A stretch of 63,936 nucleotides of DNA, counting the filler, from Octopus bimaculoides (lineage: Eukaryota), in the NCBI RefSeq assembly GCF_001194135.2. It is 5 parts of 5 records of this genome, joined end to end, with 100 filler letters (N's around TTAATTAATTAA, not from the genome) between each part and the next. Parts side by side here need not be neighbours in the genome. Positions count along the whole stretch, not along the records: positions 26,489 to 53,123 come from NC_068984.1; 4 more parts are not named here. The stretch is one strand, 5' to 3'. The translations under genes were made by a program, and so were the position numbers. Of the stretch, positions 1-63,936 are shown in pieces. The notes beneath the pieces were generated by a model. That model had not been told where the DNA came from, did not search any database, and was given only the letters and a program-made list of their open reading frames with translations. Within the stretch, counting starts at the first letter, position 1, and each line of letters opens with the position of its first letter.

Positions 1-87
1 ATATATATAATACAAAGAATATATATACATGTATACACACATATATGTACATACTTACATCTACATGTGTATATACATGCATATCAG

Positions 88-203
88 GGTACAGGACGTT
101 AGAACAATAAACTACACACAACGGAACGAACACATAGGAAAACGGAAAGCCCCTTGGAATATCCCTTCATCAGCTGTCTCTATTCTATCTAGACGTTTCG
201 AAA
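88..203 (-). mobile_element. Penelope-like terminal-repeat fragment; related copies at ~12270-12390 and ~21561-21700
   Basis: The first two copies are clearly homologous (CAGGACGTTAGAACAAT...TTCATCAGCTG...CGTTTCGAA); the family assignment is inferred from the TCGAAACG/CTGATGA motifs. Confidence 0.45.
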
Positions 204-1189
204 CACACACACACATGCACATACATCATATATGTACATATGCTCTTATACACACATACATACATACATACATGCACACACATGTGGCTACATGACCTAA
301 GGTGACTTTTCACTATTTAAGATGGTACCGAGGTTTGGCTGGTGCACTGTATCGTGGATTTTTAAGCATAACATTTCTTCGGCTATAGCAAACATTCTTA
401 TGTAAAGTGGCTGTCCCATGCAGTCCGCGCACACTAAACATCCCACGCTAGGCCACTGTTTGGCTGTTATATCTAACAGGTTAAGCGACAACATAGTCAC
501 TCATCAATCCATTTTCGTTTTTGCCTAAATTGCGAGAAAAACTGACAGCTGTGCCTTGGTAAATCCCTGAAAACTCCGCATTTTTTCTTTGGACAAGTCT
601 TTCGACTCAAGTGCTTTACAGTCATCGTATACCTAATTTTCGTTTTTAAATGAATATTATTTATTTATAGGATGTGGGTAATTGTGTGCTCGTGTATCCG
701 ATTAGATCTAGAAAGATGATTAGTTATCTGTATGTCCACCTGCCAACTGTCTAGCTAACTGTCTTTTTTGTATTGTTAGCTTCTGTCTATCAAACGTCTG
801 GTAGAGATCGCTTGACGTATGTAGTCTGAGCGAGTCTGTCTAATTCTCTCAGTAAACAATGAAGTTTTACATTGAGGTCAAGGGGATACACTAAATAAAC
901 ATCTTGTCCTCATTCAGTCAAGGTTACACCCGTCATCACCCACCACCGTACACAAACATAATCATGCACACACTGTTAGCTATCACACACCTCTTTAAGC
1001 AGGCTAGAGGGTGGGTGGAGTTGTCTGTGATGGCGTAAATCTGTAAACATATTGATTTAGAATGTCAAATGAACGAAACGGAGAAGGAAATAAACAAAAC
1101 AGCTTATAGAATTTCTCTTTAAACATAATTGTTAGCAAATGACCTTTTTTCTGTTTTCTCTTCTTTTTTTTTTTCCAGTGGTTTAGTCT

Positions 1190-1700
1190 GAGGGAACAGG
1201 TCTGCCACCATAACCTTCGCTGTCCTCTCTCTCCCTCCCAACTCCTATCTCCGAGACCGACGAGGTCGACACGGTCGGTATTGCACTTGAATAGTGGCAA
1301 CAAAAATATGGAGAGCAAGGAAATTCCCAGAACATTTTACAAGAGGAACGCTGGGATAAGAGCTAAGTGGCGAGCCTGGGAGAGAAAGAATATGGGTAAC
1401 AGAAAGAGTAAAGATGGATGATACAACCATAGGTTAAGGTGGTTCGAGACCAACCAGCTCCGAGGAATAGATGCCACACTTATAGTTAGTTCTAGGAAAA
1501 GCAGAGTGAGGAGTCAGCACATTCTGTCGGCCAGAGGCTGGAGAGCGTTGGTAAATGATTTCAAGTCGACCAGTTGAACGGCTTTTAGGTGGCCAGGCTT
1601 TCAGTCAAGTATGTGTAGTAGCGCCGTACCAGAATTCTGGGAATTGCACTCTACTATAAGTTTCACTCGAACTTTGTGTAGACTTAGTAATTATCGGTTT
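1190..1700 (-). mobile_element. Probable 3' (post-RT) remnant of a CR1/L2-group LINE
   Basis: Fragmented similarity to the LINE ORF2 tail (..LVDLKSFTNALQPLA.., GIYSSELVG.., HPYSF); heavily degraded. Confidence 0.5.
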
Positions 1701-2213
1701 CAGGTTTTGACACAAGGTCGGCAATTTCGGTGATGGGAGGCTGAGTCGATTAGATCGATCCCAGTTCTCAGCTTCTATTTATTTTATTGACTGCGAAAGG
1801 ATAAAAGGCAAAGTCAACCTCGGTGGAATTTGAACTCAGAACGTAATGATGGACGAAATGGCGCTAAGCATTTTTCCCGGTGTGCTAACGATTGTTTTCT
1901 TGATATGTGTAGGTGTTGGTTTTGTGTTTTTGAAGGAAACGAAATTGACATGATCCCGTTGAAGGAATATTTGTTGGGGTTTGTTTATGCAGTGTGGGTA
2001 GGTTGCGTTTGAGATGTCTAAATTGTGTATGAATGGAACTTACGTGGGAGAGTTAGGGGAAAGCGAAGTATAGTGTCGTCTGCGTAGGAATGAGTGTTGG
2101 TGTGTAGGTGATAGCAAGTAAACTGTTGATGTAGGGTCTACATCAACGATTTGCTTGCTATCAGCTGGGGAACAAAACCGAAATTTGGGCTAAAACAGAG
2201 TTGATAGGAGAGA

Positions 2214-2252
<39 letters not shown>

Positions 2253-2330
2253 AGAGAGATAGAGACACAGAGAAAAAAATATATATATGTATATATATAT
2301 ATATATATATATNNNNNNNNNNNNNNNNNN

Positions 2331-2366
<36 letters not shown>

Positions 2367-2429
2367 GGGGGGAGAGAGGGGGAGAGAGGGGGAAGAGAGA
2401 GGGAGAGAGAGAGAGGAGGAGAGAGAGAG

Positions 2430-2700
2430 TGAGTGGGTGGCTCCATCAGCACATGTGATGGTACGGTCTGACAGGAAGCCACTGATCCAAGAGCTGAGAG
2501 ACATGGAATGCAGTAACAAGCAGTTTAGCAAGGAGATATGGATGCCAGACATAGTTCGAATGCTTTGCTGATGTCAAACGTAACAGCATCGCTTTCACCA
2601 GATTTCTCAAGTGCAAAAGCACGCTGATGAGTGACATAAGAGAGTAAATCTTCAGAATCTCTCGGTTCTTTGACAAAAGGATTTGGACACCTTACATGAT
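2430..2700 (-). mobile_element. LINE RT fragment, same group as 13880-14420
   Basis: DISKAF and SSWISGFLSDRTITCADG motifs in shifting frames. Confidence 0.75.
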
Positions 2701-2832
2701 GGTTCTATAAGCTCTACTCCTGTGGAGTAGTATTTATACATACATACATACACACACACTCATATTATAGTGTACTGTTATGTGAAGTTAAGATCAACAT
2801 CAAAAAGTACTCCATCTGGTGAGAGATAAATA

Positions 2833-3143
2833 TCTATAATAATAAATGGCAAGTTTGTGTGTTTGTGAATTTGTTACTTTAACTCCTCAAAGACTATCCA
2901 ACAGATCTTGATGAAACTTGACACGTATGGGGGGGGGGCTTATGCCCATGTGGTCACTTACGTACTTGGAATTTTTAAAAAATTGATTTTTCAGCAGCAT
3001 CGATTTTTCAAAAATCGTAAAATTTCGGTATTTTTCGCACTAGCCATCGTGATATCAATTTGACGAAATTTGACGGAAAATGTTTCATGTGTATAAACAG
3101 ACAGCGTATTAACGTTAATCTATTTAGTATTTGCTAATTCTTC
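2833..3143 (+). mobile_element. Helitron/Helentron-derived non-autonomous element, 5' part
   Basis: TCTATAATAATAAA start, GTTTGTGTGTTTGT tract and GATCTTGATGAAACTTGACAC motif; the 3' end is lost in a gap. Confidence 0.5.
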
Positions 3144-3784
3144 NNNNNNNNNNNNNNNNNNNNNNNNNNNNNNNNNNNNNNNNNNNNNNNNNNNNNNNNN
3201 NNNNNNNNNNNNNNNNNNNNNNNNNNNNNNNNNNNNNNNNNNNNNNNNNNNNNNNNNNNNNNNNNNNNNNNNNNNNNNNNNNNNNNNNNNNNNNNNNNNN
3301 NNNNNNNNNNNNNNNNNNNNNNNNNNNNNNNNNNNNNNNNNNNNNNNNNNNNNNNNNNNNNNNNNNNNNNNNNNNNNNNNNNNNNNNNNNNNNNNNNNNN
3401 NNNNNNNNNNNNNNNNNNNNNNNNNNNNNNNNNNNNNNNNNNNNNNNNNNNNNNNNNNNNNNNNNNNNNNNNNNNNNNNNNNNNNNNNNNNNNNNNNNNN
3501 NNNNNNNNNNNNNNNNNNNNNNNNNNNNNNNNNNNNNNNNNNNNNNNNNNNNNNNNNNNNNNNNNNNNNNNNNNNNNNNNNNNNNNNNNNNNNNNNNNNN
3601 NNNNNNNNNNNNNNNNNNNNNNNNNNNNNNNNNNNNNNNNNNNNNNNNNNNNNNNNNNNNNNNNNNNNNNNNNNNNNNNNNNNNNNNNNNNNNNNNNNNN
3701 NNNNNNNNNNNNNNNNNNNNNNNNNNNNNNNNNNNNNNNNNNNNNNNNNNNNNNNNNNNNNNNNNNNNNNNNNNNNNNNNNNNN

Positions 3785-3829
<45 letters not shown>

Positions 3830-4306
3830 TGTGTCTATATTTGCGGATACACTGAAGGAACGGTATTTAACTAATGGTATTTAGCTTGAGAATAAATTGG
3901 ATGTTAACGCATTCTTATAATCCTAGTTCGATTAATAAATTACTTATGCTGTTACAATGCTTGTTTCAATATTACATTAGTACAAAGTATATCTATAGAT
4001 TTCAACCAGCACTGTATGTAGTACACAGATGCAAAAGTTTTGACAACACCTTGGCAGCAATTTCGAAGGAGTGGGTAAGTCGATTACATCGACCCAGTGC
4101 TCGACTGGTACTTATTTCATCGACCCCAAGAGGATGAAAGGCAAAGTCGACCTTGGGGGAATTTGAACTCAGACCGGAAAGATGGATGAAATGCCGCTAA
4201 GCATATAACCCGGCGCAGTGACAATTCTGCCAGCTCGCCGTCCTCGAACATGGCATAGACGTTCTGTAGATCATTCATGTATAAGAAGTGAACTTTAATG
4301 ACTTAC

Positions 4307-4321
4307 AAACCGTCTCCTTTT
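4307..4321 (-). CDS. Candidate 15-nt microexon following the 4459-4530 exon
   Basis: ttttaacatattgcag|AAAAGGAGACGGTTT|GTAAGT; phase 0-0, KRRRF, 137 nt downstream of the 72-nt candidate exon. Confidence 0.38.
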
Positions 4322-4458
4322 CTGCAATATGTTAAAACTGGAATAGCTCTGTTAGTAATTTTGTTATATTTTTCAGAATATTTTACCTTCTAAATTGATT
4401 TCTGAATTCTAGTTTATCTTGTTTTTCATCTATCTGTATGGCTTTTCTCCCCATTTAC

Positions 4459-4530
4459 CTGTCTCTTGGCTTTCAGTACCTTCATTTGCTTGTCAGTCTT
4501 CTTTATGTCGATATCTTTGTCCAAATGCTG
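4459..4530 (-). CDS. Candidate internal exon of an unidentified gene
   Basis: Acceptor catatttag| (NAGNAG alternative 3 nt in) and donor CAG|GTAAAT; 72 nt, phase 0-0, open: QHLDKDIDIKKTDKQMKVLKAKRQ. Confidence 0.4.
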
Positions 4531-4732
4531 CTAAATATGACCGCATAATCAATTAGGTGTGTAATTATGTGTGCATAAAATCATACACAACTGTACTAAC
4601 GACATGTGTGTGTGTATGTATGTGTATGTGCGCACGCGCGTAAGTGTAGGGGAGACAATTTTCCAAAATTTCATAATAGCGACTATTAGTTGCATGTTTA
4701 AAAATATACATTAGACACCCACACAACGCTAT

Positions 4733-4799
<67 letters not shown>

Positions 4800-5402
4800 N
4801 NNNNNNNNNNNNNNNNNNNNNNNNNNNNNNNNNNNNNNNNNNNNNNNNNNNNNNNNNNNNNNNNNNNNNNNNNNNNNNNNNNNNNNNNNNNNNNNTATAT
4901 ATATATATATATATATATATCGTGTGTCTGTGTGTGTGTCACATAAACAGTTAAGATTTTAAATATAAATTTAAGAGATAAGAGAATAAGCCATTTACAA
5001 ACACGGCTTAAGACTGAAAAACGAGAACGTCCTTGGCGCGATAAAGTCTGTTCTCTTTTTCTTTCTCTGTTAGGCTGTGCTCGTAAATGTCTTTACATAC
5101 ATACATATATACATACATATAAAAAATGTATGTGTAAGTGTGCACGTGTACATATGTATTTTTGTGTGTATGTGTGAGTGTGTCGATAGTTGTTTGTGAG
5201 GAAGGGATGCAGATGTCATTCCCACCAATTTTTAGATGGCCAGGAATTTCCTGCGCATAGCTGTGCAGTCTTCTGAGAAGTTCTTACACGTTCACACAAG
5301 TGCGGCTTTACGTCGCAATCCCAGACGCGTTCTCTTGTTGTTTATATGTATTTATATAATTCTTTTAGGAGGAAGTCATTATTGAGAAAGAGAGAACGAG
5401 GA

Positions 5403-5433
<31 letters not shown>

Positions 5434-8152
5434 AGAAGGAGGGAGAGAAAGACAGACTGAAATGACGTCACTGTTGCATGAAATGGAAAAATATAGGTGA
5501 TTTACTTCCTACATGTTTATGAAAATGGTCACCATATTTACTGAACAGTTCCAGTCAACATCACCCGTTGTTATATACTGAATCAGAAATGTTGATAATT
5601 GATTACACAATGTCTACAGTTTTTTTAAATGGATTACTTTGCAGTGGAAAGGCAGCGCTTATGACTTTTTCAGGATCACCGAATCTATTGACAATGAAGT
5701 GAGGGAAATTATCCTCAGAATAAAGTCTAGTCTGGGTTACATTAAAAGCACCATCAAAAGGTCAGCCGTTTGAGTGTTAAAGTAGTTGACGGACTTAGCC
5801 TGCTTCACAAAAACTAGAAAAACTCTTCGGGCACAGCAGCGTTTCCCCTCATTTTGCGACAATCAATTTTTATTCATACAGTTTATCCATTAGGTGCAAG
5901 CGTGGCTGTGTGGTAAGAGGCTTGCTTCCCAACGACATGGTTCCGGGTTCAGTCCCACTGTGTGGAACCTTGGGCAAATGTCTTTTACTATAGCCTCGGG
6001 CAGACCGAAGCCTTGTGAGTGGATTTGGTAGATGGAAACTGAAAGAAGCCCGTCGCATATATATATATATATTAAGGGACTAATAGACTTGACACTGTTC
6101 AGAATTCGGTGTATACTCAAAGCAATGACTAGTAATATTACGAAACCGGTATGCTTGTAAATCTCTTTAACAACTCACAATAACGACTTTTATTACCTTT
6201 CTTCCTACCTCAGTTCATCTAATTGTATATATGTATATATATCGTTACTTTTCATAAAAAGCCTTACCTTCTTTTGGATTTCCAATGTGCATTTTCTCTT
6301 ATTTTTCTGCTTACTTTCCCCTTACATTTCCACGTGTAGTTTCTATTTTGTTTTTTTAACATATTTCTATTATATATATACATAAGTGTATGTATGTGTT
6401 TGTGTTTGCCCACCATCGCTTGACAACTGATGTTGGTATGTTTGCGTCCCTGTAACTTTAGCAGTTCGGCAAAATATACCGATAAAATAAGTACTAGGCT
6501 TACAAGGAATAAGTTCTGGGGCCGAGTTGTTCGACTAAAAATCCTTTAAGGCGGTGCTCTAGCATGGCCACCGTCAAATGACTGAAACAAGTAAAAGAAT
6601 AAAAGAATATCAGTGCTACGAAAAAGCAATCGACTGGCAGAATATATTAGAGCGTCTGACATAGTGCTTTGCGGTAGTAATCTACAATTCTTTGCGTTCT
6701 GAATTCAAATCCCGCAAAAATCAACATTGTATTTCATTCAGGGTCGATAAAATAAAGTAGCAGAAAAGTGCTGAGTGGATATTATCAACTATAACACCCA
6801 CTACAAATATGAAGCTTTGTACCTATCGTAAATATTATGAAAGGGCAGTAAGGCGGATTGCTGGCAGAATTGTTAGCACGCTGGACGAAATGCTTGGCCG
6901 TATTCCGCCAGTCGCTACGTTCTGCGTTAAAATTTTGCCGAGGTTGACTTTGTCTGTCATCCTTCCGAGGTCGATAAATTAAGTACCAGTGAAAAACTGA
7001 GGTCGATGTATGACTTGTCCTCTCCCAGCAAATTTCAGGTCTTGTGCTTTTAGTAGAAAGGATTATTTTTCTCCACTCAAGGCATTAGGCCCAACATTTT
7101 TGAGGGAGGGGAACAATCGATTAGATCGACTCCAGTACACAACAGGTACTTAATTTATCGACCCCGAAAGGATGAAAGGCAAAGTCGACCTCGGCGGAAT
7201 TTGAACTCAGAACGTAAAGACAGGCGAAATACCGCTGAGCATTTCGCCCGGCGTGCTAACGTTTCTTATTTCTTTATTGCCCACAAGAGCACTTTAATAT
7301 ATAGTGCTATGTCAATGTTAGATGCCGATAATAATAATATCCGCCTATAATAATTAGCTTCGTGTTTTTATTTGCTGTCACGTTTGACGAGTGTAAANNN
7401 NNNNNNNNNNNNNNNNNNNNNNNNNNNNNNNNNNNNNNNNNNNNNNNNNNNNNNNNNNNNNNNNNNNNNNNNNNNNNNNNNNNNNNNNNNNNNNNNNNNN
7501 NNNNNNNNNNNNNNNNNNNNNNNNNNNNNNNNNNNNNNNNNNNNNNNNNNNNNNNNNNNNNNNNNNNNNNNNNNNNNNNNNNNNNNNNNNNNNNNNNNNN
7601 NNNNNNNNNNNNNNNNNNNNNNNNNNNNNNNNNNNNNNNNNNNNNNNNNNNNNNNNNNNNNNNNNNNNNNNNNNNNNNNNNATATATGTATTGAAAAGCC
7701 AACACCATGTGCACCTTCATGACTCTGTGACCATTCCCGGCATTAAATGCTTTTGAATGTTGCGATTCATATATTCACCTGATGAAAACGGGGTTTTCTA
7801 ATGATATAGTATTTCCATTAATCAATTAGAAATTCGTTGGAAACAGCTGTAGTGGATCGACACATTATCCTTCCGTTTCTATTTATTTATTATTGACCTC
7901 ACTCTGAACCTGCTCCTTGCGTAGATCCAAAGTATATTATGGACCGTACATTTAGTGCAATGTGTGTTCCCTGATGTGTGTTCCTCATGATATACTCAGC
8001 TGGGTACAATTAATCGTAAACATAACCTGAATATCCTTCTGCCTGTACTTCGGTATGTATTCCTCTATTTTTGCTGTGTACACATGTCACTTTTCGACCC
8101 GACCCAGTGTCTTACCATTCAAGTGCCTGATTCATTCGAATTCTGATGTTAT

Positions 8153-8245
<93 letters not shown>

Positions 8246-9018
8246 TACATACACATATGGAACTGTTATTAATATATGCACGCGTGTGTGTATACATACA
8301 TACATACATACGTTTGTGTGTGTGAGTGTGTGTTGTAAACATTATGGCATAAAGAATCTTTCTTCTTCCTACTGAAAATCCTTTATTATTGATGAAGCTG
8401 TCGTCATTTTTGACGACACGAGTACAACGGTCTTAAACTATTTATACTGATGCTCTATGATGTTCTGTTGTACTGGAAACATATTGACATCTTCAGCTGG
8501 GGAAGAAAGATGGCGATGACGGTGTTGATGGTGGTGGTGGTGGTGGTGGTGGCGGCGGCCATAACGATGATGACGATGACGATACTGATGATGATGCTGA
8601 TGATGATGATGACAATGTTGGTGATGAAGAAGACGATGATGGGAATAAAGAAGTTGATGATGATGATGATGATGGCATTAGTTTTTCTGTAATTACATAT
8701 TCTTAATACTGAACTCAATATTACCACAGAATTAATGCAAAAACTAGCATGGAGCTCATCATTCTTCGACAAGGAATCCAAGATATTTTACCATTTTCGT
8801 TATCAGAACGGCTGTGAAATATGTTGCGTGATTTATTGTTTAGCTCAAGATCAGCTTTGATTCAGAACGCCTGTGATCAAAGGTATTCCAACCATAACTC
8901 ACCTGTCTGCATCTAGGATTGTGCAGGGTGCGACGGGTATTTGAGTACACTCTTTTATCAGTATATTACTCTCTTCAAAACAATCTAGAAATTTTTTTTT
9001 ATTTCTTTCAGGTTCCCC

Positions 9019-10315
9019 TTGACAGATAAAATACTAACATCAGAAATCAAAAGACATGCAGTCATTGTTGTCATAAGTGCGGAACACAGCGATTTACAAA
9101 CTGCCAACTTCCTGAATATTGCACGATCTTCGGTACATAACGTTTGGATGCAAAAAAAAGAACAAAAAAACAAAAAACAAAACGCAAAGTACAAAACAAA
9201 ACGCAAATATTCTACGCGTTCGGACACTATAAGGACATTGCAATTCATCGAACGGGCTCGAAACATAATCGATGATGGTCCCGGAAAATCAATGATAGCC
9301 ATCGCCAAAGGAATTCTGATATTGGAATGGACTATCAGATTTGTAGTGCACGAGGATATTCGATACAAGTTGTATGTGCGGAAGAGAGGCCCATTCATGT
9401 CTGCAAAGATAGAGAAAAACCGTTTGATTCGTGCCAAGTGGATACTTAAGGTTAAAAATCCTCACGAACATGGCACGCTTTGGTTCTTCTCTTATGAGAG
9501 AAACCACGACTAAAGTCTAACAGGAGAAACAACTGTAGTAACGCCTGCGCATGCGTAGTCTTACGCATGCATAGAATTAAACAAGCAAGCGTTTCCCGCT
9601 CAATTCATTCTTTTTCTCGCTGGCCAGCGATTGAGCAAGGACGTGTGTTTAAAAGCTGTCCCTACATCTTTCGGTCTTATACTCGACAGCTCGTTATTCT
9701 CACCTCTAAAGATGTATAACTAAAGATATGTATGTTTTACCACCTAAATAAATGTTGTTTAAGTTGTTTAGTCTGGAGTTCAGCGTTCCGTCTATTTCTT
9801 TAATTTTATAGTAGAAAGTCAGGTATACAATCTAAAGATGTATAACCCACTTTCTACTAAACAACAAATGGTTATATGCAGATTATTCCGATGTCCTCAA
9901 AGTGATGCTCGCTAATTTTCCAATTACTGTGATGGTTTTAGGAGTAAGGAGTAACGAAGGCCATGTCATGCCGCCTCACATCTTTCCACGGGGTTTAAGT
10001 TTTAACGCTACTGAATACGATGAAGTGCTGAAGACAGTTATTAAACCATGGATGGAAGAAGTTCGCAGTGGAAGGCCATATGTGTTTCAACAAGATTCAG
10101 CACTGCCTCACAAAGCCTACGTAACTCAAGAATGGATGTCAGATAGTCTTCACGATCGTGTAGCACCAAGCATGTGGTCTACAAACCCGACAGATTTAAA
10201 TCGTATGGACTGCTATGTTTGGAGCGTTACTGAAAGGGAAACTAATCAACATTCTCTCAATAACATAGCTTCATTGAAGGTTGCTTATTGTTCGGGTGGA
10301 GTCCAAAATAAATAA
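9019..10315 (+). mobile_element. Decayed Tc1/mariner transposase of the DD37D (maT-like) type, split by an insertion
   Basis: ORF 9019-9513 has the HTH region and WFFS(Y)E (first Asp mutated). ORF 9902-10315 has VMVLG..NEGHVMPP and YVFQQDSA...DLNRMD, with 37 residues counted between the second and third Asp. Confidence 0.88.
9534..9858. mobile_element. ~325-bp insertion inside the DD37D transposase
   Basis: Transposase reading stops at ..NRRNN (9533) and resumes at KWLYAD (9866). AAACAAC is present on both sides (9527-9533, 9859-9865). Hairpins occur near both ends. Confidence 0.6.
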
Positions 10316-11202
10316 AGACCATTTAGTGTAGGGCATGTCCTGCATTGAAGCAGTCTCCGAAGTTGAAAGTCGATTCAGAGAGTAATCTTAAAAGAACAGT
10401 TTATCGAGAACATGTGTTCAGAGTTTTATTAAAATACATTTGAGTTTTGGTATATTAGGATTGTTTCCTTAAATTACTAGATATGTCCTCAAATACGTCT
10501 TGCACGTTTTTAATTTATTTTTTACTATTTTAAGATGGTATGGGTAAATTGAAGGATATTTTGACTGCTATAGAGAGACGCAAATGTTGCTTTGTTTACA
10601 TCTTGTTTGCACTAACACTTGTAGGGAAATTAAGTTTAGCAATCATATTCATGGATCTTCTTTCTTCTATAAATGAAATTAATACTTTGATTTAGATAAA
10701 ATGTAGTTTTCATAAAAAATATTCAGTAAGTTTCATACTTTCGGTTACTTTTGTTGTTCCTAGTTTATTTTCGTCACTCCCGGTGTTTTCGTTTTAATTT
10801 CTCTTACATTTTACTTCCAATTAATATTTTCATGCTAAAATAAGATTTTAAAAAAATATATTTATCAAGATCAAGAAGGAAGGCCAACGTCCTTTTCATA
10901 GACTCTCCGAAACTGATGAGAGGGAGCTAGGAAGATATCCTCTAACTAGGGATCTGATCTGGATGCTTATAAAGGAGTGAGTCCCGCTATATACATCAAA
11001 GGACCAACTGGTAGTGCTAAACCGGATAACACATTAATCTTTTATCTATTTCTTGTTTCAGTCATTAGACTACTCCCATCCTGGGGTACCACATTGAAGA
11101 ATTTTTTAAAAGTCTATTACTTGTTCCATTGTTCTCATTTGTCGGACCCTATACCAGGAGGCATAAACGTACCGACAGCAGTTCTCAAACAGTAGTGGGG
11201 GA

Positions 11203-11253
<51 letters not shown>

Positions 11254-13748
11254 AAATAAGCTCGTTATATTTATATATATATATATATATATATANNNNN
11301 NNNNNNNNNNNNNNNNNNNNNNNNNNNNNNNNNNNNNNNNNNNNNNNNNNNNNNNNNNNNNNNNNNNNNNNNNNNNNNNNNNNNNNNNNNNNNNNNNNNN
11401 NNNNNNNNNNNNNNNNNNNNNNNNNNNNNNNNNNNNNNNNNNNNNNNNNNNNNNNNNNNNNNNNNNNNNNNNNNNNNNNNNNNNNNNNNNNNNNNNNNNN
11501 NNNNNNNNNNNNNNNNNNNNNNNNNNNNNNNNNNNNNNNNNNNNNNNNNNNNNNNNNNNNNNNNNNNNNNNNNNNNNNNNNNNNNNNNNNNNNNNNNNNN
11601 NNNNNNNNNNNNNNNNNNNNNNNNNNNNNNNNNNNNNNNNNNNNNNNNNNNNNNNNNNNNNNNNNNNNNNNNNNNNNNNNNNNNNNNNNNNNNNNNNNNN
11701 NNNNNNNNNNNNNNNNNNNNNNNNNNNNNNNNNNNNNNNNNNNNNNNNNNNNNNNNNNNNNNNNNNNNNNNNNNNNNNNNNNNNNNNNNNNNNNNNNNNN
11801 NNNNNNNNNNNNNNNNNNNNNNNNNNNNNNNNNNNNNNNNNNNNNNNNNNNNNNNNNNNNNNNNNNNNNNNNNNNNNNNNNNNNNNNNNNNNNNNNNNNN
11901 NNNNNNNNNNNNNNNNNNNNNNNNNNNNNNNNNNNNNNNNNNNNNNNNNNNNNNNNNNNNNNNNNNNNNNNNNNNNNNNNNNNNNNNNNNNNNNNNNNNN
12001 NNNNNNNNNNNNNNNNNNNNNNNNNNNNNNNNNNNNNNNNNNNNNNNNNNNNNNNNNNNNNNNNNNNNNNNNNNNNNNNNNNNNNNNNNNNNNNNNNNNN
12101 NNNNNNNNNNNNNNNNNNNNNNNNNNNNNNNNNNNNNNNNNNNNNNNNNNNNNNNNNNNNNNNNNNNNNNNNNNNNNNNNNNNNNNNNNNNNNNNNNNNN
12201 NNNNNNNNNNNNCATGTATACACACATATATGTATATACTTTCATCTACATGTGTATATAGATGCATATCAGGGTACAGGACGTTAGAACAATGAACTAC
12301 AGACAACGGAACGAACACATAGGAAAACAGAAAGCCACTTGGATTATTCATCAGCTGCCTCTATTCTAACTCTACGTTTCGAAGATAAGGCAGGACGTAC
12401 TCTAGAATAGTCTCTTCCTGAGTAGTGGATCAACCAACTAAACAGAGGATTCCAAGGTGGCAAACGTAAACCAAGACAGGAAAAAAATATGTATATATAT
12501 ATATATATATATGATTCAAATGTGCGAAAGAAAAAAAGAAAAGAAACAGGTGAAGGAATAACAAGCAAGATGTATTAGTTTGACGTTCAGGAAAATGGAA
12601 AAGTCTGTAACGTTTCTAGCCTACGCTCTTCGACGGCGAGGGATGACAAAAAAAGATGGAGAGAGAGAGAGAGAGAGAGAGAGAAAAAATAACGGAGAGA
12701 GAAAAAAAATAACGGAGAGAGAAAAAAAAAACGTGTCGCGATTAATAGCTCTAAATGTGTGTGTGTGTGTGTGTGTGTGTGTGAGCTTATACATGTGTAG
12801 ATGTATGTGTGTATGTTTCTGATTTGTTGTCTTTATATATGTTGTAGTGGATCTAGGAAAAAATAAAAGACAAGAAACCTTAAAAACTATGTTGAAGTAT
12901 TCACCATCGCTAAATATTCTAATGTACTATAACAGGTCTGTGTGTACATGTATGCGTGTGTGTGTGCGTGTGTGTGTTTGTATGTGTGTGTGTGTGAAGT
13001 TACTGTTGAATTCCCTGTCTATGTAGGTCACACTATGAATTAATTCTGTGCTATATTGAAACATGAAGCAGCAAAAAAGCAGACGGTCAGTAATTAAACT
13101 GTTCAGTCGACATCACACAAAAACGCACGCGCGCTTGCACACACACACACACAAACACACAGAAACCTAACACACTTACACACACCTATGCGCGCGCGCA
13201 CTCACGCACACACACACACACACACACAAACGTTCATGTGCACAGAGGCATACGCACATACGTACACACTCAGATATATATTGATACATATACAGACTCT
13301 TGATACCAACATATACTGACAAAAACATGCGCGCGCGCGCGCCCTCACGCTCGCCCATACACTCCTACCCACACACAGCGATACAGACACGCATTTAAAC
13401 ATTCATATACACAAAAGTATGTTAGTTCGCGCTTGTGTGTGCGTGTGTGTGTTTGTGTGTGTGCGTGTGTGCGTGTGTGAGTGTGTTTGTGTGCAGTCAT
13501 TCACACACTGACTCAAAAACAGAGGCAAACACTTGTTAGAGTCATATATTCGCACACATTCACACATATACCCTCATTGAAATACATTTACAAACACACA
13601 CATACATACATACACACACACGCACACATTTGCACAAAAATACACATGTTGAAAAACACATTCATACGCAGAGAAGCAGTCAACAGAAAACACAGATACA
13701 CACAGCAGACAGACAGATACATACAGGGATATAAAAGAAGGTATGTTG

Positions 13749-13804
<56 letters not shown>

Positions 13805-13879
13805 TCGTGGAGACAAAGACAGACATGTAAACAAACAGTAAAAAACTCATGAAGACAAACGACATACTTCCAATATCTC

Positions 13880-13928
13880 TAAGGTAATGGAGACAGCTAT
13901 TAGCAACGACGTCCTGTACTACCCTGAG

Positions 13929-13980
<52 letters not shown>

Positions 13981-13992
13981 TCTCTCTGTCTT

Positions 13993-14050
<58 letters not shown>

Positions 14051-14420
14051 TTTAGCGACCTCCACTACGGTTTCCGTTGAGCCAAAGTCGCTGGTCACCA
14101 ACTCTTCTATGTCACCAACTAGTAACTTGTAAAAGCTACGTTGTCCACGACATCAACAAATCTTTCAATCGTGTGTAGTATGCTCATCTATTGAAATAGA
14201 CCCCATCCTCTGGGTTCTACCCGTTTCTCACCTCTTAGCTCGGTAGCTTCCTATCAGATCACACTATAAGGGCGTGTGATGACGGAACTCTTTCTGTCTC
14301 TTATTCTATTGACTCTGGCGTGCCAGAGTTTTGTCACTCAATCTCTTCCTTCTTTACATCAATGATTTACTTGCTGTCACGTTCAACAACGCTCGGATAA
14401 CATTACTCTTCATTTTTCCC
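13880..14420 (+). mobile_element. Decayed CR1/L2/Jockey-group LINE reverse transcriptase fragment, interrupted by (CT)n at ~13929-14049
   Basis: Motifs SD.HYGFR, DINKSFNRV, GSFLSDHTI, SGVP and LFLLYINDLL, with stops and frameshifts. Confidence 0.8.
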
Positions 14421-14438
14421 TAACATTATCTAACCATG

Positions 14439-14830
14439 GTGAAGGCACAATGGCCCAGTGGTTAGGGCAGCGGACTCGCGGTCATAGGATCGCGGTTTCG
14501 ATTCCCAGACCGGGCGTTGTGAGTGTTTATTGAGCGAAAACACCTAAAGCTCCACGAGGCTCCGGCAGGGGATGGTGGCGAACCCTGCTGTACTCTTTCA
14601 CCACAACTTTCTCTCACCCTTACTTCCTGTTTCTGTTGTGCCTGTAATTCAAAGGGTCAGCCTTGTCACACTGTGTCACGCTGAATACCCCCGAGAACTA
14701 CGTTAAGGGTACACGTGTCTGTGGAGTGCTCAGCCACTTGCACGTTAATTTCACGAGCAGGCTGTTCCGTTGATCGGATCGACTGGAACCCTCGACATCG
14801 TAAGCGACAGAGTGCCAACAACAACAACAA
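14439..14830 (+). mobile_element. tRNA-derived SINE family C, full length with (AAC)n tail
   Basis: TGGCCCAGTGGTTAGGGCAGCGGACTCGCGG...GGTTTCGATTCCC head. A near-identical inverted copy lies at ~37710-38098, a gapped copy at 49507-49740 and a decayed copy at ~40950-41210. Confidence 0.9.
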
Positions 14831-15372
14831 CATCATATCTAACCATGTATCATCTACTTGTACTCTACAGAGCACATACCGCATCTGATTTATTCCACGA
14901 ACAGAAACCTCGAAAGCATCTGCCAAGGAGATATGCCAAACATGTCTTTTCCAACAAAACAAGCTCTAATAATCCTTTCTTCTAAAGGCACAAGGCCTGA
15001 TTTTTTGTGGGGGAAGGGACTAGTCGATTACATCGACTCCAGTGTTTCACTGGTACTCCACTGGTATTCCACTGGTACTCCACTTGTACGGGTGGAAATG
15101 CAGATCTTCATGCAAAATACGCGTTACTGATCGATTACCGATGCCATGTTCAGTGGAATGCTTCACTGGTACTACTACAACTCTAGTGGAGGCGCGTGGC
15201 TTAGTGGTTAGGGTGTTGGACTCATGATTGTAAGATTGGGGTTTCGATTCCTAGACCGGCAATGCGTTGTGCTTTTGAGCAAAACACTTCATTTCACGTT
15301 GATGAGGAGACAAACACAGACAAAAGACAAACACTCACACACAGACAGACAGGACACACACACAGACAGACA

Positions 15373-15414
<42 letters not shown>

Positions 15415-16065
15415 GTATATAACGGGCTTCTTTCAGTTTTCGCCTGCCAAATCCTCTCACAAGGCTTTGATCGGCCCGGCGCTGTTATAGAAGTCACATA
15501 CCGAAGGTACCACACAGTGGGACTGAAACCGGAACCATAACCATGTGGTTGGGAAGCAAACTTCTTACTATACAGCCACACCTGCGCCTCTATGTACATT
15601 TTATAGTAACTAACGTGATGTAGCGTGTCACTGCTAAACTGATTTATCGGTGTTATAGAAATATAAAACCACTTTAACTGTTATCATAATTTTCATTTAT
15701 TTTGGTCGAATTTATAAGTCACTGAAGCCACCTCCCCCTCTCTATTTTACTCTTTTATTGGTTTTAGTCAATGAACTGCAGTCATGGTGGAGCATCCTCT
15801 TGAAGGGTTTAGTCGAACAAATCACCTCCAGCACTTATTTGAAGCTTGATACTTAGTGTATCGATCTCTTGTTTCGCCGACCGAATCCTCAAAGTTACAA
15901 GGACATAATGAAACAAACACCGGTTTTCAAGCGCGGATGGGGGAGAAACACAAAGTCTCACACACACGCACACACTCACGCACACGCACACACACACACA
16001 CACACGCATGCACGCTTATACGACAGGTTTCCACACAGTTTCCGCTTATCAGATTCACTTACAAG

Positions 16066-16234
16066 CAGGGCCGTCTTAGCTGTATTATAAGCTTCTGGGC
16101 AAATCAATACACTGGGACCAATAGTATTTATTCATTGACAAGCCGCAGGAATACATAGATTAAAATTGGGCCCCTATAAACCCGTGAATCCCCTGGGCAG
16201 CAGCCCAATGTGCCCATGCCTTAAGACGGCATTG
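16066..16234. mobile_element. Short MITE with GC-rich TIRs
   Basis: CAGGGCCGTCTTAG ... CTTAAGACGGCATTG with internal GGGCCCC motifs; a related-style element CAGTGGCGGACTGGCC.. lies at ~30436-30720. Confidence 0.5.
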
Positions 16235-16648
16235 CTTGCAAGGTATTGGTCGGCTCGGTGCTATATGGTAGAAGACACTTCGTCCAATGTGTCCAGAAGT
16301 GGGACAGGATCTAGGAGCACGTGATTGCGAAGCGAAAAGGCATACATAAAGCACACGCATTAGACAGATAGACGGACCGGCAGACAAGCAGACAGAGACA
16401 TTTACGCAGACAGCAGACGTGTGTGGGCGGAATTAGAAGCAACTAGACGCCATTCAAATAAAATACGAGCAAATGAAATGGGGGGTGGGGAAACAATACA
16501 TCCACACATACACACACACACACACACGCTCTCTCACACACAATGAATACATAAATATATATATGCATTACACAACCAACATCTACAATATCTACCACGA
16601 CACCACTACCACCATCATCGCCCTCATTATTACTACAACTAACACTAT

Positions 16649-16709
<61 letters not shown>

Positions 16710-17270
16710 ACTACTACTGCTTTAGAAAAACGACACCATTCCTAGACTCACCGACAACTCCTCACCAACGCTTTCCTCCACCAACCATCTCCTATGAGTT
16801 AAGGACTCCACTCACCCTCACCTCATCTCACCTCATCTCACCCCTTCTTATCTCAGATCCTTACTACTGCTTGAAGTAACTCTTAGGTAATTTAAGAAGT
16901 AGTAGAAATGGTTGCCGGATACTTAAGAAAAGCAGGTATTGTATCAAGGGTATACAGCTGTTGTTGTTGTTGCTGTGTAGCCTCGAGTCGGCCCCTAAAC
17001 GCGTAGAGCCATGGCTTCTTTTATCTTTTACTTTTTGCTTGTTTTAGTCATTAGACTGCGGTCATGCTGGGGCACTGCCTTAGGGGAATTTTAGTCGAAC
17101 CAATTGACTCAAATACCAATTTTCTTTTTAAGCCTCGCACTTATTCTATTGTTCACTTTTGCCGAACTGCCAAGTTACTTGGACATATACGCACCAACAC
17201 CGGTTGTCAAACAGTAATGGTGTGTGGTGGTGGTGGTGGGGGGGACGCACAGACGCACGCGTATATATAT

Positions 17271-17470
17271 TTGCGGTTGCTGAAAAGTTCCCGATTTTAA
17301 GGGTGTCGTAAAATGTCTGGTTGAAGGCCCAACCTTCCGAGTTCTGTAACAGGGCTTAGAAGAACTGAAGGACCGCTACAAAAAGTGTGTGAGTCTGAGA
17401 AGGGAATATGTTGAATAAAATGATAAGTAACTGACACTTCTGTATTTTCTTTTACCCCAAATCAGGATTC
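17271..17470 (+). mobile_element. Mariner internal-deletion derivative
   Basis: Mariner-like TIR GGTTGCTGAAAAGTTCCC follows a TA run; mariner C-terminus QGLEELKDRYKKCVSLRREYVE* is present. Confidence 0.7.
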
Positions 17471-18691
17471 TACTATAGCCTCGGTGCTGGTGTGTTCGTG
17501 TCTCCGTAACTTAGCGGTTCGGCAAAAGAAACCAACAGAATAAGTACTAGGCTTACAAAGAATAAGTCATGGGGGTGATTTCTTCGACTAAAACCCTCTA
17601 AGGTGGTGCTCCAGCGCGGCTACAGTCAAATGGCTGAAACAAGTAAAAGAACAAAAAAATATATATACGACGAGTTTCTTTTAGTTTCCGTCTACTAAAT
17701 CCACTCACAAGGCTTTGGTCGGCCCGAGGCTAAAGTGGAAAACACTTGCCCAAGGTGCCACGCAGTGTGACTTAACCAGGAACCATGTGGTTGGGAGGCA
17801 AGCTTCTTACCATATAAAACTTCTTTCAAACTGGCGTTCCAGGCGTGACTATCCAACTAAATTTGTTTGATAATGTAACTGGGTCTACTTACTTTATCCT
17901 TTCAGATACAGTATATTTAAGACTATATTACCCAATGTGTTGTTCGTTTTTTTTGAAGAGCGGCAGGTTTTTAGAATCTTTTTATATCGTATACTTTTTT
18001 TCGTGTTTCAGTCACTGGACTGTGGTCATGCTGGAGCACTGCCTGGAGCCGTTTTAGTCGAACCTATCGACCCCAGTACTTTTTTTTTTTTATAAAGTCT
18101 GGTACTTATTCTATCTGTCTCTTTAGCAAAACCTACAATTTACGGGACATAAAAAACCCAACACCAGTTCTCAAGCGGTGGTGGACACACACACACACGA
18201 CTGGCTTCCATACAGTTTCCGTCCTGCAAAATCATTCACAAAGCTTTGGTCGGTCCGGAGATATAGTAGAATATATTTGCCCAAAGTGTCACGCAGTTGA
18301 ACTGAATCTGAAACCACATGGTTGCAAAGCGAGATTCTTAACTATTTCTGGCCTGTCCACGTCGTGGATTCTCCGTGAGCCCTGGGATTTTCTCTCGTAT
18401 TGGTTCACACTATAGTTGTTGGTCATTTTGTTGTTGTTTAACCCATTGTCTCAGCCCTGATCGAGTTGACCAGGGAGCAAAGGTATTTCAGCCATGATCA
18501 TTCCAGCCATGAGAACTCCAGCCATGAGTATCCCGTCTTTAAGTATATTAGGACTGCACTGTCCAATATCTCCTACTTTTTTTTAAGACGATAAGGTATG
18601 ATGCGAGAGAGAGACTGGTATGATGCGAGATCATCCACGGAAAGGCTCCCTCTTGTGTAGCAAAAAAACAAAAAAAACAAAAAACAAATTA

Positions 18692-19095
18692 TACAGGGCA
18701 GAGAGGGCAGACGTTTTTGAAATGGCTATTACTCAGCTCCAGTGGGAGCATCATATGTCCGACAGGTACCATTCGGTCCGTGGTGTCTTAGCATGCTTTT
18801 TCTTTTCACGTGAAGCCATGGCACTGTGGACGATAGAGCATCACGTGTTCGCCTACGACAGTTATGTGAAGTATAACGAGTTTGTCAGCCGTTCAGCTTG
18901 AGTTTCGGCGTCGCTTCAACATTCACCGAAATTAGGCTATTCCCACGCGTAGCACAATCTTACGTTGGGTAAATGCACTTCGTACACGAGGTACACTAAT
19001 GAATAGCAGACCGGTGGGGGTGTCACGAATGGTACGGACTCCGGAAAATGTGGAACGCATCGGACAAGCTTTGATACGGAGTCCGAATCGCTACT
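18692..19095 (+). mobile_element. 5'-truncated-at-3' Tc1/mariner remnant with DUF4817-like HTH N-terminus
   Basis: TA-CAGGG terminus at 18692. From 18818 it reads MALWTIEHHVFAYDSYVKYNE, then after a frameshift EFRRRFNIHRN*AIPTRSTILRWVNALRTRGTLMNSRPVGVSRMVRTPENVERIGQALIRSPNR. Confidence 0.8.
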
Positions 19096-20022
19096 GTGTA
19101 TTCAGGAGTTGGAGAAAGACAATACTTCTGATTTCTGAATTGGTTACAGATTCTAGGTAGGTCACTGCATCTGAGGAAGCTGGGAGCTGATAAGCATCTT
19201 AAACTACTCACAGCTCTAGTCGTAGTAGGATGGCCTCCATCGGGTTAATGTATTATAGACTAGAAGGTGAACTCCTCAATAACGCCTTGGTATCCGGATG
19301 GATTTAGCAAATCTTAAATTTAATGAGTCCAAATTATATCTGTTCACTACCTGACATTACTTACTTTATGCCAAATCATTAGAACAACAACAACAACAAC
19401 AACAATGATGATGATGATTTTCAGTATTGGCACAAGGCCTTAAATCTAGAGAAATCCAACGTTTCGGATAGTGTCCTACTTCAGGGACAATTTGAAAGGA
19501 AGGAAATAAATGAAACACAATAGAATTTTGCACCCTCTAAGTTAAAAATAAATAAATAAACAACAAAAACATAAAAAAACTGGTTGTTACAAGTTCTCTT
19601 TTTAACTTAGAGTATCTAAAACTCTGCAGTCTCTCATTTATCTCACTCTTTACAAATCTTCCCCGAAGAAAGACACATTTTATTGATTTCACTACATCAC
19701 ATACACCCCCCACACACACATACACACACACACACACACANNNNNNNNNNNNNNNNNNNNNNNNNNNNNNNNNNNNNNNNNNNNNNNNNNNNNNNNNNNN
19801 NNNNNNNNNNNNNNNNNNNNNNNNNNNNNNNNNNNNNNNNNNNNNNNNNNNNNNNNNNNNNNNNNNNNNNNNNNNNNNNNNNNNNNNNNNNNNNNNNNNN
19901 NNNNNNNNNNNNNNNNNNNNNNNNNNNNNNNNNNNNNNNNNNNNNNNNNNNNNNNNNNNNNNNNNNNNNNNNNNNNNNNNNNNNNNNNNNNNNNNNNNNN
20001 NNNNNNNNNNNNNNNNNNNNNN

Positions 20023-20333
20023 AAATTTTTATATTTAAAAGAGATAGAGACTTCGAACTCGACAGATCCATATTCCATTTATTTACCATCCTATGTCAAC
20101 ATTTCTGTGCCCAAACCTATCCAGCGACTGATCCATTGGATGTCTGACGTTTGGCACTTCCTCAGGAATGGTTTACATCAGAACAAATTACGAAAAAACA
20201 CACAAACGTCAGACATTCAATGGATAAGTCGCTGGATAGGTTTGGGCACAGAAATGTTGACATAGGATGGTAAATAAATGGAATATGGATCTGTCAAGTT
20301 CGAAGTCTCTATCTCTTTTAAATATAAAAATTT
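20023..20333. repeat. Near-perfect long inverted repeat (foldback/MITE)
   Basis: ~130-bp arms (20023-~20153 and ~20203-20333) differ at 3 positions by eye and enclose a ~50-bp spacer; the left arm abuts an N gap. Confidence 0.92.
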
Positions 20334-20552
20334 AAAACCTTGAAATATATATATATACATTCGCTGCTTTTTTCCAAGGAATCTTGTACTCTTAGCTTAG
20401 TTTTTCCTTAGTTTTTCAAGTATAACCAGCCAAAATTGCAAAGATAATTTGGAACTTGACTGAAGAAAGAAAACTCCGAATGACACGTCCTTGTTTTTTT
20501 GTATCATTTAACTGTCTGGATGTTTTGCGTTCTTGTCCCATTTTTGGTATTC

Positions 20553-20589
<37 letters not shown>

Positions 20590-21011
20590 ATCACGTGACT
20601 TCCTGACTGTTTTATATACAATATATATCTATATACATATATTTGGACGGGTATATATATATGTACTTATGAATATATATATGTGTGTGTGTATGTTTGT
20701 GTGTATGTGTGTGTGTTTATAGTTTAACTATCCAATATCAATGACATGTACATCATTTGTATACTTAATCCGGATAAATTCGCGTCTTCCGTTCTTCAAT
20801 TTCGGTTGATGACGTAACTGCCTGGACTTCGCAGAAAGCCAACTCGATTGAAGAGACATATTTCGTCTCCCGATACTATTTATATTTATTTGAATATATT
20901 TCTGCTTCGTATTAAAAATTTTGCCGTCGTTTTTAGCCAGTTAGGTCACACACACACACACACACGCGCGCACAAATTTGAACTCTGAATTTCCCTACTG
21001 GTTAAATCCTT

Positions 21012-21050
<39 letters not shown>

Positions 21051-23559
21051 AAACGAAAGAAAGGGCACTGAACATATTTATTGGGAGTTACATGCATTAT
21101 CAGCGATCACGGTGAATTGACTTAAGAAAATAGTCTAATACTGGGGCATATAGGCCCACAACAGAAAGAACGTGGGTTTTCCGTATGCATGGGACCCGAA
21201 CTTACTCCGCTATGTTTTCGCGACATGTGTGGTGTCATTTACGCCAACATACCTACTCACCACTTCCCGTCAGATTTAAGAACTATAATTACATAGTGTT
21301 GTTTATATATATATATATATNNNNNNNNNNNNNNNNNNNNNNNNNNNNNNNNNNNNNNNNNNNNNNNNNNNNNNNNNNNNNNNNNNNNNNNNNNNNNNNN
21401 NNNNNNNNNNNNNNNNNNNNNNNNNNNNNNNNNNNNNNNNNNNNNNNNNNNNNNNNNNNNNNNNNNNNNNNNNNNNNNNNNNNNNNNNNNNNNNNNNNNN
21501 NNNNNNNNNNNNNNNNNNNNNNNNNNNNNNNNNNNNNNNNNNNNNNNNNNNAAAATAATAATAACCAGAGTACAGAAAACACACAAGCCACATAGAGAAC
21601 ATTTTCCTTCATCAGCTACCCCCGTTTTAACACCGGCGTTTCGAAGAGTTGGGCAGGACGCATCGTTAAAACGGCTCTTCCCATGGACCGCAAATTAAAT
21701 TTGTATACACAAATTAAACTTGTGCCATGGAGGAATGTAGTGGCGGACAAAAAACAAGACAGAAAAACAAACGGAAAAGAAAACAAGACAGGAAAACAAA
21801 CGGAAAAGGCTATGCGGCCAGACGTGAAAAATTATGTGTATATGAACGCTGTGAGGCACGAACTTGAAAGTGGGGACGAAGTAAGTTCGCGTGTTTGCTC
21901 GGCGTGCTTCAGAATTCATTTTTCTAAATATTTTGACGAATAACCCTATTTACAGCTCCAAATATTGTTCCAAATATTGCTTTCCCAGTGCTTGTTGATT
22001 CACTAAATAAATTCAAATCTGTTGCTATTTGTTCCGGCTGTCGCGACTGTTTGGACATTTTACAGGGACAGCTTGATTGCTGGAACATTTTATGTATTGG
22101 CAATATCCGATGATATTTATTTGCGTACATTTATGCTTCGAACATTTTGAGTGTCAGCTAAGCTACTTCTTGTCCATATCTATACATATACAAGCATATC
22201 TGAACTTACGTGAATACGAGTTACATCTTTTTCGACTTCACTTCGTTTATTTTGTTTGTTTTTTCCAAGAAATTAATGCAAAAATCAAGCTCAACTTCAG
22301 CCGATTTCTTCAATTTTACATCGGTCTCAGAAAAAAAGACAAACAAACAAACAAACAAAAAACAATTAAAAACATTAAAAAAATCCACTTAAAAACCAAT
22401 GCTGAAGTGGAAAATCAAATAGAATACATGCGAATATATATACAAACCATTCATTAAAACAAATTGAGGTAATGAATTTTTGAAATATCTTTTCGTGTTA
22501 CATCGCTTTTCGAGTCGCATGTCTTGGAACAGTAACAGACGTAAGTTGATGTATATATGTGTGTGTGTGCGTGTGTGCATGTGTGTGTGTGTATGTATGT
22601 GTGTGTATGTGTGTGTGTGTGTGCGTGTGCGCGTGTGAGTGTGTTAGAGTAAAGTTGGATTTACTGAAATCTTTTCGTGTTCCTTATGTAGTCCTCGGTA
22701 TGAATTCCGAGGTATTTACACGCTAAGACTGGTATTTAATGCTGTGATTCCATAAAAATAATGTCCGAAGGTGTAGCAAATCCAGGTAGATGTGACTGAT
22801 CGAATGAGTTATAATACTCGCAGAGTAAAATAGAAGACAAAGCGGATGATATCAGTTTAGCATAAGTCTAATATTGTTTACAACTGTTTTCAATAGCATT
22901 CCGTTTCATACCACATTACACTTTAATGATTATGTATTATAAATTACACAACAACTGTATAAATTATAAGCGGTTGAAATAGTGAGAAATGCCATCTTCG
23001 TCAGAAGCTTATTAAACTAGTTATTAGACATGATAAATGATACAAGTTTACTAATATTGTACTGTGCAAGTTACTAGTCTGTTTAAGGTACTAGCAAACT
23101 AGTCTGGTGACCGCAGGAGTGTAAAGTTCCTACTTGTATATTAGTGTTGTACACACACACACACACACAAAGAGTGAGGGCGTGTATTTATATGACAAAA
23201 TATAACGAACATCACGAATGACGTACGATCGACTAACTTTTGATAGACCTGAACAAGCTACTTATTGAATTAGTGTGCATAATGACTGCATATTCCAGAG
23301 ACTCATGTACCATTAATGCTAGTTGTATCAGCGTGACACTATGTGATAAGGCATCATATTTGATTTACAGGTACATTCCACCCGACGGAATTTTACAGAG
23401 TTTCCGTTTATCCAATTTCACTCACAAAGCTTGTGTCGAAGCGATCCATGGCAAAAGAATTTATGTCCATGGTGCCGCGAGTCGATCTGAACCCACATCG
23501 ACTCTCCGGAAGAACTGAGGGACAAATCCAGGTTGGTAATCTTTTAAGTAATAACTTGG

Positions 23560-23770
23560 CAAGAACCTTACCAACAGCTTCAAGCAAGCTGATACTATGA
23601 TAGTTGTTCCATATTATTTTAGATCCTTTCCTTGAGAAGTAATAACATAGCTTCCATATCTCAAAAGCCTGACTGGTATCACAATCAGGTCAGGAGCCTT
23701 TTTAGTATTTATTCTCATAATTGCCGATTCTACCTCAGCCAATGTAGGTAAATCCTTCATTTCTGCGAAC
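23560..23770 (-). mobile_element. RTE-like LINE ORF2 fragment
   Basis: LPTLAEVESAIMRINTKKAPDLIVIPVRLLRYG resembles the P..EV..AI....KAPG.D.IP.E motif that precedes RT. Confidence 0.65.
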
Positions 23771-24200
23771 CGAAAGTTATGTTACAGACGGACAGATTTC
23801 CAGCTTCAGCCGTTTGTTCAACTAGATTATGTTCATCACTGAGGTCAGCTTTGCCCTGCTTCCTTTCGCGGTCGATAAAAAAAGTAGCAGTCATGTACTG
23901 GGGTCGACTGTTATTTCCCCGCTAAAATTTCTTGTGTCTTTGCCCGAAATAATTTTAGAGTAATGATTTGGTAGAAACGTTAGAGCAGGGAGCAAACTGC
24001 TTTGCAGCGCTTGTTCCGGCTCTTCGCGTCCTAGGTTCAGATCTCAACTAAGTCGACTTTGCTTTCTTTCCTCCAGGTCGATTGAATAAAGTACCACTCA
24101 AATACTTGGACAGATTCAATGTACAAATGCTTCTCTTTCTCCACCGAAATTTCTAGCCTTGTGTCTATGCTAATGACAACTATTACTGCTGCTGCTGTGG

Positions 24201-24272
<72 letters not shown>

Positions 24273-24472
24273 TCAAATAGCGTTCTTACTCCAGCCAAAG
24301 GCTATCAGACATGATTTCAGCTGAATGAGCAAGTTAATTCAAGTAATTTCTGATTGGCTCACTAACCGTGATTAACTGTACTGTTAATCAATTAATTATT
24401 TCATTAGTTAATGATAATATATATGACGATGTGTTAACATAGATATCTCAACATGGCGATGAAACTCGGTCA

Positions 24473-24510
<38 letters not shown>

Positions 24511-25499
24511 ACGTATGTGCATCACAAATGCATAAAGACTGACACACTCATATACACACATACGAAATGCATAAAAATACACACACACACACACACACAG
24601 ATGTATACATACACACAGATGTATACATACACACATAGATACATACACACATTCACACACACATACATACACACATGCACACACATGCAAATACTTATAT
24701 ACAAAAAGAGATACTTATATGCACACAAACATACACACAGACGCATACATACACATACACGCGCATGTGCACGCGCGCGAACACACACACACACACACAC
24801 ACACACGTAGAGTTCATTTGAGTCACTATGGAAGCCTCTATGTGGTTACTCGACCAGCTAGAAATAGTAGCCAAAGTCTTCTCCAAGACAAACCCTGATG
24901 TCTTAAACAGGGAAAGGTCGCCTTAGCCCTTTAGCATTCAGAATACTCTGTCAAATGTAAAGCTTATTTATTCACATTGCTTTGAATGCATCATGCATTA
25001 ACTTGTAGCCTCGATGATGCGGTTGTTCATTTTTAGAATGACATTGTAAGGTAGATGTGAGAAGCTAATTTGAACATGGAACAAGTAGAATAGTTGGCCG
25101 GATATAACCGGCTTCATATGATCGTAAGATTGTTGTCTCGACTCCTGGACCGGGCAATGAATTGTGTTCTTGAGCAAAACACTTCACTTGACGTTGCTTC
25201 AGTTCACTTAGCTGGTAAAAACGAATATTCCCGTGACCCACCGGCGGAGAGTATATAGACCAGAGAATCCGAGAAACCGGCCCTATGAGTGTATATGACT
25301 CAGTCAGGAGCCTTGTCCTTTCTTTTAATAAAATAATATAGCCTAGCATATCCTTAACAAGGATAATGGAATTCACATTTGAAATATCTTTGAACAAAGG
25401 TTTGCATAGGTCTGCCTCCATTAGGATGACTTGGAGTTTAACAACAACAACAACAACAACAACAAAAGAATAAGAAAACAGTAGAATCTCATGCAGTAG

Positions 25500-26250
25500 A
25501 AAATATATATTAGCAACAGAGGCAGTATTAATACCAAGTGGTAATATTTATGCCCACTTAAATGGGGATGTCCTGCAGTATGTACTGCGGTAGATAGATA
25601 CTCTTATATAGTCTTTTGGTGCAGAATGCATGCTTGTTTGTTTATATTGTCAGCGGAGAGATAAATCCCGCCTAGTTGCAACGCCAAGACTGTCAGATTA
25701 CGTGATTTCGATCTTCCTTGATCTCATCGATGAGGTACGCTCGATTGCTAAAGCTAACAGCGACTCATCTCTCCGCTAGCGATATATAGAAAATAAATGC
25801 CTGCTCAGGCACTGGTGTCACGGTTTGCCAATTAGCTTGTTAAAACATATATGTATTAGCAACAGAGGCAGTTTTAATACCGAGAAGTAATATGTATGCC
25901 GACTTAAACGTGGATGTCCTGTTAGAACATACTATACTGCAGTAGATACCATGAGAGAAACTCTCATATTGGTTTTCGGTGCAGAATGCACTCTTGTTTA
26001 CATCGCTAGCGGGGAGATAAATCCATGACATTTTCAGCTCATAGAGCGTCCGTCATTGACAAGACCAAAAAAGGTCGAATTCAGGTGATCTAGTGGTCTT
26101 AACGCTGGAGATGGCGGGGATTTATCTCTCCGCTAGCTATATAAACAAACGTGCAATTTGCACGAAAAGCCAATATGAGAGATTCTCTCATGGTATAATT
26201 TGTTCTAACAGAACATCCATGTTTAAAAGGGGATAAATATTATATTACAT
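25500..26250. repeat. Cluster of three ~150-180-bp related units, two direct and one inverted
   Basis: Units at ~25505-25670 and ~25850-26026 (TATTAGCAACAGAGGCAG...GGAGAGATAAATCC) and an inverted copy at ~26113-26250. Confidence 0.8.
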
Positions 26251-26388
26251 ACAGTAGAGCCACTTTAAGGGGCCAACGGGGTTGTCCACCATACTGCTTG
26301 ACCTGACACATCAGCGTAACAACTACCAACAATTACGAACACCGCCAACAACACGTTCACCACCACCACCACCACCACCACCACCACC

Positions 26389-26488
26389 NNNNNNNNNNNN
26401 NNNNNNNNNNNNNNNNNNNNNNNNNNNNNNNNTTAATTAATTAANNNNNNNNNNNNNNNNNNNNNNNNNNNNNNNNNNNNNNNNNNNN
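26389..26488. other. Artificial contig-join spacer N44-TTAATTAATTAA-N44; also at 53124-53223, 58057-58156 and 61146-61245
   Basis: An identical 100-base construct occurs four times; TTAATTAATTAA places a stop in all six frames, as in assembly linkers. Confidence 0.95.
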
Positions 26489-26830
26489 AGCCCATCCCGC
26501 TCAAAAGGTCACTGAATAAGGTTTGTTTAAGGATGTTGAGCAAAACACCCATGTTTCTAGAGGTGAATTATTCAAACTCCAATGAATTCCTCTCAACACA
26601 TGGCTATGATGCTCCCCCACTACTTCTGCTCGTGATCAGAGATTTACATATTGTCAGCCACTAAGGAACAAGCTCAACTGGTTAAGGTCAAACAACTGAC
26701 AAGCAAATTTGTGGTATTGAGCAGAATATTTGCTGTAGCCCATCTTTTTATACCAAGACAAAACAATGTACATAATAACACTTCCAATCAAGATCAGAAG
26801 CCATGAGAGCCACTGCCTGGTCCTGCATCA
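26489..26830 (+). mobile_element. Interspersed repeat family E (probable LINE 3' end); inverted copies at ~47545-47830 and ~62420-62870
   Basis: Three clearly homologous copies (..CTACTTCTGCT(C/T)GTGATCAGAGA..GCAAATCTGTGGTATTGAGC..); LINE origin is inferred. Confidence 0.7.
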
Positions 26831-26839
26831 TTATTATCA

Positions 26840-26920
<81 letters not shown>

Positions 26921-27791
26921 AGGCATGAGCTGGCAGAATTGTTAGCATGCCATATGAAATGTTTAGTGGTATTTCATTTGTCTTTGTGTTCTGATTTGGT
27001 ATGGTTTTCTACGCTTGGATGCCCTTCCTAATGCCAACCACTCCAAGAGTGTAATGGGTGCTTTTACATGCCACTGGCACCGGTGCCATTTGTATGACAC
27101 TGGTATCTGCTGTGACTGTGAGTTTGCTCGGCTTGGTAGTCTTCTTCTCAAGCACAACATAATGCCAAAGGCCTTGGTCATTGCCTCTGTGAGGCCCAAC
27201 ACTTGAAAGGAACCCAGCCACTTTGCCTCCGTGAGGCCCAATACAAGAATACTCAAAAGAAAATCAGTTACTTTGCTCCTGTGAGGCCCAATGCTTGAAA
27301 GGAACTCAGCCATTTTGCCTCCATCAGGCCCAACGTTCAAAGGATGTTCTTTACATGCCACCAGCATGGGTGCATTTGGCTTGATGGGCCTTCTCAAGCA
27401 CAATATATTGCCAAAGGTCTCAGTCACTAGTCATTGCCTCTACTTAATAAACTACTTAATCCCCAAAATGCTGATAGATGCCTCCGTCTTCTCCAGGACT
27501 TAGTACAAGGAAATGTTGAGTAGAATTGTGGAGTGTTTCAACCCTATGAGTTCTTACCTGCATTAGGTAGGCAGCCCTAAATATTTTCTGTTTTTCAAAT
27601 TCAAATTATATCACATTTTAATTTTTGTGCATTTTAAATTATTTTATTTCATTAAATTTTTAATTCACTTACTGTATAACATCTGCACCCTTCTCCCAGT
27701 TGTCAGCCTCTCACACACTTTGTAAACATCAGGTTCTTTAATGATCATATTGTGGTTAATAAAAAAAGACGATAATAATGATTATTATTAC

Positions 27792-27923
27792 CTCCATTGT
27801 CCTTTCGGATGAAACACTTCTGGGTGATAGGGCAAGCAACACGCCCTACATAATAACTGACTGGAGTCTGGACAACTTCTCCGCACAAAGGGTTGTCATC
27901 ATAGCAATCCCAGCAGAAGAAAT
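27792..27923 (-). CDS. Exon encoding the N-terminal half of a second LU domain
   Basis: Acceptor atttcaacttccag| and donor GAG|GTAATA; 132 nt, phase 1-1: (D)FFCWDCYDDNPLCGEVVQTPVSYYVGRVACPITQKCFIRKDNG. By hand alignment 18 of 44 positions are identical to the 46784-46918 exon, including all 5 Cys and CFIRK, and the intron positions are the same. Confidence 0.9.
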
Positions 27924-28445
27924 CTGGAAGTTGAAATATATAACATCAAATTAAATAGCATTTTTGTTCAGCAGCATTGTTCTGAGAAATGGCTATGACA
28001 ACCTAATCTCCTGACAACCTAATCTCCTTCTATGGCATCAACACGGAATCACTATGCACAACACAACACCTTCCTTAATCATTAACCACACACGACTAAA
28101 ACTTACATTGACTTTACAAATACTTAAGCTTGGCAATCTTTGATGACGATAGCAACCACATATCAATGACAGAGTTAAAATTGCTCTTAAAGGACAGGAG
28201 CCACTTCTTCAGGGATCAGAAAATACCTCCAACTGTAAACTGAAAATACTGTACCTTCTTAATAAGACATGTATGGAGCCAACATATTGGGGTGGTTTGG
28301 TGGTCTTAATACACTTACAAACATTCTAGTCTTCCCCACAGCCAACCAATGCAAATTGATAGATAAACAAACTTCCATTCACCATCATACTACAACTTAA
28401 TATCAATTTCTAACACAGGTGCACAGTACTTTAATGTTTTGTGTG

Positions 28446-28503
<58 letters not shown>

Positions 28504-28555
28504 NNNNNNNNNNNNNNNNNNNNNNNNNNNNNNNNNNNNNNNNNNNNNNNNNNNN

Positions 28556-28616
<61 letters not shown>

Positions 28617-28836
28617 CATTTTGATTGCAGCCTCTAAAGACCATATAACTAATTAACCTCCACTCCAGTACTTGACTGATACTAATTTTATCAACGTCAG
28701 TAAGATTTGAACTCAAAATGGATGAAATAATAGCTAAATACTGTAAAGTACTTGTTTTATTGATTCTACCGACCAACCAGCTTTTCAGTAAGTAGTGGTA
28801 CAGAAAATACCAATTCTTTCAGAAAACTCAACTCAC

Positions 28837-29050
28837 CTGATAAGGATTCTTCAATTTCATTTTTGGAAGCTTCTAGATTGTTACCTCCAGCAATTTTGTC
28901 CACTTGTTTGATGTTCTTGGGCTTTACTTTTTGCACCTTATCTGCTGCTGAAGCTCCAGTTGGGACGGCGGCTGCCTCCCAATGCCCAGAATGTTTTGTT
29001 GTTTTGCTGTTTTCCCATCCTTCTTTCTGGGTTGTTTTAGGGGATTTCAC
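28837..29050 (-). CDS. Linker exon of the LU gene (Lys/Ala-rich)
   Basis: Acceptor tttctttcttttcaag| and donor TCAG|GTGAGT; 214 nt, phase 0-1, matching both neighbours: VKSPKTTQKEGWENSKTTKHSGHWEAAAVPTGASAADKVQKVKPKNIKQVDKIAGGNNLEASKNEIEESLS. Confidence 0.85.
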
Positions 29051-30074
29051 CTTGAAAAGAAAGAAATATATTTAAATTTATTTAAGCCTTAGAAAGCATG
29101 GAGGCAAGATGGCTAATATAGTTCTCATTGTTGCTCTGCTCAAGATCAACCCTGATTAAGCAGGCCTATGATCGCAGTCATTCCAGCTATGACCATCATG
29201 TTTATTTTACAGATATAATAAACCTAGGATTATATTATCCATTGATTTTTAAGATGAAAGGGGAGATTTTAGGGGATTTGGCTACCATTTCTAGCAGTTT
29301 GAGTGAGTGAATAGAGGCTCCTTTATCAGCCCATCAAGGTAGCTGTTGGAATCCAGAGTGAGTCTTATGCAAGGGTATGTAACAGATTGGCCTATGAAAT
29401 GTGTGAGAAACATTTTATATAAAGATGGCTGTAGGGTAAAGAATCTTGCTTTGCAACCATGTGGTTTTGGGTTCAGTTCCACATGGCATTTTGGGCAAAT
29501 AATTTATCGACCCTGAAAGGATGAAAGGCAAAGTCGACCTCGGCAGAATTTGAACTCAAAACGTAATGGCAGGCGAAATACTGCTAAGCATTTTGCCTGG
29601 CATGGTGTTTCTTATTTCTTTATTGCCCACAAGGGGCTAAACATAGAGGGGACAAACAAGGAAGACAAAGGGACTGAGTTGATTACATCGACCCCAGTGC
29701 GAAACTAGTACTTAATTTATTGACCCTGAAAGGTGTGCTAATGTTTCTGCCAGCTCGTTGACTTCGAGCTGTCATAGAAAATATTCTATTAGTATCATAA
29801 GGGAAAATTTACCATTGGTCCCACTACAGAGAAAGTTCATATTGGTACTATTAAAGTAAACTTCATGCCAGTACTATTACAGAAGCCTCTTATTGCTACA
29901 ATTACTTTAAAGTTTCTATTTATACTATTAACTAATTTATACAATGACAGAAAATCTCATATAAAAGCATTAGAGTAAACCTCCAAATGGTACATTAAAA
30001 TCCTGTCTGATCTTTATCATTACTGAAAATATTCCAATTGCATCACTGTAAAAGAAAAAACAAAACTTGCTTAC

Positions 30075-30340
30075 CGGGCTGTCCTCAAACTCCTTTGTAC
30101 GAATTCCTCTGATACCATTTATTTTCTGTTTGTTGTTGCGGTTATTGTTGTTGTTGTTGTTGTTATTGCTGCTGTGTTTAGCCTTCCCATCCATCCAGTA
30201 GGGTCTCTCAGTTGACCAGTGTACATACCACCACCACCAAGGTAGAATGGTGGTAACAGAAGATGAAGAGTGAGGTACATGTTGTTCCATAGCATCAACC
30301 TCTTCAGACTCCATCTCTTCCTCGTCACTGACCATTTCAA
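30075..30340 (-). CDS. Linker exon of the LU gene (acidic tract, Trp cluster, poly-Asn)
   Basis: Acceptor ttttattgcag| and donor CCG|GTAAGC; 266 nt, phase 1-0, open: (V)EMVSDEEEMESEEVDAMEQHVPHSSSSVTTILPWWWWYVHWSTERPYWMDGKAKHSSNNNNNNNNNRNNKQKINGIRGIRTKEFEDSP. Confidence 0.85.
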
Positions 30341-31138
30341 CTGCAATAAAATGGAGAGACAACATTTGAATACCTTAACAAACAACAGGAAAATAACGGA
30401 TTTGACTACAGTTTCTAAATACAACGGAATGGAATCAGTGGCGGACTGGCCAGGTTGCCAGCTTGCCCAATGGCAAGTGGGCCCCTGTGCCATTAGAATC
30501 CATATATGAGGGCCCATGTTAGTATCTAAGGGGCCCATCCCCTCAAGTTTGAGAATTTTTTATTCACTCCTGGAAGAATGCATTAATTATTTCAGCCTGG
30601 CTGTGTTTGTAGTCAGTTGAAAAGAATACTTTTAACAAAAAAAAAAAAAATTAAATTATAGCATTGTAGTTGTGGGTGCCCCCCCCCCCCCTTAGTCTCC
30701 TGGCAACCAATATCTTTAAACCCAGTCCGCTACTGAATGGAATATAAGCTGAGGGACTGAAAGAAGTTGAGAATTGATAGTGTGTGTGGTTTATATGGTA
30801 CCAAGTGAACCTGATACCAAATAAATGTGGCCACCAATTCCATCATGCTTAAATGAAGAATTCTAAATGTTTGGGACAAAAGAAGAAACCACTCAATCTC
30901 TGGGGTGTTATTGTTGTTGTTGTTTAACACTAGATGAAACTTCAGCAAGCGGCCTTTGACCAAATGCATTCCAGCTGTAACCATCCTGTCATTTAGAGGT
31001 TTATCTGGGACTCTGGAAGAATGAAAGGCAAAACTGACCTCCGGTGGGAATATAAAGATACATCACCAAACAGCAAAATATTTCAGCTATCACTACCAAT
31101 CCTTCAACTCGTTGTCCTCCTCTTCCTCCTCCCCCTCC

Positions 31139-31172
<34 letters not shown>

Positions 31173-32444
31173 GGTGGTGGTGGTGGTTTCAAATTTTGGC
31201 ACAAAGCCGGTAATTTTGAGGGAGGGGATAAGCCAGTTACATTGATCCTGGTGCCCAATTGGTGTTTGTTTTACTGACTTCGGAAAAATGAAAGGTAAAG
31301 TCAACCTCAGTGGAATTTGAACTCAGAACTACCAGAAGCAGTGCTGCTTAATGTTTTATCCAACATGTTAACAATTCTGCCAGCTCATGACATCATCATC
31401 ATCGTTTAACGTCCATTTTTCATGCTGGCATAGGTTGGAAGGTTTGACTTAAGACTGGCAAGCCAGGAGACTGTACCAGGCTACAATCTGATGTGGCAAT
31501 GTTTCTACAGCTGGATGCTCTTCCTAATGCCAACCACTCCGAGAGTGTAGTGGGTGCTTTTTATGCACCAGCAATATGGGAGCCAGTCAAGCAGCACTGT
31601 CATCAACCACACTCAGATGGTGCTTTTTATGTGCCACCAGCATGGGTTCCAATCAGGCAGTACTGACATCAACCACGCTCAGATGGTGCTTTTTATGTGC
31701 CACTAGCATGGGAACCAGTCAGGTGGCACTGGCATCGGCCACACTAGTTCCTTTAACTGTAGGTATAAGGCCTGAAATTTTGGGGTATAGCTGCAAGTCA
31801 GTTACACTGACTCCAATGCTTGGCTGGTAGTTGTTTTATCAACCTCTAAATGATGGAAAGCTAAGTCAATCTCTTGCCGCCACATAAACTCAATTTTTTA
31901 GTGGGGAGGTAACCCAGTTTTTAATGGCAATTTTATAATAGGGGTGAGATAATCAAAAAGTACTTTCATTTCTTTTTAAAGTCTGGTACTTATGTATCGG
32001 TTTCTTTTGCCGAACCGTTAATTTACAGGGACGTAAACAAACCAGCACCGTTTGTCAAGCGGTGATGGTGACGTGCGCGTGCGAGTACGTACATACGTAT
32101 GACAGGCTTTGTCTACAAAATCCACTCACAAAGTTTTGATTGGCCAGGGGCTGTAGTAGAAAACACTTGCTCAAGGTGCCACGTAGTGGACTGAACTGGA
32201 AACCACGTGGTTGAGGAGCAAACGTCTTCTCATAAAACTACGCCTTTGTCTGACAAGCGATGTAAATATGTAACGTGCTTTGTCAGTTATCTCCCCTGCT
32301 CCGTTATACCAAAATAATAAGTAACCAACAGGTCTAAGTGAGCAAACAATTTAGTAGTGTTGAAATGAACTCCAATGGTGCTGTGAACAAAACAACCGCT
32401 TAATAATAAGCTAATAATCTCTCTCTCCCTCACACACACACACG

Positions 32445-32518
<74 letters not shown>

Positions 32519-33867
32519 CTCTCTGGGAAGCTGTCCAGCATCTTTGTACAGTTTTTACTAGTTATTATTAATCATTGATTGAAAGGCAATCATACCTGGT
32601 TACATCAATTCATTCTCTCCTTCTCCTTTTCCTTAATTCCCTCCCAATTTACACACACACACACACGTGTCTTTCAATATTCATTCATTTATATTTTAGC
32701 TTCATTTATGTTTGTTCCTATCCACAATTGTATAGACTAGACTAAGCTATAGAATTTATTCATGTGTGTATTTGCTTGTAGTGAATGCACACAATTATTC
32801 TATTCACTCAAATATATTATATATACATATTGTTTGCCTTCTCTTTTGCTTGTATTATATATATTTTTTAGACTGAGACAGTGTAAATAGCTATCTATGC
32901 ATATATGATTATTAGCCTATAAAACCGAAGATATGTTTGTATCTCATCAATGGTAGTGAACCATCTCTGGTAAACATTACCTTTCCCTCAATGCCTTACA
33001 TTTAGGGTAGATTGTTGTTAAACTCAGGTCAGCTCTAATCTAATAGAACCATGATGAAAGTTATTCCAACCGTAACCATCTCAGGGATCACTTAGCTTAA
33101 TGGTACAACACACTCAGCCTTATACCTACACAACAGTACTCTTTCACCCCCGAATTTGTTTTCTCATAATTCTTAGAAAAATGGATTTTTTAAAATGAAG
33201 TTTTCAACGAATACTTTTCAGTTCCTATTATATTGGAATTCCTATTATAATGGAATTTTATGTAAAAAAAAAAACAAGAAAAAGGAAAGAAAATATCAGT
33301 GGCTGTGCACACATTCATACTGACACACATCATCATCATCATCATCGTTTAACGTCCGCTTTCCATGCTAGTATGGGTTGGACGATTTGACTGAGGACTG
33401 ATGAACCAGATGGCTACACCAGGCTCCAATCTGATTTGGCAGAGTTTCTACAGCTGGATGCCCTTCCTAATGCCAACCACTCTGAGAGTGTAGTGGCTAC
33501 TTTTACGTGCCACCGGCNNNNNNNNNNNNNNNNNNNNNNNNNNNNNNNNNNNNNNNNNNNNNNNNNNNNNNNNNNNNNNNNNNNNNNNNNNNNNNNNNNN
33601 NNNNNNNNNNNNNNNNNNNNNNNNNNNNNNNNNNNNNNNNNNNNNNNNNNNNNNNNNNNNNNNNNNNNNNNNNNNNNNNNNNNNNNNNNNNNNNNNNNNN
33701 NNNNNNNNNNNNNNNNNNNNNNNNNNNNNNNNNNNNNNNNGGAGACGACGTTGGCATGGGTGCCAGTCCACATATATATATCTGCAAAATGAAACTGGAA
33801 GTGTTGAAAAAAGTTGTGATGTGTGCCTGTATATATACATGTGTATGCCCACCATTCTTATATTTTT

Positions 33868-34140
33868 TCACATTAAATTCTGTTGTAATCATAATTTACA
33901 CTATCTGAAAACTATTTGTAGAAGATTTCATTAAGAAATACCCATTTTTCTGTAAGTTGTGAGGAAACAAAATCAATTTCTGTGAATTATTTGAAACTCT
34001 TTTCCCTACTCAGAAAAAATTTTTTGTCACATTAAATTCCAATGTAATTGTAATCTACACCGTCTGGAAGGTTCTTGTAGAAAATTTCATTAAAAAATTT
34101 TTCTTCTTTTTTTTGTAAGTTATGAGAAAACAAAATCAGT
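33868..34140 (+). repeat. Imperfect direct duplication of ~110 bp with a 160-bp period
   Basis: CACATTAAATTC...TGTAAGTT.TGAG.AAACAAAATCA occurs at ~33868-33975 and ~34028-34138. Confidence 0.7.
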
Positions 34141-34767
34141 GGGAAAGGGATTCACACATTTATAGATGTGCCATCTTCTTATCGTTTCAGTAAGCTAAGG
34201 CCACATTATCTACATTATATGTCCTTTCCTAATTGAAGAGAGTACTTTGCAATTTGAGGGACATTTCACTGCCATTTCTTCCAGGTTGAACGACTTTGTA
34301 GAGGTCATCTTGTTGAGAAGAGTGTTATTGTTGTTTATTTATCAGTTGGCCATAACTGAGCAGACTCACAACCAAAGGGAGCTCATACACAATTATTTTG
34401 GTGGGGGCGGAGGGTTCTTTGGCATATTTAGGGCCATCTTACACAATGTATCTTGCCTTTACTAAGACAATAAGCTAATGTCAAAGGTGAAATTGCTGCA
34501 TAAATTTAGTATAGTTTAGGCAAGAGTGTGGCTGCATGGTTAAGGAGTCCACTTTGTAAACATGTGATTTCAGGTTCAATCCCAGCTGTGCGGTATCTTG
34601 GGTGAATGTGTTCTGTCATAATCACCTCAGTTTGACCAATAACTTGTGAGTGAATTTGGCAGACAAACTCAGCAGAAGCCTGTCATACATGTGCTTGTGT
34701 GTGTGCATGTGTTTGTGTGTGTGCATGTGTTTGTGTGTGTGCATGTGTTTGTGTGTGTGCATGTGTT

Positions 34768-34814
<47 letters not shown>

Positions 34815-35314
34815 TTGCTTGACTACTGGTGTTCCTTTGTTTATGTCCTCACAACAGCTGAGAAAAGAAAAAAGAAAAGAGACCAGTAAAATAACTACCA
34901 GAATTAAAATTAGTTCTGGGGTTGATTTGGTTGATTAAATCTGAAAAAAGTAGTGCCCCAGCATGGCCACAGTCTAATGACTGGAAAAAAATAAAAGAAC
35001 AGTATAATGTTTAGTCTGAAGTTTTGTAGGTTAATATTTCAGTGAAAAGGTGTTGACAAAGAGTCAACTCGTTATTATCATGTGTAATGCAGCATGACTA
35101 CAAAACAATAACCTGAAAGCATAATTAATGTTTATAGAAGGTCATATGATGGCTACATTTCTAGCTGACAAAGAGGATAATAAACTCTTGATGCCAATTG
35201 TGGAATTGTTGTTCCATGACTTTACAAAAACTGTTAGAGTTATAACTCTAATATTATTTCATAGCAAAACCAATAATATTTTATACATATAATCCTGTTA
35301 TATATATATTAAAA

Positions 35315-35852
35315 TCATCATCGTCATCGTTTAACGTCCACTTTCCATGCTAGCATGGGTTGGACGATTTGACTGAGGACTGGCGAACCAGATGGCTACA
35401 CCAGGCAGAGTTCTACAGTTGGATGCCCTTCCTAATGCCACCACTCTGAGAGTGTAGTGGGTGCTTTTACGAGGGCCAGTCAGGCGGTACTGGCAACGGC
35501 CATGCTCAAATGGTGTTTTCTATGTGCCATCTGCACAGGAGCCAGTCCAGCGGCACTGGCAATGACCTCGCTCGAATGTTTTTTCATGTGCCACCGGCAC
35601 AAGTGCCAGTAAGGCGATGCTGGTAATGAACATGCTCAATGGTGCTATTTACGTGCCACCAGTATGGAAGCCAGACAGCTGCTCTGGCAATGATCATGCT
35701 CAGATGGTGCTGTTAGTGCTCCACTGGCACAGGTGCCAGTCAATGAATTTGGTTCAATTACGATTTCGATTTCACTTGCCCCAACAGGTCTTCACAAGCA
35801 GAGTTTAGTGTCCAATGAAGGAAAGGTATGCATAAGTGGACTGGCTACACCC
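35315..35852 (-). mobile_element. RTE-tail-type retroposon family D with internal ~50-bp tandem repeats
   Basis: On the plus strand CATCATCGTTTAACGTCC..CATGCTAGCATGGGTTGG followed by GCCAGT..GCACTGGCA..GGTGCT units. Other copies approx.: 26990-27430, 31385-31745, 33330-33517, 40045-40350, 44020-44240, 50185-50365. Confidence 0.75.
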
Positions 35853-36308
35853 NNNNNNNNNNNNNNNNNNNNNNNNNNNNNNNNNNNNNNNNNNNNNNNN
35901 NNNNNNNNNNNNNNNNNNNNNNNNNNNNNNNNNNNNNNNNNNNNNNNNNNNNNNNNNNNNNNNNNNNNNNNNNNNNNNNNNNNNNNNNNNNNNNNNNNNN
36001 NNNNNNNNNNNNNNNNNNNNNNNNNNNNNNNNNNNNNNNNNNNNNNNNNNNNNNNNNNNNNNNNNNNNNNNNNNNNNNNNNNNNNNNNNNNNNNNNNNNN
36101 NNNNNNNNNNNNNNNNNNNNNNNNNNNNNNNNNNNNNNNNNNNNNNNNNNNNNNNNNNNNNNNNNNNNNNNNNNNNNNNNNNNNNNNNNNNNNNNNNNNN
36201 NNNNNNNNNNNNNNNNNNNNNNNNNNNNNNNNNNNNNNNNNNNNNNNNNNNNNNNNNNNNNNNNNNNNNNNNNNNNNNNNNNNNNNNNNNNNNNNNNNNN
36301 NNNNNNNN

Positions 36309-36343
<35 letters not shown>

Positions 36344-38332
36344 CGCGCGCGCGCGTGTGTGTGGGTGTATGTATATATATGTGTGTATATATGCTGAGAC
36401 CCCCTTCGGTCATGACTGACCATGGGATTGCACCTAGAAAGTTACCCTCCAAGGCACAAGTTCGTGCAAGTTTGTTTATGGGAGACCAGCAGTCGCCCAT
36501 GCATACTGGTCTCCCCTCTCCATGCCACTGATGTTATCCAAGGGTACACGTGTCTGTGGAATGCTCAGCCACTTGCATGTTACTTTCATGAGGAAACTGT
36601 TTAGTTTATCAGATAAACTGGAACACTTATTGTTGTAATCAATGAAGAGCCAGGCCACCGACTATTCTTGTATTCCTGGGCGAAAATATCCTTCACACAA
36701 TTGACCCCTTTGAAACTGCTATAAAGGGGACTGAAGCCACTATACAAGGGACTGAAACCATCTTCATAGTCATGTCCTTCACATCTATATCCCAACATAA
36801 TCTAAGCTCATAATCTCAAATTCTACAAATGCTGCTTACATAGCCGCTCTGTTTCAATATATTAAGATGAGAAAGCTATGGACAAAGCTTGGAAAAAATA
36901 AATTGCCTCTCTCTAGAAAACAGATGGCTTTTATTCACTATCACAACTATCAACATCTAATGCCCTTCCATCTCTCTAATTGCAGCTGGTTCTTCTGGTT
37001 CATTTCTAAAAGGATCCTTATCAACTTTCTGAAATCCTCCTACTAAATCCTCTCCAACCATGTTTGCTCCATAATTAGTAATCTTACATAGGGCAGCAAG
37101 CACACTGGGCAAAATACTTAGTGGTATTTCATCCATCTTCAGGCTCTGAGTTCAATTTCTGCCAAGGTTGACTGTGCCTTTTATCCTTTCTGGGTCAATA
37201 AAACAAGTACCAGTCGAATACTGGAGTCGATGTAATTGATTTATTCCCTCCTCCGAAATTGCTGGCCTTGTGCCAAATATTGAAATCAATTAGTAATCCT
37301 ACAAAGAAAGCTTTTACATTTGCTGCTGAATCTGTATTCAACTCTATATTGCTCAAGCTTGCCAGAACTTCACTAATTTCAGTTTTTCTTTCCTTGAATG
37401 TCGACATTTTTTGTACAGACATCGTCCTGCAGCAATTCAAGCTAAACAAACAATCACATCAAAGTAGAGTGTCAACAAAGATCATGGATACAGTCTCTTC
37501 TTCCTGACTAAAACCATACACTGACCAGTTTGGAAAATGATGCTGTATGGTACTTCATATAACTTTACCTTCTTAAAATTTTGTCAGATCTAGTATTTAC
37601 ACAATGGTTTATTTAGTAGCAGTAGATTTACACTCGCTTTGTTAAGTCTTATAATGGCTTTGATATTCTGGATAAGGGAATCAGAAAGCACTTGAAACTG
37701 GTTGCCAATGTATGACCTGTTGTTGGCACTCCGTTGCTTACGATGTCGAGGGTTCCAGTTGATCCGATCAATGGAACAGCCTGCTCGTGAAATTAACATG
37801 CAAGTGGCTGAGCACTCCACAGACACGTGTACCTTTAATGTAGTTCTCGGGGATATTCAGCGTCACACAGTGTGACAAGGCTGACCCTTTGAATTACAGG
37901 CACAACAGAAACAGGAAGTAAGAGTGAGAGAAAGTTGTGGTGGAAGAGTACAGCAGGGTTCGCCACCATCCCCTGCCGGAGCCTCGTAGAGCTTTAGGTG
38001 TTTTCGCTCAATAAACACTCACAACGCCTGGTCTGGGAATCAAAACCCCGATCCTATGACCGCGAGACCGCTGCCCTAACCACTAGGCCATTGCGCCTCC
38101 ACACAATGTATGACCTGAGGATGAGTTAATACTCTGGAAGATATAAATGTTTAGTCATAATGAATATGTAGGGTATGATCTGCAGAGTTTATAGATGTAT
38201 TGCACTAGGAAGTATAAGGATATTTAAGCTTAGAAACATATATAATGACTTTAAAGATGTGGTGTAGCACAAAGAGCATAACAAAATTAACTATAAAGGT
38301 GTCTAGTAAATTCGTCATAGCTAATTACATTG

Positions 38333-39157
38333 CAGGTAATACATCCCCTGAAATTTCATCACCTGATAATTTTATTACAAGGTAAATTAGGGTTTTTGGG
38401 CAATATGTCATCAGTAAATTCGTAAGCATTTCAAATACATCAACAATAAATTTATAGCTCATACTTTCTATCTGAAGAGTAATTACATTACTAAATGTAA
38501 TTATTTAAAGTTTTTATTCACAGAGTAAATATTACACAGTAAACAATGCAAAATAAATTCAAAAACAATAAAAATTCGTTAGAATTGAATTTACTCAATA
38601 TAAGAATGAAAAATACAAAAAGTTACTTTTAAAAATGAAATTACAAAAATGCATTATTTTCAATTGGAGGAAAGGCCAGAAAGTAAAAAAAAAAACCATT
38701 GTAAAAACACATTATGATCAATGTCACTTAAACAATGCAGTATTTCACAATTTTGTTGATGTCCATTGACAACATGTCTAATTCTTGCTGCACTATTATA
38801 ATGCTTTATGTAATAATGAGGAATTTCTGCGCTGGTGATATACTGATCAATTGTTACTTTATTTCTTGATTGTTTCTTTTCCAAGATTTCTAAACGTTTC
38901 CAAACTGTAGGATGGAATTATTTCTCTTTCAAATTTCTTTTTCATTGTTAATGAAAAGCAGCACAATTACTCTGTGAATAAAAAGTTTACATAATGTTTA
39001 GCAATGCATTTTACTCTGTGAATAACAAACTCATGTTGAAGAATTTACCGATGACGTATATGGCATGACGATGAATTTACCAATGACGTATTGGCTCACA
39101 ATGTAAATTACCTTGTAATAAAATTACAAAATGAAATTATAGTGATGTGTTTACCAG
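38333..39157. mobile_element. Non-autonomous DNA transposon with long imperfect TIRs
   Basis: Ends CAGGTAATACATC and GATGTGTTTACCAG; mirrored blocks TTTTATTACAAGGTAA / TTACCTTGTAATAAAA and TTATTCACAGAGTAAA / TTTACTCTGTGAATAA. Confidence 0.75.
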
Positions 39158-39208
39158 GAGGAATTTAAAGGGAACCTTCTATAAGCACTGGAATATACAA
39201 GTACTTAC

Positions 39209-39247
39209 CTGGATTTTCTGCATCTTGATTGAATTCATGAATTTCAC
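39209..39247 (-). CDS. 39-nt linker exon of the LU gene
   Basis: Very strong acceptor tttttctacctttgtttacttacttattttcag| and donor CAG|GTAAGT; phase 1-1, open: (G)EIHEFNQDAENP. Confidence 0.75.
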
Positions 39248-40613
39248 CTGAAAATAAGTAAGTAAACAAAGGTAGAAAAATATATTCTTATGTATTTTCT
39301 CATGCTAATATGGGTCAGACAGTTTTCAAAGTTTGTGTCATAGAACCAGGAATACTCTTGGTACCAAAAGGGTTAAACTATTTCAACATTTACGAAACCC
39401 AAGTTTCTAATATCAAACACTTGACTTTGACATCAATGTGATTCCTATTTTCAATCCAAACTTTGAGGGTATTCTTTTATTCTTTTATTCTTTTATTCTT
39501 TTATTCTTTTATTCTTTTACTCGTTTCAGTCATTAGACTGCAGCCATGTGAGGGCATTGGCTTGAAGAAATTTTAGTCAAATGGATTGACACCAGTACTT
39601 AACTTTTATTAAGCCTGGCACTTATTCTATCGGTCTCTTTGCCAAACCAGTAAGTCACGAGGACGTAAACACACCAACACTGGTTGTCAAACGGTGGTTA
39701 GGGACAGACACAGACACAAAGAGACACACATATACACATACATATATATGACGGGCTTCTTTCAGTTTCTGTTTACCAAATTGGAACATACCATACATTA
39801 TATCCAACAACCTAAAGACTCTACCAATTCACCTTTGTGAATAATGTGAATTATAAACTTCATATAATAGTTTATTATACATAAAAGTAACAGCTTTGAA
39901 ATCCTTGTTCTATCATAACCAGTTATCCAATACATGAAACATCGTATTTAATGGCATATAAGATGCATTTTTTTTTCCACAAAACAAAAATGCCTCAAAA
40001 TTCACCCCAGGTCCTATATGTTTATTTACTTTAAATATTGCCAGTGGCACGCGAAAAAACATTTGAGCGAGGTCGTTGCCAGTGCCGCTGGACTGGCTCC
40101 TGTGCAGGTGGCATGTAAAAAGCACCATTTTGAGCGTGGCCATTGCCAGTACCGCCTGACTGGCCCTCATGCCGGTGGCACATAAAAGCACCCACTACAC
40201 TCTCGGAGTGGTTGGCGTTAGGAAGGGCATCCAGCTGTAGAAACTCAGCCAGATCAGATTGGACCCTGGTGCAACCATCTGGTTCGCCAGTCCTCAGTCA
40301 AATCATCCAACCCATGCTAGCATGGAAAGCAGACGTTAAACGATGATGATTGGTTTCAGATTTTGGCACAATGCCAGCAGTTTTGAAGGAGGGGGCTAAG
40401 TCAATTAAATGAGCCTCAGTGTTCAACTGGTACTTATTTTATTGACCCCAAAAGGATGCAAGGCAAAGTGACTCCTGCAGCATTTGAACACAGGATGTGA
40501 AGACAGATGAAATGCTTCTAAGCATTTTGCCTGATGTGCAAACGATTTTGCTGGTAGACAGACAATTCGTCGACAGACAGTTGGCCAACAGACAACTTAC
40601 AGACAGGACAATC

Positions 40614-40743
40614 GTGTGATATGGTGCAGAGTCCTGTTGCCAGACATAGGGTGTTCCAGCAGCCACCCTCTTGACCCAGGGCAGCACAACCTCCTCCAGG
40701 CACTTGATGTAGGCCTCTGTGTTGAGTCTGAGGCTGTGTGGGA
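40614..40743 (-). mobile_element. DD37D-type transposase fragment held between repeat arms
   Basis: PHSLRLNTEAYIKCLEEVVLPWVKRVAAGTPYVWQQDSAPYH. Confidence 0.8.
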
Positions 40744-41414
40744 ATTGTCTGTCGGTGAATTGTCTGTCAGCAAATTGTCAGCACACGGATTCTGCCAGCT
40801 TGCTGCCTGATAATTACTTTAAATATTACAAGCTTTAGTGCACTAAAACCAATTTTTCCAGAATAAGGGCTGTTGAAATTGGGGTGTGTGTTTAATATGC
40901 CTGTCTGTCTTTTATTTCCATGTAGTGTAAATAGATTGAGTTTGATACCGGGAGGCATGTTGTGTCTTTGAGCAAGACACTTTATTTCATGTCGCTTCAG
41001 TTCACTCAGCTGATAAAAACGAGTTGTACCTGTATTTCAAAGGGCCAGCTTTGTCACATTCTGTGTCATGCTGAATCTCCCTAGGAACTTTGTTAAGGGC
41101 TATATGCATCTCTGGAATGCTCATCCACCTGCACATTAATTTCGTGAGCAGGTTGCTCCATTGATCGAACCAATTGGAACACTTGTCGTTCTAATTGACA
41201 TTGTGCCAGTGTAAACAGAAAATGTTGGTGAGATGAAATAAAAAAAGAATACCAGGAAACTGAATTGCAGAAAATCAATGTTTCATTCCACTGACAGTAT
41301 TCCATATAAGACTAGATGAATAAGAATAGACACCAAATCATTCTGCTGGTTCCTGTTCTGGCTGGGAGCCGCTAACACACATGCACACACACACACACAC
41401 GCACACATGCATGT

Positions 41415-41448
<34 letters not shown>

Positions 41449-41784
41449 GCAGGCAGCAGAAGAGGAGGCAACTTTGGGTTGCAGTTTATGTGGCCGATGC
41501 ATTTGAACAATGAGAGAGAGAGTAATGTCTTTCTCTCAATGGTCAAAAAATTAAAAAATAAATAAATAAGCGGTACAAAATTGTGAATGGACTAAAACTC
41601 TATCAAGTTGTATGAGAGCTACTACAAATTCTACTATGATTAGGGCTGCAAGCACAATAACACTTCAGGCCTTGGATGCAATAGATGAAGTTTTACACCA
41701 AGACCTTCTAAACAAAAAGTAATTTGAGACATCAACCATTGAACGTTTAGAAATTAAACAAAGCACATCTTTTTCTGTCCTTAC

Positions 41785-41949
41785 CATTCAGTTTCTTCAC
41801 ATCTGCCATTGATTGGCCATTGCAGAGGTCTGTGTCACAGAAACACCATTCCTGGGGCTTCATCCATGCTGGGACTTGTTCCTGGCAACCGAGGTAGTCA
41901 GAAACAATGGAGCTAAACATCCACCAATCAGCACATCCACGTGAAATCA
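41785..41949 (-). CDS. Exon encoding the C-terminal half of LU domain 1
   Basis: Acceptor ccattatgtttcag| and donor G|GTAAGG; 165 nt, phase 1-1. Joined to the previous exon it reads M-ISRGCADWWMFSSIVSDYLGCQEQVPAWMKPQEWCFCDTDLCNGQSMADVKKLN, with RGC and the diagnostic CxCxxDLCN end, giving 10 Cys in total. Confidence 0.92.
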
Positions 41950-42003
41950 CTGAAACATAATGGAATTCTTAGTTGCAATTACTATAACAATTTCCTTCTG
42001 TAT

Positions 42004-42049
<46 letters not shown>

Positions 42050-42195
42050 CTGTGTGTATGGACATATGTGTGGACATATGTGTATGCGTATGCATATGCC
42101 TGTGTGTGTATGAGTGTATGCACAGGTGTGTGTACTTCTGTAAATGTTTGTCAATAACTAGGTTTATATACTACGTGTAACAGATAAATAATTAA

Positions 42196-42407
42196 GGCAG
42201 TGAGCTGGCAGAATCGTAAGCATGCTGAGCAAAATGCTTAGCAGCATTTCACCTGTCGCTACATTCTGAGTTCAAATTCTGCTGTGATTGATTTTGCCTT
42301 TCAACCTTTCGGGGTCGATAAATTAAGTACCAGCGAAACACTGGGGTCGATGTAATCAACTAGTCCCCTCCTACCAAATTTCAGGCCTTGTACCTTTAGT
42401 AGAAAGG

Positions 42408-42442
<35 letters not shown>

Positions 42443-42910
42443 GACGGCAAGTTAGCAGAATTGTTAGTACACTGGACGAAATGTTTAGTGGTATTTCATC
42501 TGTCTTTACATTCTGAGTTCAAATTCTACTGAGGTTGACTTTGCCTTTCATCCTTTCAGCGTTGATAAATTAAGTACCAGTGAAACACTGGAGGTCGATG
42601 TAGCCGACTAGGCCCCTCCCGCCAAATTTTAGGCCTTGTGCCTTTTGTAGAAAGGATTATTATTATTATTACAAAGATGGCAAACTGGCTGAATTGTTAG
42701 CACACTAAGCAAAATACTTAGCAGTATTTCCTGTCTTTGTTTTCTGAGTTCCAGTTCCATCAAGGTCAGCTTTGTCTTTTATCCTTTCAGGGTTGATAAA
42801 TTAAGTACCAGTGAAACACTCTGGTCGATGTAACCGACTAGTCCCCTCCCCCAAAATTTCAGGCCTTGTGCCTTTTGTAGAAAGGATTATTATTATTATT
42901 ATTATTATTA
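42196..42910 (+). mobile_element. Three head-to-tail SINE family A copies separated by (TTA)n tails
   Basis: Copies at ~42196-42420, ~42443-42670 and ~42676-42910, each ending TAGTAGAAAGGATTATTATT or TTGTAGAAAGGATTATTATT. Confidence 0.9.
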
Positions 42911-43139
42911 ATGTCGAGATATGAAGAGAACACTGAAAGTGCATGGTGTCAACTGTCTCAATTGACCATGACCCAGATTTGTCACGTGAAAGTCATTATT
43001 ACGAGAGTCATAGATACATCCAATATGAATCATATATCAGAAAATCACATGTGTGTGTGTGAGGAAAGAGAGAAGGGGAGAGAGGGAATATGATGTGTGT
43101 ATATGTGTGTGAGAGTATGATAGAGAGTGTGTGTGAAAA

Positions 43140-43170
<31 letters not shown>

Positions 43171-43573
43171 AAGAGTGCATGTGTGGGAGTATGTGCACGC
43201 TTGTATGTAAGAGAGGGAAAGAGAAAATGTGAATATGTATGTGAAAGAGAGAGAGAGAGAGAGGTAGAGAGAGTGTGTGTGAAAGATATATATATATATA
43301 TAGATATATATATATATATATATATAGATAGATAGATAGATAGATAGATAGATTGAGAGAGAGAGAGAGAGAAGGAGAACGTGTGTGTGCATGAAAGAGA
43401 GATAGAGTGTGCATGTGTTTGTGTATGAGAGAGAGAGGCGGGTGTTTATTTGTGTGTGTGCTTTTTCAGAAACAAAAAAGAAAAATGAATGAGTGAGAGG
43501 AATGAGAAAAAGAGAATGTAATGGAAAGCAAGAGAGAATGTGTGAGAGATGTGACTGAAGAGAGTAAGAAGGT

Positions 43574-43611
<38 letters not shown>

Positions 43612-45455
43612 CAAGGAGTAAAAGAACCGACACAGCTATGAATTGAGTGAAAGATAGACAGACAGACTACAATAGATACAATGTATTATGAAGCCAGACA
43701 AATCTCAGACAGCATTCAGGAAGAAAATGTAATGTTGAGGCAATTGTGTACCAACATGTTTAATGGATGGAGCATTTAAAAAGTGAAAAAGAATACATTA
43801 TGTGACAAGGAAAAATATTTAGTCAATGAATAGTAATTGTGGCTTGAATGCCACAGCAAAGGATCACATGACATTCTTTAAGCCAACTCAACTGGCAGGA
43901 AAACTAAGGAAAGACCATGAGTGAGATGGTCAAGTAATATCCCACCAGACTTCATTTCAAACCCCAAAATATGTACAGGACTTCATTTCGAACCCTTAAC
44001 ATTTAAACCAGCCATATCTGGCCAGTACCGCCTGACTGGCCTTCGTGACGGTGGCACGTAAAAGCACCCACTACACTCTCGGAGTGGTTGGCATTAGGAA
44101 GGGCATCCAGCTGTAGAAACTCTGCCAGATCAGATTGGAGCCTGGTGCAGCCATCTGGTTCACCAGTCCTCAGTCAAATCGTCCAACCCATGCTAGCATG
44201 GAAAGCGGATGTTAAATGACGACGATGATGATGATGATGATGCTGAGTCAGTGTTCTTTATTTTGCAGATTTTCTTTCATTTGTGGGATTGATGTAGGGA
44301 TGTCTCGGTATTCCTTTATCCTTTTATTTGTTTCAGTCATTTGACTGTGGCCATGCTGGAGCACTGCCTTTAGTTGAAGAAATTTACCCCAGGACTTATT
44401 CTATGTAAGCCTAGTACTTATTCTATTGGTCTCTTTTTGCCGAACTGCTAAATTATGGTAAATTATAGGCTCCGGGGAAGATGAAGGCAAGGAGAAACCA
44501 GGCGCCTGGACTAAATATAAGTGAAAGAATTCTGCTAAATGAGCCCAAGGAATAGATAGATGCATTAAATCAAGCAGTATTTTTAGATCTACCACTTTAA
44601 TCTTGAGTATCACCACCATAGTGATTCCTTATCATAACTTAAGTAGCAGGAAATGAATCATTAATTAGTCATAATAAAAATATAGATATAAAGCACAGGC
44701 ATGGGATGCATAGGTGCATGCATAGATGTGTGGTTAAGAAGCTTGCTTCCCAACCATATGGTCTTAAGTTCAGTCCCACTGTGCAGCAACTTGGGTAAGT
44801 GTCTTCAACTATGGCCTTTGGTCTGATCAAAGCCTTCTGAGAGGATGAGGATTTTGTAGATAGAAATAGAAGCTGAATGAAGCCTGTCATATATATATAT
44901 ATATATATATACCTGTAAATAATATGTAACAATTATTCGGTAGCCATGATAAAACTCTGAGTTTTATCAAAGAAATGCATCGAAAAATGCTATGGCCAGA
45001 TAACTGAAGAGATGGCGGCGTGGGTTTCCGCCATGACATCCAAAACTTGGAGTTTTATCATGGCTACCGAATAATTGCCACATATTATTTACAGATAAAT
45101 TCCTCTATTTACATAATATCGAGGTCTCTTTCTTTCTTTTGTTATATACGATGGGCTTCTTTTAGTTTCCGTCTACCAAATCCACTCACAAGGCTTTGGT
45201 TGGCCCAAGGCTATAGTAGAAGACACTTGCCCAAGGTGTCATGCAGTGGGACTGAACCCAGAGCCATGTGGTTGGTAAACCAGCTACTTACCACAGAGCC
45301 ACTCCTGTGCCTATTTTTTTTACATATACATATATAATATGAATATTTTCAAATATTTNNNNNNNNNNNNNNNNNNNNNNNNNNNNNNNNNNNNNNNNNN
45401 NNNNNNNNNNNNNNNNNNNNNNNNNNNTATATATATATATATGCAAGTATGTGTT

Positions 45456-45486
<31 letters not shown>

Positions 45487-46179
45487 GTTTGTGTATGTGT
45501 TTGTGTGCACTATTATTTAGACATCACATGATGGTTGTCAATGACCACCACTGCCATGCAAGCATGGAAAAGAGGACATTAAATAATGCTGACAATGTTT
45601 GTTGGAGTAAAAAATAAAAATAGAACTATATTTGATTTCTAAATAATGCTATTTTGTTAGTTTGTTACTGCTCTGGAAATTTAATGAATTATTTCAAATA
45701 TGTATTCTAGTATTGACACATTTGAAATAGGATCTTGTAGTGATCTAGCGAATCTACTATCTTTTATCTTTTATTTTGTAATTGTTTTAGTCATTAGACT
45801 GTGGCCATGCTGGGGCACCACCTTGAAGAATTTTAGTCGAATGAATTGACCCCAGTCTTTACATTTTTTTATAAGCGTGGTGCATATTCTATCAATCTCT
45901 TTTGCCAAACCATTAAGTTACGAGGACATAAGCACATCAAAACTGGTTGTCAAGTAGTGGTGGTGCAAAAACACGCACAAAAGCGGGGACACACACACAC
46001 ACACACACATATGTATAGGCATAGGTTTGGTTGTGTGGTAAGAAGCTTGCTTCTCAACTACATGGTTCTGGGTTCAGTCCCACTGCATGACACCTTGAGC
46101 AAGTGTCTTTTACTAAAACCTTGGGCTGACCAAAGCCTTCTATGTTGATTTGGTAGACAGAAACTGAAAGAAGCCTATC

Positions 46180-46228
<49 letters not shown>

Positions 46229-46523
46229 CATACATATATATATACATGTGTGCGTGTATGTGTATATGTATATGTATATATATGTGTGTGTGTGTGTATA
46301 TTTATGTGTGTGTGTCTTTGAGTCTGTGTTTGTTTCCTTCTTACCACTTGACAACCAGTGTTGGTGTGTTTACATCCCCTAACTTAGCAGTTCGACAAAA
46401 GAGACCGATGAATAAATACTAGGCCTAAGAAATAAATCTTAGGGTTGATTTGTTCAACTAAAAAAAACCTTCAAAGTGGTGCCCCAGCATGGCCACAGTC
46501 AAATGACTGAAACAATTAAAAGA

Positions 46524-46566
<43 letters not shown>

Positions 46567-46783
46567 GGGCTTCTTTCAGTTTCCATCCACCAAATCCACT
46601 CACAAGGTTTTGGTCAGCCCACTGCTATAGTAGAAGACCCTTGCTGAAGGTGCCACACAGTGGGACTGAACTCAGAACTATGTGGATGGGATGCAAACTT
46701 CTTACCATACAGATATTATTGTGGAAAATCTAGATATATCACATTTGTATGTTGATATTATTTAGTTTGGAACAGGTACTTAC

Positions 46784-46918
46784 TTCCATCTTTCTCTTTG
46801 CGAATAAAACATGTTTTTGTGACATTGCACTCAACTGTAGCTACAGCTTCAGGGAATGGTGAATCAACAGAACTGGCACAGTAAGGGTTCCAACTGGTGC
46901 AGTCGTAGCATATTGTGG
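46784..46918 (-). CDS. Internal exon of a two-domain Ly6/uPAR (three-finger, quiver-like) protein: N-terminal half of LU domain 1
   Basis: Polypyrimidine acceptor ttcatttttctctttactttag| and donor A|GTAAGT; 135 nt, phase 1-1. Translates to (A)TICYDCTSWNPYCASSVDSPFPEAVATVECNVTKTCFIRKEKDG, with the CxxC start and 5 Cys typical of an LU N-half and an N-V-T sequon. Confidence 0.9.
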
Positions 46919-47474
46919 CTAAAGTAAAGAGAAAAATGAAATAGAAAAGAAACTGTCTTTATTTCAAGTCATTGTTACTGGGTATGTTTTAATACAAATC
47001 TTAAGTACAGTCTATGAAACCATAGGTAACAACACAGTGAACTAGGATCTTTCCTGTATGAAGCTAGTTCACTTCTGCTGATCCTCTAATGGAAAACATG
47101 ACCATTCAACCTTCTTATTTTCTTTAATAAAATCAATATTTATAAAATGGAAGATTAACAAACTATTTGAACTCATTCCTCTACATTTAAAATTCAATTC
47201 CCACCAGGGATCAATAAGGTTACAACCAATATAACAACAACAACAACTACAATAATAATAATCCTTTCTACTATAGGCACAAGTTCTGAAATCTTGGAGA
47301 AGGGGTTAAGTCAATTACATTGACCCCAGTAATTGACTGGTACTTATTTTATCAACCATTACAGGATGAAAGACAAAGTCGACCTTGGCAAAATTTGAAC
47401 TCAGAATGCAAAAACAGACAAGATGCCACTAAGCATTTTATTGAGTGCGTTAATGATTCTGCTAACTTACCACC

Positions 47475-47540
<66 letters not shown>

Positions 47541-48964
47541 GTAATAATAATATGGGCTAGAGTAAATATTTTGCTCAATACCACAGATTTGCTTGTCGGT
47601 TGTTTGACAAGAATCAGTTGAGCATGTCCCTTGGTGGCTGACGATGTGTGCGTCTCTGATCACAAGCAGAAGTAGTGGGGGGGGGGCAATCAGAGCCATG
47701 CATTGAGAGGAATTCCTTGGGGTTTGAATAATTCACCTCTGGAAACATGGGTGTTTTGTTCATCATCCTTAAACAGGCCTTATTTAGGGACCTTTTGAGT
47801 GGAATGGGCTACTCAACCTGAAGAAAATTCTAACTGGGGAGGGGGATACGTCGATTACATCAATCCCAGTTCTCAACTGGTACTTACTTTATCAATTTCA
47901 AAAGGATGAAAGGCAAAGTCGAACTTGGCAGAATTTGAACTCAAAATGTAGTGAAGACAAACAAAATTCCACTAAGCATTTTGCCCGCAAATACTAATAT
48001 CAATTAAAAACACATATTTATACATACGTCCCTACATATATACATACATATATATACACATATATTTCTTTTCTACGCTTTTCTGCGCTAGGCACAAAGC
48101 CCCAAATTTTTGGGGAGGGGGCCAGTCAATTAGATCAACTCCAGTACGCAACTGGTACTTAATTCATCGACCCCGAAAGGAGGAAAGGCAAAGTCGACCT
48201 CGGTGGAATTTGAACTCAGAATGTAAAGACAGACAAGATACCGCTAAGCATTTTGCCCTGTGTGCTAACGTTTCTGTCAGCTCACCACCTTAATACATAT
48301 ACATATATAATACATTTATGTATGTATATGATGTATATGTTAATAAAAAAATGTCTATAAATTTAATTTACACATACACACACATACATATATACATATA
48401 TGTACAGAAATGCATTTATATTTCTATATGTATGTATTTATGTTTAGGCAAATCATTAATAACTATTATTCCGATGTCATCTGAAAGACAGATGAAACAC
48501 TTTACAAATAACAACAAATTAATATGCCAGCCCGATCAATCTCTCTGTGACACACTGGTATTTTTTCTGTTGATCTAAACATGACATTTGATATGTTTGG
48601 GGATTTGGGTTGTGCAGCTGCACAGGGTCAGCTTGGGCTTCAAGAGACTAAAATGATTATGACGGTGTGATGACAGTACGCAAAATAAATTAAAAAAATA
48701 ATAATAATAATAATAAAAACGATGACTGTGGTGATGAATATGACAAAAGATGATGATGATGGTGATAATGATGATGGGAGGTTGTGGTGGTGGTGGTGAT
48801 GGTTAATGGAATATGGACTTAGATTGTTGGTTGAAATAGCAATGCTTATGTGGATACTAATGTTTGAGTCACATACACAGAATATATGATGCACTAACAT
48901 ACAAAAAACACTAACATCACAGACACACAGATACATGTTTAAATACATGCATGCGCACACACAC

Positions 48965-49000
<36 letters not shown>

Positions 49001-49379
49001 GCACACATATATGTATATATATATATATGTGTGTGTGTATATATACAAACACATAAGTGTCTGTCTGTGTATACACACATACACATATACATACGTATGT
49101 GTGTGTGTTTGCGTGTATCCTTGTCTTGACATTATGTGATGGCTGTAAACAAGCACCACTGTCATACAAGCAGTGTTGTTTCGTTCCAGTCTTTCATGAT
49201 AAACATGTCTGGCCTGGGAAATAGGTGAGGGTTATTGTTTAGAAAGGATCCAACCATAGAAAATCTTATTTCTTTAGTGTCCACAAGGGGCTACACACAG
49301 AGGGGACAAACAAAGACAGACAAATGGATTAAGTCGATTATATCGACCCCAGTGCGTACACTTTCCAGTTGGATTCCCA

Positions 49380-49500
49380 AGCGTGACCAACTGAGACTAG
49401 GGATATTATTCAACCATCTCATTCTTGGTCTATCCCTAGGTTTCTTACCGGTTAGGATTGAAGACTCCATCTTGCAATTCTTTTTCTGTGACATTCTAAT
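49380..49500 (-). mobile_element. RTE-like LINE C-terminal fragment
   Basis: GKKPRDRPRMRWLNNI..LSWSRLGI resembles the G.RPRGRP..RW.D.I RTE terminus. Confidence 0.65.
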
Positions 49501-51013
49501 CCCATGTTGGCCCAGTGGTTAGGGCAGCGGACTCGCGGTCATAGGATCGTGGTTTCGATTCCCAGACCGGNNNNNNNNNNAGCCTTGTCACACTGTGTCA
49601 CGCTGAATATCCCCAAGAACTACGTTAAGGGTATACGTGTCTGTGGAGTGCTCAACCACTTGCACGTTAATTTCACGAGCAGGCTGTTCCATTGATCGGA
49701 TCAACTGGAACCCTCGAAGTTGTAAGCGACGGAGTGCCAAACATATATATATATATATAGTGTGGGTGCATGGCTCAGTGATTAGGGCATTGGGCTCACA
49801 ATCATCACTGTGAATCATGAGGTAGTGAGTTTGATTCCCAGACCGGGTTGTGTCTTGTGTTCTTGAGCCAGACACTTTATTTCACATTGCTCCAGTTCAC
49901 TCAGCTGTTGAAATGAGTTGCGATGTCACTGGTGCCAAGCTGTATCGGCCTTTGTCTTTCCTTTGAGTAACATCAGTAGCATGGAGACGGGAAGCTGGTA
50001 TGCATGGGCAACTGTTGGTCATCCATAAACAACCTTGCCTGGACTTGTCGCTTGTGTGTGTGTGTGTAAGTGGACAAAAGAAAGAAAAAGGCACAGTTTG
50101 ATTTGGTTCCATGCAACTTAAAGTTTCATGGGCCTCTAACAGAAACTCATCTCTTTTAGGCTTAGGTTACCAATTATTTGGTATCATCATCATCATCATC
50201 ACTTAACATCCGTTGTCCATGCTGGCATGGGTTGGATGGTTTGACTGGGGCTGGTAAGCTGGAAGGCTGCAACCAGACTCCAGTGTGATTTGGCATGGTT
50301 TTCCATAGCTGGATGCACTTCCTAATGCCAACCACTCCAAGAGTGTAATGGCTGCTTTTACATGCATCTGTACATATTTATATATAAATATGTACAGCAT
50401 CATGTATATGTAATATATATACATATATATATACATACACACACACGTATATACATATAATTTATATGGCACAGAAGATTATTGCCAATAACAGCTGGTA
50501 TGGTATTTTTAAGACTGAATCAATGGATAACGAAAAGCTCAAAATAGTCCTTCTTGACAGCACCTTTCATACTAAAGAAATCTTTTCTTTACAACATTGC
50601 CTCTGAGAATCCTGTGAAATTCAACTTTAAAACTCCAATCTAAAAGAGGCTACCATGAACATATACACAAATACATACATACATGCATATATATATATAT
50701 GTATATGTGTGTACATATATGTATATGCGTATATATATATACATATACTATCATCATCATTGTGATGTATGTGTAATAAATATATATATATATGCATATA
50801 CATAGACACACACACTCACATATGCACACACACACACATGCACATACACTCACACACACGCACGCATGCACACACACACTCACTCACACACAAACATGCA
50901 TATAATTCATATGCTGCAGGTGACTATTATCATGCATAGGACAATAAAACCTTGCATGACCTTAAGATTGCTGAATGGATAATGAAAATATGTATACATA
51001 TACACACATATTA

Positions 51014-51065
<52 letters not shown>

Positions 51066-51089
51066 ATGCATATGTATAAATATATTTAT

Positions 51090-51120
<31 letters not shown>

Positions 51121-51932
51121 CAAATGTATACATACATATGTATACATACATATATATATACATATATATAAATATATTTATNNNNNNNNNNNNNNNNNNN
51201 NNNNNNNNNNNNNNNNNNNNNNNNNNNNNNNNNNNNNNNNNNNNNNNNNNNNNNNNNNNNNNNNNNNNNNNNNNNNNNNNNNNNNNNNNNNNNNNNNNNN
51301 NNNNNNNNNNNNNNNNNNNNNNNNNNNNNNNNNNNNNNNNNNNNNNNNNNNNNNNNNNNNNNNNNNNNNNNNNNNNNNNNNNNNNNNNNNNNNNNNNNNN
51401 NNNNNNNNNNNNNNNNNNNNNNNNNNNNNNNNNNNNNNNNNNNNNNNNNNNNNNNNNNNNNNNNNNNNNNNNNNNNNNNNNNNNNNNNNNNNNNNNNNNN
51501 NNNNNNNNNNNNNNNNNNNNNNNNNNNNNNNNNNNNNNNNNNNNNNNNNNNNNNNNNNNNNNNNNNNNNNNNNNNNNNNNNNNNNNNNNNNNNNNNNNNN
51601 NNNNNNNNNNNNNNNNNNNNNNNNNNNNNNNNNNNNNNNNNNNNNNNNNNNNNNNNNNNNNNNNNNNNNNNNNNNNNNNNNNNNNNNNNNNNNNNNNNNN
51701 NNNNNNNNNNNNNNNNNNNNNNNNNNNNNNNNNNNNNNNNNNNNNNNNNNNNNNNNNNNNNNNNNNNNNNNNNNNNNNNNNNNNNNNNNNNNNNNNNNNN
51801 NNNNNNNNNNNNNNNNNNNNNNNNNNNNNNNNNNNNNNNNNNNNNNNNNNNNNNNNNNNNNNNNNNNNNNNNNNNNNNNNNNNNNNNNNNNTATATATAT
51901 ATATATATATATACATATATATATACACACAC

Positions 51933-51999
51933 CTATTAAATTATATGGTGAATGAGTGAACGATTGTGGAGCGTGCTTTAGGGAACACAAGGCAGTCAT
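51933..51999 (-). CDS. Weak candidate ATG-containing exon of the LU gene (exon 52056-51933)
   Basis: Acceptor atttcctgttttgtgtag| at 52056, aaaATG at 51999, donor AG|GTGTGT. The phase-1 end would complete GCC(Ala) with the next exon. The peptide MTALCSLKHAPQSFTHSPYNLI has no hydrophobic signal core, so the call is doubtful. Confidence 0.2.
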
Positions 52000-53068
52000 T
52001 TTTTATTTATTTTTCTCTTTATAAAATTTTCCACTTTAATATCGCTAGCCAGGTGGCTACACAAAACAGGAAATAAAATTCCAATCAGAAAGAGATACAC
52101 ATTCGCATGCACACATACGCGCACACACACACACACACACACAAATGCATATAAAAATATGTAACATCATTACTGCATACATAAAAGCATACATACATAC
52201 ACATATACATACACATATATATGCACCTGTTCATGCATACACGCATACATATAGCATACACACACATATGCAAAGCTAATGCAACAGGCGCACTCATGCA
52301 CTAGAGTGACATGCACACCCATTGCATGAATACAAGTCTATCTGCACCTACACCAACACCAGCATACATGCACACCCTCGACCACTCACATTCTCACAAA
52401 CCGCAGGATTTGTCTTAATTCAAAGAAAAAGCTGTGTCACTTTGTTAGTGGCCATTTTGAATTCTGCAAAGAACTTATATTTTTTCTCTTCTATCTTTTA
52501 CTTGTTTCAGTCATTAGACTGTCGCCATGCTGGGGCACTGCATTGAATAATTTTAGTTGAATGAATCAACCCTGGTACTGTTTTTTTTTATTTTTAATTT
52601 TTTTTTTTGTAAAGCCTGGTGCCTATTCTATCAGTCTCTTTTGCAGAACTGCTAAGTTACAGGATGTAAACACACCAACACTGGTTGTCAAATGGTGGTG
52701 GTGGGCGAAGGCAGACATAAAGACATACATACATGCGTGCACATACACACACGCAATAGGCTTCTTTCAGTTTCCCTCTACCAAATCCACTCACAAGGCT
52801 CTGGTCAGCCTAATGCTATAATAGAAGATACTTGCCCGAGATGTCACACAGTGGAACTGAACCCAGAACCATGTGGTTGAGAAGGAAATTTCTTACCTCA
52901 CAGACATGCCTTAAATAAATTTCAAAGAAAAATATGCAAACGCACACGCACACACACACACACAACCTTGCTACCAAGTAGGTGGCGGGTCAAAATTTAC
53001 TCTAAAATTAAAAAGAGCAAGAGAAGACACATGCATAAATACAAACATACACAAATACATACACAAAT

Positions 53069-53103
<35 letters not shown>

Positions 53104-53350
53104 TATATATATATATATATATANNNNNNNNNNNNNNNNNNNNNNNNNNNNNNNNNNNNNNNNNNNNTTAATTAATTAANNNNNNNNNNNNNNNNNNNNN
53201 NNNNNNNNNNNNNNNNNNNNNNNGTACAAATCCAAATATATGGTACCCTAGGCATAACACCTACATGAACTTCTAACTTGTTGTCTCTTGAGGTCTCTGG
53301 GTGAGACTTGGATCCAACTTGTACAAATGCAAAACAAAAGTCAAACATAA

Positions 53351-53408
<58 letters not shown>

Positions 53409-53410
53409 GC

Positions 53411-53466
<56 letters not shown>

Positions 53467-54095
53467 CAATAATAATAGTAATAGTAATAGTAATCATCAT
53501 CATCATCATCATCATCATCATATTAACAACATCATCATCAGCAACAGCAACCCTAATAATGGTATTAGTAGCAATAATGCTGCTGCTGTTGTTATTGAAA
53601 ATGTTGATGATGATGATGATGATATTTGCAATAACAATCATAACAGCAGCAACAATAACAACTATGACGTTGCTGCTACTGCCGTTGTCAATGACGATGA
53701 CAATGTTAAAAAAAAAAAAGAAAAGCTTCAGTTAATCACACAAACACCCCGCTGTGGACAGAAATATTACAGAAAAAAAAAGAAAGAAAGAAAGAAAGAA
53801 GAAAGAAATAACATGAAAAACTAAAAGACTCTAAAAAGTAACAATAACACCAACAACAACAACAACAACAACAACAACGAAAACGACGACGCGAAAAAAA
53901 AAAGAACTAAAAAAGAATAAGGCAAAACTGTGTGTAAATCTGTTGTGAAGAATTTCATTTGGTATTTCTCTGTGGTATTGTGTATTTGTTAAACATCAAA
54001 GAGACAGAAAAGAAGTTTCGTTCGCTGAAGTAGACATAAAATGTCTTTGATTGAGGCCACCTAATCAGGAGGACACTGGCATGATAATAACAATG

Positions 54096-54160
<65 letters not shown>

Positions 54161-54353
54161 CATGATGATGATGATGATGATAATGATAATATTAATGATA
54201 ATGATAATAATAATAAGAATAACGATAATGATAATAATGATAATGATATTAATAATAATAATAATAATGATGATGATGATGAGGAGGAGGAGGACGATGA
54301 TAACGGTTTCAAATTTTTTGGCACAAGGTCCGGATGCAAAACAAAATCGACCC

Positions 54354-54406
<53 letters not shown>

Positions 54407-55261
54407 CATTATTATTATTATTATTATTATGAAGGCTGCGAGCTGGTAGAATCGTTAGCGCGCCGGGCGAAACGCTTAGCAGTATTTCGCCCATGTGAAC
54501 GTCCACGCGAATGGTGGTGGTGGTGGTGGTGGTGTGGTATTGAGCACGACGATGACGACGACGACCACCACCACCACCACCAGCTCCAACACCACCACAA
54601 CCACCACCAAAACCAGCATCAGCACCACCAACTCCAGCACCACGAACATCACCACCACCACAATCACCACGACCACGACAGCGACGANNNNNNNNNNNNN
54701 NNNNNNNNNNNNNNNNNNNNNNNNNNNNNNNNNNNNNNNNNNNNNNNNNNNNNNNNNNNNNNNNNNNNNNNNNNNNNNNNNNNNNNNNNNNNNNNNNNNN
54801 NNNNNNNNNNNNNNNNNNNNNNNNNCACCACCACCACCACCACCACCACCATTCCAATAGCCATTCCAGCTCCAACAACAGCAATAAGGAAAAGAAAATA
54901 GATATTTCCGCTTGACGGATCCGTTCCAAGTGTGTATGTATAGTTTCGAGAAGTGGAACTGACATTCCGTGGCCCCCACACCGACCTTAAAGTGATCTGA
55001 CACCGAACACCAAATACAAATTGTGTTTGTTTTCGCCATCTTTATAATTAGTCTCTGTCGTATTTCACTCGGGGGTTGTTACTTTAGCTCCCACAGCTAC
55101 CATCATCACCACCACCTTCATTGGTATCACCACCGCCACCCCCGTCACTGTCACTAACATCGTCACCACCACGACCATCACCATCACCACTATCACCGTC
55201 ACCACCACCACCACTACCACCAGCACCACAACTCTCATCAGCACCCTAACCCTAACCCTAA

Positions 55262-55490
55262 CCCTACACCAAGTGCCTGGAGGTGGTAGTGCTGCCCTGG
55301 GTCAAGAGGAAGGCTGCTGGAAGACCTTATGTCTGGCAACAAGACCCCTTGCACCATGCCACACGAGCAGAAGAACCCAGTCATGGCTGTCAGACAATTT
55401 CTGCGACCACTTCACCCCCTAACATCTGGCCACCTAACTCCCCAGACTGCAACCCCATTGAGGACCGTGTATGTATCACGTAGGGCTGGA
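55262..55490 (+). mobile_element. DD37D-type transposase fragment, same family as 40614-40743
   Basis: YTKCLEVVVLPWVKRKAAGRPYVWQQD, then after a frameshift ..TSPPNIWPPNSPDCNP. Confidence 0.8.
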
Positions 55491-58156
55491 AATGGGAGCG
55501 ATGACCTCCCTCGCAAATACTAATCGGACACAGAACGTGTGTCGTTGGCCAGCAGGAGGAGATGTCTTCCTGGGGCTAAAAACAACAGGAGCACCGTCCT
55601 CTATAGGGCTACCACATTTAGTTGGCAAATATATTTTACGATATATATATATATATATAGTCCGCCCTTGAGTATAATACGCAAGGGATTTTTAGGGGGC
55701 TGTACCTCTGAAAAACCTAAACCTTGTACGCACCCCTTCTCTAACTTGAGTCAAGGAGGTCTGTATAACGTCCTTGGTTTGTAAACATATATACGGTAAC
55801 GTCCTTTATTATTATTGTATATATATTGCATAGTGCAAACGTGTAACTTTTTTGTGCACTTTGTTTTCAGAAAATAAAGAAATAACAGTAATAACGTCAG
55901 TGAAAAATAAATATTAAGTAAATTGCCTTTACATATTTATCACTATCAGTTACAAGCCCGACATCACAAAATGCATCTGAATGAATATTGCCGGACAGCA
56001 AATAGNNNNNNNNNNNNNNNNNNNNNNNNNNNNNNNNNNNNNNNNNNNNNNNNNNNNNNNNNNNNNNNNNNNNNNNNNNNNNNNNNNNNNNNNNNNNNNN
56101 NNNNNNNNNNNNNNNNNNNNNNNNNNNNNNNNNNNNNNNNNNNNNNNNNNNNNNNNNNNNNNNNNNNNNNNNNNNNNNNNNNNNNNNNNNNNNNNNNNNN
56201 NNNNNNNNNNNNNNNNNNNNNNNNNNNNNNNNNNNNNNNNNNNNNNNNNNNNNNNNNNNNNNNNNNNNNNNNNNNNNNNNNNNNNNNNNNNNNNNNNNNN
56301 NNNNNNNNNNNNNNNNNNNNNNNNNNNNNNNNNNNNNNNNNNNNNNNNNNNNNNNNNNNNNNNNNNNNNNNNNNNNNNNNNNNNNNNNNNNNNNNNNNNN
56401 NNNNNNNNNNNNNNNNNNNNNNNNNNNNNNNNNNNNNNNNNNNNNNNNNNNNNNNNNNNNNNNNNNNNNNNNNNNNNNNNNNNNNNNNNNNNNNNNNNNN
56501 NNNNNNNNNNNNNNNNNNNNNNNNNNNNNNNNNNNNNNNNNNNNNNNNNNNNNNNNNNNNNNNNNNNNNNNNNNNNNNNNNNNNNNNNNNNNNNNNNNNN
56601 NNNNNNNNNNNNNNNNNAACAAGGATCAGTTTTCGAATCTCGGAAACGTAGCATTAAATTTCATTTCACTTCGATGATTCCATTTAAAAATGCATGAACG
56701 CCACAAAATCTTCTTTCAGTTTCGATCGCCCCTCAGTATATCTTCTGCCTCTTCATTCACTTATCGTATGGTCGGTTTATCATAAGACAAAGGTATAAAT
56801 CGTTTTTAACGGTTGAACTCGAAGTAAATAAAGCTATAAAATAATAGTGCGGAAAATATTAAGTTAAAGGTCCCATTGGATAGATAAAAGATTTTCAATT
56901 CAATATTTACACAATAGGTGCAGGAGTGACTGTGTGGTAAGAAGCTTGCTTCCTAACCACATCGCTCCGGGTTCAGTGTCACTGCGTGGTACCTTGGGCA
57001 AGTGTCTTCTAGTATAGCCTCGGCTCGACCAAAGCCTTGTGAGTGGATTATTTCAGTTGTCAAGGATTTTATCGAGAGTCAGCGCGATTTCGTCACTCGG
57101 AAAAAGTTGTTAACGCTCGTCTGGAAAATGCCAAGATTTAAACAAAGCAAAATGGAGTCGATGCTTAAGATTGCATGTAATAAGTGTATGTCTATACATA
57201 AGGGTTTGTAGGTTTGTGTACACTACACCGGTAACAGGCTCCGACTTCGATCCGAAACTATGGTTTCGACTTTGGCTTGTGTTCATTCCAGCGATCTTTC
57301 ATTTGATATTGGTGTCGCTACCACCATTCTCATTTCATTCGACGATCGCCATCATCACAATCATCATCATAACCACTACCACCTCTACCATCATCCCCAT
57401 CACCTGCACGGCCATCATCATCAGCACTACTGTTATTACAACCACCACCACCACCACCACCACCACCACCACCGTCACCAACACCATCATCATCGTCATT
57501 ACTACCACCACCATCACCACCACTACCACCACCACTATCACCTTTATCATCACCATCATCATAATCATCATCATTACTATCATCATCACCACTGCTACCT
57601 CTACCATCATCACCATCACCAGCACGACCATCATCATCACCGCTACTATTATCACTACCACCACCATCAGCAGCACCATCACTTCAGACTCTATCATCAC
57701 CTNNNNNNNNNNNNNNNNNNNNNNNNNNNNNNNNNNNNNNNNNNNNNNNNNNNNNNNNNNNNNNNNNNNNNNNNNNNNNNNNNNNNNNNNNNNNNNNNNN
57801 NNGTGTGTGTGTGTGTGTGTGTGTGTGTGAGTGTGTGTGTGTGTATGCATATGTATGTATATATATGTATATGTGTTTGTATAAAAATGTCTGCGTGTGT
57901 ATGTACATATACGTATATGTGTATGCATAAATATGTGCGAATGTGTATGTATATATATAAGTGTGAATGAGCATGTATATATGAGTGTGTATGCGTATGT
58001 ATAACTATATGTGTGAATGTGTTTGTATATATGTATATATGTGTTTGTATATATATNNNNNNNNNNNNNNNNNNNNNNNNNNNNNNNNNNNNNNNNNNNN
58101 TTAATTAATTAANNNNNNNNNNNNNNNNNNNNNNNNNNNNNNNNNNNNNNNNNNNN

Positions 58157-58500
58157 CGTGATGTTGACATCCGTAGGACAGCTGATTTCTACTACTGTAC
58201 ACAGTTTCTCTTCTCTGTCCCAGATTACTATATCCGGTCTATTATGTCTGCACTTTATTGAGGTTTTTATTGGGACATTCCACCAATACTCTTTCATATT
58301 GTGAGTGGTAATGGCCTCTACCTCATTATGGGTTTTCATCTCCTTAGCCCCGGGGTTATCCTGTCGGCGGATTTCATTGTACAGTGTCTTGGCCACAACA
58401 TTATGTCTCATAGGTAGGTAATACCGTGATGACATTTTTGGACAGCTGCTAATGATGTGGGTGATATCTTCGATACTGATTCCACAGAGTATCGATTATT
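58157..58500 (-). mobile_element. Restriction-like-endonuclease non-LTR retrotransposon fragment (R4/Dong/NeSL-like)
   Basis: Partial zinc knuckle CGISIEDITHIISSC, then YLPMRHNVVAK and the RLE motif RPDIVIWD..CTVVEISCP.D; cut by the gap and by (TACA)n. Confidence 0.85.
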
Positions 58501-59320
58501 ACATTGTATGTATGTATGTATGTATGTATGTATGTATGTTTGTTTGTAATACATATCTAGAACTTGATGTATGCGTTTACATTGGAGTGAGGATTTAATA
58601 GATATCATAGCATCAAACTATGTAGATACATAGTGCAGGGAGCGTCAGGAAATTTCTGAAGCCAAGGTTGGAAACGTTTATTATTGCTTCTGTTTAGGGC
58701 TAGTTCAGTTATAATTGATTACACACACACACACACACCCACACCCACACACACACACATCCCCCCCACACACAAGTGTCCTTTATCTTATATTCAAGCG
58801 CATAGACACACATGTACATACATATTACGCATGGACGTTTTATTTATTCCGTGTATGTTTATTAATCTAAAGTACTTTATATGTTCAATACTCGTACTAC
58901 TGACCAATAATGCGTTATTTATGCAAATCAAACCCTACCTTAAGTCTTGTGGCTGTTAATACCATATACTCAGTTCCTCAGGACATTCCACCAGTCAAAT
59001 GCATTCCCGTTTTTTATGACCCTAGAGGAGTTTCTATAAAAAGATGCATTTACAGTAGTCCTGTGTATTTAAATCAAATGTAGTTAATTGGCAGTACCAT
59101 ATGAGTGTCGTATGAAATATCATGCTAACACTTGTGCCCTGAGTTCAAATCCCGCCGAGCTCAGCTTTCGCTTCTATCACATTCAAATAAACGGGTAAAG
59201 CACCATATACGCACAGTTGATTTCTTCTGCCTGTCTGCCCCCTCTTTCTCTCTCTATCTATTTATTTATTTATTTATTTCTCTCTCTCTCTCTCTCTCTA
59301 TGTATGTATGTATGTATCTG

Positions 59321-59385
<65 letters not shown>

Positions 59386-60070
59386 ACATACATACATACA
59401 TGCATAGAGATGCACAAATATACACATACACAAGANNNNNNNNNNATACATGCATAGAGATGCACAAATATACACATACACAAGACATATTTGTATACAT
59501 ACACCCTCAACACACACACACACACACTCACCCCCCCACACACACTCACCCCCCACACACACACTCACACACACACACACATATTTAAATATGTTATTTG
59601 TATATACATGTATGTTACTTTAGGTTTGATAAAACTTTTCAAAACAATCACTTATCAAACTTGAGGTGATATGTCAGTGATTTCCTTCGATACAAAAGCG
59701 ACACCAGATATGGGAACGGATTGCACAAAAGTGACAATTTATGTACTTTCTGGCTTTTTCTTTGTGAGAAATTGAATTTATTTTATCAAACAGAATTATC
59801 TGTTTCTGAATTTAGGCGTACTGTGGGCTAGGCACGTGCAGCCGTTACATAAATCTAAGGCAAATTCACTGTGTGTGAAGAAAGTTCTGTATCGCTTTAA
59901 TTACAGACGTTAGTTTCATGTTAGTCAACGTTAGTTGACTCCATTCTTTTATAGAAAAGCCTGAAAACTTTGCGCTGTATGATCGAATACGGGACATCGT
60001 AGTTGCAAGGAGTTCTTTTCAAGCATTCGTTCATACTGAAACTTATTATCTATCTATCTATCTATCTATG

Positions 60071-60119
<49 letters not shown>

Positions 60120-60288
60120 GTGTCTGTCTATCTGTCTGTGTGTCTGTATGTCTGTTTGTCTGTCTATCTATCTACCTATTCACACGTACACACACACACA
60201 CAAACACATATAGATACACACACATATTCATACACATTTTCACGCACATATTCATACACATTTTCACACACATATTCATACACATTTA

Positions 60289-60520
60289 AGGCGGCAGCTG
60301 GCAGAATCGTTAGCACGCCGAGCGAAATGCTTAGCGGTATTTCGTCTGCCACTACGTTCTGAGTTCAAATTCCGCCGAGGTCGACTTTGCCTTTCATCCT
60401 TTCGGGGTCGATTAAATAAGTACCAGTTACGCACTGGATTCGATATAATCGACTTAATCCGTTTGTCTGTCCTTGTTTGTCCTCTCTGTGTGTAGCCCCT
60501 TGTGGGCAGTAAAGAAATAA
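60289..60520 (+). mobile_element. tRNA-derived SINE family A, best-preserved copy
   Basis: A-box TGGCAGAATCG, B-box GAGTTCAAATTC, core GTCGACTTTGCCTTTCATCCTTTCGGGGTCGAT. Other copies approx.: 1700-1895-, 4025-4245-, 6850-7075+, 7078-7262-, 23960-24180+, 28640-28750-, 29500-29765-, 31185-31390-, 37090-37292+, 40360-40810-, 47260-47475-, 47840-47990-, 48065-48290-, 62085-62290+, 62960-63175-. Confidence 0.9.
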
Positions 60521-60852
60521 CACATATTCACACACACTCACACTCATACACACACACGCGCGCACATACACAAACACACAGACACACACACAAATACTTG
60601 ATCGTTTCATGCAACTCCATTTAATGGAACAATGCGATCATTACATTAATTTAAAATGCAGAGCAATCCTCAGCTGCACAAAGACAGAATTTAATTAAAT
60701 TAGAACAGATGGATACATTAGTATAATTATACCTAAAATCTCCAAGAAGTTAAGAAGATCGACAAAAGAACATGCTGCCTTCACTCCAGCATAGAAGCTA
60801 CTAAGGTATTGTTACAGACTCTACCTGTCACTGATTTAAAAAAAAAAATAAT

Positions 60853-61145
60853 AGGCGCAGGAGTGGCTGTGTGGTAAGTAGCTTGCTTAGCAACCACATG
60901 GTTCCGGGTTCAGTCCCACTGCGTGGCATCTTGAGCAAGTATCTTCTACTATAGCCTCGGGCCGACCAAACCTTGTGAGTGGATTTGGTAGAGGGAAACT
61001 GAAAGAAGCCCGTCGCATGTTTGTGTGTCTGTGTTTGTCCCCCTAGCATTTTTTGACAACCGATGCTGGTGTGTTTATGTCCCCGTAATTTAGCGGTTCG
61101 GCAAAAGAGACCCATAGAATAAGTCCTAGGCTTACAAAGAATAAG
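60853..61145 (+). mobile_element. tRNA-derived SINE family B, representative copy
   Basis: GGCGCAGGAGTGGCTGTGTGGTAAG...GGTTCAGTCCCACTGCGTGGCA..GCAAGT..GAAACTGAAAGAAGCCCG. Other copies approx.: 5893-6060+, 6400-6610+, 15415-15590-, 15740-15960-, 17020-17230-, 17480-17815, 17990-18340-, 32000-32245-, 39520-39780-, 44320-44460-, 44720-44890+, 45150-45310-, 45765-45970-, 46020-46510+, 46565-46710-, 52490-52905-, 56915-57055+. Confidence 0.9.
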
Positions 61146-61464
61146 NNNNNNNNNNNNNNNNNNNNNNNNNNNNNNNNNNNNNNNNNNNNTTAATTAATTA
61201 ANNNNNNNNNNNNNNNNNNNNNNNNNNNNNNNNNNNNNNNNNNNNATATATATGCATATGTACATAAATACTTACATACATACATACATACATACATACA
61301 AAATATGAGAGTTTAGTTCACTGGTGATCTACACGACTAGGTACACTAGGTAAGTGTTGTAACGGATTACTATGGCTCCAAGGTTATAGCCGAAACGGTA
61401 GTTATGGAGCCATTGCAGATTTCCGATATTACGGATATATAATTATTAAAGAGGACAGCAAACT

Positions 61465-61727
61465 TTAAGGCAAGGCAAACAACTCAAGTCATTTTAACGT
61501 ACATGATTTTCGCAGGATTGCACCCAAGGACTTACGGACTTACTTTTATTGCTTCTTTTTTTTTATCTTCCTTCACCTCCTTATTCTTTTACTCCTGTCT
61601 TCTATGTTGTCATTTGATTCATCTATATCCTTCTCATTTTCTCTATTTGTCTCCCATGATGGAATATCCCATACTCAGAGATATCAGAGAAACAGCTGTA
61701 AGACTTTGAATTTGTTTTTTTTTTCAC

Positions 61728-61779
<52 letters not shown>

Positions 61780-61810
61780 TATATGACTTGAGATGTTTGC
61801 CTTGCCTTAA
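61465..61810. mobile_element. TTAA-flanked MITE with GG termini (Kolobok-like)
   Basis: TTAA|GGCAAGGCAAACAACTCAAGTCAT ... ATGACTTGAGATGTTTGCCTTGCC|TTAA; 24-bp TIR with 1 mismatch. Confidence 0.75.
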
Positions 61811-61833
61811 CGTTTGTTGTTCTCTTTAACAAT

Positions 61834-61886
<53 letters not shown>

Positions 61887-63175
61887 ATATAAAAGTTAAT
61901 TAGAGGATATATTAACCTCTTACAGGCATGATTACATCTAAGAAAGCACTTTATCTATACCTTATGTTTTTGAGAAATAAAATTTCCCTATATTTGTAGG
62001 TATATATTAAGTATATAATCCGTATTAAATTAAGAGAAGAAAATAGATAATTAGTGGTTGATATTTATTAATTGATAAACGCAACGTGCTCCAGTATCGT
62101 TATCACACCAAGCGAAATGCTTAGTGGTATTTCGTCTGTCTTCATGTTCTGAGTTCAAATGCCGCCGGGGTCGACTTTCCCTTTCATCCTTCCGGAATTG
62201 ATAAATTAAGTACCGGTAAAATACTGGGCTCAATGTAATCGACTTACCTCTTCCCCCAAAATGTCAGGCCTTGTGCTTATAGTAGAAAGAAATATGTATT
62301 TATTAATAAATTGATAATAATTTCTTCCTGCAGCTGTTTCCATTTATACTCATTAGAGAAATTACAATTTTATGCATTAAATTTGCATATATTGAATATA
62401 AGTTATGAACAAAATACCGTGATGCAGTACCAAGCAGTAGCTCTCATGGCTTCTGATCTTAACTGATTGAAAGTGTTATCATGTACATTGTCTTCTCTTG
62501 GTATAAATGATGGGCTACAGCAAATATTCTGCTTAATACCACAGATTTGCTTGTCAGTTGCCTGACCTTAACCAGTTGAGCATGTCCCTTGGTGATTGCA
62601 TCTCTGATCACAAGCAGAAGTAGTGGGGGAGCATGATAGCCATGTGTTGAGAGGAGTTCTTTGGAGTTTGAATAATTCACCTTTGGAAATATGGGTGTTT
62701 TGCTCAACATCCTTAAACAAACCTTATTCAAAAACCTTTTGAGTGGGATGGGCTACTCGACCTGAAGAAAATTCTAACTGGGCCCCACCTGCGAGGTCAT
62801 GCGCTGTTTATCTTGATATGAGATCACCATGTCGCGTACATATGGTTGTGATGCATGTGCCTGGTGTACCCTTATCAAAAGGGTAGTCATAACGGTTATA
62901 CTGGGTTATACAACGGTTATACAACAACAACAAAAACAACAACAACAACAACAGCAATAATAAGTCTTTCTACTATAGGTACAAGGCCTGACATTTTGCA
63001 AGAGGGTACCAGTCGATTACATCGTCCCCAGTGCGTAACAGATACTTCATTGATCAACCCCGATAGGATGAAATGCGAAGTCGGCCCCGGCGGAATTTGA
63101 ACTCAGATCCTAGCGACTGCCGAAATACCGCTAAGCATTTTGCCCGGCGTGCTAACTAGCCTGCCAACTCACCAC

Positions 63176-63417
<242 letters not shown>

Positions 63418-63789
63418 TGAACAGCAGCAAGTTTCTGTCAATGCTGACAGATCACTGTGCAGTTATTCAAGACCATGAACCGGCAATATGAATTTCTGTC
63501 ATCCGATTAATTGTATTTGGTTGAACGTAAAATTTTCCCCTGGAAGATATTTTGTGTATCAGTTTGTATTGTAGTTCCACTTCTCAGCTTCCACGTTGCA
63601 GTTTATATTCTACTCAGCTCACTATAGTCTCTTTCTATCTCTCAGTCACTCCGCTTCACTTTCACACACTTTTACAAATGAACACACATAAGCACACACT
63701 CTCAACTCTCCCTGACTCTCTATATATCTCTCTTTCTCTTTCTTTTCCCATTATTCTTTCTCTCCTTCTCTCTATCCTCTCTCTCTCTC

Positions 63790-63822
<33 letters not shown>

Positions 63823-63936
63823 TCAATCCTAGCTACATGTTGCTCGTTATATTTGTCCCATCAAACTTTTTGTCTATTTTCAATTTTGTTATAGCTATTT
63901 CTCTACTTACATCTTTCCCTGCTACCTCTATCTCTA

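Follow-up and report, generated by a model that had tools for sequence, protein, structure and literature searches.

The window analyzed here is a 63,936-nucleotide stretch of joined Octopus bimaculoides DNA, in which the piece at positions 26,489 to 53,123 carries six minus-strand exons that, re-derived from the sequence, splice to a 951-nt open reading frame. Only the frame originally proposed is open in this product, with many stops occurring in the other two. All six exons are preceded by an AG with a pyrimidine tract and followed by GT(A/G)AG, and the phases calculated from their lengths are 1-1, 1-1, 1-1, 1-0, 0-1 and 1-1. The 316-aa translation was found to match the RefSeq protein XP_014783635.2 from O. 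bimaculoides LOC106878805 (100% identity, 100% coverage), a gene with RefSeq isoforms X1 and X2 whose model joins agree exactly with the six-exon joins. Re-derivation and RefSeq identity thus confirm the frame and phases given in the preliminary description; the gene is not hidden, being already annotated with named orthologues in several molluscs. LOC106878805 consists of nine exons on chromosome CM046604.1 and extends past both ends of the piece, which contains exons 2 to 7. The features identified are as follows.

46784-46918, minus strand: exon 2, first half of the first Ly6/uPAR (LU) domain, LU1 (TICYDCTSWNPYC...CFIRKEKDG); 135 nt, phase 1-1, from splice sites and translation
41785-41949, minus strand: exon 3, second half of LU1 (MISRGCADWW...WCFCDTDLCNGQSMADVKKLNG); 165 nt, phase 1-1
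39209-39247, minus strand: exon 4, a mini-exon starting the linker (EIHEFNQDAENP); 39 nt, phase 1-1
30075-30340, minus strand: exon 5, linker with acidic stretch, Trp motif and poly-Asn run; 266 nt, phase 1-0
30201-30245, minus strand: conserved Trp-rich motif LPWWWWYVHWSTERP, from alignments A1, A2 and A5; gastropod equivalent LW[FW]WHADSDRP
28837-29050, minus strand: exon 6, second linker exon (VKSPKTTQKEGWENSKTTKHSGHWEAAAVPT...EESLS); 214 nt, phase 0-1
27792-27923, minus strand: exon 7, first half of the second LU domain, LU2 (DFFCWDCYDDNPLCGEVVQ...CFIRKDNG); 132 nt, phase 1-1
27745-27791, minus strand: isoform X1 read-through into the intron to a stop (ending GNNNHYYRLFLLTTI; peptide located at 27795-27748)
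42674-42760, minus strand: alternative first exon of isoform X2 (MELELRKQRQEILLSILLSVLTIQPVCHL), inside a dispersed repeat

Because RefSeq predicted the gene model computationally, its splice junctions are supported by conservation and not by direct RNA evidence. Exon 2 is identical to XP_014783635.2 and shares 98% nucleotide identity with O. sinensis, where exon 4 also has a counterpart (L002 52492-52530, 97% identity) and exon 5 shows 94% identity. Three exons had been reported as absent from the ORF track, which held only in part since exon 7 lies partly within a listed ORF (27745-27888, 40-aa threshold). Exon 7 opens LU2 with FFCWDCYDDNPLC and encodes only the first half of the domain (LU2a). 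At the point where isoform X1 reads through, O. sinensis splices to an exon beginning VTYRGCADGW; the X1 C-terminus is an artefact because the next exon is missing. The region around the X2 first exon is covered by the repeat families D5, D10 and I10 (42541-42914), and the X2 product would have no signal peptide and only half of LU1.

The encoded protein consists of a signal peptide, LU1, a linker of about 185 aa, LU2 and a short hydrophilic tail. Both LU domains are of the QVR type with 10 cysteines kept, those of LU1 ending in CFCDTDLCN, and each domain is built from two exons between phase-1 introns, as is canonical for LU genes. A profile search and AlphaFold modelling had been suggested as checks, and both agree with the domain assignment. 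The Pfam QVR profile matches residues 3-88 of the translation above the gathering score (E 1.4e-6), and it matches twice in O. sinensis and in Haliotis (E ~1e-10). LU1 is confidently predicted by AlphaFold2 to adopt a three-finger fold (pLDDT 92.2, pTM 0.84), and the top 16 Foldseek matches of this model are without exception three-finger proteins (alpha-neurotoxin, Lynx1, uPAR, BMPR2/TGFBR2, TEX101 and CD177). The best of these matches is a short alpha-neurotoxin on the muscle nAChR (9avv_F, probability 1.0). The full-length model is poor (pLDDT 49) and uninformative on cooperation between the LU domains. The signal peptide forms the sole hydrophobicity peak and the C-termini are hydrophilic, in contrast to an octopus single-LU paralogue which has a hydrophobic peak at its C-terminus. 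Orthologues whose 3' ends are intact have neither a GPI signal nor a transmembrane segment, and the product is therefore a soluble secreted protein.

The dN/dS values against O. sinensis (0.073 overall, 0.123 for the linker, 0.029 for LU2a and 0 for LU1) indicate that the exons are under purifying selection. Named orthologues were found in O. sinensis, O. vulgaris, Argonauta, Haliotis, Patella and others, and the LU1-linker-LU2 layout occurs in more than 10 mollusc species, with Octopus, Argonauta and at least six gastropods among them; orthologues sharing it come from Argonauta, Haliotis, Patella, Littorina, Babylonia, Pomacea and Batillaria. Together with the RefSeq joins, this recurrence upholds the proposal of one gene with two three-finger domains and a linker. 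In the tree, the LU1 sequences group into one cephalopod-plus-gastropod clade and the LU2 sequences into another, and the family is older than the cephalopod-gastropod split. Being common to gastropods, it predates the cephalopod receptor expansion, and the special cephalopod link that had been suggested is not supported. As for novelty, orthologues of identical architecture do exist across molluscs, but they are not well described, as no mention of LOC106878805 or its orthologues was found in the literature searched; LOC106878805 is an annotated gene without prior study.

The linker is 180 to 375 aa long in the orthologues and mostly disordered, with very low AlphaFold2 confidence in O. bimaculoides. 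In every orthologue compared it carries an acidic stretch and, after it, an invariant Trp-rich motif (LWxWHADSDRP / WWWWYVHWSTERP), which was present in 12 of the 12 mollusc sequences examined with its W, H, R and P residues invariant. This motif is the sole predicted helix of the linker and gave no match in Pfam or the PDB. A weaker second patch, G...W...P, is found in exon 6 (gastropod form WxWGxGWGHIxPWW), with G233, W246 and P252 invariant in alignments A1/A2 (O. sinensis numbering). Purifying selection and the invariance of the Trp motif in both cephalopods and gastropods are at odds with the earlier view of the linker as a plain flexible tether. The composition of the linker is also odd, with a WWWW run and a poly-Asn run that derives from an (AAC)n microsatellite.

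This odd composition is what might be expected if two single-LU genes had been joined by spurious ORFs stitched between them, an artefact that we consider extremely improbable. There is neither a stop nor a GPI signal after LU1, and no signal peptide precedes LU2. The linker changes against O. sinensis are mainly synonymous (15.5 synonymous, 8.5 non-synonymous) and its motif is kept from Octopus to Haliotis, Patella and Littorina, while in Haliotis the second half of LU1 shares an exon with the linker start and most of the linker lies on a single 564-nt exon. A different question concerns the second half of LU2 (LU2b), which could not be located anywhere in the sequenced bases of the 63-kb O. 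bimaculoides locus. The signal-peptide exon (L001 10001-10072) lies 24 kb upstream, outside the piece (L001 27987-54621, with N gaps at its bounds), and the terminal exon is at L001 57589-57624. The four N runs within the piece (28504-28555, 33518-33740, 35853-36308 and 45359-45427) are all intronic and touch no exon. In the gap-free O. sinensis locus the exons and their order are equal, no coding sequence is added at the N-run junctions, and the two proteins are colinear except for a 3-residue poly-Asn indel. That locus also has LU2b, about 1.7 kb past LU2a, giving a complete protein of 411 aa. LU2b is very probably absent from the O. bimaculoides assembly only, most likely within the gap of 2,206 N at the edge of the piece (CM046604.1:132,923,922-132,926,127), and the real protein would therefore resemble the 411-aa O. 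sinensis protein, its C-terminus depending on an 11-aa terminal exon past the gap. True truncation by deletion of the LU2b exon, leaving a protein of LU1 and linker that ends in a half domain unable to fold, would fit the products predicted by RefSeq X1 or an older exon-skipping model and the lack of LU2b in all sequenced bases; strict colinearity with O. sinensis would moreover start LU2b about 350 bp past the last orthologous match, just before the gap. However, a high-copy SINE marks the exact point where homology with O. sinensis ends, dispersed repeats and not orthologous sequence make up the 534 bp preceding the gap, and at least ~5 kb of O. sinensis sequence is matched by nothing but this gap, the length of which is an estimate. 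As LU2a is also still under strong purifying selection (7 synonymous and 1 non-synonymous changes in exon 7) and intact LU2 is kept in O. sinensis, O. vulgaris and Argonauta, truncation appears unlikely.

The HMM-detectable relatives having source names are all lophotrochozoan. The closest outside the molluscs come from Lingula anatina and Owenia fusiformis (profile E 7e-55 and 4.5e-50 among them); XP_013400288 of the former and CAH1788342 of the latter both combine two QVR domains with a CBM_14 domain (E ~1e-10). A Capitella relative has QVR plus CBM_14, and a Lingula ADAMTS-like protein has an LU domain of the same type. The uncharacterised Lingula (XP_013400288, XP_013418462) and Owenia (CAH1788342) proteins are secreted and share with the octopus protein the LU subtype YRGCxDGW...YxGC..Q...WCFC....CNG and two LU domains set apart by a long low-complexity linker. 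At their C-terminus is a chitin-binding Peritrophin-A (CBM_14) domain, and the Trp motif is missing, whereas the reverse is true of the mollusc proteins, in which the domain search found neither CBM_14 nor another matrix domain.

The best overall explanation, to which we assign a probability of about 0.5, is a secreted two-LU protein with a functional linker and a favoured partner in the matrix. The protein would work extracellularly as a multivalent binder, each three-finger module giving a binding face, and it is reasonably probable that the Trp/acidic segment of the linker adds a third functional part and does more than tether them passively. Among partner classes the largest single share goes to an extracellular-matrix or chitin-associated component, which is put forward tentatively. 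It may be favoured over an ion channel because the nearest non-mollusc relatives are LU-linker-LU proteins fused to CBM_14, because an ADAMTS-like matrix protease is the fusion partner in another relative, and because the protein is unanchored, unlike the GPI-anchored QVR/Lynx-type channel modulators. This is guilt by association, as CBM_14 and other matrix domains are missing from the mollusc proteins, and the distant relatives behind it share ~40% domain identity. The founding member of QVR modulates K+ channels and nAChRs. Counting against a matrix partner, Pfam places the domains in QVR, and the best structural match is the nAChR-bound alpha-neurotoxin, with Lynx1 also among the top matches. 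These points would suit the earlier bivalent-ligand idea in the form of a soluble prototoxin, each LU domain binding a pentameric nicotinic-type receptor (or a K+ channel), possibly the octopus chemotactile receptors, while the linker bridges two sites or receptors. Precedents are SLURP-1, a secreted LU protein that modulates nAChRs, and QVR/SSS, which acts on Shaker and nAChRs (PMC6616073, PMC4735452). The likeness is, however, at the level of the fold only (E 5e-3 to 0.1, 18-24% identity), with similar scores for BMPR2, TGFBR2 and uPAR; the presence of the family in gastropods makes it older than the receptor expansion; the modules found in the nearest relatives are chitin-binding or protease ones, not neural ones; and QVR/Lynx-type modulators are typically GPI-anchored, which this protein is not. 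A prototoxin role thus seems doubtful, and given the LU-LU plus CBM_14 relatives a matrix role may be at least as likely as the nicotinic idea. Cleavage of the linker to release two independent single-LU proteins would agree with its length, disorder and variation between species and with basic clusters in some gastropod linkers (RRK and RRR in Littorina), but seems unlikely. No dibasic or furin-type site is position-conserved across the alignment, and the conserved elements are the Trp motif and the acidic stretch, not cleavage sites.

The matrix assignment has a precedent of role only in the insect three-finger protein Retroactive (Rtv), which serves to organise cuticle and chitin and acts in the chitinous extracellular matrix, where a chitin interaction is predicted via aromatic loop residues and trafficking of Knickkopf into the procuticle is promoted (PMC3561106). 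Rtv is single-domain and GPI-anchored, and no specific sequence similarity to the octopus protein is apparent. The latter shares with the QVR family (Quiver/Sleepless, PF17064) a 10-Cys LU domain ending C-x-C-x4-C-N, the three-finger fold, the signal peptide and the two exons per domain between phase-1 introns. QVR/SSS itself and the majority of insect members have one domain and a GPI anchor, whereas the octopus protein has two domains and no anchor, and its type adds a conserved linker. The LU domains of other multi-LU proteins are, as far as is known, closely spaced. Tandem LU domains in one chain and a generic two-exon structure repeated per domain are shared with uPAR, C4.4A/LYPD3, Haldisin/LYPD5, CD177 and the zebrafish and Drosophila multi-LU proteins, which are GPI-anchored, unlike the soluble octopus protein with its widely separated domains and conserved linker motif. 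The N-terminal domain of the mammalian proteins lacks the 7-8 disulfide, while the zebrafish two-LU proteins, like the octopus protein, keep all 10 cysteines in both domains. Proteins with two LU domains have precedents in zebrafish (chromosome 21), Drosophila (2-44 LU domains) and mammals (PMC6600238), which likewise speaks against a special cephalopod link. GPIHBP1 offers a functional analogy in combining an LU domain with a disordered acidic segment, which takes part in ligand binding; it is single-LU, GPI-anchored and found only in mammals, and has no sequence relationship to the octopus protein past the fold. SLURP-1/2 are likewise soluble, unanchored LU proteins that act as extracellular ligands, although they are vertebrate proteins of a single domain with no linker.

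The six minus-strand exons given with their phases in the preliminary description were re-derived from the sequence of the piece (the part from NC_068984.1, window positions 26489-53123), and the exon lengths give exactly those phases. The features of the gene (Octopus bimaculoides LOC106878805) are listed below, where LU1 and LU2 are the two Ly6/uPAR (LU) three-finger domains and a and b denote their half-domain exons.

Features of LOC106878805 in the piece (window positions)
46918-46784, minus strand: exon, first half of LU1 (LU1a), 135 nt, phase 1-1
41949-41785, minus strand: exon, second half of LU1 (LU1b), 165 nt, phase 1-1
39247-39209, minus strand: exon, 39 nt
30340-30075, minus strand: exon with the poly-Asn run and the Trp motif, 266 nt
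30245-30201, minus strand: octopus Trp motif LPWWWWYVHWSTERP, from the alignment
29050-28837, minus strand: exon, 214 nt
27923-27792, minus strand: exon, first half of LU2 (LU2a), 132 nt, phase 1-1
27795-27745, minus strand: C-terminus of RefSeq isoform X1, an intron read-through, GGNNNHYYRLFLLTTI followed by a stop, from the annotation

A polypyrimidine tract and AG precede all six exons and GT(A/G)AG follows each of them. The splice product of 951 nt was confirmed to be free of stop codons, in a single one of the three frames. Its translation begins with TICYDCTSWNPYC, contains ten cysteines up to CFCDTDLCN, continues for about 185 residues without cysteine and finishes with the first half of LU2 (FFCWDCYDDNPLC...CFIRKDNG). 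The gene had been put forward as hidden. It is in fact annotated: XP_014783635.2 ('uncharacterized protein LOC106878805 isoform X1') matches all 316 aa of the translation with 100% identity.

Four assembly gaps fall within the span of these exons, all of them intronic and none touching an exon, and the gap-free orthologous locus of O. sinensis has the same exon set and order with nothing additional at the corresponding junctions; the reading frame and continuity of the part seen are therefore unaffected by the gaps. The piece corresponds, in reverse complement, to CM046604.1 at about 132,926,128-132,952,762 (27987-54621 of L001, the wider O. bimaculoides locus) and is flanked by assembly gaps at both ends. 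A tblastn search with word size 2 and an exact peptide search found no signal-peptide, LU2b or terminal exon in the piece. Searching the wider locus located the signal-peptide exon (MPYSVVRGFLILLSCSFVTIFSK) 24 kb upstream of the first of the six exons and the terminal exon (ENQDPQKSKVQ, then stop) on the far side of a gap of 2,206 N, though not LU2b. With the signal-peptide and terminal exons outside it, the piece covers exons 2-7 of a nine-exon gene.

LU domains are defined as domains of about 60-100 residues with a ten-cysteine consensus. LU1 has ten cysteines, ends in WCFCDTDLCN and shows the superfamily consensus C-(x)-C-x4-C-N. Ten cysteines and the final asparagine are invariant in an alignment of twelve LU domains of the family, while in a 22-domain alignment nine cysteines and the asparagine are invariant and the tenth cysteine is present in at least 90%. 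The Pfam family QVR (PF17064) was matched by the window translation at 29.7 bits against a gathering cut-off of 27.3, by the O. sinensis protein at 44 bits in two stretches and by the Haliotis protein at 42.8 bits; complete orthologues have two matches each above the gathering score. An AlphaFold2 model of LU1 built with the LU-domain alignment reached a pLDDT of 92.2 and a pTM of 0.84, and its best 16 Foldseek matches in the PDB are all three-finger proteins, including a short alpha-neurotoxin on nAChR, atratoxin-b, Lynx1, TGFBR2, BMPR2, uPAR, TEX101 and CD177. The probability was 0.96-1.0 for the top four, with marginal E-values of only 5e-3 to 0.5, as is usual for domains so small. The full-length model (pLDDT 49) was too poor for a meaningful fold search, and the whole-protein profile retrieved nothing relevant among PDB sequences. 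Canonical LU genes have a signal-peptide exon followed by two exons per domain between phase-1 introns (PMC6600238). The octopus gene has the same layout, with a separate signal-peptide exon and phase 1-1 for both LU1 exons and LU2a; phase 1-1 is also expected for LU2b, since the frame is kept when the old RefSeq model skips it.

The second half of LU2 is absent from all sequenced bases of the 63-kb O. bimaculoides locus. An intact LU2 is encoded in O. sinensis (411 aa) and O. vulgaris, where FIRKDNG is followed by VTYRGCADGWKDSSVDYFYVGCRNQTIWGRNVEWCFCSSPLCN; in O. sinensis about 1.7 kb separate LU2a from the LU2b exon, and the domain ends in WCFCSSPLCN. The missing exon most probably sits hidden in the assembly gap at L001 54622-56827 (CM046604.1:132,923,922-132,926,127), just past the low end of the piece. 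It would measure about 190 nt and encode VTYRGCADGW...CN...KNKS. Beyond LU2a, the orthologous alignment with O. sinensis ends in a high-copy SINE, dispersed repeats make up the final 534 bp ahead of the gap (window 26489-27022), and at least about 5 kb of O. sinensis sequence has no O. bimaculoides counterpart other than the run of N. A true deletion in O. bimaculoides would equally leave the exon missing from every sequenced base of the locus; we consider it rather unlikely. LU2a differs from that of O. sinensis by seven synonymous changes and one non-synonymous change, indicating that strong purifying selection has been retained. An exon hidden in the gap would also explain both RefSeq models, X1 with its read-through C-terminus and the older XP_014783635.1, which jumps directly to the last exon; the assembly gap has left the current O. 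bimaculoides models with an incorrect 3' end. A homologue search with the LU-domain alignment for O. bimaculoides LU2b transcript fragments returned only fragments from other taxa.

Mis-ordered contigs carrying LU2b were suggested by a match between O. sinensis 69184-69419 and the post-gap segment L001 57134-57370. This was rejected, as the segment is a high-copy SINE with 50 matches in the O. sinensis locus and 22 in L001; the O. bimaculoides copy is insertion-like, with a target duplication of about 17 bp.

On sequence grounds, LOC106878805 is a single gene and not two single-LU genes. No stop and no GPI signal follow LU1, no separate signal peptide precedes LU2, and dN/dS against O. sinensis is 0.12 for the linker codons and 0.07 overall. 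Independent predictions from Argonauta, Haliotis, Patella, Littorina, Babylonia, Pomacea and Batillaria show the same layout; in the Haliotis gene one exon holds LU1b together with the start of the linker, most of which is a single exon. In a neighbour-joining tree of the LU domains (rough, without support values and built from short domains), the LU1 domains of cephalopods and gastropods group in one clade and their LU2 domains in another, which places the duplication before the split of the two classes. Being common to cephalopods and gastropods, the family is probably very old.

The linker had been described as disordered. Residues 126-293 of the O. sinensis protein indeed have pLDDT values below 35, save for a short helix at the WWWW run, but the linker is not featureless. 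It ranges in length between about 182-185 aa (Octopus) and about 375 aa (Babylonia), and all mollusc sequences carry an acidic stretch followed by [LVW]WxW..H..[ST][DE]RP, in which W, H, R and P are invariant (LWFWHADSDRP in gastropods). A second, weaker patch follows the Trp motif (WxWGxGWGHIxPWW in gastropods, KEGWxNSKTTKHSxHW in octopus). The linker profile had no matches in Pfam or among PDB sequences. We define the mollusc family by a signal peptide, LU1 (..RGCxDWW..), a linker with [LVW]WxW(x0-2)Hxx[ST][DE]RP, and LU2 (FFCWDC...YRGCADGW...); the window translation contains all elements apart from LU2b, whose exon lies outside the piece or in the gap. The exon of the Trp motif also carries a coding (AAC)n microsatellite (window 30132-30167, minus strand, exon 5) whose poly-Asn product varies in length by species (SSNNNNNNNNNRNN for O. 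bimaculoides, NSNNNNNNRNN for O. sinensis).

The signal peptide is the sole hydrophobic segment of the octopus and gastropod proteins. Their C-termini are hydrophilic, the mean Kyte-Doolittle value of the last 20 aa being -0.5 to -1.6 in all orthologues. A hydrophobic C-terminal tail for a GPI anchor was not found in octopus or gastropod orthologues. From its predicted features, the LOC106878805 product is secreted and unanchored, and combines two three-finger modules with a linker element under constraint. The octopus single-LU paralogue LOC106875938 (P0106/P0128, 263 aa; UniRef auto-name 'Activin types I and II receptor domain-containing protein') has a long tail with a hydrophobic C-terminus and is likely GPI-anchored or transmembrane. 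Six gastropod orthologues (P0003, P0012, P0013, P0015, P0016 and P0018; columns 700-923 of the orthologue alignment A1) have a long Ser/Thr-rich, mucin-like C-terminal tail ending in a conserved [FYL][KRL][AS][LF].G, such as YRALNG, YKAFGG or FKALLGK. This tail is lacking in the cephalopod orthologues.

Searching 1.84 billion representative proteins with a profile gave 99 matches, 13 of them with E below 1e-30, and all matches with source names are lophotrochozoan. In the closest non-mollusc proteins, from Lingula anatina (XP_013400288) and Owenia fusiformis (CAH1788342), a long linker separates two LU domains of this subtype and a chitin-binding CBM_14 domain stands at the C-terminus. A Capitella relative has one LU domain and CBM_14; the CBM_14 present in these three is not found in Octopus or Haliotis. 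A second Owenia protein has a GQGDM-repeat linker between two LU domains. The L. anatina ADAMTS-like protein 'adt-1' (XP_013391772, P0079, 891 aa) carries an LU domain of the same subtype at its C-terminus (residues 797-890), another fusion of this subtype with extracellular-matrix machinery.

In mammalian multi-LU proteins the LU domains are closely spaced, whereas the octopus linker spans 185 aa. Unlike uPAR, C4.4A and Haldisin, which have an N-terminal LU domain without the 7-8 disulfide and a GPI anchor, the octopus protein keeps ten cysteines (five putative disulfide pairs) in LU1 and has no GPI signal; the latter also sets it apart from the QVR/Lynx-type tethered channel modulators, which have a single LU domain and a GPI-anchor signal. 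Known multi-LU proteins include uPAR, C4.4A, Haldisin, CD177, zebrafish two-LU proteins and Drosophila proteins with 2-44 LU domains (PMC6600238). Orthologues of the same architecture exist across molluscs but are not well described: they stand in RefSeq, like LOC106878805, as uncharacterised proteins, and no paper on the mollusc family was found in literature searches on gene and orthologue identifiers and on LU with CBM14 or shell-matrix links. What appears new, as described in no paper found, is a mollusc-wide soluble family of LU1, long Trp-motif linker and LU2 that is related to brachiopod and annelid LU-LU-CBM_14 proteins.

LU/three-finger domains are versatile extracellular binders, and to our knowledge nearly everything established about their function comes from work on vertebrates, snakes and Drosophila. 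We propose that the LU-linker-LU protein would act as a multivalent extracellular binder with the Trp/acidic linker segment as a third functional site, a reading to which we assign a probability of roughly 0.6. The family would be a case of a 'disordered tether' containing a conserved functional element. Cleavage of a precursor into two separate LU proteins seems quite improbable, the linker alignments containing no conserved processing site. Among the possible partners of a multivalent binder, an extracellular-matrix or chitin-associated role takes the largest single share, although only tentatively; it is favoured by the repeated occurrence of this LU subtype fused to CBM_14 or to a matrix protease, by the lack of an anchor and by the precedent of Retroactive, an insect LU protein in chitin organisation (PMC3561106).

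The preliminary description had suggested a bivalent ligand or cross-linker of membrane receptors, of interest in cephalopods for their expanded nicotinic-receptor-derived sensory receptors. A nicotinic-receptor or K+-channel ligand agrees with the naming of the Pfam family (QVR) and with the fold-level matches, but the same matches are common to BMP/TGF-beta receptors and uPAR, and we regard it as unlikely. A special tie to the expansion of cephalopod chemotactile receptors is not indicated, since the family is also found in gastropods. It is possible, if doubtful, that the Trp element of this undescribed soluble LU/Trp-motif/LU family is a new third binding module that replaced the CBM_14 of an ancestral lophotrochozoan LU-LU-CBM_14 protein, making the protein a matrix-organising or matrix-to-cell bridging factor and not a neural prototoxin. 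Candidate ligands of the Trp element would then be chitin, another polysaccharide matrix or a receptor, and candidate sites the beak, radula, sucker lining and shell. The mollusc family offers a concrete, testable way into lophotrochozoan LU-protein biology.

The first exon of RefSeq isoform X2 (window 42674-42760, minus strand) lies within a SINE-like dispersed repeat (families D5, D10, I10); its product would have no signal peptide and only half of LU1, so X2 is probably an annotation or exonisation artefact. The O. vulgaris model CAI9722074 (P0008, 713 aa) fuses the LU-LU gene to neighbouring JKAMP, and for this reason 'JNK1/MAPK8-associated membrane protein' names stand beside the LU-LU protein in a 90% identity cluster; JKAMP is absent from the 10 kb downstream in both the O. 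bimaculoides and O. sinensis loci. Of two Pomacea canaliculata proteins, P0016 has lost LU2b in an apparently frameshifted or mis-spliced model (AAAAAAAAGYLPQS...), and P0017 is auto-named 'histone-lysine N-methyltransferase SETD1A-like', presumably from its low-complexity linker; both names are misleading.

Scanning the piece against Rfam gave no matches. The introns (window 26489-53123) are dense in SINE-like dispersed repeats of several families in both orientations, with pairs such as 33328-33515 and 44049-44236 (94%), 37723-37882 and 49581-49740 (93%), and 40145-40350 and 44021-44226 (93%), and also carry long CA/TG, GA and TA microsatellites. All except one of the assembly gaps of the piece directly adjoin microsatellites or repeat copies. 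Finally, about 1.5 kb of the last intron of the O. sinensis gene, just upstream of the terminal exon, are duplicated in tandem (97% identity; 73467-76669 of the O. sinensis locus, L002); the O. bimaculoides counterpart may be single-copy or collapsed.
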